Origin: an uncultured Phycisphaeraceae bacterium
Lineage (GTDB): Bacteria > Planctomycetota > Phycisphaerae > Phycisphaerales > Phycisphaeraceae
Assembly (NCBI GenBank): GCA_964425365.1
Contig: CAYRND010000001.1
Location: 1,708 to 65,707, forward strand
Direction: 5' to 3'
DNA length: 64,000 nucleotides
Under the pieces are notes generated by a model that saw only the letters and a list, made by a program, of their open reading frames with translations, had not been told where the DNA came from and did no database searches. Positions 1-64,000 of the stretch are shown here, one piece after another. How positions within the stretch are numbered: position 1 is the first letter of the stretch; each line of letters opens with the position of its first letter. A program made the position numbers and the translations under genes.

Positions 1-900
1 GGCGTCGGTGACGTCGCCGGCGGCGAATACACCCGGGATCGAGGTATGGGTGTGGGCGGGATTGCTCAATGTGATGTAACCTTTGTCATCCAGTTCGAGT
101 GCGGTATCTTTGAGGAAATCGGTAGCAGGAGTGTGGCCGATGGCGATGAACAGGCCTTTCACATCGAGCGATGACTGCCGGCCGGTTTGTGAATTGGTGA
201 GCATAACGGCCTCGATCCTGTCGCGGCCGATCACATCGGAGACGACACTGTTCCAGACGACTTCTGCTTTGGGGTTTTCGAGAATACGTTTCTGCATGGT
301 CTTGCTCGCCCGTAGCTGATCGCGTCGATGGATGACGTATACCCGGGACGCGAACCTGGTGAGATAAGCGGCTTCTTCCATGGCGGTATCACCGCCGCCG
401 ACCACGGCTAGCGGCTGATTGCGGAAGATGGGCAGCGCGCCGTCGCAGACGGCACAGGCGCTGACCCCGCCGCCGCTTTGTGCGAGTCGCATTTCATTTT
501 CAAGGCCAAGCCAGTTCGCCGTAGCACCTGTGGCGATGATTACCGTATGAGTGCGTATGGTATTGCCGGCTGCATCGTTCAGTGTAAAGGGTGTCACGTT
601 GAAATCGCACTTGACGATATCATCGGTGACAACACGCGTACCGAATCGTTCGGCCTGTTTTTTGAAGTCGGCCATCAATTCCGGCCCGCTTCTGCCTTCT
701 GGGAAACCGGGATAGTTTTCGACCTCGGTAGTGAGCATAAGCTGTCCGCCGGGCAGAACGATACTGGGCGTCTGCTTGGGCTGACCTTCATAGACCAGTG
801 GTTGCAGTTGAGCACGGGCGGCGTAGACAGCAGCGGTCCAGCCGGCGGGCCCTGAACCGATAACAACGACTTTTTCCGTATTTTTACTGGTATCTGTCAT
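1..900 (-). CDS. trxB: Thioredoxin-disulfide reductase; the 3' end runs off the window start
   Basis: Own translation of the minus strand from the ATG at 898-900. The frame stays open to position 1 (300 codons). Motifs: MTDTSKNTEKVVVIGSGPAGWTAAVYAARA (FAD GxGxxG), redox-active CAVCDG, second dinucleotide site VVGGGDTAMEEA, GLFIAIGHTP, GVFAAGDV. It is missing from the ORF track because there is no stop codon inside the window. Confidence 0.9.
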   Translation of the reverse strand, partial: MTDTSKNTEKVVVIGSGPAGWTAAVYAARAQLQPLVYEGQPKQTPSIVLPGGQLMLTTEVENYPGFPEGRSGPELMADFKKQAERFGTRVVTDDIVKCDFNVTPFTLNDAAGNTIRTHTVIIATGATANWLGLENEMRLAQSGGGVSACAVCDGALPIFRNQPLAVVGGGDTAMEEAAYLTRFASRVYVIHRRDQLRASKTMQKRILENPKAEVVWNSVVSDVIGRDRIEAVMLTNSQTGRQSSLDVKGLFIAIGHTPATDFLKDTALELDDKGYITLSNPAHTHTSIPGVFAAGDVTDA

Positions 901-1011
901 GATGTCGGATTGTAGCATTGAATACGTTGTTTATTCAAGCGTGCTCAAGGTTCAAGGAACAAGGTTGGGAAGCGAAGAGAGGTGTTATGATATTCTGTAA
1001 TGGTAATGGGA

Positions 1012-1821
1012 TTAATCCAGGTCATATAGACGGTTGTCCTGACTCAGGAAGCCGCAGTATTCGCCGATCAGCGGCTGTTGGTTCGAGTAGGTGTTGGTGT
1101 GGCGAACTGAGATGGAAGCGGTATGTCCATCGCAGAAGGCGACGTTGGTATGGTTATGATGCCGGTAGCCCTGTGTTCCTGCAGCGCGGGCGCTGAAGCT
1201 ATCGCGTGTTGTGGGTGGTGGAATCCCGGGTACGGCATGGTCGTTTCGGAAAGGTGATCGCATATATTTGTTAGCGCCGTTGATATATTCGCCATCGCCG
1301 AAAATCGCGGTATCGGCGGGGTCGGTGATTTCGCTGTTTCTTGCGGGCGGAACGGTTTTGTCGGGCTGAGCGTCATTGCCGTATCCGCCGATGTAGCTGA
1401 TGTTGTAGTTGTAACCTGTATAAGGGTCGGCTTTGGTATTGCTTTTGCTGTTGTAGGATGGGCATTGGTGTACCTGTTCAGTGGTGGCGTCTTCCATCCA
1501 GAGCAGGCCGGGCGTTACGGTGACCGTTTCCGGCGAAGTGCTCCAGTCGATGTAGGTGGTGAAGTCCCAATCGTGCTGGATTCGCGGTAAGTTGGTGATG
1601 AAATAGGCGAACGGATAGAAATCATTATTGGCCAGATTGTAATGATCTGCAGTCAGGCCGAGCTGTCTGAGGTTATTCAGGCAGACAGCGTTTCTTGCAG
1701 ATTCGCGTGCACTGCCGAGGGCGGGCAGCAGCAGTCCGATCAGCAGTGCGATGATCGCCATCACAACAAGCAGTTCGATGAGTGTGAAGGCATGCATTTG
1801 ATGATTGCCGTTATGTGCCAT
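1012..1821 (-). CDS. Prepilin-type N-terminal cleavage/methylation domain protein, DUF1559 / H-X9-DG family (type II secretion pseudopilin-like)
   Basis: The N-terminus [34 protein letters not shown] is a class III signal/pseudopilin helix. The C-terminal [14 protein letters not shown] fits the H-X9-DG signature. It overlaps the upstream gene by 11 nt. Confidence 0.8.
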
Positions 1822-3040
1822 ATTTGTACTTCATGGTTCTTCGCATGAGTGGAGCAATCATGAAGAGGCAGATGACCGCCGATGCCGGTTCAGGTATTGT
1901 TGTCGTTGCCATGCTTTCGAGCGAATCGGACCGGTCGTAATTGACCAGGACACTGATAAGGTCAACGGCATTGACCTGGCCGTTATTGTCGAGGTCGCCA
2001 TAATATCTACCAGGGTTATCCGATCGGCCGTAACAACTGAGCACCTTTGTGAGGTCGGGTGCATTGACGGATCGGTCCAGGTTCACGTCACCGTCAATAA
2101 GGGCCATGACGTCAGCGACGGCGTCGATTTCAGCCGAGCCGTAATCCGGTCCGTCGATGCGAACGTACTGAATCCAATCGAGTCCGGGGATATCGAGCCA
2201 GTCGAGATCGAACCCGGCCCCGCCGGCCGAGGTTGTGCCTGTGGGTAAGTGCCTGTAGAGCTGAGCATGTTCTGCAACGGTCAGCCCGGCGAGGTCGGCG
2301 AATGATAATGCGGGTTCGACGGGGATGGTGGGGAAGGTGGGCTGGCCCCACCAGAGGTTCCAGTCCCAACTGGTATCTGCGGGATCGTCCGGCCGATACG
2401 GCTCTGACGTGTCGTATTCCCGGCCGAGCGTGGGCGCGAAGTCATCGGCGCACGGGCCGGCGGGGAAGGTATACCACGGTCCGCTTTCGTACTGGCTGAC
2501 TGACACGGTAGCGGGTTCAGCGTTGTACTGACTTGAACCGGTAACGGTATTCGGATCGCCGTTGTCCCACGAGGATACGCTGTCGATGGTGACGCTTGCG
2601 TTACCGAAGATATTGAAGTCGATCCCGTACGGGTTATCAGGATGATTGATGACCGGGTGATCGAATTTAAGGACCAGTCTACCTTGGGGAATTTCAGGTG
2701 AGCCTTGCCCGGCGGGCAGGTAATGGCCGACGGTGACCAGTTCGAAACTGCGGAAGGCGGGATAGACACTGACGACGGGGACCGCCGTATCGATCGGCAT
2801 ACTCCAGCCGGTGCCGGTGGTATCGACGGTCGGCCTGCCGATAGCTGCGGAGGGCTCGGTGAACGGCTCGAACGTGACGTAATCGGGATCGTGTCCCGCG
2901 CCGGGCAGATAATCAATGTATTCGGTTGCGAAATCGGAGGGGTCGAACTGGTACTGGTAATCCGCCGGGCATGGGGGCAGCAGGTTCATGAAAGAACCTG
3001 CTGCCGCGATCGTGGTGATGAGATATTGTCTGAAGGTCAT
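1811..3040 (-). CDS. Secreted PEP-CTERM-anchored protein with dockerin-type Ca-binding repeats
   Basis: The C-terminus [21 protein letters not shown] has the PEP motif, a TM helix and a basic tail. There are two dockerin-like repeats: [19 protein letters not shown] and [17 protein letters not shown]. An N-terminal hydrophobic segment is present. The rest of the protein is unrecognised. Confidence 0.7.
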
Positions 3041-3045
3041 GGCGA

Positions 3046-3573
3046 TTATCCTTGTGAGCGTTTTCTGTTGACAAGTAGAGCGCCCGTGGTGATCAGGACG
3101 GCCAAGGTGTGCGGTTCCGGTACCGGCGTCAGAGCGCTGCCGTAGCGCCAGCCGTCGTAGTAACCGTCGGCGACGATCCGGTCACTGACGCCGATCAGTG
3201 ATGATTCCCATGGATCGAGTTCAGCGTCCTTTGTCCAGTAGTGCCACCAGTCTTCACCGCCGCCGTAGCCGGTGTCGCTGTGCGTATCGAAGCTGATCCC
3301 GTCGATGAATGTGCCGTAGCCGTAATCTTCACGGACAGTGGTAAGGCTGAGTTCCGCCTCGATGATATCGAAGAGTCCGAGTCCGGTGGTAGTGCCGGTG
3401 AAGTTAACGTCGAACAGGTACTGTGCATCATCGCTGAAGTGAAGAGCGAGGTATGCCTGGTTCTCGCCTGTGCCGACTTCGTAGGGGATGATATCTGCCT
3501 GGGCGGTCCGGGTCATTAAGCAGAGGCAGATCAGGACCAATGCAACCAGGGTGTAACGAATCGGTAATGGCAT
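3046..3573 (-). CDS. Small secreted PEP-CTERM protein; a DUF4430/transcobalamin-beta-like domain is suspected (candidate cobalamin-binding protein)
   Basis: The ORF track opens at 3702. However, a signal peptide MPLPIRYTLVALVLICLCLMTRTAQA starts at the ATG at 3573, preceded by AAAAGGAG (3581-3588). The C-terminus VPEPHTLAVLITTGALLVNRKRSQG is a PEP-CTERM anchor. The core GTFIDGISF...EDWWHYWTKD...GVSDRIVADGYYDGWRY resembles the DUF4430 pattern as I remember it. It lies directly downstream of the B12 riboswitch. Confidence 0.65.
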   Translation of the reverse strand: MPLPIRYTLVALVLICLCLMTRTAQADIIPYEVGTGENQAYLALHFSDDAQYLFDVNFTGTTTGLGLFDIIEAELSLTTVREDYGYGTFIDGISFDTHSDTGYGGGEDWWHYWTKDAELDPWESSLIGVSDRIVADGYYDGWRYGSALTPVPEPHTLAVLITTGALLVNRKRSQG

Positions 3574-3739
3574 TACGAAACTCCTTTTGCCCTGTATCGC
3601 GCAGGGCGTCAGCCCCGGGTGTGAATGGAAAAACAACCTATCCTCATGAGGGGAAGCAGGCGTCCTAGAGTCGTTTCGGGGCGTCAACGTGAAGGAGTTC
3701 ATGCCTGGGATTCCTTATCGCGAGGATCCAACCGACGGC

Positions 3740-3952
3740 AGGTTCCAGGCAGGTCTTCCGGCTGAGGGTTTACGTTTCGCTCGGGCCTTCCCGTGGTCAT
3801 GCCCATTGCGGGCGATGCGACAGTGGCCGGTACAGATGAGCGTTACGCCGGTCCCGGTTCGTCCGGGACCACCCATTACGGCGGCGCGTCCGCGGGGGAG
3901 TAGCGGCGATCCGACAGGACGCCGCGCACCCCACTTCCCTTTTCAGGCGAGC
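3740..3952 (-). promoter_or_regulatory. Cobalamin (B12) riboswitch aptamer
   Basis: The minus strand reads ..TGAAAAGGGAAGTGGGGTG.., ..CCGGCCACTGTCGCATCGCCCGCAATGGGCATGACCACGGGAAGGCC.., and the B12 box CAGCCGGAAGACCTGCCTGG (3764-3745). The order and spacing of GGGAA/GGTG, GCCACTG, GGGAAGGC and the B12 box match the Rfam cobalamin family as I know it. An unusually long insertion (about 110 nt) sits between GGTG and GCCACTG. A GCCCTG..CAGGGC hairpin lies just 5' of the AAGGAG of the downstream gene and may be the expression platform. Confidence 0.8.
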
Positions 3953-4212
3953 ATGCCCTTTTAATTCAAAGGTACAAACCGCCAACCTGAAACTTGATTG
4001 TCATCATGTGAGCGTAACCGGTAGCGAGGCAGATGGCAAGACGAGGTTTTTCCGCCTGTGAAGAGGTATTGCGGCAATTCCATGTTTTCAATAGGGTTGT
4101 GATTCAAGGCGGCACTGGCAGAAGCCGGGGATTTCTGTGCGGTGCGGCAGGGACAGTCGCCGGTACTTGAAGGCGGCGTCCCGATTCGTACAATGAAGGG
4201 TCCTGGCAGCAC

Positions 4213-4284
4213 GCGGGTGTAGCTCAGTGGTAGAGCGTCACGTTGCCAACGTGAATGTCGAGGGTTCAAATCCCTTCACCCGCT
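4213..4284 (+). tRNA. tRNA-Gly (anticodon GCC)
   Basis: Hand-folded cloverleaf. Acceptor GCGGGTG/CACCCGC. D arm GCTC-AGTGGTA-GAGC. Anticodon arm TCACG-TTGCCAA-CGTGA, with GCC at 4245-4247. Variable loop ATGTC. T arm GAGGG-TTCAAAT-CCCTT (one G-U pair). Discriminator T. No CCA is encoded. Confidence 0.93.
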
Positions 4285-4625
4285 TTCGAGGCCACCGACG
4301 GACAACCGTGTCCCGGTGGATTCGCTTCTGGTGGGCAAGCTCTTCGGGCGATACCTTATCATCGATTTTGGATTCGGCGACCGCCATCAGGGTCTGACAA
4401 GGGCGAACGTGTATGACCGATGCCGGTGGTCAGAACTGCCAGAGGGCCCACCGGCCTGCCCTATCTGAGGCTGCGGGCTGTCTGTCATCGTTTTCGGTAC
4501 TTCGCGGGGTGAACAGGACCTGAGCGGCGATAATACAATGGGAGAAGTTGAATATGAGGCCGGCGGGAAGTGGGATTTCAGCCTTTTAGATATTCTAAGG
4601 GTCGGTAGACTTCAAATGATGGAGA

Positions 4626-4910
4626 TCAGTGTATATTCGCCATTGCGATCAGCAGGTAGCCCGTCAATGCCGTGACCAGGAGAATTGTGGCGAAGAGTAT
4701 ACCGAGTTCGATGCTGATGATGATCTGACGGCGTTTGAGCTTTCGCCAGGCACGATCGACCTGCTCGGGAGAGAGCCATTTACCGTTAAAGAGCAGTTTG
4801 CCCTCGCGACCGGCGCGTTCCCGCCAGGTGTTAACGGCGTTCTCCCGACTCTGCCGGAGTCGTCGGCCGAGTTCATCGGTCAGCTTTTCATGGTCAGTCA
4901 TCAGGTACAT
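4626..4910 (-). CDS. Small tail-anchored membrane protein, function unknown
   Basis: 94 aa, with a charged N-terminal half and one C-terminal TM helix (IIISIELGILFATILLVTALTGYLLIAM). It is the last gene of the long minus-strand block. Confidence 0.45.
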   Translation of the reverse strand: MYLMTDHEKLTDELGRRLRQSRENAVNTWRERAGREGKLLFNGKWLSPEQVDRAWRKLKRRQIIISIELGILFATILLVTALTGYLLIAMANIH

Positions 4911-4925
4911 GGTCCGCGTGTCCGT

Positions 4926-5168
4926 TCAGATGTGCAGGATCATATTAAAGAGGATGAAGTTGAGCAGCACGGCGGCGACTGAGATGAGTCCGGCCAGCAG
5001 CAGGCCGCCGAGATACTGCAGCGGCCGACTCATGCGGATGAGCGGCAGTCGCCGGGTATCGGGAACCTTACCCTGCTGGATCAGTTCCTGTTCGAACTGT
5101 TCTGCGGCGAGCAGTTGCTGCTCTAATTCGAGACGTCTTATCCGGCTGTCGGTATCGTAATCGGGCAT
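4926..5168 (-). CDS. Small tail-anchored membrane protein with an N-terminal coiled-coil-like segment, function unknown
   Basis: 80 aa. RIRRLELEQQLLAAEQFEQELIQQ is followed by the TM segment LQYLGGLLLAGLISVAAVLLNFILF. Its ATG shares one nucleotide with the TGA of the upstream Wzz-like gene (TGATG at 5170-5166). Confidence 0.5.
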   Translation of the reverse strand: MPDYDTDSRIRRLELEQQLLAAEQFEQELIQQGKVPDTRRLPLIRMSRPLQYLGGLLLAGLISVAAVLLNFILFNMILHI

Positions 5169-6598
5169 CAGGAAACACCTGTGAGTTCGCGGCTGGTTTC
5201 GCCTTGCGTTATCTGATTCGTACGGTGGCGTGATCGCAGCTCCTGTATCAGGGCCGTTCGCCTGCGCGTTTCATGATGCTCCAGTGTGAGCACATAAAGC
5301 ACACCCGCGAGCAGGCCGATCACACCGGCGATCAGGACGTTGAGTACGGTAAGCGGGAACACCGGCCGGCGAGGTACGGCCGCAGGTCTGATGACCAGCC
5401 CCGTCGTTTTCATCTGCAGTGAACTGGTGATCAGACGATCGCGAGCGGTTTCGAGTGATTGTCGCAGCATCTTTTTTTGCATGATCCGGTCTTCGAGGTT
5501 TTCGAGCTCGGCCAGGATGCCTGGTACTTTTCGGACAATCCCTTCGGTGACTTTAATGGCTTTTTCCAAGCCCTCGATACGAGCCTGTACACCTGACAGC
5601 TCGACTTTGTACATCATGAGGTTTTCTCTGAGATCGTCATAGAGGGACCCGGTGGTTTTGGATTTACTGCCGACGACCTGGCTCATATGCCTTGCGAGTG
5701 CTTCCTGAGCCCGGCTGTAGCGATGTTGAAGAGAAATCATGTAAGGATGGTCCGGGCTGAGCATGACCTGCTGGCCGGCGATTTCGACTTCGAGCAGATT
5801 GAGCCGTTCCTGCAGCGCTTCGGTCACGGGGTCCTGCAGAATCATTTCACCTTCGAGATACGCCTTGGATTCTTCATCGAGCTGGTCGGTCAGGTTCTTA
5901 ATCCGCTGCTGGTAGGCGCCCTTGTCCATCGCAAGCTGGTCGAGCTGTTTGTGGAAATCGGCTTTTCGCTCTTCGAGCTTTTCGATCATGACCTCGGGGG
6001 AAGCAATGTGATGGCCCTCGCAGAACTGCTTTTTCGATCCGGTAAGCGATTCGATATCGGCGTTGACCTCCTTCAACTGGTTGTTGAGATTCGCCATAGC
6101 GGCGTTCAGATCGTTCTGAATGACATTCTGGTGAAATTCGTTGAATATTTCGATGATCATATTGACGACCTTGGCTGCCAGTTCAGGGTTATGATCCCGT
6201 GCATAGATACGAATAAGCCCTTCTCGCGTCGCGGTGATATCAATGGCGGTTCGGAAGTGCTTAGCCTGTTCCTCGGGCAGGCGGGCGACGACCTGGCGGA
6301 CGGCGTTTGATTCCTGGAGGACGGCGGCGAAGGTACGTGCATGCGCCTGTACGCCGGAGGGCAGTCTGGCCTTGAGATCGGCGATATCGGTTGCATCGTG
6401 TACATCCTGTGGTACGTAGAAGACACCTCTCGCCTCGTATTGCGGCCTGATGGCGAGGCTGATGACACCACTGAGCACTGCGGCGGTAATGGTCATGAAC
6501 AGTATCATTCCACGCCGCCGGTAGAGGGCGGAGGTGTAATCTTCGAGCCGGTACTCGAAGGGAACGGTTTCGGTCGTATCAGTGGTTTTGTTGTTCAT
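5168..6598 (-). CDS. Polysaccharide chain-length determinant (Wzz/GumC-like PCP, no kinase domain)
   Basis: An N-terminal TM (MILFMTITAAVLSGVISLAI), a long coiled-coil periplasmic region and a C-terminal TM (VLNVLIAGVIGLLAGVLYVL). I prefer the start MNNKTT at 6598 over the track start at 6649. It could belong to the PEP-CTERM-locus chain-length subfamily; this was not tested. Confidence 0.75.
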   Translation of the reverse strand: MNNKTTDTTETVPFEYRLEDYTSALYRRRGMILFMTITAAVLSGVISLAIRPQYEARGVFYVPQDVHDATDIADLKARLPSGVQAHARTFAAVLQESNAVRQVVARLPEEQAKHFRTAIDITATREGLIRIYARDHNPELAAKVVNMIIEIFNEFHQNVIQNDLNAAMANLNNQLKEVNADIESLTGSKKQFCEGHHIASPEVMIEKLEERKADFHKQLDQLAMDKGAYQQRIKNLTDQLDEESKAYLEGEMILQDPVTEALQERLNLLEVEIAGQQVMLSPDHPYMISLQHRYSRAQEALARHMSQVVGSKSKTTGSLYDDLRENLMMYKVELSGVQARIEGLEKAIKVTEGIVRKVPGILAELENLEDRIMQKKMLRQSLETARDRLITSSLQMKTTGLVIRPAAVPRRPVFPLTVLNVLIAGVIGLLAGVLYVLTLEHHETRRRTALIQELRSRHRTNQITQGETSRELTGVS

Positions 6599-8036
6599 AG
6601 TCAATACCGTTTCTTTTCGCCAAGGCATGGAACACGCAGAGGGAGCCACCTGCCATACCCATATACAGCCATGAGACGAAGTTATCGTAAGCGGGTTCGA
6701 AGCACAGGTGAATTGCCAGCGCGGTCATGGCGAGGAACATGGCTTTGCAGGTTGCTTTGGTACGCGTATCAGGTGACCGCAGAGCACGGATCGCCAAAGC
6801 GGCGGTTAGGTAAATAACGAGTGATGCGAGCGTCGCGCCTGCGACGACGCCCATTTCGGCGGCGGTCTGGAGGTAGGCGTTATGGACGGGTGTGGGCAGT
6901 ACCCGGCCGACATTTCTCAGGCCTAGCCCGAACAGGGGATGGGTCCGGATGGCTTCCAGGCCCACGCGGATGAATTCGATCCGGTCGCCGTAGCCCCGGC
7001 CGCCGATGGCGAGCACCACATGTTGAATGAGCCAGTCCATCCCACCGGTAATGAAGAGAACGAGTCCGAGCAGTGCGATGGCGGCGGAATATTGCAAGGC
7101 GTATTGCGGCCTGTGCATATACAGGCCGACAAGCAGTACGGCCGCGGCGGTCAGGTAGGCGCCGATACTGAAGGTCATACCGATTGCCGCCAGCAGTGCG
7201 AGGCAGGACAGTATTCGTGTGTGCCGGGCCATGTCGGCAAAGAGTGTCAGGCCGAGTGCCAGCAGCATGAGATGTGCGAAGCTCTGCGGCGTAGTCATGA
7301 ACCCGGTGACGCGTAGCATCATGCCGAACGGCGTTTGCTTGTGATGAAATTCCGCGGCGTCATCGAAGGTGAACTCGATACCGGTGGCGAGGTAGAGGCA
7401 CTCACTGAAGATACCCACTGCGGCGGCGACCAAGGCAATATAGAGAAAGCACCTGACGGCAAAGCGTTGTCTGTCCGCCGTATTGATCAGGTTCGTTACG
7501 AGGAACATGACCATAATTTTGCTGAGCATCTGATGCTGGGTGATGATACTGATCATCAGGCCGTTGATGATGGACGCCAGCGAGCAGGCGGCCAGTACGG
7601 CGAGCATGATCATGATGGTGATGTCGGTGGCGATGCGTCGGTGTTCGATCAGCATGACCGCGATCCAGAACGACAGTACTATGAGGAACGCCAGATCGGT
7701 CGGATCGAGCCGACTTATATTGACTCCGGAGATGGCACCGGCGAAGATGAGCAGTGCGATGGCGATATTGAATCGATGTCGGAACAGTTCATATTGATAT
7801 CGTAGGCAGGTATAAGCGGCGAGTATGACAAAAATGACAGCGGCGGTAACGGCGGCGAGTCCGCTGTTGAAACCTGTTCCGAACAGTGTCAGGTGATATT
7901 GCACGGCGGTCATGGGGCCGAGCGTGATAGCGGCGGCGATGGCGGTTGTCACGATAAATGCGAAAACCGCATCGCGTGAGGTCAACGTGCCGAAGCCTCG
8001 TGTTTCGGGATGCGTATGATTGGCTGTCACTTCCAA
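6579..8036 (-). CDS. O-antigen ligase / Wzy-type polymerase family membrane protein
   Basis: 485 aa and polytopic (10 or more hydrophobic helices). It has a Wzy_C-like loop ..GLGLRNVGRVLPTPVHNAYLQTAAEMGVVAG... Confidence 0.75.
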   Translation of the reverse strand: MEVTANHTHPETRGFGTLTSRDAVFAFIVTTAIAAAITLGPMTAVQYHLTLFGTGFNSGLAAVTAAVIFVILAAYTCLRYQYELFRHRFNIAIALLIFAGAISGVNISRLDPTDLAFLIVLSFWIAVMLIEHRRIATDITIMIMLAVLAACSLASIINGLMISIITQHQMLSKIMVMFLVTNLINTADRQRFAVRCFLYIALVAAAVGIFSECLYLATGIEFTFDDAAEFHHKQTPFGMMLRVTGFMTTPQSFAHLMLLALGLTLFADMARHTRILSCLALLAAIGMTFSIGAYLTAAAVLLVGLYMHRPQYALQYSAAIALLGLVLFITGGMDWLIQHVVLAIGGRGYGDRIEFIRVGLEAIRTHPLFGLGLRNVGRVLPTPVHNAYLQTAAEMGVVAGATLASLVIYLTAALAIRALRSPDTRTKATCKAMFLAMTALAIHLCFEPAYDNFVSWLYMGMAGGSLCVFHALAKRNGIDYEQQNH

Positions 8037-8101
8037 CTACCTGATTGACGGTGTCAATAACACTATGCAAAAACCGTCGCCGCAGTTCGGCCGGGTTTCG
8101 A

Positions 8102-9289
8102 TCAATCGCAGGCAGGCTCCACACCGGTATGCCGGCTGCGTTTGCAGTTCAAAGCGAGTTCGTACAGGAACTTATCATATTTTACAATCATCCGGTCGAC
8201 ATTGAAACAGGCGAGTGCCCGTCTGCAGCCCTCGTTGCCCATTTTTCTGGCGGATTCGGGATCCCGGATCATACGGCCGAGGGCATCGGCAATTGCCTGA
8301 GGATCACGTGGCGGGACGAGCAGGCCGGTTTTTCCCTCCTGTACGACTTCGGGGATACCATCGACGCGAGTGGCGACGATGGGCAGGTTCCTCGACATGG
8401 CTTCCACCAGAACCATGCCGAAGCTTTCCCAGAGTGAAGCGAGGCAGAATATATCAAGTCCCCACATGAGTCGTGTCACATCGTTTCGCCAGCCGGTGAA
8501 GATGACGGAGGATGTGATGCCCAGGTTGTCAGCGTGTGTTTCCAGTTCAGGTTTAAGCGGGCCGTCGCCCATGATTACGAACCGTAGGTCATTCCGGTTC
8601 CGGCAGAGGATAGCGGCTGCTTCGAGCAGGTAGCTTAATCCTTTCTGCGTTTCACAACGTCCGGCGGTGCCGATGACAATGTCGGTCTCTTCGAGTCCGA
8701 GTTCACGTCGGATGGCGCGTCGGTCGGCCGGCTCGGCCTGATCGATTTCGACTGAGTTGTAAATGACATCGACCTTGTCGGGTTTCATGATGCCTGTGTT
8801 TCGGCCGTATTCCTTCATTGCGTTCGATACGGCCACGTACTTCGTGGTGGGCAGGTCCATTGCGCGTTCGATCCAGTGATAGATGATTCGCGTGAGCCAT
8901 ATCTGATTGGGATGGGAAGCGTAGACCTGAAGGATCATGACGCGAACAGGCACGCCGGTAAGCCATGCTGCAACGCGACCGAGCAGGCCGGCGATGGAGC
9001 ATTCCATACAGACCATCTGGAATCGCTCCTGCTTCATCAGTCGGCAGATTTCGAAGAACCCTCTGATGTTGGTCAGTGGGTTCAGTTTTCTTGACATGGT
9101 GAGTATATGAACGGGGATATCAAGCTGTTTGAACTGGTCGTCAAGTACGTAGCCGGGGCTGAACGCGGCGGTAAGCTCGAACCGGTCCCGCGGCAGATAT
9201 CGTGCCAGGTAATACGCATGGAGTCCAGCGCCGCCGGCGGTACTGGTAATCAGTAGTAACGTTTTAATTGTCTGCTTTCTCTCTTCCAC
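8102..9289 (-). CDS. Glycosyltransferase, GT4 (GT-B fold)
   Basis: N-terminal ITSTAGGAGLHAY, and the C-terminal EX7E region ESFGMVLVEAMSRNLPIVATRVDGIPEVVQEGKTGLLV. Confidence 0.85.
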   Translation of the reverse strand: MEERKQTIKTLLLITSTAGGAGLHAYYLARYLPRDRFELTAAFSPGYVLDDQFKQLDIPVHILTMSRKLNPLTNIRGFFEICRLMKQERFQMVCMECSIAGLLGRVAAWLTGVPVRVMILQVYASHPNQIWLTRIIYHWIERAMDLPTTKYVAVSNAMKEYGRNTGIMKPDKVDVIYNSVEIDQAEPADRRAIRRELGLEETDIVIGTAGRCETQKGLSYLLEAAAILCRNRNDLRFVIMGDGPLKPELETHADNLGITSSVIFTGWRNDVTRLMWGLDIFCLASLWESFGMVLVEAMSRNLPIVATRVDGIPEVVQEGKTGLLVPPRDPQAIADALGRMIRDPESARKMGNEGCRRALACFNVDRMIVKYDKFLYELALNCKRSRHTGVEPACD

Positions 9290-9295
9290 GATGAT

Positions 9296-10513
9296 TTACA
9301 CCTGTTTCGGGTTTGGTTGTCTGTGGTTCTGAATTAGATTCCGGTAAAGATAATCGAGTCGTTCGCCGAGCAACTGTCCGCTGCAATGTCTGCGAACGAA
9401 ACTCGGGCCATCTGCGAGAGCGTTTACGTGCAGATTCGTATTGTCGAGTGCCTTCGCCAGCGTATTGGCGAGAGGCACTATTTCGGGCGTATCAATGAGC
9501 AGGCCGGTCTGATCGTGTTGTATCAGTTCAGGGATGCCGCCGGTCCGCGTCGCAACGACGGCGACGCCGGTAGCGAGTGCCTCGATAACCACAACGCCGC
9601 AAGGCTCGCCCCAGACGGAAGGTACGGCAACGACTCGCGAACGTTGGTAGAACCCAGGCAGCTCCGAATGCGTTATTGTACCACAGAACCGTACATTTCG
9701 ACCGAGATTCAGATGTTTAACGCAATTCTTGCACTGGTTGATATACGAGCCGTGTTCAGTGCCGCCCGTTTCCGGTCCGATGATATGGAGTTTGATTTCA
9801 GGCCGGTCCTGGGCGAGTATACCAATCGCCTTGATCAGTTCCATGACGCCCTTTTCGGCTGCAATACGTCCGACGAAGAGGATATCGATCTCCTTTCGGC
9901 AATTCCTGTCGGGCTTGAAAAGCTGTAGATCAACGACATTAGGGATAATACTTATCCGTGATGAATCAAATTTGTGGTGGTTTTGGATAGCGTCATGGAT
10001 AAAGCGGCTGATGGCGACGAGGTGATCGGTATGGGTAGCGATGAACCGGTCGACGACTCTGCCGCAGGCTGCCGCTGCCCACCGCAGTCCGAATGCGGGG
10101 TAAGCCATTGCTTCGGCCGCTTTCCAGTTATGCACGTGGTAGACGTTGATCCAGGGGTCACGTCGGAACAACCCTGTCGCCGTCATCAGGAGACAGGGGT
10201 AGCGGTAATGATGATGCACGATATCGGGTTTCAGGTCACTGCATTGTTTTCGGGCGAGACGGCTGAATGTATAGACGTTTTTCAGCATGGCGGTCATGCT
10301 TGTACAGCGGTGGCTTTCACCTGTCAGTTGATGATAGGTAGCGTTTTCGTGATTGCGAGTTCGCGTGGTATTGTCAGGTGCGACGGTCATGACATGTATG
10401 TCGTGTCCGCGTTCGGCCAATGCGCGTATCTGTTCACGGACCTGCGATTCGATACCGCCGGTGGTGTACTCCGGTAGTGAATGCAGGTTGGTTGATACGA
10501 TACAAATTCGCAT
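9296..10513 (-). CDS. Glycosyltransferase, GT4 (GT-B fold)
   Basis: MRICIVSTN..TTGGIESQV, and GEPCGVVVIEALATGVAVVATRTGGIPELIQHDQTGLLI. Confidence 0.85.
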   Translation of the reverse strand: MRICIVSTNLHSLPEYTTGGIESQVREQIRALAERGHDIHVMTVAPDNTTRTRNHENATYHQLTGESHRCTSMTAMLKNVYTFSRLARKQCSDLKPDIVHHHYRYPCLLMTATGLFRRDPWINVYHVHNWKAAEAMAYPAFGLRWAAAACGRVVDRFIATHTDHLVAISRFIHDAIQNHHKFDSSRISIIPNVVDLQLFKPDRNCRKEIDILFVGRIAAEKGVMELIKAIGILAQDRPEIKLHIIGPETGGTEHGSYINQCKNCVKHLNLGRNVRFCGTITHSELPGFYQRSRVVAVPSVWGEPCGVVVIEALATGVAVVATRTGGIPELIQHDQTGLLIDTPEIVPLANTLAKALDNTNLHVNALADGPSFVRRHCSGQLLGERLDYLYRNLIQNHRQPNPKQV

Positions 10514-10525
10514 GGCGTTTTCGTT

Positions 10526-11596
10526 TCAGGGGGTATCGGTCATGGCGATGTTCGCCCGTTCCGGTTGAAAGGTATTGTGATGAGGTATCCGTGTCAGGCC
10601 GGTGAGATACTTGATCTGTTTGCCCAGCCCATGCAGCCGTGCGAGCGTCAGGCCCTGTCTGACCGGGTGGTCGCGAGTGAGCCATCGGCAGAATCGGCCG
10701 GGGATCGAACAGTGAGTCAGTGCCGGCGGAGTTTCATTCAGTTCATCGAGGTATGAGCGTGCGGCGTGGTTATAAGGAGAGAGTTCGAAAGTCAGTTGAT
10801 TGTAATAAGCTCGCGGATTACCGCACCAGTTTGTCTGCGGCCGGACATCCCATATTTTCGGTTCCGCTCCGTGCAGGAGAGGCGGGACATGTTCGCGGCC
10901 GCACCGCCTGCGTTCGGTTGCCGTGAAGCCCGCCGGTCCGACACATTGAGCGATTTCACTGCCGCGTCGGATGGTATGAAGCGGGATATGGCTGAACGCT
11001 TTGGATCCGACCAGTGCGGTGAGAACATCCTGATCGCCCTGGAGGTGGATGGGTCTGACGGCCATCGGGTGGATCGTCTGCGCTTTGCGGTAACAGGGCA
11101 GTTCCAGCATTTCCCGCCAGGCCATCAGCAACTCGCGATGCGAGGGTGTCACGCGTATGACACCGCTGCTGAGTGTCGCCGTCAGTCGGCGCCCGACGTC
11201 GAGGCCCCACAGTTCCGTGCGGATGCTGCCCCCGGGATGGCGGTCCCAGTCCCATGCTTCCGAGACGACCAGATCCTGATCGTTTCGATTCGTGAAGAAT
11301 CTGCGGATATCACTTGTGAGGATGATATCGGAGTCGAGCCAGATCAGTTCATGATGTCCTTCGTCGAGCAGTCTGAGCAGCAGGCTGGGTTTGACATCCC
11401 AGCCGTGTGTGGTGAAGTCGGGATCATATCGCATGTCGGCATGTGGGAATCTGTTGAGCCATGACGTGAACCCGGGCGCCTTGGCCGGATAGCTGATCAG
11501 AACCTGCACGCCCGGGCAATGCCGGTTGATACTCAGTACGAGCAGTTTCATACCGAGCAATGCTTTCGGGCGGTTGTCGTAGGTGCAGATCAGCAT
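10526..11596 (-). CDS. Putative nucleotide-diphospho-sugar transferase (GT-A-like, GT8-like)
   Basis: A DxD-like motif WLDSDIILTSD, and an N-terminal Rossmann-like strand MLICTYDN. This is only a weak family assignment made by eye. Confidence 0.5.
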   Translation of the reverse strand: MLICTYDNRPKALLGMKLLVLSINRHCPGVQVLISYPAKAPGFTSWLNRFPHADMRYDPDFTTHGWDVKPSLLLRLLDEGHHELIWLDSDIILTSDIRRFFTNRNDQDLVVSEAWDWDRHPGGSIRTELWGLDVGRRLTATLSSGVIRVTPSHRELLMAWREMLELPCYRKAQTIHPMAVRPIHLQGDQDVLTALVGSKAFSHIPLHTIRRGSEIAQCVGPAGFTATERRRCGREHVPPLLHGAEPKIWDVRPQTNWCGNPRAYYNQLTFELSPYNHAARSYLDELNETPPALTHCSIPGRFCRWLTRDHPVRQGLTLARLHGLGKQIKYLTGLTRIPHHNTFQPERANIAMTDTP

Positions 11597-12909
11597 GTGG
11601 AATGCATCCTGTTTACAGGTTCTGATTCCTTCTGTCCCAGTGACGAGCGGATGATGTCCAGCTCACTTCGCATCAGGTGTTCCCAGTTCAATTCACGGCT
11701 TTCCCGTACCGCGTTATGGATCATTCGCTGTCGTTCATGATCGTTATCAAGTATTCGGCAGATTGCCTGTTCGATCGCTGGTGTCTGGTCGGGAATGACC
11801 AGTCCGCAGTCGAACCGGCGGACCATATCACCGGCTTCGGTATCATCCGTTGCGATGACGGGCATGGCGGCGGCCATGTACTCGATGACCTTCAGTGGGC
11901 AGGCGTATTGTCTGAACGGAACAGGCCGGGAGTTCGCCAACCCGATGTGTCCATCGGCCAGGATATCGGGAATCCGGTGATTGCTTATCGATCCGAGGAA
12001 TCGGCAGTATTGTTGCAGGTTCATTGAATCGACAAGAGTCTTAAGGCAGGCTTCGTAAGCGGGCAGTGCTTTTCCGATAATCAGAAGTCTCACCTGCGGG
12101 TGCCGGTTGATGACGGCGGGCAGTGCCCGTATGGTCTGTTCGAGTCCGCTCCAGTGGACGATGTTGCCGACGTAGACGAGGTTGGCGCCCGGTGTCTTAT
12201 TTGTTCGTGCGGTTTCGAACCGTTGCCAGTTCACACCTGTGGGGATGTAATGGATTGTGCGAGGTGTTTGTGACTGCCGCAGCGCGATGAGCCTTCTGCT
12301 GTTTGCAACGACCTGTTTTGCCCGTCGGATCATCTGCGATTCGAGCCATGCGGTAAAGCGGAACCGTAGTCCTTCGGGCATCAGTGCGGCTTCATAGTCG
12401 CGGTCTTCGTAAACGAGCAAATCGACCCGGTTCATCTTCCGCAGCAGCCATGCAACGGCACTACCCCAGGGGCCGAAGCCGACGGCGGCATGATACCGTC
12501 CTCGCAGGCAGAAAAATGAGGCAATCAGAAAGCAGGGAATCACAAACACAAGCCTCAGTCCGGCCAGTCCGGCCAGCCATCGGATGAGGCGGTATTTCAG
12601 ATTCAATCGTGCCGGGTTCGCGTGTACACCGGCCCGGGCATTGGTGCCCAGGCCGCCGAAGTAATTGAAGAAGGGATCAACCCGGATCATCGTCAGGTCA
12701 ACCTGTTTCCGGCGTCGGCACGACATGGTGATGCAGTCCATGGCCATCTGCCATTTCCGGGTCGACCGGTTAGTGACTTTGTACATGACAGTCACCTCAC
12801 AGCCCAGGGCGTGATATTCTCTGGCCATGTTATGTTCACGGTTGTTCCACGCATCGGTGTAATCGAGAGGCGTAATAAGAAGTATCCGCAGGGGTGATCG
12901 TGTGTTCAT
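11590..12909 (-). CDS. Glycosyltransferase, GT4-like, with an internal hydrophobic insertion
   Basis: LRILLITPLDY..; the C-terminal PLKVIEYMAAAMPVIATDDTEAGDMV; and a hydrophobic segment LAGLAGLRLVFVIPCFLIASFFCL. The start at 12909 gives an ATGA overlap with the upstream stop, whereas the track start is 12939. Confidence 0.75.
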   Translation of the reverse strand: MNTRSPLRILLITPLDYTDAWNNREHNMAREYHALGCEVTVMYKVTNRSTRKWQMAMDCITMSCRRRKQVDLTMIRVDPFFNYFGGLGTNARAGVHANPARLNLKYRLIRWLAGLAGLRLVFVIPCFLIASFFCLRGRYHAAVGFGPWGSAVAWLLRKMNRVDLLVYEDRDYEAALMPEGLRFRFTAWLESQMIRRAKQVVANSRRLIALRQSQTPRTIHYIPTGVNWQRFETARTNKTPGANLVYVGNIVHWSGLEQTIRALPAVINRHPQVRLLIIGKALPAYEACLKTLVDSMNLQQYCRFLGSISNHRIPDILADGHIGLANSRPVPFRQYACPLKVIEYMAAAMPVIATDDTEAGDMVRRFDCGLVIPDQTPAIEQAICRILDNDHERQRMIHNAVRESRELNWEHLMRSELDIIRSSLGQKESEPVNRMHSTC

Positions 12910-14165
12910 GGCGTTTTCACCTCCGCGTGTTTCACACATCGCTGATACAGATCAGTCATGAGATGGAGGTGGTGATCCGGGCTGTATAGCTTTTCGACCG
13001 AATGTTTTGCGTTTTCACCCAGTTGTGACCGGACCGTATCGTTGCGGATGAGTGTGCGTAATGCCTCTGCAAGAGCGTCGACATCGCCGTGTTCCACCAT
13101 CAGGCCGTTGACGTTATCGATCAGCCACTGGCTGATACCCCCGGCATTGAACGCGACGACGGGTCTGGCGAACGACATGGCCTCGATGCCCGCCAGTCCG
13201 AATGACTCGGGTATCAGTGACGGCATGACGAGCAACGAGCATGACGCATAGGCTGTTTGAAGTTCGTCGGCGTTCAGTTCGCCTGTAAATTGGACACGGT
13301 TCTGAAGTCGGTACAGATGGACTTGCTGTTTCGCCTCGTCCAGTAGCGGGCCGTCGCCGATGATTTCCGCGGTCCATGACTCGCCGCCGATCCGGTAGAA
13401 GGCGTCGATCAGTTTCAATATGCCTTTTTCGGGAATCAATCTTCCTGTGAAGAGAATGCGGCATGGCTGGTTGCTATTCTTTGCGGTCGCTTTGATGCCG
13501 GCGAACCGTGAATAGTTCGGAATAACCACGACTTGTCTTTCATCCATACCGTTGACGATACACTGCGATTTCAAATAGGCGCTGGGTACAATCACTGCTT
13601 TTGCGCATCGCATTGCATGGATATGAAGTGGTTGGGCAGCCACGCGGAGCAGGTCGGTCGCCGGCGGGGATAGTCTGCCGATCCGGTAACAACCGCTGGT
13701 GAGGCATCCCAGACCCGCCGGCCTGTCGCAAATCACGCCGTCGGGTAGAAGCTTGGTCTGGTTGAAGCACAGAGATGTGACGTCGTGTAGTGTGCAGACG
13801 ACGGGTACCCACCGGCTGAGCCGGCTGATCAGAGTGGGATGCGTTGCGTAGTAGATGGAATGGATATGGACGAGGTCGGGATTTTCGGTGTGAACAATTC
13901 GCCGGAGTTGCGAATACGTTCGCCGGCCGTTGCGATAGCTCAGCTTGCCGATGCGATAATGGCCTTCGTTGTTGTTGTGGAGCTGGTCGACCGAGATGGT
14001 ATCGGTGATTCGAACGGTGACGACCTCGATCCCCTGTCGCCGGAGAGCATGTACCAGTCCGTCCAGGTAGACACCGATACCACCGCCAGCCATCGCCTGG
14101 GCCTGTATCCGGCCGTTGGTGTGGGAGAAATCGATCGGTTTGGAATAGAGTTGAAGTACTTTCAT
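12906..14165 (-). CDS. Glycosyltransferase, GT4 (GT-B fold)
   Basis: MKVLQLYSK..GGGIGVYL, and ESFGLAGIEAMSFARPVVAFNAGGISQWLIDNVNGLMV. The start at 14165 gives an ATGA overlap with the upstream stop, whereas the track start is 14216. Confidence 0.85.
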   Translation of the reverse strand: MKVLQLYSKPIDFSHTNGRIQAQAMAGGGIGVYLDGLVHALRRQGIEVVTVRITDTISVDQLHNNNEGHYRIGKLSYRNGRRTYSQLRRIVHTENPDLVHIHSIYYATHPTLISRLSRWVPVVCTLHDVTSLCFNQTKLLPDGVICDRPAGLGCLTSGCYRIGRLSPPATDLLRVAAQPLHIHAMRCAKAVIVPSAYLKSQCIVNGMDERQVVVIPNYSRFAGIKATAKNSNQPCRILFTGRLIPEKGILKLIDAFYRIGGESWTAEIIGDGPLLDEAKQQVHLYRLQNRVQFTGELNADELQTAYASCSLLVMPSLIPESFGLAGIEAMSFARPVVAFNAGGISQWLIDNVNGLMVEHGDVDALAEALRTLIRNDTVRSQLGENAKHSVEKLYSPDHHLHLMTDLYQRCVKHAEVKTP

Positions 14166-15031
14166 GGCATTGCGTGTACTCGTGTCATCAGCGATTCGAA
14201 CGCCGCCGGGGTACATTCGTAAAACGCCTCGAAGTATCCTCTGCCGCGTCCGAAATAGATCGATCGGTATGCAGACAGTCCTTCCATTGCACGGATGTAA
14301 TCAATTCGGCGGGTCTGGCTTTCGAAGCATGCGAGTGCCTCTCGCTTACGGTCGATCAGGTTGCCGATATCAATCAGTCTGTTGGCGTGCAGCGGCGACC
14401 AGACTTCGTATCCGCGAAGCAGGCAATTGTTTGTCCGGCTCAGGCCGGCAATGTGCAGGGCGGCGGCGAGAATGCGATTCGTCGTCCAGTGATCGTCATG
14501 GCTGTCCATGACGGACGGATGGTAGATCAGTTGCGGCTTGTGCTGTGAGAGCCACCGGGCCAGTGTCTGGATGTATTGTTCCGTGGGTGCCAGATTTCCG
14601 TCGGGTCCGTCGAGGAAAACCAGTTCGTTGATATCCATCACACGAGCTGCGTTGTGAGCTTCCTGTTTGCGGGTACGTATCAGTGCCTTTTCAGCCTGGT
14701 GGATGGCCGATTCGGCCAGGTTGGTTGTGTACAGGTCGGGATCGCCTTTCGATCCATCGGTCAGGTAGATGACGGTGACGGCCGCGCCGGCCTGCCGGTG
14801 ATGCATGACGGCGCCACCGCAGCCGATGGTTTCGTCATCCATATGCGGCGCGAGGACAAGTACGGTATTCGCATGGAATTGAGAGATCATAACGGGCGGC
14901 TTATCGCGTTCATCGAGCAGCAGAGCCAGCCGGATATGGTTCTTAACGCCCCGCGGCACGAGCGTGCGGTAAGTTAATCGAACCAGGATTCGCAGCAGTC
15001 GTTTCATCGTCTTTTCGTGGTCATCTATCAA
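14162..15031 (-). CDS. PIG-L / LmbE family N-acetyl-sugar deacetylase
   Basis: VLAPHMDDETIGCGGAV (the AHPDDE-type metal site), and a second motif SVMDSHDDHWTT (HxDH). Confidence 0.8.
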   Translation of the reverse strand: MIDDHEKTMKRLLRILVRLTYRTLVPRGVKNHIRLALLLDERDKPPVMISQFHANTVLVLAPHMDDETIGCGGAVMHHRQAGAAVTVIYLTDGSKGDPDLYTTNLAESAIHQAEKALIRTRKQEAHNAARVMDINELVFLDGPDGNLAPTEQYIQTLARWLSQHKPQLIYHPSVMDSHDDHWTTNRILAAALHIAGLSRTNNCLLRGYEVWSPLHANRLIDIGNLIDRKREALACFESQTRRIDYIRAMEGLSAYRSIYFGRGRGYFEAFYECTPAAFESLMTRVHAMP

Positions 15032-15045
15032 GGCCGTTCGCCGGG

Positions 15046-15849
15046 TCAGTACTGGGCGAGTGTGCCTGTCATTTTGGTGTACTGCACTGCGAGGTAGAAA
15101 CTCGTCAGTGCCAGCGGCAGGAGGACGGCGGCGAACAGGAGCAGGATGAGCAACTGTGGAATCAGAGACGCCGTCGATGCTCCTGTAAGCAGTGCCAGCC
15201 GCATACCCTCGAGGCCGTGTGTAATCGGGATCAGCTTCGAGAGCACCTGCATGAATTCGGGCATCAATTCGATCGGGTACATCACACCGCCGAGGATAAG
15301 CGAGGCGATAGAAAGCAGGATATTGAGCATTTCGCCCCGCTTGATGACGACGATCAGGCTGGCGGAGATCATGCCGAACGATGCGAAGCTGAGGATGCTC
15401 AGCAGCAGGATAAGCATGGCGGCCGGAATATTAGCGCCCTGGATATCCAGGCCGAAAAGCAGTCCCACCAGGATATACAGTATGAAACGGACTGTGGTTT
15501 GAACATAGACGTACAGCGAGGAGTAAATCAGGACTTTCGTCAGTGATGTCGGCGAAAGGAGTACGATTTCAAGTGTACCCATGAGCTGGCTGTCTCGCAT
15601 GCTCTGGTTGAATGTCCGCAAGCTGACTGAGAGGTAATCGAGGAACGCGATTCCGATGAGCAGGAAGGCGAAGTAGTTACCGTCGTAGCGATCGAGGAAG
15701 CTGGAATCGGACGATGCGAAGAGTTTACCGAAGAAATAGAAAACCGGAACCGACGCGAGGATATACAGGACCTGCAGAGCGAAGGCCGTGCGATAGCTGA
15801 CGGCGATGAAGAAATCACGTTTCAGAAACGCCAGTGGCAATCTGATCAT
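15046..15849 (-). CDS. ABC-2 type transporter permease
   Basis: 267 aa with six predicted TM helices. It has a 4-nt overlap with the upstream ATPase gene. Confidence 0.8.
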   Translation of the reverse strand: MIRLPLAFLKRDFFIAVSYRTAFALQVLYILASVPVFYFFGKLFASSDSSFLDRYDGNYFAFLLIGIAFLDYLSVSLRTFNQSMRDSQLMGTLEIVLLSPTSLTKVLIYSSLYVYVQTTVRFILYILVGLLFGLDIQGANIPAAMLILLLSILSFASFGMISASLIVVIKRGEMLNILLSIASLILGGVMYPIELMPEFMQVLSKLIPITHGLEGMRLALLTGASTASLIPQLLILLLFAAVLLPLALTSFYLAVQYTKMTGTLAQY

Positions 15850-16892
15850 TCTGTTTCCTCCGTTTCCCGTTTACGATTCTCCTGCCCGATCAGGTAGTGG
15901 AAGATATTATCGAATGACAGTTCTATTTCACTGCAGTGCAGGAGGTCTCCGCCGCTTTCGATGACGGTGCGAATGAACTGTGCGAATCCGTCGGACTGGC
16001 GTTTGAAGCTGACCTGAAGCTCGACGGCGCCGTTTCGGCCGCCGATCTGAGCGGGCAGTGCTGCATGGCAATCCGCGGCGATTTGTGAAAGTTGATTTTC
16101 AGCGAGTCTGCCGATTCGCAATTCATAGGTCAGGCTGTCATCGACCATTCTTCGCAATTCATCGAGGCTGCCCACGGCGATCATCCGGCCGTGGTTCATC
16201 AGCGCGATACGCTTACAGAGCATCTGTATTTCGTTGAGGTTGTGCGAGGTAACGAGGATGGTGGGATTCCACAGGTCGATGACCTGATCACGAATGATGC
16301 GTACGATTTCCGCGGCGCCGATCGGATCGACGCCCTTGGTCGGTTCGTCCATGAAGAGGATTTTCGGTTTGCTGAGCAGGCCTCTTGCCATTGCCAGTCG
16401 CTGTCGCTGGCCGGTGGAGTAGGCATCAAAGCGTTTATCGGCGATTTGTTCGAGTCCGAGCAGGTTGAACAGTTCATCCATCCACCTGCGTGCATCAGTC
16501 GGGTGAAGATGGTACAGGTCGGCGAAGAACGCCAGGTTCTGTCGTCCGGTCAGTCGCCAGTAGAAGCTCCGTTCGTTACTGGTGACCAGGCCGACGCGTT
16601 TTCGCACGTGGTGTCCTTCCCTGGCGACGTCATATCCGTCGATGGTAGCCGAGCCGGAAGTCGGCAGCAGCATATTGGTGAGTATTTTGATGAGTGTGGT
16701 CTTCCCGGCGCCGTTCGGGCCGACCAGGCCGAATATCTCACCGGCGTGAAGGGCCAGGTCGATTTGATCGACGGCGGTGATTGTTCTTCCGCCGGTCTTC
16801 TTCCGCTGGAAAAGCGAGCCGGACCCATTGAACACGCGTGTCAGGCCGTGGGCCTCGATCAGGTATGCGGGCTGTGCTGATGCTCTGCTCAT
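15846..16892 (-). CDS. ABC transporter ATP-binding protein (DrrA-like, with a C-terminal extension)
   Basis: Walker A GPNGAGKTT, signature YSTGQRQRLAMARGL, Walker B ILFMDEPTKGVD, H-loop TSHNL. A C-terminal extension of about 100 aa is present. Confidence 0.88.
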   Translation of the reverse strand: MSRASAQPAYLIEAHGLTRVFNGSGSLFQRKKTGGRTITAVDQIDLALHAGEIFGLVGPNGAGKTTLIKILTNMLLPTSGSATIDGYDVAREGHHVRKRVGLVTSNERSFYWRLTGRQNLAFFADLYHLHPTDARRWMDELFNLLGLEQIADKRFDAYSTGQRQRLAMARGLLSKPKILFMDEPTKGVDPIGAAEIVRIIRDQVIDLWNPTILVTSHNLNEIQMLCKRIALMNHGRMIAVGSLDELRRMVDDSLTYELRIGRLAENQLSQIAADCHAALPAQIGGRNGAVELQVSFKRQSDGFAQFIRTVIESGGDLLHCSEIELSFDNIFHYLIGQENRKRETEETE

Positions 16893-17698
16893 GATATTTG
16901 TAATTGGTCCTGTTGCATTCTTCTGTTGTCGAAGCAGTCTCTATTCATATCCACTCTCCGGCTCAGGATATCGACATTGTTTTCTTCAGTTTCATAGGCA
17001 AGGCAGGCGGTAAAATCCCTGCATCCGCAGTCAATGGTGTGGAACGCCCATTGGCGGCCGGGTTGATCCGGGTCATTCACCGTGAACTGGTACAGGTCGG
17101 GATTCATGGGAAGTTCAAAGGTGTCAAGGTCTCTGATCAGACCGGTACCCGTGGCCTTGAGATAGGCCTCTTTGCGTGTCCAGCCGGTGAAAAACGCGAG
17201 GTTGTGATCTTTCATGGCATGTAGTTCAATTTTCTCCCCGGGTGCGAAATACCGGTTGATAATCACGTCGTTCATAACGTTGGGATTGATATATTCGATA
17301 TCCACGCCCAGTCGGCGTTTGAGTCTGAATCCCATGATCAGCCTGTTCCGCGAGTGCGATACGTTGAATTGGAGTTCATTTCCCGGCAGGATCGGTTTGC
17401 CGAACCCGGTTTCGTCGAATTGGATTACAGCGGGTTTGATACCGGTGTATTCTGCAATAAGCAGCCGAAGCAGTGTACGTCGGAATATAAAGCGGCGTCG
17501 ATCACGATCAAAGCGGAAGCCGTTTGCCCGGGCGCGTTCCATCTCATCCAGCAGGTTCTGCGGGAACGGTTGCCGATCAGACGTTTCGGGCAGTGAGATG
17601 ATCCACAGATGCACCTGGTTTCTCTTGAGCGGGGCAAAGGCAATGCCCGGTGATTGGATGGCCGTATTGGTGATCACGACAACCTCGCTTCGGTACAC
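16889..17698 (-). CDS. 4'-phosphopantetheinyl transferase, Sfp type
   Basis: GKPILPGNELQFNVSHS, LGVDIEY and FFTGWTRKEAYLKATG. Confidence 0.85.
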   Translation of the reverse strand: MYRSEVVVITNTAIQSPGIAFAPLKRNQVHLWIISLPETSDRQPFPQNLLDEMERARANGFRFDRDRRRFIFRRTLLRLLIAEYTGIKPAVIQFDETGFGKPILPGNELQFNVSHSRNRLIMGFRLKRRLGVDIEYINPNVMNDVIINRYFAPGEKIELHAMKDHNLAFFTGWTRKEAYLKATGTGLIRDLDTFELPMNPDLYQFTVNDPDQPGRQWAFHTIDCGCRDFTACLAYETEENNVDILSRRVDMNRDCFDNRRMQQDQLQIS

Positions 17699-18462
17699 AG
17701 GTTCATGATGGTATGCAGGTCACGGCAGAGGAACTGGAAAAAAAGCTGCAGATCGGATTGAATGAAGAAGTGGTGTCCCGGGAACATGCGTACAGTGAAT
17801 GTTTCAGAAGTCCGTTGTCGCCAGGCATCGACTTCGTCGCGGTCAACCGTATGGTCCTGCAGTCCGCCGTAGGCGAAAATCGGGCAATCCAGAGGGGGAT
17901 GATCCTGATAGGAACAGGTTTCACACAACGTAAAATCGGAGCGTAGAACGGGCAGGATCAGATCGAGCAGTTCACGTGATTGCATGACCTCCTGCGGCGT
18001 TCCCTGAAGACATTGCAGTTCATGAATGAACTCCGGTTCGGGCAGATTTCTCAAGGGCGGCCGGGTATCGGGTTTCTGCGGCGCCCGGCGAGCCGAGACA
18101 ATGAGTCCGGCGGGCATCGTCAGGTTTGATGTATGTATCCGCCGCAACCATTCATATGCCAGCAGGCCGCCCATACTGTGTCCGAAAACGGCGTACGGTT
18201 TATTTTCCCACGGTTGCGGGCAATCTGCCATGAACGATTCGATCAGTTCGTCGGCGCGCTGGACGGGCGGTTCGCTGAACCGGCTCTCCCGGCCGGGCAG
18301 TTGAACGGCGCAGAGTTCGACTTCGGGCGGCAACATCGCCTGCCACGGCCGGAAGAACTGTGCCCCGCCGCCGGCAAAGGGGAAGCAGATCAGTCGCAGC
18401 TTCGCCGCGGGGTTCGGCTTGAATATTTTGAGCCAGCGATGGTGTAGATCGTGGTACGTCAT
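17674..18462 (-). CDS. Type II (editing) thioesterase
   Basis: LICFPFAGGGAQFF, the nucleophile elbow GHSMGG, and the C-terminal FPGHHFF. Confidence 0.85.
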   Translation of the reverse strand: MTYHDLHHRWLKIFKPNPAAKLRLICFPFAGGGAQFFRPWQAMLPPEVELCAVQLPGRESRFSEPPVQRADELIESFMADCPQPWENKPYAVFGHSMGGLLAYEWLRRIHTSNLTMPAGLIVSARRAPQKPDTRPPLRNLPEPEFIHELQCLQGTPQEVMQSRELLDLILPVLRSDFTLCETCSYQDHPPLDCPIFAYGGLQDHTVDRDEVDAWRQRTSETFTVRMFPGHHFFIQSDLQLFFQFLCRDLHTIMNLCTEARLS

Positions 18463-18471
18463 AATGGCAAA

Positions 18472-20088
18472 TCAGCTTTCTTTCCGTTTCTGATTCAGTG
18501 TCACCTGCAATAGAAGCACTTCGAACGGTGCCAGATCGCAGGATAAGGTGTTACCCCGCACGTCGGTCGGTTTGTCGCGTTTCGTCGAACTGACGGAAAG
18601 TGCACGTATCACTTCGACCCGGTCCGCACCTGTGAACAGCAGTTTGAGCCGGGTATCTTCGTTTTCATGGCGACGATATATTTCCGAAGCTTTTTTGAAC
18701 AATCCGGCGTACGCGGCCGATTCTGTTCGCCCATGCCGCAACGCATGTTCGAGATCAAGCATACTACTGTAGTTGAGAATCACTTCTCGCGGCACCTGCT
18801 GCTGCAACAGGTAGTCGATAGCCGCGGCACCTGCCGCGGAATAACCAGTTGACCATACCGCTATGGTCATTGTGTCGTCCTGTTCCCGTGAAATAACCAG
18901 TCGCCGATCACCCTGTCGACGATATGAGGAAGGAACAGTCATGATGGCGATGCCTTCCGATCTCGTCGCCAGTTCATGGAACATCCGGTGAATGTGGTAC
19001 ACGTTTTTCTTTTCGAGTTTCTGTGAGATCAATCCATAGCCGCTCTGGTCCCGGTTCGGGACGAAATCCTCCCACGCCGCGAATGTCTGTAGATCGACAC
19101 CGGCTTCATAAAGGTCATAAAACGTATCCGCGGCGAGTGCGGCCGACTCTTGAATACCGCGGTATTTTGAAACGTTGTTCCATTCTGAAACGACGAATTC
19201 CGGCAGGTTCTTGAAGCCCAGCTGGCGACATTCCTGCTCATACGAGCGTTTCGCTTTTCCGATCAGTGACCCGGCAAAGCTGCCGAAATGATGCCATGAA
19301 ATAAAGTCCAGCGGCAGGTCATGGCGGTGAGCATAACGGATCAACTCGATAGTCAGCATGTCACGATCAGGATTTCGCTGCACCCGCCCGTTCCAACTGT
19401 TAACCGATGCGCCGCCCACCTTCGCCTGCGGGTCGATTTGTTTAAGGGTGAGTGCGGTTTGCCGGTACAGTTCAAGATAATGGTCGATATCGTCATGCCA
19501 GTAGGAGGTATCCGGCTCGTTCCAGATTTCATAGTAGCGTTCGACCTGTTCGAAATCGCGGAAGAATACGGCGGCGGCGGCCACAATTTCGTTCCACTTC
19601 GCGTAATCCGACGGATGATAGGTGTGGTAATGCCGCCAGTATCCTTCAATGGCCTGTGGGTCGGATGAACTGCTCAGCCATTGTGGCATGAGTGTGACGG
19701 TGATGATAAAAACCTTGTGCACCCGGCTCATGGTATTGAGATAATCACGTCGTTCCTCGAGCTTTTCCTTGAATGACTCGATATCATTCGCCTGCATCAG
19801 GACATATTCAAACGCGCCGTACAGCCTGGCGGCATGGTGATTTTGAAAGTCGGCAAGGTAAAGTCGGGCACTTTCTATTGACCTCGGATTGAGAAACACA
19901 GAGGATCTGAACAGGTCAGTCCGGGTGTTATCGAAAGACAGCCGGTCGAGGTCAATGGCAATGCCATCCGTCACCTTCGGTATCTCCTGCGGTACGGTCG
20001 CCGTTGTCTCGGCCAGGCCGCCGGTTTCACAGCCTGCCAGGCATGCCGGCAAGGCAAGCAGCATCAGAATGTTCAACAATCTTTTCAA
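18472..20088 (-). CDS. Lipoprotein glycoside hydrolase, clan GH-A (GH39 / PslG-like)
   Basis: A lipobox signal MKRLLNILMLLALPACLAGC, the acid/base region YYEIWNEPD, and a candidate nucleophile VVSEWNN. Confidence 0.65.
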   Translation of the reverse strand: MKRLLNILMLLALPACLAGCETGGLAETTATVPQEIPKVTDGIAIDLDRLSFDNTRTDLFRSSVFLNPRSIESARLYLADFQNHHAARLYGAFEYVLMQANDIESFKEKLEERRDYLNTMSRVHKVFIITVTLMPQWLSSSSDPQAIEGYWRHYHTYHPSDYAKWNEIVAAAAVFFRDFEQVERYYEIWNEPDTSYWHDDIDHYLELYRQTALTLKQIDPQAKVGGASVNSWNGRVQRNPDRDMLTIELIRYAHRHDLPLDFISWHHFGSFAGSLIGKAKRSYEQECRQLGFKNLPEFVVSEWNNVSKYRGIQESAALAADTFYDLYEAGVDLQTFAAWEDFVPNRDQSGYGLISQKLEKKNVYHIHRMFHELATRSEGIAIMTVPSSYRRQGDRRLVISREQDDTMTIAVWSTGYSAAGAAAIDYLLQQQVPREVILNYSSMLDLEHALRHGRTESAAYAGLFKKASEIYRRHENEDTRLKLLFTGADRVEVIRALSVSSTKRDKPTDVRGNTLSCDLAPFEVLLLQVTLNQKRKES

Positions 20089-20989
20089 TCGAACGGTCCT
20101 TGTTGAGATACGTCTGCCGGAACCAGTTACTCACGATCCGGCATAGACAATGCTGGTTGGCGAGCAGTGTAAACGTATGGTCGGAATCGGGCACGACTTT
20201 TTGTGTAATGGTACGGCTGTTCAAAAGAGTATCAGACTGATTGCCGAGTATGACATGCAGGTAGTCCAGGCCGCGGTCACCTTCGGAGTAAACCAGCAGA
20301 GTGCGTATATCGCGTTGGATGAGGTTCTGCATCTGTTTCGCGAGGCGATCCGCCACGCTGCCGACCTCTTTACCGGGCAAGATGCGGTTTTTGATCTGCC
20401 TGCCGATTACAGTCAACAGTCGCCGGTACTGAATCCGGCCGGTCAATGCCCGTTTCCAGCTATCGCGAGAGAACAGCGAGCGTTGCCAGTACTGCTTCGA
20501 CCAGTCGCGGTTCATGATGTACATATTCCACTGTCGGGAAGTTTCATATCCCTGCGCGTTCATCATGACGATCCCTGCAACCCGGTCATCCGTACCGGCG
20601 ACTTTGAAGGCGGTGACCGCGCCCGAGCAGATACCCATCAGAACGAACTGCCGACAGCAATGGCGCCGGGCCATGACGTCCATTGCCTCCCGCACTTCCG
20701 CAGCAGCGCTCTGTTCGTAGGGGATATTGTCTTTCCGTACGCCGCTGTCACCGATACCGCTGTGATCGAATCGCAGAACAATTGCACCTGATTCGGCGAG
20801 CATGCGAGCCAGTCTGACATACAATCGTGCCGGGCCGACGCGGTGGACCATACCTGCGTTGAGCAGAATAACACAGGGCGGACAGCGATCGTTCGAACCG
20901 CTATCGGGTTCGGTGATGGTGCCGATCAGGTTATGCGGCTCACTGAATACGATACGCTGCTCATTCACCGGTTCGTCTCCTTCATCCAC
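20027..20989 (-). CDS. Alpha/beta-hydrolase-fold protein with Cys at the nucleophile elbow (GICSG)
   Basis: ILLNAG (oxyanion region), RFDHSGIGDSG, and the elbow LMGICSGA with Cys121 encoded by TGC at 20629-20627. It overlaps both neighbouring genes. Confidence 0.7.
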   Translation of the reverse strand: MDEGDEPVNEQRIVFSEPHNLIGTITEPDSGSNDRCPPCVILLNAGMVHRVGPARLYVRLARMLAESGAIVLRFDHSGIGDSGVRKDNIPYEQSAAAEVREAMDVMARRHCCRQFVLMGICSGAVTAFKVAGTDDRVAGIVMMNAQGYETSRQWNMYIMNRDWSKQYWQRSLFSRDSWKRALTGRIQYRRLLTVIGRQIKNRILPGKEVGSVADRLAKQMQNLIQRDIRTLLVYSEGDRGLDYLHVILGNQSDTLLNSRTITQKVVPDSDHTFTLLANQHCLCRIVSNWFRQTYLNKDRSIEKIVEHSDAACLAGMPGRL

Positions 20990-21813
20990 TGGACAATGGC
21001 GGCGATCGCCTGCCGAGGTACGACGGCCTCGAACGGTTCAGCCAGCCAGATGCGTGAATCGGAAAGCTGACGGTATGCAAGTCGTGTTCCGCGTTGTTCC
21101 AGATGCGGCTTTAGCGCTGACGGCCCGGCCTCATCCGCGGTATCCAGCAGAAGGACCTGCGAAGCCGGGGGTGCGTTGATTTCATGGACCAGGTCGATCG
21201 CCTGGATATCATCGATCAGTCCGGAGGTGAAGTCGAATCCCATGATTTCTTCAGTGCGTCCGTCGCCAATACCGTTATCATTTATTCGGCCGGGGTCTCC
21301 GAAGCGTTTGAGCTGCGCCGCATGTTGCGGCCGGACCTGGTTGAACCATTCTTCACCGCGTAGTACGGGATCCCAAAGTACCATCTGTAGCGGTGGCGGG
21401 CCGTGCATGGCGGCCATTGCGGCAAATGTTGCGCCCAGTCGTATGCCGATTACCGTGCATGGTTGCTGTTCTGAGAGTGCGGCAAGGGTTCGTCCGGCGG
21501 TATGGATATCAATGATCCACTGTTGCACGCCAGCCTGCTTGTGTTCGCCCTCGGAATCGCCGCAGCCGAAGTAATCGAAACGCATCACGCCGAATCCTGC
21601 GGCGGCAAGCTGCAGGGTCAACTGCTTCAGTGCCCGGTAACAGCGGATATATTCGTGACCCGCCGGATGACAGATCAGCACACTCCGGCCGCATTCGGAC
21701 CCGGTGCGAGGGGGATGGAAGCAGCCGAACAGGCGGTATCCCGACGCTAGTATCTCGACCGGCCTGATGTCGGCTGATGTGTGTTCACAGGTTGGTGATA
21801 TCATATCGTGCAT
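20965..21813 (-). CDS. Alpha/beta-hydrolase-fold protein with Arg at the nucleophile elbow (GIRLG); a likely pseudo-enzyme or non-canonical member
   Basis: ICHPAGHEY, RFDYFGCGDSEG, and the elbow VIGIRLGAT with Arg125 encoded by CGA at 21441-21439. Confidence 0.7.
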   Translation of the reverse strand: MHDMISPTCEHTSADIRPVEILASGYRLFGCFHPPRTGSECGRSVLICHPAGHEYIRCYRALKQLTLQLAAAGFGVMRFDYFGCGDSEGEHKQAGVQQWIIDIHTAGRTLAALSEQQPCTVIGIRLGATFAAMAAMHGPPPLQMVLWDPVLRGEEWFNQVRPQHAAQLKRFGDPGRINDNGIGDGRTEEIMGFDFTSGLIDDIQAIDLVHEINAPPASQVLLLDTADEAGPSALKPHLEQRGTRLAYRQLSDSRIWLAEPFEAVVPRQAIAAIVQWMKETNR

Positions 21814-21835
21814 GGCAGTCCGTTATTATGATCGA

Positions 21836-24800
21836 TCAGTGTGACGGCGTCACCCGTTCGGTTTTTTCTCCAGTAACCATTTTCCGAATGGCGGCCAGCA
21901 TGGCCCTTGCCTTTTTTCCGGTGCCCGCGGCCTGTTTTGTTTCACGCAGATTATCGCATTGGGCAGCGACCTGGCTGAGGTTCTGCAGCATCAGTTCCAT
22001 CGGGTTCAGTTTGACACCTGCCTGCTCCTGCAGTTTAGCGACGACCTCCATAGCCAGCAGTGAATGGCCGCCCAGATCGAAGAAGTTGTCATGGCGCATC
22101 ACGTGTGATATGCCAAGTACCTGCTGCCATATTCCGGCGAGCAGTATTTCCATTTCCGATTCAGGCGCGGCGGACGTACCGTGGGCGTCAACCGGTCGGT
22201 GATGATCGGCGGGGCGGGGCAGTGCCTCGCGATCCACTTTACCGTTGGGCGTAAGCGGCATGTGATCGAGTATCATGATCGTTGCCGGGACCATATATGC
22301 CGGTAGCCGGTCTTTCAGGTACTGTCGAAGCATCTCACTATCATGAACATTCCCATTATCACCGACCACGTAACCGGTCAGTCTTCTGTCGCCGGGTTTA
22401 TCTTCACGTACCTGGACAACGGCTTCGCTTACTTGTTCATGTTCGAGTAGTACGGCTTCGACTTCACCCGGTTCGATTCGGAATCCCCTGAGTTTGACCT
22501 GGTTATCCATCCGGCTGATAAAGATCAGTTCACCGTCTGCCCGTCTGCAGACGAGGTCACCGGTGCGGTATAGTCGTTGCGATCCGTTCAGTCCGGGTAA
22601 GGCGACACGGACGAATTTCTCAGCGGTCAGTTCATCGCGGTTCAGGTAGCCGGTCGCCAAGCCGTCGCCGCCGAGGTACAACTCGCCGGGCACCCCGACG
22701 GGTACAGGGCGTTGATGTTCGTCGAGCACATAGGCAGTGGTATTGGCAATCGGCCGGCCGATGGGTACGGTCGTGGCATCATCGTCGACCTTGTTGATTT
22801 CATACCAGGTACTGAAGGTAGTGTTTTCAGTGGGGCCGTAGACGTGCAGAAGCCGAGCGGGTTTTCCGCCGGCCAGTACGCGTCTGACACTACCGGGGTC
22901 GACGGCCTCGCCGCCGAAGAGGACATGTTTGAACCCGGCGAAGACCGATACCTGCTCACGAGCCATCAGGTTGAACATAGCCGTGGTCAGAAACAGGGTG
23001 GTCACACCCGCTTCCTGCAGTGCTGAAGCGAATTCGCCGGGTGAGAGAATCTGTTCCTGATCGAATATCACCAGTCGTGACCCGTTCAGCAGAGCCCCCC
23101 ATATTTCAAAGGTCGCCGCGTCAAACGAGCAGTTGGAAACCTGTGCGACACGGTCCGAACCGGTTAGTTGAATATAATCGGTTTCGCAGACCAGCCGGAC
23201 GACCCCGCGATGCGGCACACAGACTCCCTTCGGCCTGCCAGTCGAGCCCGAGGTATACATGATGTAGGCCGGGTTATCACCGCCTGTTTCATTGTGGCGT
23301 GTGGTGCTGTATTGCGAGGTGATGGCCGATGACTCGCGGTCCAGACACACAAGCCTGACATGATCCGGAGCCGGGCGCTGCCACAACGACTCTCGTGTGA
23401 TCAGGATCGCCGCATGTGAATCCTCGATCATTAACCTCTGTCGCTGTTCGGGATAATCCGGGTCCAGCGGAATGTAGATGCCGCCCGCCTTGAGAATGCC
23501 CAGCATCGCCACCACCATATCAATCGAGCGATCCAGCGCGATTGCCACCGGCGTGCCGGTGGTCACGTTCAGCGACTGGAGGTATCTCGCCAGTTGATCG
23601 GTTTTCGCTTCCAATTCACCATAGCTGACCTGGTCATTGCCGTGTACGATTGCGATCGCATCAGGGTGCGATTCGGCCCGGCGAGTGAAAAGGTCGGGGA
23701 TGCCGACCTTACGCGGATAATCCGTAGCGGTGTGGTTCCATTCAGTGATGACCTGTTCATATTCACTGTCACTCAACATTGTCAGTTCACGCACCGGAGC
23801 GGAGGGATTCGATACGATCGATTCCAGCAGATGGTGATAGTGTCCGAGCATCCGCTGAATGGTCGAGGCATCGAACAGGTCTGTGTTGTAGGTTATTGTG
23901 ACCACTAGCCCGTCGTCCCGGTCCCACACCTGCGCTTCAAGATCAAAGCGGACTGTCTCGCATTTGATCATCATTTTGCGTAAGGACAGGCCGACCAGAT
24001 CGAGCGGTTCCATGGGAGCGTTCTGGAGTGCGAAGGTCATTTGAATGAGCGGACTGCGGCTGAGATCACGCTGCAGGCCGAGTGATTCGACAAGTTTTTC
24101 GAACGGCATGTCCTGATGACTGTAGGCATCGAGTGTGGTTTTGCGAACACGTTGCATGAGTTCGATAAACGGCCGCTCGGGATCGATCTGTGTTCGCAGG
24201 ACCAGCATATTGACGAAGAATCCGATGAGTCCCTCTATTTCCGAGCGGTTCCGGTTAGCCACCGGCGAGCCGGTGATGATATCATTCTGGCGAGCGTAAC
24301 GGTGCAGGAGCACCTGGAACGCGGCGAGCAGCGTCATGAAGAGCGTGGTCTGTTCACGCCGGCTGAGTTGTTTGATTGAATCCGACAGTTTTTTCGGCAG
24401 TATGTAACTCTCCCACTCGCCGTTGAAAGACTGTACCGCCGGGCGAGGGTGATCGAGCGGCAGTTCCAGAACGGGCAGTTCTCCGGATAGTTGTGATCGC
24501 CAGTAACCGAGTTGTCTTTCGAGTTCATTACCGCTGAGCCATTGACGCTGCCAGATCGCGAAATCCGCATATTGGATGGGCAGCGGTGACAGCGTCGTTG
24601 ATCCGCCGCGGGCATACGCTTCGTACAGGACCGTCAGTTCATTGAACAGTATCCCCAGTGACCAGCCGTCGGATGCAATGTGATGCATTGTGATCAGCAG
24701 AATGTGATGGTCCGTCGAGAATCGCATCAACTGCACGCGAAGCGGGTAGTCACGCGTCAGGTCGAACGGTTGAAAAGCCGCCTCGTTGATGAATCGCTGC

Positions 24801-27800
24801 GATTCCAGGTCACGATCAGCCGGTGCGATATGGCTCATGTCGATGACCGGCATATCGATCACGTCGATCGCATCGATGATCTGTACGGGTTTACCGCCCT
24901 CGTGTCTGAACCGGCTGCGAAGTGTTTCATGGCGCGTAATAATCCGGTTGACGCTTTTCTGGAGTGCATCGAGATCGAGTTTGCCTTCGAGTCCCATGGC
25001 CATGGGGATGTTGTAAACGGGGTTATCCGGCTCCATCTGGCTGATGAACCACAAACGCTGCTGGGCGAATGAGAGGGGTGCGGTATTGCCGCGTTCCACC
25101 GGTACGAGCGGGGGCGTGTCCGAAGAGTCTTGTTCTCGCTGGAGAGAGCAGAGCAGGTCGGCGAACCCGGCGATTGTGGGGCGTTCGAACATTCGAGCGA
25201 CGGGTATGGAGACGTTGAAAGTGTCATTGACGCGGCTGATGACCTGGGTAGCCATGAGCGAATGGCCGCCGATATTGAAGAAGTGATCGTGGATACCGAT
25301 CGTATCCCGGCCGAGCACCTCGGTCCATATTTCCGCCAGTCCTCGCTGGATCGGTGTCTGCGGCTCCACGTATTTCATGCTAGCTTGCGCGGGTTCTGTG
25401 GATTCGATGCGACTTAATGCCTGCCGGTCGATTTTACCGTTCGGCGACAGGGGCATCTGTTGGATCTGAATCCACGACGAAGGCACCATGTAATCGGGAA
25501 GTTGCCTGGCCGCGTATGTCCGAATGCCGTCTTTGTCGAGTGGTCTGTCGTCTGCGGGTACAAGGTATGCGACCAGCCGTTTATCGCCGGGCGATTGTTC
25601 CTGCAGGATAACCGCCGCCGCAGCTATCGCGTGATGCTCGATGAGGATCGATTCGATTTCACCGGGTTCGATCCGGAACCCTCGGAGTTTGATCTGATTA
25701 TCACGCCGCCCGCCGAATTCGAGATTCCCATCCGTCAATCTGCGGACGCGGTCACCGGTTTTGTAGAGCCGAGCGTTTTCTCCGTGACGGAACGGATCTG
25801 TCACAAACCGCTGCCGGGTCAGTTCAGGCTGGTTGAGGTACCCGATCGCAACGCCGTCCCCGCCGATATACAACTCACCCCAGACCCCGGCCGGGACCGG
25901 CTGCAACCGGTCATCGAGCACGTAGGCCGTCGTATTGGCAATCGGCCGGCCGATGGGTATCGCGTTGACGTTGTCCGGCAATGCGGCCGGTATCCTGTAA
26001 CAGCATGCGAATGTGGTGCATTCCGTCGGGCCGTAGCCGTTGATCAGTTGTGTCTGAGGCAGATGTGCCAGTGCCCGTCGGATATGCGGCACAGACAAAG
26101 CTTCGCCGCCTGTGAGTAGCTGTCGGATCGGTCTGAATATCTCCGGCGACTCCGTGATCAGCAGATTGAACAGCGACGCGGTCAGCCACAAGGTATTGAC
26201 GCCGTGGGTTTGTATGACATGCCCCAGTTCTTTACTGTCTGGTACGCGGGCCGGATAAATAACACAACGTCCGCCGTGTAACAGAGCGCCCCACAGTTCG
26301 AACGTCGAGGCGTCGAACGAAATCGGCGCAAGTTGCAGGATCACCTGCTCAGGTCCGAGTTCAGCGTAATCCTCACCGATTACCAGGCGGACGACCCCGC
26401 GATGCGGGACGATCACGCCTTTTGGTCTGCCCGTCGAGCCCGAGGTATACATGATATACGCAGGGTCATCGCCGGTGACCGTTACGCCCGGATCATCGAT
26501 CGGCATATCAGCCTGTTCATCCCTGTTGAGGTCCAGCACGAATACTTCCAGCGTATCGTTGAACTCGCCTAGTGCGGATATGAGTTGTGAATGACTGATG
26601 AGGACGGGCGGTTTGATATCAGCCAGGATCATTTTTAGTCGTTCGGCCGGATAGCCGGCATCAAGCGGCACGTACACGGCGCCTGCTTTCAATATCGCCA
26701 GAATCGTCACCGGGACGTCCGTGCCGCGATGCAGCATGAATCCGACCCTGTCGCCCGGCCGGACGCCATATTCGATCAGGCGGTGCGCCAGTTGGTTCGC
26801 CTGTTCATTCAAGTTACGGTAAGTAAGCTGCTGCCGGCCGCAGATGATCGCCACGGCATCGGGGACCCGTTTTGCCTGCTCTTCAAACAGGCTGTGAATC
26901 GAGGCGTTGCGGGGGTAGTTGACGGTATTCACGGCCAGGTCATGGGTCAGACGGTGATGGTCCGACGGGTCCAGCAGTTCAAATGTGTGCAGCGGCCGGT
27001 CCGGATCAGCCGCGATCCCTGACAGCAGCGTTTCGTAGTGGCGCAGCATACTTCGGATGGTCGATGCGTCGAACAGGTCGGTGTTGAATTCCACTTGGGC
27101 GGTCAGCCCGTCGTTCAGGTCATAAAGGTAAAAGGAAAGGTCGAACTTTGCGGTTCGCGTATCCGACCGGACGTGTTCAAAAGTCAGGCCGTCGAATCCC
27201 GATGATTCCCCGCGACTGCTTTCCAGGGTGAACATGGTCTGAAAAAACGGTGTCAGGTTCGCCTGTCGCGGCGGCTGCAACTGCTCGACCAGCATTTCAA
27301 ACGGAACGTGCTGATTCGCATGCGCCTCCAGCAGGATGCGTCTGACATGTTTCAATAGTTCACGGAAGGACATTTCAGGTGTAAAACGGTTGCGCAGCAC
27401 CAGGGTATTTACAAAGAACCCGATCAACCCTTCCAGTTCGATGCGGTTGCGATTGGCGACCGGAGAGCCGATGGTGATATCGGTCTGGTTCGTATAACGA
27501 TAGAAAAGCAGGTTCAACGCCGCCAGGCACGTCATGAACAGTGTTGCGCCTTCACTTCGGCTGATGGCTTTGAGTGCCCGGATAATCTCGGCGGGTATGA
27601 GATATTCGACGAAGTCGCCGTCGAATGTCTGTACCGCCGGGCGTGGCCGGTCCGTCGGCAGTTCGAGTAACGCCGGATGATCTGCGAGTTGCTTTCGCCA
27701 GTACACCAGTTGTCGATCCAGCACCTCGCCGGTCAGCCATTGGCGCTGCCAGCATGCGTAATCCGGGTATTGTACGGCCAGCGGTTGCAGTGTTATCTGT

Positions 27801-28504
27801 TTTCCGGCAATCAGCGAATTATAGATTACTGATAACTCGCCCATGAAGACGCTGAATGACCAGACGTCGAAAATAATATGATGGAATGTCAGGTAAAGAA
27901 TGCATTCCGCTTGATTCACCTGCAGTAAGGCGCACCGCAGAAGCGGGCCGCTTGCCAGATCGAACGGCGAACGGGCTTCACGCGAGGCGTATCGCCGTAT
28001 CTCCCACTCCTGTTCATCCGGAGGCAGATGCCGGATATCCGTGATCGACAGGTGAAATTTCTGCGGCGGTGAAATAACCTGAACAGGTGTACCGCCTTCC
28101 GATTCGAAACGCGTACGCAGTATCTCATGACGATGGATCATCGCATTCAGGCTTCGCTCGAACACGCCGATATCAAGCCGGCCTGTAACGCGATACACCA
28201 CGGGGATGATGTATGCGGTACTGCCCGGCTCGAGCTGTTCGAGGAACCACAGGCGCTGCTGGTTGAGTGACACCGGCATCCGCGGGTTGCGATCGTACCG
28301 TTCGACGGGCGGGACAATGAAGGTTTCGCCCACAGGGGTCCTCTGCTTTAAATAATCGAGCAGTTCCGTCTTGCGATCCGCCAGTTGCTGCCGGATCGAT
28401 TCGGTGATTGCGCCCCTGGGGGCATTGCACTTCAGCCTGTCACCGTCGGCCGACAGCCTGATATCGAGCGATTTCAGATGTGATAGAAATTCGCTCGTGG
28501 TCAT
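21836..28504 (-). CDS. NRPS, two modules: TubC-like N-terminal docking domain-C-A-T-C-A-T; no release domain
   Basis: Docking domain MTTSEFLSHLKSLDIRLSADGDRLKCNAPRGAI. C motifs HHIIFDVWS and HHIASDGWS. A motifs YIMYTSGSTGRPKGV (twice), YKTGD/YRTGD and PNGKxDR. T motifs GGHSL (twice). The protein ends about 70 aa after the last carrier Ser. Confidence 0.95.
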   Translation of the reverse strand: MTTSEFLSHLKSLDIRLSADGDRLKCNAPRGAITESIRQQLADRKTELLDYLKQRTPVGETFIVPPVERYDRNPRMPVSLNQQRLWFLEQLEPGSTAYIIPVVYRVTGRLDIGVFERSLNAMIHRHEILRTRFESEGGTPVQVISPPQKFHLSITDIRHLPPDEQEWEIRRYASREARSPFDLASGPLLRCALLQVNQAECILYLTFHHIIFDVWSFSVFMGELSVIYNSLIAGKQITLQPLAVQYPDYACWQRQWLTGEVLDRQLVYWRKQLADHPALLELPTDRPRPAVQTFDGDFVEYLIPAEIIRALKAISRSEGATLFMTCLAALNLLFYRYTNQTDITIGSPVANRNRIELEGLIGFFVNTLVLRNRFTPEMSFRELLKHVRRILLEAHANQHVPFEMLVEQLQPPRQANLTPFFQTMFTLESSRGESSGFDGLTFEHVRSDTRTAKFDLSFYLYDLNDGLTAQVEFNTDLFDASTIRSMLRHYETLLSGIAADPDRPLHTFELLDPSDHHRLTHDLAVNTVNYPRNASIHSLFEEQAKRVPDAVAIICGRQQLTYRNLNEQANQLAHRLIEYGVRPGDRVGFMLHRGTDVPVTILAILKAGAVYVPLDAGYPAERLKMILADIKPPVLISHSQLISALGEFNDTLEVFVLDLNRDEQADMPIDDPGVTVTGDDPAYIMYTSGSTGRPKGVIVPHRGVVRLVIGEDYAELGPEQVILQLAPISFDASTFELWGALLHGGRCVIYPARVPDSKELGHVIQTHGVNTLWLTASLFNLLITESPEIFRPIRQLLTGGEALSVPHIRRALAHLPQTQLINGYGPTECTTFACCYRIPAALPDNVNAIPIGRPIANTTAYVLDDRLQPVPAGVWGELYIGGDGVAIGYLNQPELTRQRFVTDPFRHGENARLYKTGDRVRRLTDGNLEFGGRRDNQIKLRGFRIEPGEIESILIEHHAIAAAAVILQEQSPGDKRLVAYLVPADDRPLDKDGIRTYAARQLPDYMVPSSWIQIQQMPLSPNGKIDRQALSRIESTEPAQASMKYVEPQTPIQRGLAEIWTEVLGRDTIGIHDHFFNIGGHSLMATQVISRVNDTFNVSIPVARMFERPTIAGFADLLCSLQREQDSSDTPPLVPVERGNTAPLSFAQQRLWFISQMEPDNPVYNIPMAMGLEGKLDLDALQKSVNRIITRHETLRSRFRHEGGKPVQIIDAIDVIDMPVIDMSHIAPADRDLESQRFINEAAFQPFDLTRDYPLRVQLMRFSTDHHILLITMHHIASDGWSLGILFNELTVLYEAYARGGSTTLSPLPIQYADFAIWQRQWLSGNELERQLGYWRSQLSGELPVLELPLDHPRPAVQSFNGEWESYILPKKLSDSIKQLSRREQTTLFMTLLAAFQVLLHRYARQNDIITGSPVANRNRSEIEGLIGFFVNMLVLRTQIDPERPFIELMQRVRKTTLDAYSHQDMPFEKLVESLGLQRDLSRSPLIQMTFALQNAPMEPLDLVGLSLRKMMIKCETVRFDLEAQVWDRDDGLVVTITYNTDLFDASTIQRMLGHYHHLLESIVSNPSAPVRELTMLSDSEYEQVITEWNHTATDYPRKVGIPDLFTRRAESHPDAIAIVHGNDQVSYGELEAKTDQLARYLQSLNVTTGTPVAIALDRSIDMVVAMLGILKAGGIYIPLDPDYPEQRQRLMIEDSHAAILITRESLWQRPAPDHVRLVCLDRESSAITSQYSTTRHNETGGDNPAYIMYTSGSTGRPKGVCVPHRGVVRLVCETDYIQLTGSDRVAQVSNCSFDAATFEIWGALLNGSRLVIFDQEQILSPGEFASALQEAGVTTLFLTTAMFNLMAREQVSVFAGFKHVLFGGEAVDPGSVRRVLAGGKPARLLHVYGPTENTTFSTWYEINKVDDDATTVPIGRPIANTTAYVLDEHQRPVPVGVPGELYLGGDGLATGYLNRDELTAEKFVRVALPGLNGSQRLYRTGDLVCRRADGELIFISRMDNQVKLRGFRIEPGEVEAVLLEHEQVSEAVVQVREDKPGDRRLTGYVVGDNGNVHDSEMLRQYLKDRLPAYMVPATIMILDHMPLTPNGKVDREALPRPADHHRPVDAHGTSAAPESEMEILLAGIWQQVLGISHVMRHDNFFDLGGHSLLAMEVVAKLQEQAGVKLNPMELMLQNLSQVAAQCDNLRETKQAAGTGKKARAMLAAIRKMVTGEKTERVTPSH

Positions 28505-31500
28505 ATCTCGATCTCCTCGCGGTCACCAACGGATTGTTCGACCGGCTCTGCATCTGTTTCCGCATGCGATGATGGCGGGCGCAGGCGTTCGGCCAGCTTC
28601 GATACAGTCGGCATTTCAAACAGGCTCGCAATTGGAAGCTCAACACCCAGGTTCTTACGCAGTCTCGAAATGATCTGTGTGGCGACAAGAGAATCGCCGC
28701 CCAGTTCAAAGAAATCGTCGTGCCTGCCGATCCGGTTGATGCCGAGCAGTTCCTGCCACACCTGCGCGATAGCGAGCTCCAATTCATCCCCGGGTGCCAC
28801 GTATTCCGTTTCCAGCTCGGGACGATCATGCGAACTCGATCCTGATCCTGTATCGCGTTCGAATTGATCGAATGCCCGTTCGCCGCCGGATGAGTTGAGT
28901 ATATCCAGGCGGTGGTTGAAATCGTACGTTGATACGTATACCTGGCTGATACCGCCATCGAGAACGCGGTGGAATACTTCCATGCCTTCCGACGGCTGGA
29001 TGCCTTTGTTCAGGATCGCCGATTCCGTATCGTCCGGTTTGACCCCAGCATGATGGACCTGCGAGCGCATCGACTGCTGATCGAAGCGATCCAAGTCGAT
29101 CAGTCTCAGGGTGTAGCCGTCGAGTTCGATTACGACTGAACCTTTCTCATCCGTGACGACAATATCGAATTCCAGGGTTTCGTCACCGCCGTGCTGGGTC
29201 TGCGAATAGGTAATGTGACTGACGACTTTCGCCGGCATCGATTTCATGATCCGAACGCGTTTATACATGAACGGCAGATATTGGTGTTCGCCACGCACCC
29301 GGGTGAGCATGAAGGCCGTGGCGACGTCCAGCGTTGCCGGGTGCAGCAGATAATCATCGATATCAGAATGATACGATGATGGTAATGTCACAAAGGCGAT
29401 TCCTTCACCGTCTCGCATATGTACATGCGAGTTGCATTGCCATCTGGGACCGAACTCGACCAACCCGGTCTTTCTCGTATGCTGATGTTCCGTTGTGACG
29501 GCTTCGTCAGTGTTGCACCTGGACCGGATCGCATTGATATCAAGCTTTCGATTCGAAGGCAGGTTGAGTATCTCAACGCTTCCCTTGAAGTGCTCCACCC
29601 ACGGCTCGCCGCCTGATTCCGGACGGCTCATAATGACGAACTCGCTTGTTCCCGATTTACCAGGCGAAATCACGGTATGCACGGTTCGAGGCACATCCGG
29701 TTCTACAACAAGCGGCCTGAGATAATATACATCGCTCAGTTCAACAGGCCGGCCGGCGTCCGTTCGTGCATAGGCCTCCCGGATCATCTCGATATAGGTC
29801 GTACCCGGCAGGATTGATTTGCCGCTGATCCGATGTTCATTCAATACCCATTGTTTGTCGATGGTAAACGTAGAAACGTGAATAACGGATCCATCGTTAT
29901 CCTGATAACGGTGTTCGAAGAGCGGATGATCGACCGTCTCAATTTCACGTTGGACTTGGGTGCGGTCACGTGTCGCCGTCGATGCAAGTTGTCTGACCGC
30001 CTGCACCGCCATGCCGACTTCCTGCCACGTGTCCCAGCCGATGGATAACACCACGGGGCCCCGGCTGCTGTTCTTCAAGCCGGCGTAAGCGTCGAGGAAG
30101 GCGTTGGCCGATGTGTATGCCACCTGGCCTGTCGGCCCGAAGACTGATGACAGCGAAGAACAGAGTATCATGAAATCCGGCGGCATATCACGCAGCAGGC
30201 GTTCGAGCACAAACGTACCCGCCAGCTTCGGTCTGAGCACGGTATCTGAAACAGCCCTTGATCTAGCCTGTATCACGGCGCCGTCCGGGACACCGGCGGA
30301 ATGGATGACACCGTTGATATGACCGAATCGCTCGACGACTTGCGATACCACTTCCCGCATTCGCGTTTCGTCGGCGATATCCGCCTGAACCACCATTACC
30401 TCGCCGCCGGCCTGCTCGATCGCCAGGAGTTTGAGAATCCGGTCACTTGCAGGATCGTTCGGATCGTGATTGTCGAGCCAGTCTCGCCACTCATCCGGTT
30501 GCGGAAACGCCGATCGGCCGATCAGCACGAGCCTGGCGCGGCATGTATCTGCGAGATACTTTGCCAGAGTCAAGCCGATCCCGCCGAGACCGCCGGTGAT
30601 CAGGTATACGCCGTTATCACGGAGTGAGGCGGCCCGGCCATTGCCGGTCGGTTTGATCGGTAATGCGTCGAAACCCTGTACCCAGCGATGCCGGCCGCGA
30701 TAGGCGATGATATCGTCGTCGTCATCACGATGGCTCAATTCCCGAAGCAGCCGTTGTGCATTGTCCTGATGATCCGCGGGTGACCAGACCATGTCGATAT
30801 CCACACTGCGGCATTGGACATTCGGATATTCACGGGGAATGACCTTGCACGGGCCGAGCAACGTTGCATTGATGGGGTAGAGCAGATCGCCTCCGATTAC
30901 TTCCTGCATATTATTGGTTACCACCAGAATCCGGATATCCGGTTGATCATCCAGTTTGCCCAGTGCCTGTGCCAGACAAATCAGGCTGTGATAACCTGCT
31001 TCCAAGGCGAATTGTAATGCCTCATCATCATGGCCGGGACTGTTCGTTGTCAGCGACCACAGATGCACAACCCGGTTCGGCGGGCTGCCGTTTTCACGGA
31101 TGGCGTCGATCAGTGAGATATAATCTTCACTTTCGGCGGGATTGATCTCGAATTGATTATGACTGACCTGGGTAAAGCGATTGCCGCGATTAACGGTATA
31201 TACCCTGTGGCCTTCGTCGCGCAGTCTGGTTATCAGGTCATCAGCCAGGCCGCAGGTATCTGAGAAGACCAATACATCATCATTGTCATGATCGGTTGTA
31301 CTGTCGACGCCATTAAGCGGTAGGGCGCGTCGTTTCCAGTTCGGTACGTAAAACCACCTGGAAAGGTCCGGGTCCTTTTCGGTCGACACGGTTATTGCTT
31401 TCTTCTGCTCCCGATTGCCTGTTGGCTCGATCCAGAATCGCTTTCGTTCGAACGGGTAAGTCGGACAGGCGACGCGGTACCGGGCTTCATGCTGGTAAAA

Positions 31501-34095
31501 GCCACACCAGTCGATGTCCACACCGTGCAGCCATAATCTGCCCAGCGCCGTCAGTGTGAACGCATCGTCCGCCTGCTGATCGTTCGGGTGTCGCATGGAC
31601 GAAAGGATCAGGTGCCCGCCGTTGCGACTTGTATGGCGAGATGCCAGTGTCGTGAGCGTTCTGCCCGGCCCGGTTTCCAGCAGGACCCGTGCCGGGTCCT
31701 GGAACAACTGTTCCAGTCCCGCGGCGAACAGGACCGGCCGGCGAAGGTGTGTTGACCAGTAGCCGGGGTCAGTCGCCTGGTCGTCCGTGATCCACCGGCC
31801 TGTCACGTTCGAGATAAAAGGCGTCTCAGGCGATTTCAAGTTCAATTTGCCGACCATGTCCGCGAATGGCTTGATCACCGGCTCCATCGATTCGGAATGA
31901 AAGGCATGTGATGTATGCAGTGGCCGGGAACTGATTTCTTCCAATTCCAGTTGATTCATCAGTTGTTCAACCAGGGTGCTCGGGCCGGATACCACACACG
32001 ATGACAGTTCATTGACGGCCGCTATTGACAATCCGGCTTCAAGTTTCGGCTCCAGTTCGTGGCGTGGCAGTGGTACGGCAAGCATACTGCCGGCGGGCAT
32101 GCTCTGCATGAGCCGGCCTCGTGCCGCAACCAGTGATAATGCGCTCTCCAGGTCAAAGACGCCTGACAGGGTGGCTGCGACGTATTCGCCGATGCTGTGG
32201 CCGATCATCGAATCCGGCACAACGCCCCAGCTCATCCAAAGCTTCGCCATGGCGTATGACACGACAAACAGCGCCGGCTGGGCATACATCGTCTGTTTCA
32301 ATTTATCTCCTGACGATGATCGGTCATCACCGTCGGCATACAGCAGATCCCGCAGATCGACTGAATCAAGGTGCAACTTCAGAAATGAGCAGCAATCATC
32401 CATCGCCTGCCGGAACACCGGTTCGTTGTCATACAGGTCCCTGCCCATTCCGGGATATTGAGCGCCCTGACCTGGTAAGAGGAAAGAGACGTGACGGTCG
32501 ACCGGTTCATGGTGATGATCGATGATCCGTCCGCCGCCGGGGTCAGTCAATGCCGGAATGGCATCCTGCTTGTCGCGGCAGACAAGCACACGGCGGTATT
32601 TATGCGATTTGCGTCCGATCTTCAATGTATATGCGATGTCCGCGAAATCATCCGCGTTGTTATCGACAAGAAAGTTCGCCAGATTCGACGTGACCTGGTC
32701 CAATGCCGATGGACTGTAGGCGGATAAGGTGATTAGCTGGTATTTGCGAGAAGTGCCCGGTTGCCTGCGGATGGGAGCTTCTTCCAGGATCACATGAGCG
32801 TTCGTGCCGCCCATCCCGAACGAGCTGACGGCCGCCCGACGTGGTGTGGTGTCCTCCTGCCAGTCGCGCAAGTCGGCGTTGACGTAAAAAGGACTGTCGG
32901 CCATATGCGTTTCAGGATTCGGGCGCTTGTAGTGCAGGCTGGGCGGCAATTTTCGGTGTTTCAATGCCGATACCGCCTTGATCAACCCGGTAACACCCGC
33001 CGCGGTATCGAGATGGCCGACATTCGTCTTGACCGAACCGATCGCGCAATACCCTTTTTTCTGTGTGTACTTGCGGTAACATTGTGTCAGTGCGGCGATT
33101 TCGATCGGATCACCCAGGTTGGTGCCCGTCCCATGAGCTTCGATCAGGCCGATGGTCTCGGGATGGACGTCCGCCATCATGATCGCACGTTCGATCGCTG
33201 CGGCCTGGCCGTTGACGCTCGGCGCCATATACCCCACCTTGTCCGATCCGTCGTTATTGATCGCGGATGCCCGGATCACCGCCAGGATATTATCGCGGTC
33301 GGCGATGGCGTCGGTGAGACGTTTGAGCAGAATCAGCCCGATTCCATCGCCACCGATCGTACCATTAGCGTCGGCATCAAATGCGCGGCAATGTCCGTCA
33401 GGCGATGAGATCCCGCCCTCCTGGTACAGATAGCCGGTATCCCGCGGATATCGAATCGATACCCCGCCGGTCAGCGCCATGTCGCATTCCCCGCTCAACA
33501 GAGCCTGGCATGCCTGATGAACGGCCACCAGTGACGTCGAGCAGGCGCTCTGGACCAGGACACTCGGGCCGGTCAGATTCAGTTTGTACGAGATTTTCGT
33601 TACAAGGAAATTCTTGTCATTACCCAGCATGATCAGGTGCCGCGTCTCCAGGTCATCGGCCTGGGGATGCGACATGATATTCTGCTGCTGATACGTGTCC
33701 GCATTGACGCCTGCGTAAACGCCGACGCCCCTGCCGTCACGCTCGACGTTATAACCTGCATGTTCGAACGCCGTCCAGGCATGTTCCAGAAACAGCCGGT
33801 GCTGCGGGTCCATCAACTCCGCCTGTTTCGGGGTATAACCGAAGAACATCGCGTCGAACATGTCATGATCATCAATTACCCCTTTCGCCGGTACGTAAGC
33901 AGGATTATCGATCAATCGCCGCGGGACGCCTGCTTTCTGCAGCGATTCGTTGCTGAAAAAGGTGATCGATTCGACTGACCGGCAGATATTGTCCCAAAGC
34001 TGATCAACGTTACCGGCGCCCGGGAACCGGCCTGCCATGCCGATTACCGCTATCGACATCTCGTTCGAATAATCAGAATCATACGTTTTCTGCAT
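28501..34095 (-). CDS. Type I PKS module KS-AT-KR-DH-ACP (AT malonyl-type)
   Basis: KS motifs QSACSTSLVAVH, EAHGTGT and KTNVGHLDTAAG. AT motifs GHSIGEYVA plus HAFH (malonyl signature). KR motifs LITGGLGGIG (aa 1165-1173) and AYTSANAFLD. DH motifs HRISGKSILPG (HxxxGxxxxP, His1421) and LLHPATLDVA. ACP motif GGDSL (Ser1801). Residues were counted by hand. Confidence 0.95.
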   Translation of the reverse strand: MQKTYDSDYSNEMSIAVIGMAGRFPGAGNVDQLWDNICRSVESITFFSNESLQKAGVPRRLIDNPAYVPAKGVIDDHDMFDAMFFGYTPKQAELMDPQHRLFLEHAWTAFEHAGYNVERDGRGVGVYAGVNADTYQQQNIMSHPQADDLETRHLIMLGNDKNFLVTKISYKLNLTGPSVLVQSACSTSLVAVHQACQALLSGECDMALTGGVSIRYPRDTGYLYQEGGISSPDGHCRAFDADANGTIGGDGIGLILLKRLTDAIADRDNILAVIRASAINNDGSDKVGYMAPSVNGQAAAIERAIMMADVHPETIGLIEAHGTGTNLGDPIEIAALTQCYRKYTQKKGYCAIGSVKTNVGHLDTAAGVTGLIKAVSALKHRKLPPSLHYKRPNPETHMADSPFYVNADLRDWQEDTTPRRAAVSSFGMGGTNAHVILEEAPIRRQPGTSRKYQLITLSAYSPSALDQVTSNLANFLVDNNADDFADIAYTLKIGRKSHKYRRVLVCRDKQDAIPALTDPGGGRIIDHHHEPVDRHVSFLLPGQGAQYPGMGRDLYDNEPVFRQAMDDCCSFLKLHLDSVDLRDLLYADGDDRSSSGDKLKQTMYAQPALFVVSYAMAKLWMSWGVVPDSMIGHSIGEYVAATLSGVFDLESALSLVAARGRLMQSMPAGSMLAVPLPRHELEPKLEAGLSIAAVNELSSCVVSGPSTLVEQLMNQLELEEISSRPLHTSHAFHSESMEPVIKPFADMVGKLNLKSPETPFISNVTGRWITDDQATDPGYWSTHLRRPVLFAAGLEQLFQDPARVLLETGPGRTLTTLASRHTSRNGGHLILSSMRHPNDQQADDAFTLTALGRLWLHGVDIDWCGFYQHEARYRVACPTYPFERKRFWIEPTGNREQKKAITVSTEKDPDLSRWFYVPNWKRRALPLNGVDSTTDHDNDDVLVFSDTCGLADDLITRLRDEGHRVYTVNRGNRFTQVSHNQFEINPAESEDYISLIDAIRENGSPPNRVVHLWSLTTNSPGHDDEALQFALEAGYHSLICLAQALGKLDDQPDIRILVVTNNMQEVIGGDLLYPINATLLGPCKVIPREYPNVQCRSVDIDMVWSPADHQDNAQRLLRELSHRDDDDDIIAYRGRHRWVQGFDALPIKPTGNGRAASLRDNGVYLITGGLGGIGLTLAKYLADTCRARLVLIGRSAFPQPDEWRDWLDNHDPNDPASDRILKLLAIEQAGGEVMVVQADIADETRMREVVSQVVERFGHINGVIHSAGVPDGAVIQARSRAVSDTVLRPKLAGTFVLERLLRDMPPDFMILCSSLSSVFGPTGQVAYTSANAFLDAYAGLKNSSRGPVVLSIGWDTWQEVGMAVQAVRQLASTATRDRTQVQREIETVDHPLFEHRYQDNDGSVIHVSTFTIDKQWVLNEHRISGKSILPGTTYIEMIREAYARTDAGRPVELSDVYYLRPLVVEPDVPRTVHTVISPGKSGTSEFVIMSRPESGGEPWVEHFKGSVEILNLPSNRKLDINAIRSRCNTDEAVTTEHQHTRKTGLVEFGPRWQCNSHVHMRDGEGIAFVTLPSSYHSDIDDYLLHPATLDVATAFMLTRVRGEHQYLPFMYKRVRIMKSMPAKVVSHITYSQTQHGGDETLEFDIVVTDEKGSVVIELDGYTLRLIDLDRFDQQSMRSQVHHAGVKPDDTESAILNKGIQPSEGMEVFHRVLDGGISQVYVSTYDFNHRLDILNSSGGERAFDQFERDTGSGSSSHDRPELETEYVAPGDELELAIAQVWQELLGINRIGRHDDFFELGGDSLVATQIISRLRKNLGVELPIASLFEMPTVSKLAERLRPPSSHAETDAEPVEQSVGDREEIEI

Positions 34096-34099
34096 GATG

Positions 34100-37000
34100 C
34101 TATTCCCTCCTGGTTGATACCGCTCTACTCTTGATAAGCCTGTTGCGTAATCGATCCCGTCCTTCGTCGATGGTCTTGACCACTGCCTGTTTCTGCTCCT
34201 GTTCAGTCCGTGCGTCAGCCTCTTTGTCGTTACCCAGGTAATCCACCAGCGATCGGATCGTGGGATTGCGGAACAGGTCGACCACCGGGATATCCAGCTT
34301 CAGTACCGCTGCCACCCGGCTGCGTAGACGAACGATCAGCAGTGAATTGCCACCCATATCGAAGAAGTTGTCGTTCAAGCCGATGTGATCGATCCGTAAA
34401 ATATCTCGCCAGATATCAACAAGCTGTTTTTCCAGTACTGTTTTCGGCTCGACGAATCCGCCCTTGATCGGATCGAGTCCGGCTGGTGCGGGCAGTGCCC
34501 TGCGATCCACCTTCCCGTTGGGTGTCAGCGGTATGTGTTCAACGGGCATGAGCGCGGAAGGGATCATATAATCCGGTAGTTTCTTTTTCAGGTAATCGCG
34601 AAGTGAGATCATGTCCGGATTTTCACCTGCTTTGGCGACGACGTAACCCACCAGTCGCTTATCGTTCGGCACATCTTCACGCAGGATCACCACCGAGTCG
34701 GCGATCTGTTCGTGATTACACAGGACAGACCGGATTTCCTCCAGTTCAATACGGTACCCGCGAACTTTCACCTGTTCGTCGTGACGGCCGAGGTAATCCA
34801 GATCACCGCTGGGCAGCCATCGAACGAGGTCGCCGGTACGATAAAGCAGGTTATCATTTTCTGAGCGACTGAAGGGATTGGGGACGAATCTTTCGGCGGT
34901 GAGCTCCGGCCGGTTCAGGTACCCGCGTGCCAGGCCGTCTCCGCCGAGGTATAACTCGCCTGTCACTCCGACGGGCACCGGCGCCTGCCGGGCATCCAGC
35001 ACATAAGCACTTGTATTGGCGATCGGCCGGCCGATGGGGATCGAACGTGCGCCTTCCGGGACTGAGTTTACTTGAAAACAGCACGCGAAAGTCGTGCATT
35101 CCGTCGGTCCGTAGCCGTTGACCAGCCGGCCGGTCGGTTTTTTCGCAAGTGCATGACGGACCCACTTCGGGTCGGCGGCCTCACCGCCGAAGATGACCTG
35201 GTCAACCGCTGACAGAATGGACGTCGACTCCTTTGCGAACAGGTTGAACACGGAAGTGGTGAGGAACATCGTATTGATCTTTTCCCGTTTGATGCAATCA
35301 AGAAACAATTGTGAAGACAGCAGCATTTCCTTATCGATGAGAACCAGTTTGCAACCGGTTAACAGCGCACCCCAGATTTCGAAAGTGGAGGCATCGAACG
35401 AACTGTTTGAAAGCTGTGGAATGCAGGCCGTCGGGCCGAGCTCGATATAATCCGGTTGATTCGCCAGGCGCACGACACCACGATGATGGATCATCACGCC
35501 TTTGGGTTTGCCCATCGAGCCGGAGGTGTACATCACATACGCCAGGTCGCCGCCCGAGGATCGCGGCTCGGGATTCCCCGTACTGTAGTCGCCCGGCAGG
35601 TCGCGTGAATCCGACAGGTTGAATACGGTTGATGAATGCTCCGGCAGATCAGCGATTCCGGCTTCGTCGGTCAGGATCACCTTCACACCCGTATCCGAGA
35701 TCATGAACGACAGGCGTTCGGCCGGATAGGACATGTCCAGTGGTACATAAGCGCCGCCGGCCTTGAGTATTCCCAGCATTGCGGCGATCATCTCGGGACC
35801 TCGGTCCATATAGAAGGCAACCAGCGTGTCCTGCTCGACACCCTGCTCGATCAGCCGGTGGGCGATCTGGTTGGACCGGGCGTTTAATTGCTCGTAAGTG
35901 ATCCGACGCTCATTGTGAACCAGCGCGATCGATGACGGATACTGCTCTACCTGGGCTTCAAACAGAGATTGAATCGATGCATCTCGCGGGTAATCGACGT
36001 CATTGCGACTCCAGCTTGTGAGAATCTCGTGACGATCGCGATCGCTCAACATGCTGAGTTCGGATATCCGCCGATCAGGCTCACTGACGATATTCTCCAG
36101 CAGAACACGGTAATGTTCCAGCATCCGCTGGATGGTTGTCGAATCGAACAGGTCCGTGTTATAGATAAACACGGGTACCAGGATCCCGTCACGTTCCCAC
36201 ACGTGGACTTCGATATCATACCGTGCCGTTTTGTAGGGCATTTCAACCGGTCCGATTTCCAGGCCCTTCAACTGCAATGGTTTGAATGGCGCGTTCTGCA
36301 GTGCGAAGGTCACCTGGAAAAGCGGATTGCGACTCATATCCCGCTCGAGCTTCAGTTCATCAATCAATTTTTCGAATGGCATGGCCTGGTAGTCGAAGGA
36401 CGACGAGACCATTCGCTGGTTACGCTGGAGCAGTTCATGAAAAGTCGGTTCACCTGACAAATCCGTGCGAAGCGGCAGCATATTCACGAAGAAGCCGATC
36501 AGTTTTTCCGTTTCGATCCGGGTTCGACCGGCTATCGGTGAGCCGATGACGAAATCGTCCTGGCCGCTGTAGCGGTGAAGCAGTACCGCGAAAGCGGTGA
36601 ACAGTGTTGTGAACAGTGTTACGGATTCCCGCTGACTCATTTGCCTGAGTGAATCGGACAGCGACGCCGACAACGGCAAACGGTGGCCGCTGCCGCAGTA
36701 CGTGACGGTCGACGGTCGGGGTCGGTCTGTCAACAGGTTCAATACCGGCGGTTCGGCGCCGAGTCGGTGTTTCCAGTAATCAACATGCTGTTGGAGCATC
36801 TGGTCACGAAGGTATTGACGCTGCCAGTACGCGTAATCGACGTATTGAATGGGCAGCGGCTCGAGTGGTGATGCATGGTCATCGAGGTACGATTCATACA
36901 GATCGCCGAGTTCATCGACAAAAACACCAAGGGACCAGCCGTCGATGATGATATGGTGGAAGATGATGATCAGGATGTGCTCATCGTCCGCCAGTTGAAT

Positions 37001-40000
37001 CAGATGTATGCGGAACAGCGGGCATTGCGACAGGTCGAAAGCCGTTTGCGCCGCTTCCTGGTAAGCCGACTGGAGTGCGGCGTCCTGATCACGCGGCGGC
37101 AATGCGCTGAGGTCTGTCTGTTTGATGTTTACCACGGCGCTGTTTTCGATCTGCTGGTGCGGCCGGCCTTCGTCCGGAATGATCCGTGTACGGAACACTT
37201 CATGACGGCTGACCAGTTCATTCAACGCTTTTTCCAGGACGGGAACATGCAGCCTGCCGCGAAGGCGAACGGGTAGCGGTATGCAGTAACCTGCTTTACC
37301 CGGCTCCATCTGGTCAAGCAGCCATAACCGTTGCTGAGCGAATGACAACGGCAACTGACTTTCGCGGTCAATCGTTGTAAGTTGCGGTGCCTGATGACTT
37401 GAACGGCTTTCACGCTGCAGGTCTTCGATCTGACCCGCCATCGCTGAAATAGTCGGATTGTCGAAAAACGCCTGCAGCGGGTAATTCACTTGAAATGCCT
37501 GGTTGACGCGAGAGATTAAACGAATTGCGTCAAGCGAATGGCCGCCGGACTCGAAGAAGTTGTTGTGTGCACCCGCACGGTCCAGTTTCATGACCGATTT
37601 CCAGATTTCCGCCAGTCTGGTTTCGATCATGCCGGTCGGCGCAACGTATCCTTTCACATCACTGATCGTATTACGATCCGGTGACGGCAATGCCTGGCGA
37701 TCGACTTTATTATTCGTTGAAAGCGGCAGTTCGTCCATCTGCACAAACGCCGACGGCAGCATGTACTCGGGCAATTTATCCTGCAGGAACTCGCGAAGTT
37801 CGGCAACGCCCGGCCAATCGTCGGGGTTATGGCATGTCACGTACGCGACCAGGCGCTTGTCGCCCGGCGAAAACTCCCGGGCAATGACTGCAACGGCTTT
37901 CACGGCCGGGTGAAGCGACAGGACCGATTCGATCTCACTGAGTTCGATACGAAATCCGCGAATCTTCACTTGTGTATCGAGTCGGCCGAGAAATTGGATG
38001 TTACCGTCCGGCAGGTAATGGACCAGGTCGCCGGAGCGATAGAGCCGGGAGCCGGGGTCTGTACTGAACGGATCGGCGATGAATTTTTCGGATGTCAAGT
38101 CAATGCGATTCAGGTAACCACGCGCCAGGCACGTGCCGCCGATGTATAATTCGCCCGGTACGCCGACGGGAACCGGTCGACGCTGCGGATCGAGTATATA
38201 CATTCTCGCGTTGTCGATCGGCCTGCCGATCGGGGGCAGCAGCGGCCAGGTCGAAGGTGAACCGGTCAGCGTATAACTGGTTACCACGTGTGATTCCGAC
38301 GGGCCGTACTGGTTATGAAGGGTGCAGTCGCCGAGCTTTTCGAACCATGCGGCGATCGGGGGCGTGATCTGCAGTTGTTCGCCCGCCGTAATGATCTCAC
38401 GCAGGGATTCCGGGTAGACGTCATTATATACCGCTTCTTCAGCAAGGTGCAGCAATGCGATGAACGGTACGAATAACCGCTGCACGGATGCGGTGTCGAT
38501 CAGTTTGAGCAGTGCGACCATATCAAGGCGCAGTGATTCAGGAATGACAACCAGTGTGCCGCCGCCGCACCACGTGGAGAAGATCTCCTGGAAGGATACA
38601 TCAAAGCCCAGTGAGGCAAACTGAAGTGTCTTCGCCTTCACGCCGGAGGTGGTCTGCGATAGCTGCCAGTGAAGCAGATTGCAGAGCGCGCCGTGCGACA
38701 TGACGATGCCCTTCGGCTGGCCGGTCGAACCCGAGGTGTAGATCAGGTACGCGGCATGTTCTGCCCGGGTGATATCTTCCGGACCGGTATCAGAGCCCGG
38801 TGCATCGTTATCCGCCCGGCCATCGACGAGGATCGTCTGGTAGTCACCGGCCGGTCTGACGTGCGACAGCGAAGATTCACTGAGCATGATACCTGCCCCG
38901 GTATCAGACATGGTGAACGACAGGCGAGACGCGGGATAGGACGGATCGAGCGCCACGTATGCGCTGCCGGCCTTCAGCACCGCTAATACGGAGATTACCA
39001 TTTCCAATGACCGGTTGAGCATGATCGCCACCGGCACGTCCGGGCCGGCGCCCGATGCACGCAGCTCGATCGCCAGGTCATTCGCCAGTTCGTTCAGCCG
39101 CCTGTAGCTCAGCGAGGTGCCCTGGTATTCAACGGCGACGGCGTCCGGGTTGGACAGCACGCTGCGCTCGAACATACGGTGAATAACCTGATCGCCGCCG
39201 TGTTTACACGCTGTGGCGTTCCACTCGTGCAACAGCACATGCTCTTCCGATTCGGTCAACAGTCTGATCTGTGAAATCGGCGACGTCGGCGAGGCAAGAA
39301 CATGCGTCAGAATCTGCTCATAATGTCCCAGCATTCGCTGGATCGTGTCGTCGTTATAGAGATCCGTGTTGTACTCCATGACGCCGAGCAGGCAGCCTTC
39401 GTGCTCTTCAAGTGAAAACAGCAGGTCGAACTTGGACGTGGTGTTCGGCACGGGCAGATGACCGACTGTCAAACCCGTAAATTCGAATGTATCAACGCCC
39501 TGGTTCTGGAGCACCAGCATCACCTGAAAAAGGGGATTGCGGCTCATGTCACGTTCGGGTTGAATCGCTTCGACCAGTTTTTCGAATGGTATGTCCTGGT
39601 ACTCATAGGCCTTCATGACGTTATCGCGCATACGCGAAAGAAGCTCACGAAAACCTGGATCACCGCTCAGATCACAGCGCAGCGGCAGTGTATTGACGAA
39701 GAAGCCGATCAGGCGTTCGATTTCCGAACGATTACGATTAGCGATCGGCGAGCCGATGACGATGTCATCCTGTCCGCTGTAGCGATGAAGCAGGATATAG
39801 AACGCCGAAATCAATACCATGAAAAGCGTGACATGCTCCTGGCGGGTGAACGCATGCAGGGCCTGTGTCATCGATTCTGAAAATTCGATCTTCTTGTGGT
39901 TGCCGTTGTATGTCTGGATTGCCGGGCGTGGGTGATCGGTCGGCAACTGCAAGGCGGCGAATCCCGCCAGCTTCTGCTTCCAGTAGTCGAGCTGTTCCTG

Positions 40001-40783
40001 GTAAACCGGCCCGGTCAGCCAGTCTCGCTGCCAGAGCGTGAAGTCGGCGTACTGGATCGGAAGGGGTTCCAGTGGCGACGGGCGGTTCCGGACATAGGCG
40101 TCGTATAGTTGTTTCAGCTCATTCACCAGGATACCGAGAGACCAGCCGTCGGCGACGATATGATGGATCGATAAGAGGAACCAGTGTTCCTCCGGCTTCA
40201 GCTTCAGGAGCTTCGCCCGCAGCAGAGGTGTGCGTGTCAGGTCGAACGGAATCAAATATTCCTGCCGTGCGATTTCATTGCCTCGTCGCTCTCGCTCGTC
40301 GTCGGGCAGGTTACTCAGATCGATCAGCTCCAGCTTGAGCTGGATACTGACCTCGATGCGTTGAACGGATTCTCCGTTCAATTGCTCGAAGCAGGTTCGC
40401 AGTGACTCATGGCGGCGAATCACTTCGTTCAGACTTCGCTCGAGTGCCGCGATATTCAGCGTTCCGTGCAGGCGAAGCGCCCTGAGCATATTGTAGTGAT
40501 GACTGTTCGGAATAAGCTGATCGAGGAACCAGAGCCGCTGCTGGGCATAACTGAGCGGTACCGGCCGGGTACGTGATACGGCTTTGATCGGACCGGACCC
40601 TGACGATTGCATACGCTGCGCCGCCCGGAGGAATTGGATGATCGCCTCCTTATGCATGACGATCTCGCCGCGAAGCGAGTCCGTCATGACATTCGCCGGG
40701 GCATCGAATTGCAAACGATCATCATTTAATCGCAGACGAATATCCAGTTCGCGTAACCTGGACAGTAAATCCGATACACTCAT
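34100..40783 (-). CDS. NRPS, two modules: TubC-like N-terminal docking domain-C-A-T-C-A-T
   Basis: Docking domain MSVSDLLSRLRELDIRLRLNDDRLQFDAPANVM. C motifs HHIVADGWS and HHIIIDGWS. A motifs YLIYTSGSTGQPKGI and YVMYTSGSMGKPKGV. T motifs GGHSL and GGNSL. ATGA overlap with the upstream NRPS. Confidence 0.95.
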   Translation of the reverse strand: MSVSDLLSRLRELDIRLRLNDDRLQFDAPANVMTDSLRGEIVMHKEAIIQFLRAAQRMQSSGSGPIKAVSRTRPVPLSYAQQRLWFLDQLIPNSHHYNMLRALRLHGTLNIAALERSLNEVIRRHESLRTCFEQLNGESVQRIEVSIQLKLELIDLSNLPDDERERRGNEIARQEYLIPFDLTRTPLLRAKLLKLKPEEHWFLLSIHHIVADGWSLGILVNELKQLYDAYVRNRPSPLEPLPIQYADFTLWQRDWLTGPVYQEQLDYWKQKLAGFAALQLPTDHPRPAIQTYNGNHKKIEFSESMTQALHAFTRQEHVTLFMVLISAFYILLHRYSGQDDIVIGSPIANRNRSEIERLIGFFVNTLPLRCDLSGDPGFRELLSRMRDNVMKAYEYQDIPFEKLVEAIQPERDMSRNPLFQVMLVLQNQGVDTFEFTGLTVGHLPVPNTTSKFDLLFSLEEHEGCLLGVMEYNTDLYNDDTIQRMLGHYEQILTHVLASPTSPISQIRLLTESEEHVLLHEWNATACKHGGDQVIHRMFERSVLSNPDAVAVEYQGTSLSYRRLNELANDLAIELRASGAGPDVPVAIMLNRSLEMVISVLAVLKAGSAYVALDPSYPASRLSFTMSDTGAGIMLSESSLSHVRPAGDYQTILVDGRADNDAPGSDTGPEDITRAEHAAYLIYTSGSTGQPKGIVMSHGALCNLLHWQLSQTTSGVKAKTLQFASLGFDVSFQEIFSTWCGGGTLVVIPESLRLDMVALLKLIDTASVQRLFVPFIALLHLAEEAVYNDVYPESLREIITAGEQLQITPPIAAWFEKLGDCTLHNQYGPSESHVVTSYTLTGSPSTWPLLPPIGRPIDNARMYILDPQRRPVPVGVPGELYIGGTCLARGYLNRIDLTSEKFIADPFSTDPGSRLYRSGDLVHYLPDGNIQFLGRLDTQVKIRGFRIELSEIESVLSLHPAVKAVAVIAREFSPGDKRLVAYVTCHNPDDWPGVAELREFLQDKLPEYMLPSAFVQMDELPLSTNNKVDRQALPSPDRNTISDVKGYVAPTGMIETRLAEIWKSVMKLDRAGAHNNFFESGGHSLDAIRLISRVNQAFQVNYPLQAFFDNPTISAMAGQIEDLQRESRSSHQAPQLTTIDRESQLPLSFAQQRLWLLDQMEPGKAGYCIPLPVRLRGRLHVPVLEKALNELVSRHEVFRTRIIPDEGRPHQQIENSAVVNIKQTDLSALPPRDQDAALQSAYQEAAQTAFDLSQCPLFRIHLIQLADDEHILIIIFHHIIIDGWSLGVFVDELGDLYESYLDDHASPLEPLPIQYVDYAYWQRQYLRDQMLQQHVDYWKHRLGAEPPVLNLLTDRPRPSTVTYCGSGHRLPLSASLSDSLRQMSQRESVTLFTTLFTAFAVLLHRYSGQDDFVIGSPIAGRTRIETEKLIGFFVNMLPLRTDLSGEPTFHELLQRNQRMVSSSFDYQAMPFEKLIDELKLERDMSRNPLFQVTFALQNAPFKPLQLKGLEIGPVEMPYKTARYDIEVHVWERDGILVPVFIYNTDLFDSTTIQRMLEHYRVLLENIVSEPDRRISELSMLSDRDRHEILTSWSRNDVDYPRDASIQSLFEAQVEQYPSSIALVHNERRITYEQLNARSNQIAHRLIEQGVEQDTLVAFYMDRGPEMIAAMLGILKAGGAYVPLDMSYPAERLSFMISDTGVKVILTDEAGIADLPEHSSTVFNLSDSRDLPGDYSTGNPEPRSSGGDLAYVMYTSGSMGKPKGVMIHHRGVVRLANQPDYIELGPTACIPQLSNSSFDASTFEIWGALLTGCKLVLIDKEMLLSSQLFLDCIKREKINTMFLTTSVFNLFAKESTSILSAVDQVIFGGEAADPKWVRHALAKKPTGRLVNGYGPTECTTFACCFQVNSVPEGARSIPIGRPIANTSAYVLDARQAPVPVGVTGELYLGGDGLARGYLNRPELTAERFVPNPFSRSENDNLLYRTGDLVRWLPSGDLDYLGRHDEQVKVRGYRIELEEIRSVLCNHEQIADSVVILREDVPNDKRLVGYVVAKAGENPDMISLRDYLKKKLPDYMIPSALMPVEHIPLTPNGKVDRRALPAPAGLDPIKGGFVEPKTVLEKQLVDIWRDILRIDHIGLNDNFFDMGGNSLLIVRLRSRVAAVLKLDIPVVDLFRNPTIRSLVDYLGNDKEADARTEQEQKQAVVKTIDEGRDRLRNRLIKSRAVSTRRE

Positions 40784-43700
40784 AATTCACCACTTTCCCG
40801 GTCTGATGATGACACTGCATCGTCCAGTGCCGTTACTGATGTTCTGCCGGCCCAATAGACCATCTCGATCAATTTCGCCTGCTCGGCGATCGTGGCATGC
40901 TCGAACATGCTGCTTAACGGTAATTCCACACCCAGCTCCTGACGCAGGCGGCTGACCACACGTGTGGCCAGTAAGGAATGGCCGCCTATTTCAAAGAAAC
41001 GCTCGTATATCCCGACGGTTTTCATCCCGAGGACTGCACGCCAGATCGAAGCAATGCGTTCTTCAAGCTCATTGCGAGGCGGGACCAGTTTGTCTTCCGG
41101 CAGGCTGCGAAGTTCCGGTTTCGGCAGCTTGCGTCGATCGACCTTGCCGTTCGGTGACAGCGGCAGTTCATCCATGGGTACCAGTACGGGTGGTACCATA
41201 TAGTCCGGCAATTTGCATTGCAGGTATGTCCTGATCTGTTCCAGGTCGGCCGTTTCGCCATTGAATGGGACAATATAGCCGATCAGACGTTTATCACCCG
41301 GTTCGCGTTCATGAACGTTGACCACCGCCTCACGCACGTTTTCGTGTGACGCCAGAACCGATTCAATTTCGCCCAGTTCAATGCGGAACCCCCGGATTTT
41401 CACCTGGTCGTCTCGCCGACCGCCGAATTCCAGGTTGCCGTCACCGAGCAGGCGAACGATATCACCCGTTCGATAAAGGCAGGCGTCTTGATCATTACTG
41501 AAAGGATTTCGAACGAATCGTTCGGCTGTCAACTCCGGCCGGTTCAAATAGCCGGCCGCCAGGCCGTCGCCGCCGATGTATAATTCGCCCCAGACCCCTT
41601 CAGGGACCAGGTTCATGTGAGTGTCCATGACGTACGCGGTGGTGTTCGGGATCAGCCGGCCGATGGGGATCGAATTGAGCGGGACCGGCAGGTTTGCAGG
41701 AATGCGGTAACAGCAGGTGAAGGTCGTATTTTCCGTCGGGCCGTATCCGTTAATGAGCCGGACGCCCGGCAGATCTGCTAAACCCTGCCGGATATGCGGT
41801 ACCGACAGCGCCTCACCACCCGTTAACAGCTGCTTCAATCCTCGCAGCACTTCCGGTGATTCGCCGATCAGCAGGTTGAATAACGAGGACGTCAGCCACA
41901 TCGTACTCACACGTTCACGCGTAATCACTTCACCCAGTTCACGGGCGCTCGGGACCGCAGACGGGAATAGCACGCAGCGGCCGCCGTTAAGCAGCGATCC
42001 CCAGATCTCGAATGTGGAGGCGTCAAAGGAGATCGGCGCCAGTTGTAACAACACCTCGTCGGTGCCGAGCTCAACGTAATCAACGTTCGTTACCAGGCGG
42101 ACGACGCCACGGTGGCGGACCATGACACCCTTCGGCCGGCCGGTTGAGCCCGAGGTATACATGATGTACGCCAGGTCAGTCGGTTCGGTATCAATACCGG
42201 GATTGGAAACGGGCATCGACGATAAATCCATGTCATCGCCGTCCAGGCAGACCGGTTGGGAAGCGGATGCAGGAATACCGTCGCACAGCGATCGATGGGA
42301 AAGGATAATCGGCGTACGCGTATCTTCCAGCATGAACGACAGTCGCTGCGACGGGTAGCTCGGGTCAAGCGGTACGTACGCGCCACCGGCTTTGAGAATG
42401 GCCAGTATTGATACGATCACGTCGATACTGCGATGCATGTACAGGCCGACGAGATCGCCCCGGACGATACCCCTGCCGATCAGCCAATGTGCCAACTGGT
42501 TTGCTCGTTCATTCAACGCCTTGTACGTGATCCGCTCGTTGCCCCATACCAACGCGATCGATTCCGGCGACTGTTTCGCATGGTCTTCGAACAGGGTGTG
42601 AATACAACGGTTCCGCGGATAGGAATAAGCCCGGCCGTTCCAATCAACGAGTTGCCGGGTACGCTCTTCGGGGCTTAACAGGCTCAGCTCCGAAACGTGA
42701 CGATCGTCATTGCTGATCATGTCGGCCAGGATGGATTGATAATGACCCGCCATCCGTTCGACCGTCGAACGATCGAATAAGTCCGTGTTGTATTCCCAGA
42801 CGATCGAAAATCCATCCGAGTCGCCCGCGTGTTTTCCGAACCGTTGTGAAGTATGCGGAACAACGATGATCGTCATGTCGAATTTAGACGAGCCGTTATT
42901 CAAGCCCAGTGTCAGCTCGCCGGTCAGGCCCGAGTGGGTACCCTGTGGCATGGGTGCGTCATGCAGTCCGAACATGACCTGGAACAGCGGGTTGTAACTG
43001 ATATTCCGCTCGGGTTGAACCGCTTCCACCACGCGATCGAACGGGACGTCCTGGTTCGCATACGCCTCGACTGAAATCCGGCGGATCTGCTTCATGAGTT
43101 CACGGATCGTCGGATTATTCGATACATCGCATCGCAGGACCACGTTATTGATGATCATGCCGATCAACGATTCCATTTCGGACAGGCGGCGATTTGCCAT
43201 GCCCGTGCCGATATTGATATCCGTCTGGCCGCTGTATCGATAAAACAACGCAGCCAGGCCGGCCAGCAGGATCATGAACTGCGTGTTATCGCTCCGTCGA
43301 CTATAGTCACAGATCATGCGGCTCAGTTTGGAAGGTAAATCAAATCGCATTGCCGCGCCGTTGAAAGTCTGGACCGACTGGCGAGGCCGATCGTAAGGCA
43401 GCTCCAGCAGCGGCGAGGCGCCTGAGAGCTGTCTTCGCCAGTATGACAACTGCTGATCGGCCTGCTCACTTTCGGACCACGTTCGCTGCCAATGTGAAAA
43501 ATCAGCGAATTGGATCGCCGGCTCCGGCAGGCACGAGTCCCGGCCGGCCTGGTACGATTCATACAGGGATAATAACTCGCCTAGGAATACGTTGATCGAC
43601 CAGCCGTCATGCACCAGATGGTGCTCGATGTGTAATAATTCGTAATCGTCATCGCCATGCTGAAGCAGCATCCAGCGGATCAGGTACAGTCGTTCGATGT

Positions 43701-46700
43701 CGAAGGGCCGGCGTATTTCCCGCTCGATGATCGCGTCAGCACGCCGCCTTGTGCCTCCTTCGCCGCCATCCGATCTCAGGTCAATCACGTCAAGAGTGAT
43801 CGGCTGGGGATCATGTATGACCTGGACGGTTCGGCCGTCTGTAAGCGTTTTGAATGTCGTGCGGTAGATCTCGTGACGACGGATGATTTCATTGAGGCTT
43901 CTTTCGAGTGCATGAATATTCAGGTTGCCATGCAGACGGATCGTCGCCTGGAAGTTGTATGCGATAGTGCCCGGGTCCAACTGGTGAATGAAGCAGACGC
44001 GTTCCTGGGCAGACGAAACCGGCAGATTCTCGCGACGCTCAACATGCTCGATGACCGACGGCCGCGCTCGCCCGGCCGGGGTGGTCGGCAGTTCAATACA
44101 CTCGGCAAGTTCACGAAGTGATCGGCTGTCGAATATCCGGTCGATCGTAAGTTCCGCATTGTATCGATCGTGAAGTCTGGCGATAATCTGAACGGCGTGG
44201 AGAGAATGGCCGCCCAGTGCGTGAAAATTGTCCGTTGCACTGGCGCGATCGATCCCCAGCACTTCCTGCCACAGGTCCGCCAGCACCTTTTCTTCCCGTG
44301 TTCGGGGCGGGACATACATTCCGTCATCATCATGTTCGCGGCCGCTGGAAGGCGCGGGTAGCGATTTTCGGTCGACTTTGCCGTTCGGCGTCAGCGGCAG
44401 CGAACCGAGAAATAAAAATTTCGATGGAATCATATACCCGGGCAGCATGGTGCGTAAATGATCGCAAAGCATCGCTTCGTCCGGTTCCCCGCCGTCGTGC
44501 AGGACCACGTAACCGACCAGGCGTTTATCGCCTGGTTCATCTTCACGCAGCATGACGAACGTTTCACTCACCGACGGATGTTCCGACAGGACTGATTCGA
44601 TTTCACCCAGCTCGATTCGAAATCCCCGCAGCTTGACCTGGCTGTCGAGCCGGCCGAGGAATACCAGTGTTCCGTCATCTCGCCGTCGGACAAGATCGCC
44701 TGTGCGATACAGACATGATTCGCCGTTACGATCAAACGGATTGGTAACGAACTTTTCTCGTGTCAGCTCATCGTGGCCGAGGTAACCCAGTGCCAGGCCG
44801 TCGCCGCCGATGTATAATTCGCCCGGCTCGCCCGGGGCCACCGGCCGCTTATTACGATCGAGCACGTAGATACGCGTGTTCGCGATCGCCCGGCCGATCG
44901 GAACGGTCCAGGCATCCGCCGGTACCGATTTCACCTCGTACCAGGAGGTGAAAGTCGTATTCTCCGTCGGGCCGTAGACATGAAGCAGTCGCACCGGCCC
45001 GTTCTCATCAAGTACACGCCGAACCCATTGCGGATCGACCTGTTCGCCGCCGAAGAGCACATGCGATACATTCGCAATCGCACCCGGCGACTGCTTCGCC
45101 AGGACATTGAAAAGCGCCGTTGTCAGAAACAGTACTGTAACGCCGTCCGACTTCAGACGTTCGGCCAGTCGCGGCGGTGAAAGCACCGTTTCGCGATCAA
45201 GTACCACCAGCGTGGCTCCGGAAAGCAGGGCGCTCCATATCTCGAAGGTCGAGGCGTCGAACGAACAGTTCGACACATGCGCGACGCGATCCGATGCTGT
45301 CAGTGACAGGTAATCCGTGTCACAGACCAGGCGGACGATCCCGCGATGCGGGATCATCACACCCTTGGGCTGACCTGTTGAGCCGGAGGTGTACATGACA
45401 TAAGCAAGGTCATCGCCGCCGGTCGGGGTTTCGGGGTTATCAGTCGGCATGCTGTCAAGTGGCTCATCAGACCGGGCGAGATCGATCACCTGGACCCCGG
45501 GTCCCGCCGGTATGGCCGGGAGCGACCCGTCTGTGATAAGTACGCTGCAGCCGGAATCCGCCAGCATGTACGCCAGTCGATGTTCAGGATACCCGGGGTC
45601 CAGCGGCACGTAGGCGGCGCCCGCTTTGAGGATGCCCAGGATCGCGACAATCATCTCGATCGAACGGTCAAGATGGACGCAGACCAGTGATCCGCGACTC
45701 ACACCCGATGTCATCAGGTAATGTGCCAGACGGTTCGCCCGTTCGTTCAACGCACCGTATGTGTCATACCGCTCACCGTCGACGACAGCGATTGCTTCAG
45801 GTTTCGCGGCGGTGCAGCGTTCGAACAGCGAATGGACACCGGATTTACGTGGATAGTCAGTCGTCTCGCCGCTCCATGCGTCCTTGATCAACCTTCGCTG
45901 TGATTCATCAATTAAAGTCAACTCGTCAACGGCACTTGAAGGTGACGCAACTGCCTGTTCAAGTACATACAGATACTGTCGCATGAAGCGCCGGGCTGTT
46001 TCGTTATCAAACAGCTCGTGTGAGTAGACCATTGAAACTGTGTAACGGCAGCCGTCATCACGGACGTCCAGCACCAGGTCATGACTCAGCGGATAGTAGT
46101 CATGGTGTAGAACCTCGATTGTAAGTTCTACGGAATCATAGCGTCGGACAAGGTCACCGGTTCCGCAGCGGATCGTAACGTTCGGCATTCCACCGGCGGT
46201 GCGATTTTCGATACCGGCCGGTTGCCGGATGAAACGTTCGATCAGGTCATTGACTGTTGTATGGTCATGGAAGTCCGCACAGACGATCTGCTCTTGATCG
46301 CCCGCCATCCACGCGGGCTCGCCTGCCGGATCGAAGGGCGATTCCGATACCATCCCGAACGATAATGATTCCGACGGATCCAGGTGATGGCACCACGCGG
46401 CCAGTGCCGCCGCGAATACCGCTGAGTCGGGGACGTGTATTTTCTGCATACGGCTTCTGATCCGATCCGACATCAGTTCATCAAGACGGCGGCAGATCAG
46501 CGAGCCTTGGCCGCTGCCCGGCACCGGCCGGATGCGGTCGCGTGGCAGACGGATCAGCTCGGCGGCGGTTAATTCCTCCGGTATCGCCGGGCGCGTGTCG
46601 TCCGAGACAACCTCAGATCTGCTTTCATCGCCCGGGTGGTAAGGATATGTATATCGTTCACCCGCTTCCTCGGCCGCGTAACAGGCAAATAGTTCGTTCG

Positions 46701-47220
46701 TCAATGACACAAGCGACCGAGCGGAGCAGCATATGGCGTGTGACGTGAGCAGCAGAATATGGTCATGAGTTCCCAGTTCGATCAGTGTCGGTCGAATCAG
46801 CGGCCCGCGTGACAAGTCGAACTCACGCCGGACGTGATCCGCAATGAGCTGATCCAATTTCTCCCGGTTGTTCTGTTTGACCAGGGCGACCTTCTCAAGT
46901 ACTGGAGCGGCATCCACGCCGCGTTTACGAACAGGACTGCCAGCCTTCTCGATGAACGCCATGCGAAGCCGGGGGGTATGGCCGCACAGGACGTGCAGTG
47001 CGCGAGCAAGTGAATCTGTTTTCAGTTCACCTGTGATATGAACGGCAAAGTGATTGTGAAGTCTGATATCGCCCGGGTCCATTTGCTCGCGATACCAGAT
47101 CGACTGCTCCGCATGAGAGAGTATACCGGCGAACTCATCGGTTACAGGATTGATATCAGTATCCGCATTATCTGTGACAATTGATCTGCTGCCGGATTCG
47201 GGAGATACACCCATGACCAT
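40780..47220 (-). CDS. NRPS, loading plus one elongation module: degenerate starter C-like domain-A-T-C-A-T
   Basis: The N-terminal region of about 430 aa has a C-domain fold, but the active-site motif reads SHAICCS (aa 160-166, nt 46743-46723) instead of HHxxxDG. This is followed by A (YVMYTSGSTGQPKGV), T (GGHSL), C (HHLVHDGWS), A (YIMYTSGSTGRPKGV) and T (GGHSL). The C-terminal tail is acidic: ..SSDRESGEL. Confidence 0.95.
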   Translation of the reverse strand: MVMGVSPESGSRSIVTDNADTDINPVTDEFAGILSHAEQSIWYREQMDPGDIRLHNHFAVHITGELKTDSLARALHVLCGHTPRLRMAFIEKAGSPVRKRGVDAAPVLEKVALVKQNNREKLDQLIADHVRREFDLSRGPLIRPTLIELGTHDHILLLTSHAICCSARSLVSLTNELFACYAAEEAGERYTYPYHPGDESRSEVVSDDTRPAIPEELTAAELIRLPRDRIRPVPGSGQGSLICRRLDELMSDRIRSRMQKIHVPDSAVFAAALAAWCHHLDPSESLSFGMVSESPFDPAGEPAWMAGDQEQIVCADFHDHTTVNDLIERFIRQPAGIENRTAGGMPNVTIRCGTGDLVRRYDSVELTIEVLHHDYYPLSHDLVLDVRDDGCRYTVSMVYSHELFDNETARRFMRQYLYVLEQAVASPSSAVDELTLIDESQRRLIKDAWSGETTDYPRKSGVHSLFERCTAAKPEAIAVVDGERYDTYGALNERANRLAHYLMTSGVSRGSLVCVHLDRSIEMIVAILGILKAGAAYVPLDPGYPEHRLAYMLADSGCSVLITDGSLPAIPAGPGVQVIDLARSDEPLDSMPTDNPETPTGGDDLAYVMYTSGSTGQPKGVMIPHRGIVRLVCDTDYLSLTASDRVAHVSNCSFDASTFEIWSALLSGATLVVLDRETVLSPPRLAERLKSDGVTVLFLTTALFNVLAKQSPGAIANVSHVLFGGEQVDPQWVRRVLDENGPVRLLHVYGPTENTTFTSWYEVKSVPADAWTVPIGRAIANTRIYVLDRNKRPVAPGEPGELYIGGDGLALGYLGHDELTREKFVTNPFDRNGESCLYRTGDLVRRRDDGTLVFLGRLDSQVKLRGFRIELGEIESVLSEHPSVSETFVMLREDEPGDKRLVGYVVLHDGGEPDEAMLCDHLRTMLPGYMIPSKFLFLGSLPLTPNGKVDRKSLPAPSSGREHDDDGMYVPPRTREEKVLADLWQEVLGIDRASATDNFHALGGHSLHAVQIIARLHDRYNAELTIDRIFDSRSLRELAECIELPTTPAGRARPSVIEHVERRENLPVSSAQERVCFIHQLDPGTIAYNFQATIRLHGNLNIHALERSLNEIIRRHEIYRTTFKTLTDGRTVQVIHDPQPITLDVIDLRSDGGEGGTRRRADAIIEREIRRPFDIERLYLIRWMLLQHGDDDYELLHIEHHLVHDGWSINVFLGELLSLYESYQAGRDSCLPEPAIQFADFSHWQRTWSESEQADQQLSYWRRQLSGASPLLELPYDRPRQSVQTFNGAAMRFDLPSKLSRMICDYSRRSDNTQFMILLAGLAALFYRYSGQTDINIGTGMANRRLSEMESLIGMIINNVVLRCDVSNNPTIRELMKQIRRISVEAYANQDVPFDRVVEAVQPERNISYNPLFQVMFGLHDAPMPQGTHSGLTGELTLGLNNGSSKFDMTIIVVPHTSQRFGKHAGDSDGFSIVWEYNTDLFDRSTVERMAGHYQSILADMISNDDRHVSELSLLSPEERTRQLVDWNGRAYSYPRNRCIHTLFEDHAKQSPESIALVWGNERITYKALNERANQLAHWLIGRGIVRGDLVGLYMHRSIDVIVSILAILKAGGAYVPLDPSYPSQRLSFMLEDTRTPIILSHRSLCDGIPASASQPVCLDGDDMDLSSMPVSNPGIDTEPTDLAYIMYTSGSTGRPKGVMVRHRGVVRLVTNVDYVELGTDEVLLQLAPISFDASTFEIWGSLLNGGRCVLFPSAVPSARELGEVITRERVSTMWLTSSLFNLLIGESPEVLRGLKQLLTGGEALSVPHIRQGLADLPGVRLINGYGPTENTTFTCCYRIPANLPVPLNSIPIGRLIPNTTAYVMDTHMNLVPEGVWGELYIGGDGLAAGYLNRPELTAERFVRNPFSNDQDACLYRTGDIVRLLGDGNLEFGGRRDDQVKIRGFRIELGEIESVLASHENVREAVVNVHEREPGDKRLIGYIVPFNGETADLEQIRTYLQCKLPDYMVPPVLVPMDELPLSPNGKVDRRKLPKPELRSLPEDKLVPPRNELEERIASIWRAVLGMKTVGIYERFFEIGGHSLLATRVVSRLRQELGVELPLSSMFEHATIAEQAKLIEMVYWAGRTSVTALDDAVSSSDRESGEL

Positions 47221-47607
47221 ATCACTCCGATTCGATATTCATAACAATAGTCATCACGAATGTCGCTGATACTCATTCTGGCCACGATCTCCGTCTCGAT
47301 GACGTTACGACATTCGTTTCAGATGAATTTTAAAACGGGTAAGTACTTCTCCCTGTCCTTGGGTAAACCATGACCTACCCAGCTATTTACGGCCCAACAT
47401 CTTAGCAGATATGGTTGTTGCAGTCGATTGATTTAACTGATTTTTTAAAAAGGGTACGCTTAATTGCTAATCAAAAAATAACACATTATGCAGGCTAGCC
47501 CGCCTGGTATGGCAATCTGGACGGATTACGCCAGAACACAGCGCAGCATCTAATGGAAAACCCTTAGAAATGAATAATGTGTGATGTTGATATGTCATCT
47601 GGGCGCG
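47221..47607 (-). promoter_or_regulatory. AT-rich leader/promoter region of the NRPS-PKS-EPS block (no specific site assigned)
   Basis: A 387-bp intergenic gap that is visibly AT-rich compared with its flanks (for example ttgatttaactgattttttaaaaagggtacgcttaattgctaatcaaaaaataac). It is the only sizeable gap upstream of the 43-kb co-directional block. Confidence 0.3.
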
Positions 47608-49740
47608 TCAGGATTTCAAGTGAATCAATGTACTGCTGAAGTCGCCGAACAGTTTGACGCCGATGCCCTGTTTCATGAGCGACTTGCCGCTGAAAGTGCC
47701 GAGATGGTCAATGGTATAACGTTGGTCGTCCTGCAGACCTCGGGGGTGGATGACCGGGAGCATATCGATATTCTCGAGAGAATGCAGCATGGCGAAGATG
47801 ACCGATTCGCGTTTGTCCGCTGTAACGTACTGTACTGCGGCCAGGTTGCTATCTCGCGGAGAGAGCAGCCGGTACAGGCGTCCTTCCTGGACAATGTGTC
47901 GGATCGACTTGTACGTTGTGATGTGATGCTTCGCGCGGGCCATGTCAAGGTCAGACCAGTGGTTCAGGTTACCGCCGATACCGAGAGATCCCATCATTGC
48001 GGAGTGGAAACGGTAATCCAATGAAAGGGTACGTTTATTGAGGCCGGTGGGTGAGTCGGTGACCCAGGCCATCATGACCTTCGGGCAGTACGCCAGAGAA
48101 AAACCTTCCTGAATCTTGAGTCGGTCGAACGCATCGGTGTTATCGCTGGTCCACGCCTGGTCGGTACGTTTGAGGATACCCAGGTCGACCCGGCCGCCGC
48201 CGCTGGCACACGTTTCGATCAGTACGCGAGGGAACTTCGCCTTCAGTCGGTCGAGCACGGCGTACAGGCCGTCCACATGGCGAACCCAAACCTCCCGCTG
48301 GTGTTCAATCGGGCACGCCGGGTATCCGGGTTCGCTGATCGCGCGATTGAAGTCCCACTTGATGAAATCAATGTTGAAATCCGTGAGCAGTTGGGAGAGC
48401 ATACTATGTATGTATTCACATACATCATTCCGGCAGAAGTTCAGGACAAGCTGGTTTCGCGCTTCGGTCCGCTGCCGGTTGGGGAAGTGATAGACCCAAT
48501 CGGGGTGCATGCGGTACAGGTCGCTGTCCGGGTTGACCATTTCGGGCTCGACCCACAGTCCGAAGTCCATTCCCAGGCCGTGAATGTGATCGATCAGCGG
48601 CGAGAGTCCATTCGGGAACTTCTCGCGGTTCACGTACCAGTCGCCGAGGCCGGCGTTATCACCGTTGCGTTTTCCGAACCAGCCGTCGTCGACCACGAAC
48701 ATTTCGACGCCGATCGATGCGGCCCGGTCGGCCAGTTTCATCTGGTCTGATTCGTTGATGGCGAACGCAGTGGCTTCCCATGAGTTGTAAAGGATTTTCC
48801 GCATTGTTCGTGCGTGTTCTCGTGGCAGGATATGGTCAAGCTGGTATTGGTGCAGGTTCCGGCTCATCTGCCCGAAACCGTATTGGGTGAATCCGCAGCT
48901 TACGGCGGGTGTGGTGAAGGCGTCGCCCGGCTCGAGGTGTCTGCGGAAATCGAAGTCGTGGACGCCGGCGTAGAGTGCCATGCGATTGTAATTGCCAAGC
49001 TCGGCGGTCATCCGCCAGTTGCCGCTGTAGTGCAGAGCGGCGAACCATACCTCGCCGCTTTCCTCGGTTGCCTCGCAGGCGTCGATCGCGCACCACGGGT
49101 TCGATTCGTGGCTGGTGAAGCCCCGCCTGCTTTCGATCACTTTTTTACCTTCCGTGAGCAGGTCGCGTCTGATCTGGAATTCGCCGACCCACCTGCCGGT
49201 GACGTGTGACATGCGATACCTACGCCCGCGTGGCATGTGAAGAGCCGCACTCATCACCGTTTCCAGATCAATCGAATGCTTTGAAAGGTTGCGGATTTCC
49301 ACCCACCGGTCGATCAGGTCGCAATCATCGATGACGCGGTAATGCAGGGAGATCGCCAGGCCGTAATGTTCGTCGGATAATTCGACCGTGAGATGATCAT
49401 CCTGTTGCGTGTGCCCGACGTAGTCGGGTCGGCAGTCACGCACGCCGTCGTGGTAGCAGAGCTTGAGGCACGGTTCGTGGTAGTTCAGGCCGTCCATGTG
49501 TGTGGGATATTCGAGGTTGAGCACGGATTGTAACGACGACGGATGCATCACGGGATGTTCGGGCACTCCGCCGCCCCAGAACATTGCGGTTTGCGGGTCG
49601 GCGTAGTCCGAATCGTACGGCAGCGAATTGTTCCAGTACACGTGCTGCAGCCGGTTGTTATCGTTGACGGCGAAGACATAAGCGGTACGGCGTGTTTCGA
49701 GGATCCACATTCTGCGATTTTCAAGGTAGCGTATTGACAT
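47608..49740 (-). CDS. Alpha-galactosidase, GH36
   Basis: 710 aa, with KWDFNR, ETCASGGGRVDLG and WTSDNTDAFDRLKIQEGFS, which are typical of GH36. Confidence 0.85.
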   Translation of the reverse strand: MSIRYLENRRMWILETRRTAYVFAVNDNNRLQHVYWNNSLPYDSDYADPQTAMFWGGGVPEHPVMHPSSLQSVLNLEYPTHMDGLNYHEPCLKLCYHDGVRDCRPDYVGHTQQDDHLTVELSDEHYGLAISLHYRVIDDCDLIDRWVEIRNLSKHSIDLETVMSAALHMPRGRRYRMSHVTGRWVGEFQIRRDLLTEGKKVIESRRGFTSHESNPWCAIDACEATEESGEVWFAALHYSGNWRMTAELGNYNRMALYAGVHDFDFRRHLEPGDAFTTPAVSCGFTQYGFGQMSRNLHQYQLDHILPREHARTMRKILYNSWEATAFAINESDQMKLADRAASIGVEMFVVDDGWFGKRNGDNAGLGDWYVNREKFPNGLSPLIDHIHGLGMDFGLWVEPEMVNPDSDLYRMHPDWVYHFPNRQRTEARNQLVLNFCRNDVCEYIHSMLSQLLTDFNIDFIKWDFNRAISEPGYPACPIEHQREVWVRHVDGLYAVLDRLKAKFPRVLIETCASGGGRVDLGILKRTDQAWTSDNTDAFDRLKIQEGFSLAYCPKVMMAWVTDSPTGLNKRTLSLDYRFHSAMMGSLGIGGNLNHWSDLDMARAKHHITTYKSIRHIVQEGRLYRLLSPRDSNLAAVQYVTADKRESVIFAMLHSLENIDMLPVIHPRGLQDDQRYTIDHLGTFSGKSLMKQGIGVKLFGDFSSTLIHLKS

Positions 49741-49806
49741 GGTTCTGACTCACCTCGTTAGTCTGGTTCGGTGTGGGGGAATCGGGTGTCGGAGTGTTAG
49801 CGAATT

Positions 49807-50310
49807 TCAGCGTTCGATCGGGCCGTCGAGTTTCGGGACGCGTCGGACCATTAGCGGCAGGGTCTTCTGGTGGTAACCGTCGAGGCTGACGTCGAGCGAG
49901 TAATCGCCGAATTGATTGAACCGCATGTCCTGCACCTGGACAATCACATTCGCCACACCCGAGGACAGCTCGTCGGGGAACTGGACGTTCATTTCGCCGT
50001 CCAGTGGTGGCATCATACTGTTGCCGTCTGCGTCGACGATAGTGATCCGCATGGCATGTTGCCCGCGTTCCTCGCGGTTGAACCGGAAGCGAACGACCAC
50101 GACGCACTGCTGGTGGATCACGGGCACATCGCGAGCCCAGAGTACATCGAAGGCTCCCAGGATATTGAGTTTTCCGCCCGATTCCGTCGCCGCGTCACAT
50201 AATGTGTATAGTTCAATAACCACCTGGTTCTCACTTTGACTGTTATGATGATAAGTACCGGCCCCGATTTCGAGGCACTGAACTTGACAAACCTGGTCAG
50301 CCCGGAACAT
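49807..50310 (-). CDS. Hypothetical protein (start uncertain)
   Basis: 167-aa ORF with a non-repetitive, beta-rich sequence (..IELYTLCDAATESGGKLNILGAFD..). No motif that I can name with confidence. Confidence 0.5.
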   Translation of the reverse strand: MFRADQVCQVQCLEIGAGTYHHNSQSENQVVIELYTLCDAATESGGKLNILGAFDVLWARDVPVIHQQCVVVVRFRFNREERGQHAMRITIVDADGNSMMPPLDGEMNVQFPDELSSGVANVIVQVQDMRFNQFGDYSLDVSLDGYHQKTLPLMVRRVPKLDGPIER

Positions 50311-50326
50311 CGATGTAACAGGGCAT

Positions 50327-50776
50327 TTACTGAGCGGCTTCGATTGCCTGGACTTTTTCGAGCCGGCGGAGGAACCGCTGTTCGCCGGCGAACGAGGCGG
50401 TGAGGAAGCTCTTGACCAGAACCCCGGCGACGGCGACGCCGATGACTCTTGAGCCGAGGCAGAGCACGTTCATATCGTCGTGTTCGACGCCCTGCCTGGC
50501 GGAGTAGCAGTCGTGGCAGACCGATGCACGAACGCCTTTGTGCTTATTGGCGACGATAGAAGCGCCGACGCCTGAGCCGCAGAGCATGACCCCGCGGTCG
50601 GCCTGGCCGTGTTGAATTGCCTGGCTGACGTATCGTGCGAAGTCGGGGTAGTCGTCTGTTTCGACGAATTTGTGCGCGCCCAGGTCGAGCACTTCGTGGC
50701 CGAGTTTGGCGATGAGTTCGATTAAAGGTTCTTTGAGTGCGAATCCGCCGTGGTCACAGGCAATAGCAACTTTCAT
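50327..50776 (-). CDS. rpiB: Ribose-5-phosphate isomerase B (RpiB/LacAB family)
   Basis: MKVAIACDHGGFALKEPL.., GVMLCGSGVGASIVANK and NVLCLGSRVIG. I prefer the start at 50776 (MKVAI) over the track start at 50875. Confidence 0.88.
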   Translation of the reverse strand: MKVAIACDHGGFALKEPLIELIAKLGHEVLDLGAHKFVETDDYPDFARYVSQAIQHGQADRGVMLCGSGVGASIVANKHKGVRASVCHDCYSARQGVEHDDMNVLCLGSRVIGVAVAGVLVKSFLTASFAGEQRFLRRLEKVQAIEAAQ

Positions 50777-50939
50777 AAAATTCCGCTCCAACCGGTTACG
50801 GGTGGTCCGGGATGTTCCCGAGTTGTCCGGGAGTCCGGGAGGCGGCCGGGCCGCAACCCCGAATCTCTGTATCAATTTACCATCCTAACCGGAGAGGGTA
50901 TGGCCGTAAAATGTCGGCGTGATGCGTGGATGAATGAGT

Positions 50940-51780
50940 GGGGGCGGTAAAGTTCAAGGTTGGGGGGAGGATTATTGTGTGTGGGTTGGGGGGTGGGGGA
51001 GTGTATTTACCATGAGATTGGTGAGGGAGATGAAGAAGTGTGATTGTCTTTATTGCTGTAAGTGCTTGTCAGAGTCATAGATGCTCATAGATGCGCGCGT
51101 GAAGTTGCTGTAGGGTCATGTTTTGCAGGTATTTAGGTTGTGCTCCATAGATGCGCGGGTGGGGGAGTGTGAAGCGGCTTGGGGCGTGAAGCGGCTTGGG
51201 GCTTGAGGCTTGGGGCTTGGGGCTTGGGGTGGAGAACCATGGGGCAAGGGAGGGAGTTCAAGGTTGGGGATAGTGGTCGGATTCTGCATCGGGGTCGGGG
51301 TCGGGATCGGGGTCGGGTATCGGTCTTCGGTATTTCGGATTTTTTATTGCACGCTGAGGCGTGGAGGTCGCGGAGGAGAGGTTTGTTATTCGCAGAAGTG
51401 GAGGGATGGGCGCAGATAGTTGATGGTTTTTACCATGAAGGCCGTGACGGACATGAAGGATTCAGATCGGATGGGAGTGGGGGGAATTCATTGCGGATTC
51501 TGTCTTTTGGGTTTCGGATTGGGGGTGGGGACAATGATTAATGAGGTGTTGTAGTGATGTGGTGATGTGGGTGATGTGGGTGATCGAATGGGGTGTGGTG
51601 TGTGTGTGGGGCGTGTGTGTTGGGGGAATAGGTATGCGTCTTTGTCTGGCTTGGGGCGATTTGATATGATTTGCGGCGGAAGTGCGGTTGGGATTTACAT
51701 TTAGAATGATTCTAAAGTACGGGCGTTGTGTGTTGGGCGATATCAGCCGGGTTGGGAGTGTTTTTATCATTAATGGCTGA
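50940..51780. repeat. G/T-rich, C-depleted non-coding region built from short tandem repeats
   Basis: On the plus strand: a 17-mer GTGAAGCGGCTTGGGGC twice (51169-51202); TTGGGGC/TTGAGGC five times (51196-51230); GGGGTC-type hexamers (51291-51338); GTGATGTGG about three times (51553-51585); a GT/GGT tract (51590-51626); CATAGATGC three times (51077-51155); duplicated AGTTCAAGGTTGGGG (50951, 51256); and duplicated TTTACCATGA(G/A).. elements (51006, 51430). Several 60-nt lines contain only 2-6 C. Confidence 0.85.
51352..51376 (+). repeat. (CGCGGAGN)x3-type octamer repeat, copy D (degenerate)
   Basis: gCA CGCTGAGG CGTGGAGG t CGCGGAGG agagg. Confidence 0.6.
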
Positions 51781-51908
51781 CTGGTTCAGGTATGGTATTT
51801 TACGTGGAAAGCCGGTTTTCAGTAACAGGCTGGTCGTAATAAAGGATCACGAAAGGTCGAGATAGATATGAATGCCATGTTTGAAACAATCGCGTTTTGT
51901 AACAACTG

Positions 51909-54764
51909 ATGAATACGGTTTATCACAGTCAATATTGGGCAAATGCGCTTACTTTGAGAGGGTCGGGTGGAGATATCGATTCACTCACAAAATCGATTGC
52001 CAATGCCCGTGTCGACCTGAATCCGCATCAGATCGATGCCGCGCTATTTGCATTACGTTCGCCGTTTACGAACGGTGCTGTTCTGGCTGACGAGGTGGGC
52101 TTGGGCAAGACGGTGGAAGCGGGGATTGTGCTGTCGCAGCGATGGGCGGAACGTCGTCGTCGGATATTGATTATCGTGCCTGCGATGCTTCGCAATCAGT
52201 GGCAGCAGGAGTTGATTGAGAAATTCTTTATTGCCTCGGAAGTGCTGGATTCGAAGGGTTACAAACGCTTCAGCAAGGATGGCCTGGCCAACCCATTCGA
52301 TCAGAAAGACAAGGCGATCATCTGTTCATATAATTTCGCTGTATCGAGAACCGCTGAATTGTCACAAATTCCATGGGATCTGGTGGTTATTGACGAAGCC
52401 CACCGTCTGCGAAACGTCTATCGCTCTCGAACACGCATACAGAACAACCCTGACGCCAGAAAAACAATGGCCCACCGCATAACCGATTCGTTGGGCAATG
52501 CTTCGAAGCTTCTGTTAACCGCCACACCACTCCAGAATTCTTTACTTGAATTGTTCAGTCTGGTAAGCGTCATCGACCCGCATGTGTTCGGTGATGTTGC
52601 ATCGTTTCGCGAGCAGTTCATCAATAATCCTGACGAAGTCACTCGGAATCTGTCACTTAAGCAACGGATTACCCCGGTCTGCACACGTACCTTGCGAAAG
52701 CAGGTCATCGAGTATATTCCATTCACCAATCGCATCCCGATCACGCAGGAATTTCTGCCTACTGATGAGGAGCAGGCATTATATGATGAGATTACCTCTT
52801 ACCTGCAGCGGGAGGTGCTTTATGCTCTTCCGGCGAGCCAGCGTCGGCTTATCACAATGGTGCTCCGTAAGCTGCTGGCATCGTCCACATTCGCGATTGC
52901 CCGAACGCTTCGGCGTCTTGCTGACCGTCTGGAGAATCTGGGTGAAGCCCTGGACCTTTTCGATGACGAAGATATCGAGGGCATTGATGAGATCGCAGAT
53001 GAGTATGAAGAAGATACCGATTCCGATCCTGATAGCGGTCGGATTGTTCCTGAGAAGTTAAAAAGTGAACTGTCCGACCTTCGCCGGTATGCGGAACTCG
53101 CCGCCGACATCAGTCATAACGCAAAAGGCGACAAGCTTCTCCCGGCACTTCAGATAGCTTTCGCCAGAGCTGAGGAGATTGGCTCGGCACGCAAGGCCGT
53201 TATATTCACCGAGTCACGCGAAACGCAGATGTACCTTTACAAATTGTTGAATGCCAATGGATACGAGGGTCAGGCGGTTACGATTAACGGTACGAACAAA
53301 CAGCCGCATCATGCCGCCATTTACGAGCAGTGGCTTGTTAAGCATAAGGGAACGGACCGGGTCACGGGCTCTCGCGCGATCGACATGAAAGCGGCCATTG
53401 TCGAGTATTTCCGCGACGAGGCAACCATTCTTATCGCCACCGAGGCTGCCGCCGAGGGCGTCAACCTCCAGTTCTGCTCACTGGTGGTGAATTTTGATCT
53501 TCCATGGAACCCACAGCGTATTGAGCAGCGTATCGGCCGGTGCCACCGGTACGGCCAGAAGCATGATGTGGTTGTCGTCAACTTTCTGAATCTTCGTAAT
53601 GAGGCGGACAAACGTGTCTATGAACTTCTGAGTGAGAAATTCAAGCTTTTCGATGGCGTATTCGGCGCTTCCGACGAAGTTCTGGGTGCTCTCGAATCGG
53701 GGGTGGACATTGAGCGGCGTATCGCCGAGGTTTACCAGACCTGCCGCACCAGTGAAGAAATCAAAACGGCATTTGATGCATTACAGGCGGAGCTTGACGC
53801 GAAAATTCAAGCACGTCTTGCCGCAACTCGCCGGGCTTTGCTGGAGCATTTCGACGAGGATGTCCGCTATCGTCTGAAAATCAACCGGGAAAAAACGATT
53901 GAATTTCTATCGCAGCGGGAACGCTGGTTACTCGAATTGACACGGGTTGAACTTAACGGTGATGCCCGTTTTGATGATCAAAGGCCCAGATTCCATTATT
54001 CCGGCCCTGACGCCGGACAAGGCTGGTACAATCTGGCCTGGAAAGAGGCGGAAGCTACCGACGAGCATTTCTACCGTCCCGATCATCCGCTGGCCCTACA
54101 TCTGATCAATCAGGCCAAGGCCCGGCAGTTACCCGCAGCCGAGGTTGTATTCGACTACACGAATCACCCGTCGAAGATCAGCATTTTCGAGCCATTGGTC
54201 GGCCAGTCCGGCTGGCTGGAAGTTTCCAAACTTACGGTATCGGCCGTGGAGGTGGACGAGTTTCTTGTTTTCGCTTGTAGAACTGACCATAACCAGCGAT
54301 TGGACGAGGACATCTGCCGGAAGCTCTTGTCGCTTTCCGCCGCAGTCGAATCGGAGGCTACTGACGCACCCAGTCTGGCCGTGATCCGCGATGCCGAAGT
54401 GAACGCCCGTCTCAAGGAGATCGACACCCGCAACGCCCGCTTCTTCGATGAGGAAGTCCTGAAGCTCGACTGTTGGAGCGAGGACCTGAAAATATCTCTG
54501 GAGCATGAGATCAAGGAGCTTGACAGGCAGATCCGCGAGCTTCGCCGCACGGCTGCTCTTGCTCAATCCCTCCAGGACAAGCTGACCCACCAGAAACAAC
54601 TGCGCGATCTCGAACGCCGCCGCAACGTGAAGCGGCGCGAACTCTTCGACGCCCAGGACGCCATTGACACGCAGCGGGAAGAACTGATCGGTAAGATTGA
54701 GAAACAGTTGAAGCATACCAGCACCGTCCAAGCCCTGTTTACGATACGATGGAGGCTTTTATGA
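51909..54764 (+). CDS. SNF2-family helicase/translocase with a long coiled-coil C-terminal region
   Basis: Motif I LADEVGLGKT; Ia IIVPAMLRNQW; II VVIDEAHRLRN; III LLLTATPLQNSLLELFSL; V ILIATEAAAEGVNLQ; VI WNPQRIEQRIGRCHRYGQ. About 350 aa C-terminal to the helicase core end in a coiled coil, ..ELFDAQDAIDTQREELIGKIEKQLKH... Confidence 0.9.
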   Translation: MNTVYHSQYWANALTLRGSGGDIDSLTKSIANARVDLNPHQIDAALFALRSPFTNGAVLADEVGLGKTVEAGIVLSQRWAERRRRILIIVPAMLRNQWQQELIEKFFIASEVLDSKGYKRFSKDGLANPFDQKDKAIICSYNFAVSRTAELSQIPWDLVVIDEAHRLRNVYRSRTRIQNNPDARKTMAHRITDSLGNASKLLLTATPLQNSLLELFSLVSVIDPHVFGDVASFREQFINNPDEVTRNLSLKQRITPVCTRTLRKQVIEYIPFTNRIPITQEFLPTDEEQALYDEITSYLQREVLYALPASQRRLITMVLRKLLASSTFAIARTLRRLADRLENLGEALDLFDDEDIEGIDEIADEYEEDTDSDPDSGRIVPEKLKSELSDLRRYAELAADISHNAKGDKLLPALQIAFARAEEIGSARKAVIFTESRETQMYLYKLLNANGYEGQAVTINGTNKQPHHAAIYEQWLVKHKGTDRVTGSRAIDMKAAIVEYFRDEATILIATEAAAEGVNLQFCSLVVNFDLPWNPQRIEQRIGRCHRYGQKHDVVVVNFLNLRNEADKRVYELLSEKFKLFDGVFGASDEVLGALESGVDIERRIAEVYQTCRTSEEIKTAFDALQAELDAKIQARLAATRRALLEHFDEDVRYRLKINREKTIEFLSQRERWLLELTRVELNGDARFDDQRPRFHYSGPDAGQGWYNLAWKEAEATDEHFYRPDHPLALHLINQAKARQLPAAEVVFDYTNHPSKISIFEPLVGQSGWLEVSKLTVSAVEVDEFLVFACRTDHNQRLDEDICRKLLSLSAAVESEATDAPSLAVIRDAEVNARLKEIDTRNARFFDEEVLKLDCWSEDLKISLEHEIKELDRQIRELRRTAALAQSLQDKLTHQKQLRDLERRRNVKRRELFDAQDAIDTQREELIGKIEKQLKHTSTVQALFTIRWRLL

Positions 54765-55864
54765 CCGGTAAAATGCCCATACCCAGCCCTTCTCCTGACA
54801 CCAAAGGCTTCGAGCAGATCAAGCTCGTAAACTCGCACGGAGCCGAATACTGGATCGCCCGCGACTTGCAGGTTCTACTGGGCTACAGCCAGTGGCGGCG
54901 GTTCGAGGAGGCCATCTCCCGCGCCATAACCTCCTGCACCCAGTCAGGTAATGACCCCGCCCACCATTTTGCCGGTGCCGGCAAAATGGTCACGCTCGGC
55001 TCTGGCAGCCAGCGGGAAGTGCCCGACTATCACCTTTCCCGCTTCGCCTGCTACCTGATCGCCCAGAACGGCGACCCCCGTAAGCCGGAGATCGCCTTTG
55101 CCCAGAAGTATTTCGCCATCCAGACCCGCCGCCAGGAGTTGACCGACGCCTGCCGCCGCGACCAGGAGCGGCTGGAGCTGCGTCAGCAGACCAAGGAGGA
55201 GTACAAGGCCCTCTCCGGCGCGGCCCAGGATGCCGGCGTCCAGAGCCGGATGTTCGGCATCTTCCACGACGCCGGCTACAAGGGGCTCTACGGCGGGCTG
55301 GGCAACGAGCAGATCAAGTCCCGCAAGGGCATCCCCAAAGACGAAAACCTGATGGACCGCATGGACACCACTGAGCTGGCCGCCAACCAGTTCCGCATGA
55401 CACAGGCCCGAGAGAAGCTCGCACGTCAGCGAATCAAAGGCCAGCATCAGGCCATCGACACGCACAGGCAGGTGGGCAAGGAAGTCCGGGAGGCCATCAA
55501 ACGTATCGGCGGGACGATGCCTGAAAACCTGTCCCCCGGCGAACACATCAAGCAGGTGGAGAAGCGGCTGAAAAATTCTATCCCAAAACTTGAACTCGAA
55601 GGCTCCGACGCCAAAGGATTGACTGGCGATGAGGACAACAAATGGATAACGAAAATCCAACTCAGGCAAAATCGAGATTCAGTGGACTGCAACCAAAGGC
55701 GTAAAAACGATGATTTCAGGAAGAATGTTACGAGCAAACGCAAGCAACCGGCGATTGCCATCTGTTACGACTTTGATGGAACGCTTTCACTTGGGAATAT
55801 GCAGGAACATGAGTTTATATCAGAGAAGAAGTTCACGCGGAGGCGCGGAGACGTGGAGGGGTAG
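54761..55864 (+). CDS. dinD: DNA-damage-inducible protein D (DinD) homologue, reading through into a foreign fragment of about 75 aa
   Basis: FEQIKLVNSHGAEYWIARDL.., ..FACYLIAQNGDPRKPEIAFAQKYFAIQTRRQEL.., ..GYKGLYGG.. and ..TELAANQFRMTQ.. are co-linear with E. coli DinD as I remember it. ATGA overlap with the SNF2 stop. The tail contains KQPAIAICYDFDGTLS (HAD motif I, DxDxT) and then the octamer repeat. Confidence 0.8.
   Translation: MTGKMPIPSPSPDTKGFEQIKLVNSHGAEYWIARDLQVLLGYSQWRRFEEAISRAITSCTQSGNDPAHHFAGAGKMVTLGSGSQREVPDYHLSRFACYLIAQNGDPRKPEIAFAQKYFAIQTRRQELTDACRRDQERLELRQQTKEEYKALSGAAQDAGVQSRMFGIFHDAGYKGLYGGLGNEQIKSRKGIPKDENLMDRMDTTELAANQFRMTQAREKLARQRIKGQHQAIDTHRQVGKEVREAIKRIGGTMPENLSPGEHIKQVEKRLKNSIPKLELEGSDAKGLTGDEDNKWITKIQLRQNRDSVDCNQRRKNDDFRKNVTSKRKQPAIAICYDFDGTLSLGNMQEHEFISEKKFTRRRGDVEG
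55836..55859 (+). repeat. (CGCGGAGN)x3 octamer repeat, copy A
   Basis: tCA CGCGGAGG CGCGGAGA CGTGGAGG gg. It lies at the 3' end of the DinD read-through ORF, right after the HAD-like fragment. Confidence 0.8.
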
Positions 55865-55969
55865 AGGTTATGAATTACCCATAACTGTTTTTGTGAACTC
55901 TGATACTCTGCGTGAGAAAGCGCATATCAAGGGCGATTGTTTTTATTATTTGATTCCAGGGGTATCGGT

Positions 55970-57445
55970 ATGACAGCCAAGTCGCATTCAGAACATCCTT
56001 ATGGCAGGAAAGAGGGTCTGGCACTTGAGTTCAAGCGAGCCACGGATCGTTTGCCCGCCAACTTTTTCGAATCCGTCTGCGCGTTTTTGAACCTTGACGG
56101 CGGAACCATCATATTGGGCGTGGAGGACGACGGCGCCGTCGCCGGCATATCTCCCCAAGCCGTCGAACGAATCAAAGCTGACATCGCCAATCTTTCCAAC
56201 AACCCGCAAAAGCTCGATCCGCCGTATCTTCTATTTCCCCGGGACGAGCAGGTGAACGGCAAGTGGATCATCAAAGTCGCCGTACCGGTCAGTTCTCAGG
56301 TTCACCAGACGGCGGGTGAGGTCTTCCTTCGCAATGAAGACGGCGACTATCGTGTCCGGGGCGTCAATCGTCTTGCCGGATTGCTCAATCGCAAGCTTGG
56401 CATTTTCACCGAGCAAAGGATTTGTCCCCATCTGGAGATGTCGGACCTTGACCCCGGCCTGTTCGAGAAGGCCCGTCGGCTGATGGTTGCCCGTATGCCC
56501 AAGCACCCCTGGGCCAACCTGTCTCCGGCGGAACTGTTGAACGTGGCGGGGTTCGTTCGCAGGGATCAGGACACCGGACGACCCGCTTACACATTGGCTG
56601 CTGGTTTGATGTTCGGGACTGATTCGATCATTCAGGAGCTGGTACCCGGCTACAAGTTCGATGCGTTGCTCCGCCGCCGCGACACTGAACGCTACGACGA
56701 CCGTCTGATAGTCCGGACCAACCTGATCGACGCCTTCGACCTGCTCATGGGTTTTGTCGAGAAGCACCTGAACGACCCGTTCTATCAGGAAGGCACGCAG
56801 AGCCGCAGTCTGCGGGCCATTATTTTCCGCGAACTGGTTGCCAATATCATTGCTCACCGTGAGTACACCAGTGCCGCTCCTGCGACTATGGTTATCTATA
56901 CGGACCGCGTCGAATTCACGAATCCGAACGTACCGCATTACTTCGGCCGCATCGATCCCAACCGTTTCACGCCGTTTCCGAAGAACCCGACGATCTGCAA
57001 GTTCATGTTGCAGATGGGCCAGTATGAAGAGTTGGGATCCGGCGTTCGTCGGGTGAACCAGTACCTGCCTTATTATGCCCCGGGTGCGGGCAAGCCGGTT
57101 TTTGAAGATGATGATATGTTCGCTGTGACGGTGCCGCTTGCAGGGCCGAGTGTTCCCGAAGTTGAGGCACAAGTTGAGGCACAAGTTGAGGCACAAGTTG
57201 AGGCACAAGTTGATTCCCGTATTCTGGCGGCATGCTCTGAGCGTCCGTTATCGTCAGGAGCAATCGCCGCTGCGCTGGGTCATCAAACGTTAAGTGGAAA
57301 CCTTCGCAAGTCTTTCCCGCGTTTGATCGGCGCCGGTTTACTCGAATACACCATCCCCGACAAACCCCGCAGCCGGTTGCAGAAGTATCGGCTGACGGAG
57401 AAAGGCCGTGCGGTGTTGGAGCAGATGGAGGGGGGTGACGGATGA
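55970..57445 (+). CDS. AlbA_2 (Schlafen-like) plus HATPase_c_4 plus C-terminal winged-helix protein (COG2865-type, 'RecG-like' putative regulator)
   Basis: EGLALEFKRA..LPANFFESVCAFLNLDGGTIILGVEDDGAV (AlbA_2); IFRELVANIIAHREY (HATPase-like); and a C-terminal wHTH-like segment. The ATG at 55970 is preferred over the track's TTG at 55937. Confidence 0.8.
   Translation: MTAKSHSEHPYGRKEGLALEFKRATDRLPANFFESVCAFLNLDGGTIILGVEDDGAVAGISPQAVERIKADIANLSNNPQKLDPPYLLFPRDEQVNGKWIIKVAVPVSSQVHQTAGEVFLRNEDGDYRVRGVNRLAGLLNRKLGIFTEQRICPHLEMSDLDPGLFEKARRLMVARMPKHPWANLSPAELLNVAGFVRRDQDTGRPAYTLAAGLMFGTDSIIQELVPGYKFDALLRRRDTERYDDRLIVRTNLIDAFDLLMGFVEKHLNDPFYQEGTQSRSLRAIIFRELVANIIAHREYTSAAPATMVIYTDRVEFTNPNVPHYFGRIDPNRFTPFPKNPTICKFMLQMGQYEELGSGVRRVNQYLPYYAPGAGKPVFEDDDMFAVTVPLAGPSVPEVEAQVEAQVEAQVEAQVDSRILAACSERPLSSGAIAAALGHQTLSGNLRKSFPRLIGAGLLEYTIPDKPRSRLQKYRLTEKGRAVLEQMEGGDG
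57161..57208 (+). repeat. Perfect in-frame 12-bp tandem repeat (GTTGAGGCACAA)x4 encoding (VEAQ)4
   Basis: Read directly from the sequence: gttgaggcacaa four times, followed by a partial gttga. It lies in the linker before the C-terminal wHTH of the AlbA_2 protein. Confidence 0.95.
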
Positions 57446-57489
57446 TCTGTATCACGCGGAGAGATTGGATGGTTGGGAGGGAGCGTTCA

Positions 57490-57513
57490 CGCGGAGGCGC
57501 GGAGACGCGGAGA
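57490..57513 (+). repeat. (CGCGGAGN)x3 octamer repeat, copy B
   Basis: tCA CGCGGAGG CGCGGAGA CGCGGAGA gggggg. It lies immediately upstream of the SNF2 3' remnant. Confidence 0.8.
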
Positions 57514-57569
57514 GGGGGGAGGAATGTTTTGCCGGAATCTTGTTTTTCATGTTTCGCGGTTGGGCGTGA

Positions 57570-57726
57570 GTTTGAATGTTGGCACAATGTGAAGCGGTGT
57601 GAACTGTTTGACGCCCGGGATGCCATTGATCGACAACGAGAAGTCCTGATCAGCAAGATAGAGAAGCAGTTGAAGCATACGACTAACAAGCAGACCCTGT
57701 TTGTGATTCGATGGAAGGTCGCGTGA
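57570..57726 (+). pseudogene. 3'-terminal remnant of a second, diverged SNF2 helicase gene
   Basis: 57589-57726 aligns without gaps to 54627-54764 (138 nt each). The translations are NVKRCELFDARDAIDRQREVLISKIEKQLKHTTNKQTLFVIRWKVA* versus NVKRRELFDAQDAIDTQREELIGKIEKQLKHTSTVQALFTIRWRLL*, with 33 of 46 residues identical by hand. There is no helicase core upstream; the repeat element is there instead. Confidence 0.75.
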
Positions 57727-57740
57727 TAGGAGGATACGCC

Positions 57741-58736
57741 ATGAACGCGAAAGATGTACTATTAGAGATTCGATTCGACGGTAAAGTGGTCGGGCCGGGC
57801 AAAATACCCGTGGCTCACCTGCTGCGATTTCTGTCAAATCTAAATAAGGCACTGCAACGCACCGGGCGGGTTCTCATTGGTGACAGTGATAGTGCCCGAC
57901 AAGGCCGTCCGCCACAAAACATCAAGGCCGAGGTCGCGCTAGACCTTGTTCTGCTTACCGAAGGCAGCCCCGCAGCGGTGCTTGGCTTTGATCGCCGACA
58001 AGAAAACGCATCGCTGCCGCAGATGGACTTTGGCCTTGAAATCCTCGAAAGCTCTATTCTTGGCTTAGACCAAGTTCAGAAAGACAACGGCGGCGAGCAA
58101 CTGCCCAAAGGTTATGACGCAGGCGTTCTGATGGCTTGGCGCGATGCGGGCATGCTGTTCAATCAAGGCGTCGAGCAAATCGAAATCACCTTGAATCATC
58201 GTGCAACGCCACTCAGTGCCATATTCAACCATACCGGCTATGAACGCATTCAACAACGCATCAAGGGACCGCAGACGAATATCCGCACCATCGAAGGCCG
58301 ACTGCTGATGGCTGACTTCAAGGAGCATGGCACGCGATGCCGAGTGCATCCGAGCGTTGGCGAGCCGGTATTGTGCCTTTTCGACGATGAGCAAAAGGAC
58401 GAAGTGCTGGAGGACATTCTTCAGTATGTCCGAATTGTTGGCGAGGCCAAGGAAGACCCGCTTACCGGGAAGATTTCCAGCATCAAGATTCATGACATCG
58501 AACGACTGGAAGACCGTGAAGCCGAGGCGACGGAACTACTGCCGCAGGGGACACCGGTGTCACGGAGTTTCTGGGAGTCGCCGACACTTGATGAGCTGGC
58601 GCTGACCCAAAACGTCAAGCCATTGCAGGACGTGGCAGCACTGTTTGGAACCTGGCCCGGCGAGGATGATGACGGTTTCGAAGCGGCCGTGGATGATCTG
58701 CGACATCGCGCCGGCGATAGGAGGAACCCGCGATGA
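57741..58736 (+). CDS. Unknown 331-aa protein in the antitoxin position of a VapC module
   Basis: A strong SD (AGGAGG, 57729-57734) lies 6 nt before the ATG at 57741. ATGA overlap with vapC. I recognise no domain in the N-terminal 270 aa or so. The acidic C-terminal tail is ..SFWESPTLDELALTQNVKPLQDVAALFGTWPGEDDDGFEAAVDDLRHR... Confidence 0.7.
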   Translation: MNAKDVLLEIRFDGKVVGPGKIPVAHLLRFLSNLNKALQRTGRVLIGDSDSARQGRPPQNIKAEVALDLVLLTEGSPAAVLGFDRRQENASLPQMDFGLEILESSILGLDQVQKDNGGEQLPKGYDAGVLMAWRDAGMLFNQGVEQIEITLNHRATPLSAIFNHTGYERIQQRIKGPQTNIRTIEGRLLMADFKEHGTRCRVHPSVGEPVLCLFDDEQKDEVLEDILQYVRIVGEAKEDPLTGKISSIKIHDIERLEDREAEATELLPQGTPVSRSFWESPTLDELALTQNVKPLQDVAALFGTWPGEDDDGFEAAVDDLRHRAGDRRNPR

Positions 58737-59158
58737 GTGACGTAAAGATCATCCTCGATACCTGCATTGTGTCCTATCTCATGCGTGGTGGAGACCAGGC
58801 AAAGGCCTACCTGCCTCACGTTCAGGGAAAGCTTCTTGCCATAAGCTTCATCACCGTGGGCGAACTGTACTTTGGCGCTGAAAAGGCCCAATGGGGCGAG
58901 CCAAAGCGAAAGCAGCTTGAGACCACGCTCCGCAATTTTGTGGTCATTCCGTATGACCACGAAATCGCCCGCTGCTACGGGCGATTAGTAGCCCAACGGC
59001 AACGCAACGGAATGCCCATCGCCCCCAACGACGCGTGGATTGCCGCCTGCACGGTCCGGCACAGCCTGCCGCTGGTCACACACAACCCAAAGGACTTTGC
59101 AGCAATCCAAGACCTCAGCGTCATTACAGAACATCGGGTTGACAATCCGGGGGAATAG
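58733..59158 (+). CDS. vapC: PIN-domain ribonuclease toxin (VapC family)
   Basis: 141 aa, with the acidic tetrad context ILDTCIV, TVGELYFG, PNDAWIAAC and THNPKDF. Confidence 0.85.
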   Translation: MSDVKIILDTCIVSYLMRGGDQAKAYLPHVQGKLLAISFITVGELYFGAEKAQWGEPKRKQLETTLRNFVVIPYDHEIARCYGRLVAQRQRNGMPIAPNDAWIAACTVRHSLPLVTHNPKDFAAIQDLSVITEHRVDNPGE

Positions 59159-59165
59159 CACCGAC

Positions 59166-60857
59166 ATGGCGAAAAGCAATACACGGTTGGAACTGACCTG
59201 GATCGGCAAGGAGAAGCGGCCGAAGCTGGAGCCGCGCGTCCTGATCGAGGACCCGGATAAGTCGTACCACGCTGCCCATCGAGTCAGCGAGGACGACCTG
59301 TTCGACAACCGGCTGATCTTCGGCGACAACCTCCTGGCCCTCAAGGCGCTGGAGCAGGAGTTCAGTGGCAAGATCAAGTGCATCTACATTGACCCGCCGT
59401 ACAACACGGGGTCAGCGTTCACACATTACGAGGATGGCGTTGAGCATTCACTCTGGCTCTCGCTTATGCGCGACCGCCTCGAAGTCCTCCGCCGCCTTCT
59501 CTGCCCCAAAGGTTCAATATGGATAAGTATTGATGATAACGAAATGCCCTATCTTCGCGTACTGATGGACGAGGTGTTCGGTCGGCAGAACTTCGTCGCG
59601 CAGTGCATCTGGGAGAAGGTGTATTCCCCCAAGAGTACTGCCAAGTTCCTGTCAGTGAACCACGACTACATTGTCTGCTACGCGCGCGACGTGTCCTGTT
59701 GGGAACGCAATCTCCTGCCGCGCAGTGAGAAACAGGATAAGGCGTACAAGAACCCCGATGACGACCCGCGAGGGCCCTGGAAGCCAAGCGACTTGTCAGC
59801 ACGAAACTATTACAGCGTGGGTCGCTATGCCATCAGGTGTCCGTCGGGACGGACAATTGAGGGGCCACCTCAAGGCATGTACTGGCGAGTATCCAAACAG
59901 CGGTTGGAAGAGATGGATCGGGATCACAGAATCTGGTGGGGTAAGAATGGCGACAACGTCCCGGCCATAAAGCGGTTTCTCTCAGAAGTTATCAATGGTA
60001 TCGTGCCTGAGACGATTTGGACTTATCAGGAGGTTGGGCACAACCAGGCTGCCAAGCAGCATCTAAAGGAAGTCCTTCCTGATGTCGAAGAGCTGTTTGT
60101 CACACCGAAGCCAGAGGGGCTAATCGAGCGCATCCTGACAATTGCTTCCGCTCCTGGCGAGTGGGTTCTCGACTCGTTTGCGGGGACTGGAACGACAGGT
60201 ACTGCGGCCCACAAGATGGGTCGTCGATGGATCATGGTGGAGCTTGGCGAACACTGCCACACACACATCATCCCGCGGATGAAAAAGGTGATCGACGGCG
60301 ATGACCAGGGCGGAATCAGCAATGCAGTCAACTGGAAGGGTGGCGGCGGCTTCCGTTACTCCAAGCTCGGTCCGACACTGATAGTCGAGGACGAATGGGG
60401 TAACCCGGTCATCAACCCGGAGTTCAACGCGGCGATGCTGGCCGAGGCGATGTGCAAGCTGGAGGGCTTCACGTTCGATCCGAACGCGGAGGTCTACTGG
60501 CAGCAAGGCCGCAGCAGCGAGACGGACTTCATCTACGTCACCACACAGTTCATGAGCAAGGACATGCTGGCCAAGATCAGCGACGAGGTTGGCCTGAGCC
60601 GCAGCCTGCTGATCTGTTGCAGTGCCTTCCGCTGTGATGTCAGCCAATTCGAGAACCTGACGGTGAAGAAGATACCCAAGGCGGTGCTTAAGAAGTGTGA
60701 GTGGGGCCACGACGATTACTCGCTGGAGATTGCGAATTTGCCGGCTGCGCCGCCGCCCCCGGAAGAAGAGGCGGCGGATGACACCCGGCCGAAGAAGCCC
60801 GCAAGGACGTTCGGCAAGGACAAGGGCCAGATGCTCTTCGACCTGGAGGATGCGTAA
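59166..60857 (+). CDS. mod: Type III R-M DNA methyltransferase (Mod; N6-adenine, beta class)
   Basis: Motif IV IYIDPPYNTGSAF, and motif I LDSFAGTGTTGTAAHKMGRRWIMVE. I prefer the start MAKSNTRLELTWIGKE at 59166. The track start at 59040 would overlap vapC by 119 nt. Confidence 0.85.
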   Translation: MAKSNTRLELTWIGKEKRPKLEPRVLIEDPDKSYHAAHRVSEDDLFDNRLIFGDNLLALKALEQEFSGKIKCIYIDPPYNTGSAFTHYEDGVEHSLWLSLMRDRLEVLRRLLCPKGSIWISIDDNEMPYLRVLMDEVFGRQNFVAQCIWEKVYSPKSTAKFLSVNHDYIVCYARDVSCWERNLLPRSEKQDKAYKNPDDDPRGPWKPSDLSARNYYSVGRYAIRCPSGRTIEGPPQGMYWRVSKQRLEEMDRDHRIWWGKNGDNVPAIKRFLSEVINGIVPETIWTYQEVGHNQAAKQHLKEVLPDVEELFVTPKPEGLIERILTIASAPGEWVLDSFAGTGTTGTAAHKMGRRWIMVELGEHCHTHIIPRMKKVIDGDDQGGISNAVNWKGGGGFRYSKLGPTLIVEDEWGNPVINPEFNAAMLAEAMCKLEGFTFDPNAEVYWQQGRSSETDFIYVTTQFMSKDMLAKISDEVGLSRSLLICCSAFRCDVSQFENLTVKKIPKAVLKKCEWGHDDYSLEIANLPAAPPPPEEEAADDTRPKKPARTFGKDKGQMLFDLEDA

Positions 60858-61889
60858 ATGGCAAAGCAACGAAAGAATGAACCGCATCACCTGGTCCGCA
60901 GCACAGCGGCGGAGTATCTCACGTTCATCACCGCCCGTGGTGAGGGCGGCGTGGAAGCGATCTACGCTGACGAAGACGTGTGGCTGAGCCAGAAAATGAT
61001 GGCCGGCCTGTACGATGTTGAGACCCAAACGATCAACTATCATCTCAAAAAGTTATTTTCTGACAGTGAGTTAGAAGAAAACTCAGTTATTCGAAATTTT
61101 CGAATAACTGCCACTGACGGAAAGTCCTATGACACCGGGCATTACAATCTCTCTGCCATTATTGCCGTGGGGTACAAGGTCAATTCCGAGCGTGCCGTGC
61201 AGTTCCGCAAGTGGGCGACCGCGATCATCCGGGAGTTTACCATCAAGGGCTACACGATGGATGATGAGCGACTCAAGAATGACGGCTCGGTTCTGGGCAA
61301 ACAGTATTTTGAAGAGCAACTGCAGCGGATTCGGGAGATTCGTCTTTCCGAGCGGAAGTTCTACCAGAAGATTACCGACGTCTATGCCACGGCCATCGAC
61401 TATGACGTGACCGCACAGGCGACCAAGCGTTTCTTCGCAATGGTGCAGAACAAGCTGCATTGGGCGATCCATGGACAGACGGCAGCCGAAGTCATTGTGG
61501 ATCGTGCCGATGCCAGGAAGGATCACATGGGATTGACGACCTGGAAGGACGCGCCGAAGGGTAAGATTCAGAAATTCGACGTTGTTGTGGCGAAGAACTA
61601 CCTGACCGAAGACGAAATGGCCCAGCTACAGCGGCTGGTTTCGGCCTATCTGGACATCGCGGAAGACATGGCGAGGCGTCATATCCCAATGACAATGGCA
61701 GATTGGGAATCCCGCCTGAACCGGTTCATCGAGGCGACCGACCGGGAGGTGCTGCAGGATGCGGGGAAGGTCACTGCGGAGATCGCCAGAGCGCACGCGG
61801 AAAGTGAATTTGAGAGATTCCGGATCGTACAGGATCAGTTGTTCGAGAGTGACTTTGACCGTGAGATCAAACGCCTGGAGGGCAAGTAA
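60858..61889 (+). CDS. rhuM: RhuM-family protein embedded between mod and res
   Basis: ..INYHLKKLFSDSELEENSVIRNFRITATDGKSYDTGHYNLSAIIAVGYKVNSERAVQFRKWAT.. and ..KFYQKITDVYATAIDYD.. are characteristic of RhuM as I remember it. It starts on the base after the mod TAA. Confidence 0.8.
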   Translation: MAKQRKNEPHHLVRSTAAEYLTFITARGEGGVEAIYADEDVWLSQKMMAGLYDVETQTINYHLKKLFSDSELEENSVIRNFRITATDGKSYDTGHYNLSAIIAVGYKVNSERAVQFRKWATAIIREFTIKGYTMDDERLKNDGSVLGKQYFEEQLQRIREIRLSERKFYQKITDVYATAIDYDVTAQATKRFFAMVQNKLHWAIHGQTAAEVIVDRADARKDHMGLTTWKDAPKGKIQKFDVVVAKNYLTEDEMAQLQRLVSAYLDIAEDMARRHIPMTMADWESRLNRFIEATDREVLQDAGKVTAEIARAHAESEFERFRIVQDQLFESDFDREIKRLEGK

Positions 61890-61891
61890 TC

Positions 61892-64000
61892 ATGGCGATT
61901 CAACATGTCAATGCCATCAGTAACCGCCTGAGCCTCCGGCCGCCCCAGCGTGATTCGCTGGAGATTCTGGCCCGGGTCTGTGAGATCGTGTCACTGGCCA
62001 AGGACGCCGACCCGGCAGCGGCACTGGAAGCGATTGAAAGCGAGTTTCAAACAGTCGAGGATTTTGAGCGTGAGTTTCCGTCGCTGTGCTTTGCTCTGGC
62101 GACGGGTGTGGGCAAGACAAGGCTGATGGGTGCGTTCATTGCTTACCTGTTTCAGTCCGAGGGCATTCGGAACTTCTTCGTGCTTGCGCCGAATCTGACG
62201 ATTTACAACAAGCTGATCGCGGACTTTACGCCGAACACACCCAAGTATGTATTCAAGGGTATCGGTGAGTTTGCGATCAATCCGCCGGTGGTCATCACGG
62301 GTGAGACATATGAATCAATTTCATCAACACGCGATCATTTATATGGCATGTCCTCTTCAAATGACTGCCACATCAACATCTTCAACATCTCAAAGATCAA
62401 CAGCGAGGTGCGCGGCGGCAATGCTCCGCGCATCAAGCGACTGAGCGAGTACATCGGTCAGAGTTACTTCGATTATCTGGCGGAATTGGACGACCTGGTG
62501 ATGCTGATGGACGAAAGCCATCGTTACCGTGCGACGGCGGGTGTGCGGGCGATCAACGAGCTTAAGCCGATTCTCGGCCTGGAACTGACCGCCACGCCGC
62601 AGATAGAACGTGGCAGTAAGTCGGAGCCATTTAAAAATGTCATCTACAGCTATCCGCTGTCGGCGGCAATGACGGACGGGTTTGTTAAGGAGCCAGCCGT
62701 AGCGACACGGGAGAACTTTGATTACAAAGCCTATTCGCCCGAGGGCCTGGAGAAGATCAAACTCGAAGACGGCGTGCGGATTCATGAGAATACGAAGGTC
62801 GAGCTGGAGGTGTACGGTCGCAATCATGGCAAGGACGTGGTCAAGCCGTTCATGCTGGTTGTGGCGACCGACACTACGCATGCCAATGCCCTCCAGCAGG
62901 TCATCGAAGGCGATACGTTCTTCGATGGCCGGTACAAGGGCAAGGTCATCCAGGTGCACTCGAATATCCGGGGCGAGGAGAAGGATGATGTGGTTCAGCA
63001 GCTATTGACTGTTGAGCATGCGGATAATCCGGTGGAGATCGTCATTCACGTCAATATGCTCAAGGAAGGCTGGGACGTGACGAACCTCTATACCATTGTT
63101 CCGCTACGGGCGGCGAACTCGCGCACGCTCGTGGAGCAGTCCATCGGTCGCGGGTTGCGTTTGCCGTATGGCAAGCGTGTGGGTGTGCCGGCGGTGGACC
63201 GGTTGACTATTGTTTCACATGACAAGTTCCAGGAGATTGTGGACCACGCCAATGATCCGGACTCGATTATCCGTGCGGGCGTGGTAATTGGGCGGGATAT
63301 TCCGGAAGCTGGCCGCAAGGCTGTGGAGGTCAGGAGTGTGTTTGAGGAGGTGATTACTCACGCGGAGGCGCGGAGCGGCGGAGAGGGATTGAATGATAAG
63401 CAGCGGGAGCTTTTTGAGAGGCCGGAGGTGCAGGAGGTCGCCAAGGCAACCTACCAGGTCATCAAGCAGTTCGAACGGCTCAAGGGAAGCGATCAACTCC
63501 AGAACCCCGAGGTCCAGCGGGAAATGGTGCAGAAGGTCCAGGAGAACATTCGGCCTGCCCAGGGCGTGCTTGAAGGCATTGTCGAGGCGGTGAACGTGGC
63601 CGAGGTGGTGCAGAAGACCACGGAGCTGTATCGCGAGCTGTCTATCGACGTGCCGAAGATCGTGGTCGTGCCTAAGGGTGAAGTGACCTGCGGATATGAA
63701 GACTTCGATCTTGACGCACGTAACATCAACCTTCAGCCGGTCGCCCAAGACATCTTGATTCAGCACCTGCACGAGAACCAGCGTTACCGCCTGCAGGATG
63801 GGTCGGGAATCATTCAGGAGAAGCGGCCCGAGGACTACCTCGTTCGCGGGCTGATCGATTTTGATGATGTCAGCTACGACGAGCACGCGGGGCTGCTGTA
63901 CAAGCTGGCGGGCCAGGTCGTGGCGCGGCTACGCGAATACCTGGCCGACGAAGATGACGTCATCAACGTGCTTCAATATCACCAGCAGAGCTTGGTAAAC
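61892..64000 (+). CDS. res: Type III restriction enzyme Res subunit (SF2 helicase-nuclease); the 3' end runs off the window
   Basis: Own translation from the ATG at 61892, open to 64000 (703 codons): MAIQHVNAISNRLSLRPPQRDSLEIL.., motif I FALATGVGKTRLM, motif II VMLMDESHRY, later LKEGWDVTNLYTIVPLR. It is absent from the ORF track because there is no stop in the window. Confidence 0.85.
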   Translation, partial: MAIQHVNAISNRLSLRPPQRDSLEILARVCEIVSLAKDADPAAALEAIESEFQTVEDFEREFPSLCFALATGVGKTRLMGAFIAYLFQSEGIRNFFVLAPNLTIYNKLIADFTPNTPKYVFKGIGEFAINPPVVITGETYESISSTRDHLYGMSSSNDCHINIFNISKINSEVRGGNAPRIKRLSEYIGQSYFDYLAELDDLVMLMDESHRYRATAGVRAINELKPILGLELTATPQIERGSKSEPFKNVIYSYPLSAAMTDGFVKEPAVATRENFDYKAYSPEGLEKIKLEDGVRIHENTKVELEVYGRNHGKDVVKPFMLVVATDTTHANALQQVIEGDTFFDGRYKGKVIQVHSNIRGEEKDDVVQQLLTVEHADNPVEIVIHVNMLKEGWDVTNLYTIVPLRAANSRTLVEQSIGRGLRLPYGKRVGVPAVDRLTIVSHDKFQEIVDHANDPDSIIRAGVVIGRDIPEAGRKAVEVRSVFEEVITHAEARSGGEGLNDKQRELFERPEVQEVAKATYQVIKQFERLKGSDQLQNPEVQREMVQKVQENIRPAQGVLEGIVEAVNVAEVVQKTTELYRELSIDVPKIVVVPKGEVTCGYEDFDLDARNINLQPVAQDILIQHLHENQRYRLQDGSGIIQEKRPEDYLVRGLIDFDDVSYDEHAGLLYKLAGQVVARLREYLADEDDVINVLQYHQQSLVN
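63361..63384 (+). repeat. (CGCGGAGN)x3 octamer repeat, copy C, in frame inside res
   Basis: tCA CGCGGAGG CGCGGAGC GGCGGAGA ggg. Within Res it is translated as ..THAEARSGGEG... Confidence 0.75.

Follow-up and report, generated by a model that had tools for sequence, protein, structure and literature searches.

Gene content of the window

The window is a 64-kb stretch of DNA from an uncultured Phycisphaeraceae bacterium (assembly GCA_964425365.1, contig CAYRND010000001.1, positions 1,708 to 65,707). It holds a single string of genes that runs on the minus strand from 47220 to 5168 with intergenic gaps of -71 to +65 nt, in which NRPS genes are followed by a pair of hydrolase genes and then by GH39, ABC-2, PIG-L, four GT4, Wzy and Wzz genes. 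The features are, in the direction of the string:

40780..47220, minus strand: NRPS1, 2146 aa, N-terminal C-like (starter) domain, then A-T-C-A-T (Pfam, motif map)
34100..40783, minus strand: NRPS2, 2227 aa, TubC-type dock, then C-A-T-C-A-T (Pfam)
28501..34095, minus strand: PKS, 1864 aa, KS-AT-KR-DH-ACP (Pfam)
21836..28504, minus strand: NRPS3, the terminal synthetase, 2222 aa, dock, then C-A-T-C-A-T (Pfam)
21935..22147, minus strand: final carrier (T) domain of NRPS3, Ppant-Ser2148 codon TCA at 22063-22061
20965..21813, minus strand: hydr2-like pseudo-hydrolase, 282 aa, Arg125 at the nucleophile elbow (profile search, homologue alignment, AF2)
20027..20968, minus strand: hydr1-like predicted Cys hydrolase/acyltransferase, 313 aa from GTG 20968 (profile search, alignment, AF2)
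18472..20088, minus strand: GH39-like lipoprotein, signal peptide with lipobox LAGC (Pfam, ORF translation)
17674-18462, minus strand: stand-alone thioesterase (PF00975, E 2e-44), GHSMGG, Ser codon AGT at 18177-18175
16889..17698, minus strand: Sfp/HetI-type phosphopantetheinyl transferase (profile searches)
15046..16892, minus strand: ABC ATPase and ABC-2 permease, DrrAB/Wzm-Wzt-like exporter (profile searches)
14162..15031, minus strand: PIG-L family de-N-acetylase, BshB1/MshB-like (profile searches)
8102..14216, minus strand: block with four GT4 glycosyltransferases (12906-14216, 11590-12939, 9296-10513, 8102-9289)
10526-11596, minus strand: 356-aa gene with no assigned function, inside the GT4 block
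5168..8036, minus strand: Wzy_C (O-antigen ligase/polymerase-like) and Wzz (chain-length determinant-like) genes, at the end of the co-directional string

An assembly line without a release domain

The three NRPSs contain C, A, T and TubC-dock domains alone, and each megasynthase terminates soon past a carrier motif (motif map). The last carrier motif of NRPS3 is LGGHSL (Ser2148), and the protein stops 74 aa beyond this Ser (C-terminus ...VTPSH). The first-pass annotation had placed this end about 70 aa past the carrier Ser and had seen no release domain on the assembly line; a Pfam scan agrees, since in the four megasynthases it finds neither PF00975 nor a reductase nor an additional C domain at the end. 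A gap of 22 nt separates NRPS3 from the hydr2-like gene, which thus occupies the TE slot directly after the last carrier domain. Two genes downstream of the hydr1-like gene lies the stand-alone thioesterase, an obvious rival for release that the first-pass annotation left unmentioned. It is probably a type II editing TE, editing being the usual job of this class.

A Cys hydrolase and an Arg pseudo-hydrolase of the same fold

The hydr2-like and hydr1-like genes are translationally coupled through a GTGA start/stop with a 4-nt overlap. The hydr2-like elbow motif is IGIRLGA, with Arg125 encoded by CGA at 21441-21439, and the hydr1-like motif is MGICSGA, with Cys114 encoded by TGC at 20629-20627; the overlapping alpha/beta-hydrolase genes with Cys and Arg at the nucleophile position thus hold as first described, in coordinates and codons. 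Only the residue number of the Cys changes. The hydr1-like start is most likely GTG 20968 and not 20989: it is preceded by AAGGAG about 7 nt upstream and yields exactly the recorded 313-aa protein (P0001), so that the Cys previously numbered C121 becomes C114. Its predicted triad partners are Asp231 (GAC, 20278-20276) and His264 (CAT, 20179-20177).

Both proteins match PF12146 (Hydrolase_4; 40.3 and 35.9 bits, gathering threshold 27) and have the alpha/beta-hydrolase fold. In profile alignments to solved esterases, the Cys and the Arg fall on the Ser that serves as nucleophile in GLSMGG and GFSLGG. AF2 models (pLDDT 88.4 for the hydr1-like and 89.8 for the hydr2-like protein) place Cys114 and Arg125 each at a strand-turn-helix elbow, and in the hydr1-like model Cys114, His264 and Asp231 follow strands 108-113, 254-259 and 222-228. 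A long four-helix lid (aa 145-218) is peculiar to hydr1. Foldseek gives both proteins a probability of 1.00 to esterases and lipases, generic ones only, at TM 0.5-0.7. Signal peptides are absent from both, which means that any acceptor must be within reach in the cytoplasm.

We determined residue conservation in an unbiased set of 132 hydr1 representatives (≤50% identical, search without a word index). At the nucleophile position 129 have Cys, two have Ser and one has His, and the Ser variants indicate that this residue acts as nucleophile. His264 is kept in 127 of the 132, and 107 have Asp or Glu where the acid belongs. A separate alignment has Cys in 120/120 homologues; one of our locus-search patterns contained G[LI]CSG, which biases that set towards Cys, and 129/132 is the unbiased figure. 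In hydr2, 52/53 homologues carry the Arg, as do about 73 of 75 loci (72 by tblastn alignment, plus L023 after a one-residue shift). Trp takes its place in L030 and Gly in a Shinella fusion, so the role of the Arg may be structural. Hydr1 carries the nucleophile-His-acid triad at canonical positions and hydr2 does not: neither a conserved His nor a clearly conserved acid was found among hydr2 homologues, which bears out the view that the canonical triad is not available to the Arg protein.

The pair follows carrier proteins in many phyla

Hundreds of bacterial species have the Arg/Cys pair behind carrier proteins, and sugar-polymer genes are often its neighbours. In 72 of 80 species loci, drawn from >10 phyla, the gene immediately upstream of hydr1 is hydr2. 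Sixty-two loci had enough flank for a terminal T-domain test, in which a T match had to end <450 nt upstream of hydr2, a distance that leaves no space for a TE; 50 of the 62 have such a T domain adjoining hydr2.

Natural fusions of three kinds occur. Nine loci (L015, L020, L025, L028, L036, L038, L046, L049 and L058) have a reading frame in which the last T domain runs on into hydr2, strong support for the off-loading role that the first-pass annotation had proposed for the pair. Hydr2-hydr1 fusions are found in Mycetohabitans rhizoxinica, Burkholderia gladioli, B. cenocepacia, Azospirillum and Shinella, as well as in P0379, P0395, P0423 and P0397, and the order is hydr2-hydr1 in every one. 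The Shinella fusion lies in an EPS cluster, where its neighbours are an ACP, a TIGR03099-like decarboxylase and a ligase close to TIGR03098 (566.8 bits, cut-off 592.35); those of Azospirillum and Mycetohabitans lie beside an ACP and an amino acid--[ACP] ligase. Together with the NRPS T domains next to the pair elsewhere, these sets support the earlier suggestion that a megasynthase here takes the place of a ligase and ACP. A further context is a PKS with one NRPS module, so that a carrier protein accompanies the pair across systems that have little else in common. The pair is also found in EPS loci that hold the pair and no assembly line (L014, B. gladioli, and the B. cenocepacia Bep cluster gene Bcam1334).

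Downstream of the pair, other loci encode Wzx-type flippases, sulfotransferases, GTs, Bac_transf proteins and polysaccharide deacetylases. The GH39-like lipoprotein gene, which overlaps the hydr1-like 3' end by 62 nt in the window, also adjoins the pair in L002, L004, L006 and L046.

Relation to known systems

The best NCBIfam matches are TIGR03100 for the hydr1-like protein (E 1.6e-33, 116.2 bits against a curated cut-off of 168.45, profile positions 4-273 of 274) and TIGR03101 for the hydr2-like protein (E 3.4e-25, 89.1 bits against 202.75). Every tested relative also falls below these cut-offs, and relatives named 'exosortase A-associated hydrolase 2' by JGI reach only 100-115 bits to TIGR03101. 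The pair is thus a sister clade of TIGR03100/TIGR03101 rather than a member: the families that the first-pass annotation named are the best matches, in the predicted pairing, but both scores lie under the curated cut-offs. TIGR03100 and TIGR03101 ('hydrolase 1/2, exosortase A system-associated') are uncharacterised hypothetical equivalogs. Like the window pair, they are obligately adjacent, diverged hydrolases, the second hydrolase required beside a TIGR03100-type gene being present here as the overlapping neighbour, and they share its links to polysaccharide loci and to a set of proteins for carrier-protein activation. They differ in partner: an acyl-CoA ligase and ACP there, a six-module NRPS with one PKS in the window. 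The set of TIGR03098 ligase, ACP and TIGR03099 PLP decarboxylase is absent from the window, and no Pfam or NCBIfam exosortase match, nor any PEP-CTERM gene, was found among the ORFs scanned in its 64 kb.

Among NRPS release enzymes, the TE domains of obafluorin and sulfazecin have a Cys nucleophile. So has that of sorangibactin, where release is by an intermolecular amino-acid nucleophile (PMC10127202), a precedent for the reading proposed below. These Cys TEs share with the window pair the alpha/beta-hydrolase fold, the slot after the last T domain and Cys in place of Ser. They are, however, single cis PF00975 domains, whereas in the window catalysis would reside on a separate protein and a nucleophile-less paralogue occupies the TE slot; neither hydrolase of the pair matches PF00975 (Pfam scan) or carries a GxSxG Ser nucleophile. 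Type II TEs (PF00975) resemble the pair as trans-acting alpha/beta hydrolases of NRPS/PKS clusters with carrier-bound thioester substrates, but belong to another family, use Ser and are monomeric.

Class III/IV PHA synthases (PhaC with PhaE or PhaR) combine a Cys-His-Asp triad in a GxCxG box with the alpha/beta-hydrolase fold, transfer acyl groups from a thioester to a hydroxyl via a Cys-thioester intermediate, and need a second, non-catalytic subunit. The likeness to the pair is one of analogy, confined to chemistry by Cys-His-Asp and to reliance on a partner: we found no PhaC Pfam match and no PhaC among the 50 Foldseek matches listed, and in contrast to PhaC the window partner is itself a dead paralogue and the proposed substrates are carrier-protein rather than CoA thioesters.

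The closest solved relatives are Hydrolase_4/S33-type esterases (PET46, 8b4u; MHETase MHT043-5, 9pjb; TTL lipase, 7q4h; feruloyl esterases), from which both paralogues apparently descend and with which they have the RFDxxGxGDS and HR motifs in common. These relatives, matched only at the TM values given above, are single-chain Ser hydrolases of small esters and lack the hydr1 lid. Neither window hydrolase matches PF01738 (dienelactone hydrolase). One homologue, P0123, has a precomputed PF01738 match.

A proposed two-component release module

We found no paper describing the pair in the literature, and no biochemistry for any member. The reading that we favour, by a modest margin over doubt, is that the hydr2-like and hydr1-like proteins together form a two-component chain-release module that replaces the TE, with a sugar hydroxyl or amine as most likely acceptor and water as fallback. 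The hydr2-like protein would be a catalytically dead adaptor on the assembly-line side, seated in the TE slot after the last carrier domain and paired with the hydr1-like protein; such a heterodimer in contact with the T domain is suggested by the fusions and the gene order. The hydr1-like protein would lift the finished lipopeptide-polyketide chain off the last T domain, where the phosphopantetheine arm carries it, bind it to Cys114 as a thioester and then hand it to the acceptor. This could be the hydroxyl group of a sugar, or a sugar amine that the PIG-L protein could expose by de-N-acetylation, on a glycan that would be built and exported by the co-linear PIG-L, four GT4, Wzy-like, Wzz-like and ABC-2 gene products; a non-water acceptor of this kind is proposed from gene context and is possibly the one used. 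The parts of this reading differ in strength. That the pair acts in off-loading from the carrier is highly probable; that the acceptor is of a non-water, sugar type falls a little short of an even chance. Observed are the residues and how well they are conserved, the fold, the order of the genes, the three kinds of fusion and the recurring link to carrier proteins; we infer a physical complex of the two proteins, a thioester formed on the Cys, the part played by the Arg, and the acceptor.

The strongest alternative grants the pair its release function and lets the Cys enzyme merely hydrolyse or cyclise the chain, with water or an internal nucleophile as acceptor; the glycan genes would then glycosylate the released lipopeptide afterwards or be part of another pathway. 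The nearest solved relatives are indeed esterases and lipases, and a Cys nucleophile fits plain hydrolysis: dienelactone hydrolase is a hydrolase with Cys-His-Asp. The earlier argument that Cys favours acyl transfer over hydrolysis accordingly stands as a tendency and no more. GT4 matches lie ≤10 kb from the pair in only about 15 of the 80 loci, and minimal operons such as L085 (PKS-NRPS-hydr2-hydr1) and L084 have no glycan genes nearby, so a sugar acceptor cannot be the rule everywhere, and the pair may by default hydrolyse or cyclise. With water as acceptor, however, the near-absolute selection for Cys over Ser (129 versus 2 of the 132) goes unexplained; the pair is also present in EPS clusters that have no assembly line, and beside single ACP/ligase sets hydrolysis would only reverse activation. 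We regard this alternative as rather unlikely.

Less probable still is release by the stand-alone thioesterase, with the pair as a tailoring or polysaccharide esterase or acyltransferase that leaves the carrier untouched. The proximity of the thioesterase gene speaks for it, as do L014 and Bcam1334, polysaccharide loci with no carrier protein nearby. A TEII recurs within 4 kb of the pair in 14 of the 62 loci and is missing from the other 48, so it is not the constant partner of the pair, whereas 50 have the terminal T domain next to the pair, and the in-frame hydr2-T fusions tie the pair to the carrier.

A proofreading or housekeeping role, in which the pair would clear mis-primed or stalled carriers like a type II TE, agrees with its action in trans as separate proteins and its link to many kinds of carrier protein, but is very improbable: a true TEII alongside, in the window and in 14 loci, would make the pair redundant, it is to the last T domain in particular that the pair is linked and fused, and the assembly lines that it follows have no other release domain.

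We retain the two-component release module as the preferred reading. Its extension, that the Arg/Cys pair, TIGR03100/TIGR03101 included, is a general machine for grafting carrier-bound acyl, aminoacyl or NRPS-PKS chains onto the sugars of nascent polysaccharides, is speculative and on balance doubtful. If it were true, the window would encode a lipopeptide-decorated glycan, a class of conjugate so far undescribed; 'TE-less' NRPS clusters, hundreds of them in Planctomycetota, Acidobacteriota, Chloroflexota and other phyla, would lead to glycan-anchored products; and the long-unexplained TIGR03100/TIGR03101 proteins of exosortase A loci would gain a function.

A hydrolase-fold pair follows an assembly line without a release domain

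A co-directional gene string on the minus strand of the window extends from 47220 to 5168 with intergenic gaps of -71 to +65 nt, and contains four megasynthases (NRPS1, NRPS2, PKS and NRPS3), followed by an Arg pseudo-hydrolase (hydr2) and a Cys hydrolase (hydr1).

Genes of the string from the assembly line to the PPTase
40780-47220, minus strand, NRPS1
34100-40783, minus strand, NRPS2
28501-34095, minus strand, PKS, KS-AT-KR-DH-ACP
21836-28504, minus strand, NRPS3, dock-C-A-T-C-A-T, 2222 aa
20965-21813, minus strand, hydr2, alpha/beta hydrolase, 282 aa, IGIRLGA, Arg codon CGA 21441-21439
Likely start GTG 20968, minus strand, hydr1, 313 aa, MGICSGA, Cys codon TGC 20629-20627
18472-20088, minus strand, GH39-like lipoprotein, after hydr1
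17674-18462, minus strand, stand-alone thioesterase (TEII), PF00975, E 2e-44, GHSMGG
16889-17698, minus strand, Sfp-type PPTase, after TEII

The first-pass annotation had described the last NRPS, and the other megasynthases, as lacking a thioesterase (TE), reductase or terminal C domain; Pfam searches detect none of these in any of the four, and each ends soon after a carrier motif. In NRPS3 the final carrier motif is LGGHSL (Ser2148 at 22063-22061), the C-terminus ...VTPSH lies 74 residues on, and 22 nt separate the gene from hydr2. The TGA stop of hydr2 overlaps GTG 20968 as GTGA; this GTG is preceded by AAGGAG and is the likely start of hydr1, which, read from there, comprises 313 aa and is identical to database protein P0001. 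Because of this start, the Cys earlier numbered C121 becomes C114, the residue itself being correct.

The TEII gene, which the earlier reading did not mention, overlaps the PPTase gene by 25 nt. Past the PPTase, the string continues with an ABC ATPase, an ABC-2 permease, a PIG-L de-N-acetylase, two GT4, a gene of unknown function and two further GT4, and closes with a Wzy_C-like and then a Wzz-like gene. The best synteny is found in a Phycisphaeraceae locus (L002), which has much of the window gene order in common.

Several features accompany the string. In the PKS, KR (aa 1162-1359) stands ahead of DH (aa 1390-1666); the order KS-AT-KR-DH-ACP is that of PUFA-type or enediyne-type iterative PKSs, not of canonical modular PKSs. 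Immediately upstream of NRPS1 (47608-50875, minus strand) are genes for a GH36 alpha-galactosidase, DUF6941 and RpiB, which places glycoside-hydrolase-like genes on both flanks of the assembly line (GH36 on one side, the GH39 lipoprotein on the other). In other loci, too, the pair has glycoside-hydrolase-like genes as immediate neighbours, namely GH2, GH129-like and GH43-like genes (L086/L090, L014, L066). A defence/mobile-element-like run lies beside the cluster (51909-61889, plus strand: SNF2 helicase, Bro-N, Schlafen/AlbA_2, a gene of unknown function, N6_N4 DNA methylase, RhuM), and 1012-1821 (minus strand) encodes a protein with an N-terminal methylation motif and DUF1559 (SBP_bac_10), a combination typical of Planctomycetota. 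This protein and the synteny with L002 suggest a planctomycetotal origin of the window.

Conservation of the elbow residues

Profile alignments to solved esterases place the Cys of hydr1 on the nucleophile Ser of GLSMGG and the Arg of hydr2 on that of GFSLGG, and in confident AF2 models (pLDDT 88.4 for hydr1 and 89.8 for hydr2) both residues sit at the strand-turn-helix elbow, where the first-pass annotation had put them. An exhaustive HMMER search of 1.84 billion representatives with hydr1 returned 3,446 clusters at 50% identity (E up to 1e-30). The elbow Cys is invariant in the best 120 homologues; of 132 of the best HMMER matches, 129 have Cys at this position, 2 have Ser and 1 has His. His264 is kept in 127 of them, and 107 have Asp or Glu at the acid position. 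Ser also occurs at this elbow in three mapped loci (L019, L032, L038), and rare variants to Ser are what is expected of a true nucleophile position.

For hydr2, 52 of 53 homologues carry the elbow Arg, and these homologues have no conserved His or acid at the canonical triad positions. The exceptions are Trp in L030 and Gly in the Arg half of a Shinella fusion (L089 9092-10900); no hydr2 variant with a canonical Ser or Cys nucleophile was seen. Judged by this conservation, Cys and Arg at the two elbows are family features and not chance.

Residues 42-46 of hydr1 (window 20845-20831) form an invariant HRVGP loop after strand 3, the region in which the oxyanion hole of alpha/beta hydrolases sits. 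The loop is the sole segment of the hydr1 model with pLDDT < 50 and may become ordered only on partner or substrate binding.

Gene order and fusions in related loci

We searched one genome per GTDB species by pattern scan, found at least 515 relatives and mapped 80 loci from Acidobacteriota, Planctomycetota, Chloroflexota, Gemmatimonadota, Pseudomonadota, Myxococcota, KSB1, Zixibacteria, Rokubacteria and others. A scan of genome contigs with a single protein found no relatives; they came from the scan with an alignment. Neighbourhood statistics are based on tblastn mapping and plus-strand ORFs only (spurious antisense ORFs arose in high-GC loci), and gene counts for downstream neighbours are lower bounds.

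The arrangement noted in the first-pass annotation, a pair immediately behind the last NRPS, recurs among homologous pairs: hydr2 lies directly upstream of hydr1 in 72 of 80 loci, and of the 62 loci whose upstream sequence is long enough, 50 have an NRPS T-domain match that ends < 450 nt before hydr2, too close for a TE domain to fit in between. Nine loci of four lineages (L015, L020, L025, L028, L036, L038, L046, L049, L058) have A, T and hydr2 fused in frame, with hydr2 as the C-terminal synthetase domain in the exact TE position and the GxRLG motif kept. A PF00975 thioesterase occurs within 4 kb of the pair in only 14 of 62 loci. We rejected the ~70-aa tail after the last T domain as a docking element, since neither its sequence nor its length is conserved across the 59 loci compared. 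Two loci show variant orders: in L001 (9971-13623) the T domain is directly followed by hydr1, and hydr2 comes only after an ABC transporter; in L051 (6750-10945) it is followed by hydr1 and TEII, with no hydr2 within 10 kb.

In cultured bacteria, plasmids and chromids encode the two halves as one fused protein, always with the Arg half first.

Fused Arg-Cys pairs
Mycetohabitans rhizoxinica, WP_013428943.1, RBRH_RS20740, 617 aa, GLRAG ... GICSG
Burkholderia gladioli, WP_013700104.1, GIRAG ... GICSG
B. cenocepacia, Bcam1334, GVRAG ... GICSG
Azospirillum (AZOLI_RS28485), Shinella and database proteins P0379, P0395 and P0423, further Arg-Cys fusions
Database protein P0397, fusion in tandem double copy

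At the level of gene architecture, the fusions are a Rosetta-stone chain of T domain, Arg protein and Cys protein.

Carrier proteins and polysaccharide genes near the pair

The Azospirillum and Mycetohabitans fusions neighbour an ACP, an acyl-CoA-dehydrogenase-like protein, an amino acid--[ACP] ligase, DUF1839 and GH2. The Shinella fusion is part of an EPS cluster that also encodes an ACP; the AMP-ligase of this cluster reaches 566.8 bits on TIGR03098 (cut-off 592.35), and its PLP decarboxylase reaches 413.1 bits on TIGR03099 (cut-off 478.45). The B. gladioli fusion and that of the B. cenocepacia Bep cluster adjoin Wzx, Wzy, Wza, Wzc, acyltransferase and GT genes; Bcam1334 of the latter cluster has been annotated as TIGR03100 (PMC3584217). 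In other loci, genes that follow the pair include those for Wzx-type flippases, sulfotransferases, GTs, Bac_transf and polysaccharide deacetylases, and in L014, where there is no NRPS, the pair stands amid Wzy_C, GT4, arylsulfotransferase-like and GH129-like genes. Operons reduced to PKS, NRPS and the pair, L085 for example, lack sugar genes in their vicinity and count against a universal glycan link. A loaded carrier protein is the common denominator in most contexts, and a polysaccharide pathway is frequent.

A sister clade of the exosortase A-associated hydrolases

The first-pass annotation had pointed to the hydrolase 1/hydrolase 2 pair of exosortase A loci, TIGR03100/TIGR03101. This was a good lead: the top NCBIfam match of hydr1 is TIGR03100 (hydrolase 1, exosortase A system-associated; 116.2 bits over the full length, cut-off 168.45) and that of hydr2 is TIGR03101 (hydrolase 2; 89.1 bits, cut-off 202.75), in the right pairing. 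Membership did not hold, as these scores, like those of all relatives tested, lie under the curated cut-offs; by profile score, the pair is therefore placed as a sister clade outside those families. Proteins named 'exosortase A-associated hydrolase 2' by JGI were likewise rejected as bona fide TIGR03101, as they sit in PKS-NRPS loci and score under the cut-off.

The EPS clusters of S. meliloti pSymB and Aureimonas pAU20a (L091 7968-11998; L092 8059-11759), with genuine TIGR03098 ligase and TIGR03099 decarboxylase genes and a carrier protein, contain no hydrolase pair. In both, a ~290-aa hypothetical protein is encoded just upstream of the ligase; a 281-aa hypothetical protein occupies a similar place in Shinella (L089 11056-11901).

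Foldseek and PDB sequence searches with both proteins returned generic esterases and lipases, nearly all Foldseek matches listed being Hydrolase_4. The sole thioesterase among those listed is the curacin TE domain 3qit_B (rank 45, hydr2), also a weak PDB sequence match of hydr2 (E 0.0026). The 50 Foldseek matches listed per protein include no acyltransferase and no PhaC. PhaC with PhaE is a mechanistic analogue of the pair.

Proposed release mechanism

The residues and their conservation, the fold, the gene order and the fusions are observed. As our model we infer that the two proteins act as a complex, in which the Arg protein, a nucleophile-less paralogue, would fill the TE slot and recruit the Cys protein. 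With His264 and Asp231 as its activating residues, Cys114 would attack the peptidyl-S-phosphopantetheine thioester to give a thioester acyl-enzyme, which an acceptor would then resolve. Possible roles of Arg125 are binding of the Ppant phosphate, binding of an anionic acceptor or a purely structural one. Because both hydrolases lack signal peptides, transfer would take place in the cytoplasm. A documented precedent is the TE of sorangibactin, which has a Cys nucleophile and takes an external amino acid as the attacking nucleophile (PMC10127202).

Candidate acceptors in the window would lie on the glycan made by the co-linear genes: a sugar hydroxyl or an amine freed by PIG-L. The more radical reading, in which the pair is a general machine for grafting carrier-bound chains onto glycans, is tentative and on balance doubtful. 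Alkali would remove esters, and the published Bep EPS structure cannot settle ester-linked decoration because 0.3 M NaOH was used to extract the polymer.

Release by the same pair through plain hydrolysis or cyclisation is rather unlikely, yet carries appreciable weight, and only experiment can separate it from transfer. It is improbable that TEII releases the chain and that the pair is a glycan-tailoring enzyme, as both the fusion of T domain to hydr2 and their adjacency in most loci argue strongly against it. The same two observations speak strongly against an editing role of the pair, which we regard as very improbable.

Discussion

Release enzymes that act in trans and those of the Cys type are already known. 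Apparently new are (i) a two-component form of wide distribution whose TE slot is taken by a dead paralogue and (ii) its association with carrier proteins of three different loading systems and with glycan loci. In the literature that we searched, we found no study of the pair, the sole mention being the annotation table entry for Bcam1334.

The release step determines which final structure a nonribosomal peptide takes, and genome mining repeatedly meets the puzzle of 'TE-less' clusters. With 3,446 clusters and at least 515 species genomes, the pair offers a concrete candidate, open to testing, for a release system of wide distribution and unusual design, in which a dead paralogue would hold the TE slot and a Cys enzyme perform the chemistry. 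The proposal is a first functional hypothesis for two families that, ever since they were defined, have carried no annotation beyond 'exosortase A system-associated hydrolase 1/2'. It also links these families to operons with aaRS-like amino acid--[ACP] ligases; to our knowledge, the chemistry downstream of those ligases is not known. If the acceptor is a glycan, many uncultured phyla would make peptide- or lipid-decorated exopolysaccharides, and a transferase would be available for making such conjugates.

Follow-up and report, generated by a model that had tools for sequence, protein, structure and literature searches.

The window (the whole 64 000-nt stretch of DNA that was analyzed) carries a set of same-strand genes that appear, from their domain content, to form a three-gene restriction-type defence operon made up of a DrmD-like SNF2 helicase and the type III subunits Mod and Res. 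Further genes lie between these core genes. The features of the locus are the following, in window coordinates.

51909-54764, + strand: SNF2_A, intact DrmD-like SNF2 helicase of 951 aa, first core gene (Pfam SNF2-rel_dom and Helicase_C; PADLOC DrmD PDLC02619)
54602-54764, + strand: repeat copy A, native 3′ tail of SNF2_A, residues ~899-951 (alignment, repeat search)
54761-55864, + strand: dinD, cargo 1 (NCBIfam DinD, 377 bits, aa 18-282)
55831-55892, no strand: repeat D2a, octamer-repeat element (CGCGGAGN three times; repeat search)
55970-57445, + strand: AlbA_2/HATPase_c_4/Fic-like_C gene, cargo at the joint (Pfam)
57485-57546, no strand: repeat D2b, second octamer-repeat copy (repeat search)
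57566-57726, + strand: repeat copy B, putative relic of a second SNF2 allele (SNF2_B), comprising its last ~53 codons from R899 (alignment)
57727-57740, + strand: native 14-nt spacer with GGAGG from SNF2 stop to 331-aa start, the same in L024 and L110
57741-58736, + strand: 331-aa protein, first gene of cargo 2 (homologue search)
58733-59158, + strand: PIN/VapC-type gene, second gene of cargo 2 (Pfam PIN; NCBIfam VapC families below their cut-offs)
59166-60857, + strand: type III Mod methyltransferase, second core gene (PADLOC MTase_III PDLC03636, 727 bits, full length; Pfam N6_N4_Mtase, 147 bits)
60858-61889, + strand: RhuM-family gene in the second slot, between Mod and Res (Pfam Virulence_RhuM, 365 bits; PADLOC PDC-S05)
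61892-64000, + strand: type III Res, third core gene, 899 aa, extending past the window end (PADLOC REase_III PDLC03648, 586 bits)

The full length of Res was taken from the contig beyond the window, and its relatives carry ResIII and RE_endonuc. The dinD start codon and the SNF2 stop share an ATGA (ATG 54761, TGA 54762-54764), as a sequence-only reading of this DNA had it. The dinD stop is lost, and the frame continues into a HAD-type gene, of which it takes in the first ~35 codons (about 55742-55830); relatives of dinD are 291-297 aa long. PADLOC finds a PDC-S34/HAD N-terminus at aa 328-362 of the read-through ORF, and window 55755-55824 is 79% identical to positions 9094-9163 of the related locus L195, in which the HAD gene is intact (278 aa). 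The start of D2a coincides exactly with the cut-off of the HAD fragment. The first 31 nt of D2a match D2b at 29 of 31 positions, 23 nt being exact, and D2b ends ~20 nt upstream of the relic. The octamer repeat is found at two junctions. Bracketed by D2a and D2b is the AlbA_2 gene, which has an alternative TTG start at 55937; its relatives (64-76% identity) lie after SNF2 (L029, L041), between Mod and Res (L190) or elsewhere (L188, L192).

The 331-aa protein has 827 homologues, the best 120 of which are 70-86% identical and come from several named phyla, and it has no match in Pfam, NCBIfam or PADLOC. Its AlphaFold model (pLDDT 74.7) predicts an OB-fold core (about aa 178-255), for which Foldseek returns the anticodon-binding domains of LysRS and AsnRS together with SSB, RPA, Teb1 and Stn1 (E ~1e-3); the C-terminal helical tail is conserved. 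The PIN gene overlaps the 331-aa gene by ATGA and adjoins it in 77 of 80 metagenome loci. The pair may be a type II toxin-antitoxin of the VapBC kind, in which a small DNA-binding antitoxin precedes the PIN toxin; here the gene ahead of PIN encodes 331 aa with a predicted OB fold, and no PADLOC model matches the pair. The two genes are a promiscuous cassette, most homologues being found in other R-M contexts or alone.

Two copies of the SNF2 3′ end

Copy A (54602-54764) and copy B (57564-57726) are 74% identical in nucleotide sequence, ungapped. That the last 138 nt of SNF2_A (54627-54764) recur without gaps, in frame and with a stop at 57589-57726 had been noticed in the sequence-only reading, and the alignment bears it out, with 102 of 138 nt (74%) identical. 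The hand count of 33 identical residues in 46 is correct as codons with the stop included, and the weak similarity seen further upstream (GAACGCCGCCGCAAC against GAATGTTGGCACAAT) is present at 8 of 15 positions; before it there is another GCGNGA...GAA. The repeat search takes the pair to 152 nt (54602-54753 and 57564-57715, 74%), and at the protein level copy B matches SNF2 residues 899-950 with 67% identity. The longest exact run common to both copies is 14 nt. There is indeed no helicase body ahead of copy B, the sliding identity being random (20-30%) upstream of about 57566. Across the full 3.88-Mb assembly no copy besides A and B turned up (E 3.1e-21 for DNA, 3.7e-14 for protein), and the search for further fragments gave next DNA matches of E > 0.2. 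The repeated element is the C-terminal tail found throughout the SNF2 family (consensus KRRELFDAQDxID..R..LI..IE.QL...LFTIRW) and not a common repeat.

Copy B lies within a 94-codon ORF (57442-57726), the ATG of which overlaps the AlbA_2 stop (ATGA). It retains its native stop, which the 331-aa gene follows by 14 nt behind GGAGG, and the stop, spacer and 331-aa/PIN pair are as in the uninterrupted loci L024, L111 and L116. The nearest tail to copy B is that of L024 (78% of nucleotides, 36 of 46 codons), against 74% and 33 of 46 for copy A. In the 138-nt block the mismatches between A and B at codon positions 1, 2 and 3 number 8, 9 and 19; they are mostly at third positions, and thus the divergence accumulated while both copies were coding. 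Copy B is also the most divergent tail in its clade. It shows 7-13 second-position changes, compared with 3-10 (mostly 4-6) between intact tails, and has R to C and Q to R substitutions at residues that are almost invariant in the aligned tails of ~90 loci. Judged on these substitutions and alignments, copy B appears to be a decaying relic that comes from another allele within this SNF2 family.

The SNF2-to-Mod interval and its scars in other bacteria

From the gene content of related loci, the interval between SNF2 and Mod appears to be a slot that takes up embedded defence genes as cargo. Same-strand non-core genes lie between the core genes, and close relatives carry different cargo. Both SNF2 and Mod were present in 70 of the 86 loci scored; in these the two genes are separated by -6 to 6746 nt, and 15 slots (≤123 nt) contain no cargo. 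The cargo includes ABC/OLD-type ATPases, DUF2130, AlbA_2, Bro-N/DinD, AIPR, Abi_2, RhuM and other families. In a sample of 80 loci from genomes, SNF2 lies ahead of Mod wherever there is a Mod-like gene. The flanks of the slot exceed the remainder of their genes in conservation by 8-20 points, on the SNF2 side in the nearest relatives. Thus the last 300 nt of SNF2 reach 81-83% identity in the four nearest relatives (L024, L111, L116 and L029) versus 73% for the whole gene, the excess being smaller or nil in the other four, while the first 300 nt of Mod, forming the right-hand conserved arm, are 78-89% identical to relatives versus 58-66% for the remainder.

The two parts of the window locus are colinear with different relatives. 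SNF2_A and dinD, with their ATGA overlap, are colinear with L195 (window 51921-55634; 73% nucleotide identity, also for SNF2_A itself), where the layout is SNF2-ATGA-dinD-HAD-KTSC-Mod. The right-hand part corresponds to an uninterrupted layout, SNF2-13/14 nt-331-PIN-Mod, in L024-L026, L111 and L116. The sequence-only reading had proposed looking for SNF2 genes beside homologues of the 331-aa protein, and in these loci the closest ones are directly preceded by the SNF2 family. Window 57592-57800 aligns with L024 9852-10060 at 79%, the relic, stop, spacer and 331-aa start being colinear. The SNF2 genes of all relatives are at most 74% identical overall (nucleotides), and so no relative is close enough to place the left crossover or to date the event.

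Similar scars at core-gene ends recur in other bacteria. In L196 and L197, two independent ENA assemblies of one locus, a 109-aa in-frame ORF joins Mod residues 1-59 to SNF2 residues 899-951 and lies between dinD and a 491-aa cargo gene. The SNF2 breakpoint of the L196 chimera is at the same codon (899) as that of the window relic; this could be chance, at about 1 in 20 by a rough estimate from the spread of junctions in the other chimeras. The relic tail of L196 is 93-94% identical to the resident tail, with 4, 2 and 5 changes at the three codon positions, and these 11 nucleotide changes give 5 amino-acid changes. Mod 5′ relics occur within the slot in L065 and L085, the latter 97% identical in amino acids to the resident Mod. 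In L110 and L181 the 331-PIN pair is flanked by relics of both arms; the L110 relic has an in-frame stop, and that of L181 is frameshifted. Tail-only relics are found in G169, G196 and G204. In a representative library of 1.8 billion proteins there are at least 13 diverged clusters of Mod-head::SNF2-tail chimeras and one DUF262::tail fusion, the chimera junctions falling at Mod aa ~35-66 and SNF2 aa ~860-911; the junction regions of Mod and SNF2 share just 4-7 nt of microhomology. Upstream of the window relic a Mod-head relic could not be detected, so for the window an L196-type junction is an analogy rather than an observation.

Proposed origin of the locus

We consider it likely that the locus is a mosaic of two operon alleles joined by ectopic recombination, with their cargos stacked. 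The left part (SNF2_A-dinD-HAD) would be of the L195 type and the right part (SNF2_B tail-331 aa-PIN-Mod-RhuM-Res) of the L024 type. Non-homologous or microhomology recombination would have joined them, with the right breakpoint about 160 nt before the SNF2_B stop. The cargos would then have been stacked and not swapped, and the last ~53 codons of SNF2_B would remain ahead of the genes that they originally accompanied. The HAD gene may have been cut after ~35 codons in a later, local event, with AlbA_2 either left or brought in between the octamer-repeat copies. Allele B may have been resident, imported or a tandem neighbor, and we infer the order of events and the enzymology of the joint. The sequence-only reading is supported, since neither of the observations that it named as refuting was made; it had offered two accounts, an interrupted ancestral operon of SNF2, 331-aa protein and VapC, or recombination of two diverged SNF2 loci; the second fits best, the left part being colinear with an L195-type locus. 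Its suggestion that the helicase terminus may be a homology arm for exchanging cargo has only indirect support, from the conserved arms, the turnover of cargo and the scars at both arms, and the relic marks a non-homologous joint rather than a clean homologous exchange. In homology-facilitated illegitimate recombination, a homologous anchor combined with an illegitimate end would generate exactly a partial duplicate of a flank.

Could the second tail have arisen in place, with the two copies diverging there afterwards? A single crossover with a circle carrying the tail (Campbell-type integration) would place direct repeats around the insert, so that SNF2_A would have had its own tail copied as the cassette was inserted, and recent local copies do occur, as in the L196 tail and the L085 Mod relic. 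Yet L024 is a closer match to copy B than A is, and copy B has kept the stop, spacer and partner genes of the L024 type, and it tends to group with 331-linked tails of other genomes. The third-position bias requires both copies to have been coding as they diverged, and 14 nt of exact identity is too short for RecA-type exchange between the present copies. We therefore find such tandem duplication improbable. An artefact in which the contig merges reads from two strains with different versions of the locus is more improbable still. The contig belongs to a fragmented metagenome assembly (a MAG of 272 contigs), with a 23-nt exact repeat (D2a/D2b) at the joint. However, at 74% identity the A/B repeat is too diverged for a de Bruijn graph to collapse it, two separate mis-joins would be needed because the contig has both D2 copies, with AlbA_2 in the middle, and the same kind of mosaic occurs in unrelated assemblies, including the independent L196 and L197.

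A separate question is whether the relic is kept by selection, its ORF feeding ribosomes to the 331-aa/PIN genes, or the cargo needing the SNF2 tail peptide. This is compatible with the mosaic origin. No stop interrupts the frame over its 94 codons, and it is coupled at both ends, through ATGA with AlbA_2 and through a gap of 14 nt to the start of the 331-aa gene. Coupling is also seen for the L196 chimera, with dinD on its upstream side and with the 491-aa gene through an ATGA overlap, and many diverged chimeras persist as intact short ORFs. According to Liu et al. (NAR 2026, PMC13069673), defence by the ietAS cargo requires the neighboring DrmD-like SNF2. Against this, the substitutions look relaxed, both in the window relic, with its second-position excess and changes at near-invariant residues, and in that of L196, while the L110 and L181 relics are broken by the stop and the frameshift. 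The 41 open codons upstream of the window relic are not unusual (chance about 0.14), and intact chimeras are over-represented in the protein library, which holds open frames only. Selection on the relic thus seems rather unlikely. We would give similarly low credence to a broader scheme in which a cassette system operates without a recombinase, the conserved SNF2 tail and Mod head serving as its working ends, arm-to-arm ectopic exchange duplicating the slot and stacking cargos, and the joint ORFs (tail relics and chimeras) being kept for translational coupling or for a helicase tail peptide. If true, the operon could stack cargos by repeated duplication of the slot without a recombinase.

Comparison with known systems

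The locus shares strong PADLOC type III matches and the Mod-then-Res order with type III R-M systems of the EcoP1I/EcoP15I type. It differs in having an SNF2 protein of ~950 aa ahead of Mod, and in that both intergenic positions are cargo slots. The N-terminal two-thirds of SNF2 is DrmD-like, as in class 1 DISARM (DrmD, DrmMI, DrmA, DrmB, DrmC), but the partners here are a type III Mod and Res. We rejected assignment to that class: the score of NCBIfam DISARM_DrmD_b (NF038318), 683.6 bits, falls short of the cut-off of 950, and the match is confined to aa 29-675. DUF1998 (PF09369; DrmA/DrmB, MZB) is absent from the whole genome (96% complete), the control search having found it in 8 of 14 genomes, and there is no PLD gene in the locus. 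Hma (HmaA helicase, HmaB methylase, HmaC ATPase) was also discarded; HmaA is only a secondary match of SNF2 (186 versus 683 bits for DrmD), and no Hma model is among the listed matches of Mod (the best 25 of 53) and Res. Nor does this appear to be an integron-like or site-specific cassette system, as there is no recombinase or integrase domain in the eight genes of the locus and the chimera junctions vary in position, although the octamer repeat does occur at two junctions.

Defence hotspots hold variable cargo between conserved core-gene flanks. The flanks here differ in belonging to the defence system itself, whose gene ends they are, and not to housekeeping or prophage genes. Liu et al. (PMC13069673) describe a DrmD-like SNF2, ietH, that lies beside ietAS and whose mutation they report to be toxic. 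The likeness, drawn from that description, is a DrmD-like SNF2 directly upstream of a two-gene cargo; the cargo here is instead dinD, AlbA_2 and 331-PIN, and the paper's section on ietHAS makes no mention of a Mod/Res backbone.

The closest parallel in arrangement is provided by Payne, Hughes, Fineran and Jackson (bioRxiv 10.1101/2024.01.29.577857), who described defence genes embedded in Hma, BREX, DISARM and type I R-M. There as here, a helicase/methylase-type system has additional defence-type genes nested, on the same strand, between its core genes. Several of their candidates (the HEC/PDC series of PADLOC) are also cargo in the present loci (DinD is PDC-S13, RhuM is PDC-S05 and HAD is PDC-S34), in which ABC ATPases dominate. 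Their study leaves the origin of embedding open, the word 'recombination' being absent from its text. To it we add a backbone of type III R-M with SNF2, the physical scars, and the 331-aa and PIN cargo pair. Embedded defence genes are of a known kind, and the new detail is a recurrent class of junction.

A second SNF2 tail within the operon

All genes between 51.9 kb and the contig end run in the same direction and are tightly packed.

Features of the operon, in order along the window
51909–54764, SNF2 gene, 951 aa, DrmD_b-like but under the NCBIfam cut-off; its native 3′ tail is copy A
dinD, its start overlapping the SNF2 stop (ATGA)
55755–55824, N-terminal fragment of a HAD gene, fused in frame to dinD
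55831–55892, first copy of an octamer repeat
55970–57445, AlbA_2/HATPase_c_4 gene, 3′ of the HAD fragment and 5′ of the tail relic
57485–57546, second copy of the octamer repeat
57566–57726, SNF2 tail relic (copy B), between the AlbA_2 gene and the 331-aa gene
57741–58736, gene for a 331-aa protein
58733–59158, PIN/VapC gene, in ATGA overlap with the 331-aa gene
Type III Mod gene, after the PIN/VapC gene and before RhuM
60858–61889, RhuM-family gene in a second slot between Mod and Res, with gaps of 0 and 2 nt
Type III Res gene, 899 aa, after RhuM

The last 138 nt of the SNF2 gene (54627–54764) recur ungapped at 57589–57726, as the sequence-only reading had claimed, with 102 of 138 nt identical. 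The two copies are in frame and share 33 of 46 codons including the stop; their differences are distributed 8/9/19 over codon positions 1/2/3. MAFFT and a repeat search lengthen the pair to ∼152–160 nt at 74% identity (54602–54753 and 57564–57715). Identity falls to random 5′ of ∼57566, so that copy B is indeed preceded by no helicase body. The gene starts described in that reading also hold: dinD begins by ATGA overlap on the SNF2 stop, and the 331-aa gene 14 nt past the relic stop, with GGAGG in the spacer.

Just two copies exist in the whole assembly (3.88 Mb in 272 contigs, of which the window is C1:1708–65707), with E = 3e-21 for the DNA; an assembly-wide search at the protein level matches SNF2 residues 899–950 at 67% identity (E = 3.7e-14). 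The motif KRRELFDAQDxID..R..LI..IE.QL...LFTIRW is common to the SNF2 tails of all ∼90 aligned loci, and copy B is therefore a true SNF2 tail. A common repeat unrelated to helicases, which would have undone the original reading, is thereby discounted.

How is copy B related to copy A? Its closest nucleotide match is the tail at L024 (L-numbers denote loci of relatives, G-numbers their genomes) at 78%, then L110 and L029 at 76%, L111 at 75% and copy A at 74%, while most intact tails of the clade are 78–84% identical to each other. Copy B shows 7–13 second-position changes, against 3–10 (mostly 4–6) for intact pairs, and carries R-to-C and Q-to-R changes at residues nearly invariant among the aligned tails. 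On these sequence comparisons copy B is best read as a decaying remnant of another allele, SNF2_B.

The two sides of the locus and their joint

The 331-aa protein has its best relative (86%) in Pirellulaceae MAGs (L024–26), in the layout SNF2 (961 aa)–14 nt–331–PIN–Mod–PDDEXK_3–Res, and the same layout recurs in L111 and L116. The closest homologues thus directly follow this SNF2 family, as the proposed ancestral order SNF2–331-aa–VapC implied. Window 57592–57800 is colinear with L024 9852–10060 (79%), a stretch that takes in the stop, the GGAGG spacer and the start of the 331-aa gene. The relic, then, sits in its native context, and copy A is not adjacent to the 331-aa gene. An HTH_17/MerR gene lies directly 5′ of SNF2 in L024.

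The left side resembles L195 (DinD 86%), arranged SNF2 (950 aa)–ATGA–dinD–HAD (278 aa)–KTSC–Mod. Colinearity with it extends over window 51921–55634 (73%), and the HAD fragment corresponds to the start of its intact HAD gene (79%). The window thus combines an L195-type left side with an L024-type right side. A sliding-window comparison of SNF2_A, the intact gene, with eight relatives gave no crossover point; identity is uniformly 60–87% with no near-identical donor. Every relative is distant (SNF2 at most 74% nt identity overall), and the host is a MAG. The dinD ORF has 371 codons and DinD relatives 291–297 aa, so that the ORF is a read-through.

The HAD fragment ends exactly at the start of the first repeat copy, 55831, and the second copy ends ∼20 nt 5′ of the relic, with AlbA_2 between them. 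Over their first 31 nt the two copies agree at 29 positions. The element is (CGCGGAGN)x3 with the core CACGCGGAGGCGCGGAG, an octamer three times over; the genome has 11 occurrences of the core and 0 of the reversed control.

Positions of the octamer element
Window 55834–55858 and 57488–57512, both truncation junctions around AlbA_2
Window 63359–63383, in frame in the hypervariable Res linker
Window 51350–51366, in a dispersed G/T-rich repeat upstream of SNF2
L029:7813(−), core inverted, just before Mod
L190:7102(−), and also L191, core inverted, at the Mod 3′ end upstream of AlbA_2
L172:4102(−), core inverted, near Mod or AlbA_2 as in L029 and L190 (all unrelated loci)

The element may be a cause of the rearrangements or recombination hotspot, a protein-binding site (operator), or a later coloniser of junctions or mini-element. 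The G/T-rich stretch at 50.94–51.53 kb, between rpiB and SNF2, has a GC skew of up to 0.6 and is a mosaic of dispersed repeats; those of 50940–51530 give 71 BLAST matches genome-wide, many at contig ends, and dispersed repeats are probably behind much of the assembly fragmentation.

Relatives of AlbA_2 are mobile cargo in their own right, found after SNF2 (L029, L041), between Mod and Res (L190) and outside such operons (L188, L192). Within AlbA_2, a perfect tandem repeat of 12-nt units (AAGTTGAGGCAC, three times and in part a fourth) occupies 57159–57218 and encodes (EAQV)n in a linker. This repeat is absent from the aligned parts of the relatives; blastn homology (L029, L041, L188) ends near 57140 and resumes near 57342.

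The 331-aa and PIN genes are neighbours in 77 of 80 metagenome loci. The pair follows SNF2 only in its closest relatives; other pairs adjoin type I (HsdM/S/R), IIG-like or other type III genes, or dinD, or stand alone. There are 827 homologues of the 331-aa protein, the best 120 at 70–86% identity. The protein matches no PADLOC, Pfam or NCBIfam model, and the pair is absent from PADLOC v2. Its AlphaFold model (pLDDT 74.7) has an OB-fold core and a conserved C-terminal helical tail, the fold resembling the anticodon-binding domain of class II aminoacyl-tRNA synthetases and SSB/RPA-type domains (E ∼1e-3); searching solved structures with the sequence profile gave nothing below E = 0.27. The protein may be a nucleic-acid-sensing partner that restrains a VapC-type RNase. 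Together the two genes form a cassette that is widespread and is found within R-M operons of types I, IIG-like and III.

The cargo slot and scars in other loci

A scan with one genome per species found 80 loci with this SNF2 family, in many phyla, with Mod and Res following SNF2 nearly everywhere. In the 70 loci with both genes the slot, from SNF2 stop to Mod start, measures −6 to 6746 nt, and is empty (≤123 nt) in 15. Its 79 cargo ORFs are dominated by ABC/OLD-type ATPases (GajA/PtuA/AriA/Old-like); DUF2130, AlbA_2/Fic-like_C, Bro-N (DinD), AIPR, Abi_2, AbiEi, RhuM and others also occur. Cargo differs among close relatives of the window SNF2 (74–82% aa identity): 331/PIN in L024, L111 and L116, AlbA_2 with a 281-aa ORF in L029, and three other genes in G038. 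The last 300 nt of SNF2 reach 81–83% identity with the four nearest relatives, where the whole gene has 73%, and the first 300 nt of Mod 78–89%, where the remainder has 58–66%. The slot is bounded by unusually conserved gene ends, and its cargos appear to be stacked as well as replaced.

Several further features surround these operons. The Mod–Res slot of relatives (L024, L030, L039, L091, L190, L196) holds RhuM, PDDEXK_3 or AlbA_2, or is empty. L070 has a second SNF2 5′ fragment (17138–17389) 2.6 kb past Res, and L047 an SNF2 5′ relic (10001–10177; aa 45–103, 75%) ∼0.7 kb upstream of the intact gene; both indicate tandem or formerly tandem operon copies. At L196:106–669 and L197:402–1609 the operon is preceded by TrbC, VirB3 and a 187-aa ORF with VirB4_TrbE_N and HTH_17, and this copy thus lies inside a conjugative-element region. 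In the window, four very large minus-strand ORFs (1864–2227 aa; 21836–47220) form a megasynthase-type cluster adjoining the defence locus.

Further fragments, whose search the first reading had proposed, were found in other loci as SNF2-tail relics, Mod-head relics and chimeras. All-against-self tblastx of 170 loci was too noisy, and own-gene tblastn was used instead. L196/L197 (two ENA assemblies) read SNF2–317 aa–Mod relic (27 aa)–dinD (86%)–109-aa ORF–491 aa–Mod–RhuM–Res, where the 109-aa ORF is Mod residues 1–59 fused in frame to SNF2 residues 899–951. The SNF2 breakpoint codon is the same as in the window relic. The tail half matches the resident tail at 93–94%, and its substitutions are relaxed (4/2/5). 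The Mod half matches the resident Mod at 78–80%, most differences being synonymous (4/7/27), and therefore comes from another functional allele.

L065 and L085 have Mod 5′ relics in the slot (52 aa at 75%; 107 aa at 97%) before more cargo and an intact Mod. In L110/L181 an intact 331–PIN lies between what is left of a decayed SNF2 3′ end and of a truncated Mod 5′ end, in colinearity with L024, and L194 reads SNF2 tail–Abi_C–dinD (90%)–Mod relic (37 aa), then unrelated genes. Of 401 genomes sampled from the phylum, 40 have the SNF2 family. Relics consisting of the tail alone stand before other genes in G169 (aa 894–950), G196 (aa 909–950) and G204 (aa 841–951), the last followed by cargo–Mod–cargo–Res; the 401 genomes contain separate Mod-head and tail relics and no full Mod-head::SNF2-tail chimera. 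Among 1.84 billion representative proteins, the best matches to the L196 chimera are short proteins with both halves. Those inspected include thirteen such chimeras, the Mod part ending at aa ∼35–66 and the SNF2 part starting at aa ∼860–911; these differing junctions point to independent events. One further library protein joins a DUF262 fragment to an SNF2 tail.

Origin of the relic and comparison with known systems

Had both arms (the last 300 nt of SNF2 and the first 300 nt of Mod) taken part in a clean double crossover, the cargo would have been exchanged without a scar. A partial arm copy within the slot thus implies an exchange with one ectopic end. This could come about if the Mod head of one copy recombined unequally with the SNF2 tail of a second, duplicating the slot, if a deletion fused two tandem operons, or if incoming DNA entered by homology-anchored illegitimate recombination; all three would give SNF2–cargo1–[relic]–cargo2–Mod. 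Long microhomology was rejected as the cause of a junction hotspot: the regions of Mod codon ∼59 and SNF2 codon ∼898 share only 4–7 nt in 35 loci. No Mod-head relic was found at 57400–57570 of the window, where local alignments score as shuffles do. For these two reasons our confidence, which is high, attaches to the relic and not to the route: copy B is probably what remains of a second allele after a recombination event that stacked two cargos, and any particular route is held less firmly.

Might selection have kept the relic? It lies in a 94-codon ORF whose ATG overlaps the AlbA_2 stop and which ends 14 nt before the 331-aa start, and the L196 chimera is coupled likewise to its neighbours. 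A functional link between helicase and cargo is conceivable, since Liu et al. 2026 (PMC13069673) report that a DrmD-like SNF2 beside ietAS is required for the defence provided by the cargo, and that its mutation is toxic. Substitutions in the relics look relaxed, however, and some relics contain stops or frameshifts, so that maintenance by selection seems improbable. Between 54.4 and 59.3 kb no promoter-like site was found, with a consensus that may not fit this organism, and terminator-like sites are at shuffle level, giving no internal signal; Rfam has no match in 49.5–64 kb.

If copy B is the scar of a stacked second allele, each stacking would leave a relic of the SNF2 tail or of the Mod head, or a chimera joining the two in frame. 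Such scars can be searched for systematically, which would allow cassette flow to be dated and traced. They also carry a warning for annotation: a short ‘hypothetical protein’ in such an operon may be a junction relic.

DISARM is marked by DUF1998 in DrmA/DrmB, and this domain was not found in the genome. The locus is therefore a helicase plus type III R-M backbone with embedded genes, and neither DISARM nor Hma. New immune systems are now discovered via embedded genes of defence operons, the route of embedding being left open; this locus and its relatives offer physical evidence on it, in a widespread and unnamed backbone. Embedding has been described for Hma, BREX, DISARM and type I R-M, with its origin left open (Payne et al., 10.1101/2024.01.29.577857), and embedded defence genes are thus already known in kind. 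The new details are a recurrent, searchable class of junction and its presence in a backbone that differs from those systems, that of a helicase with type III R-M.
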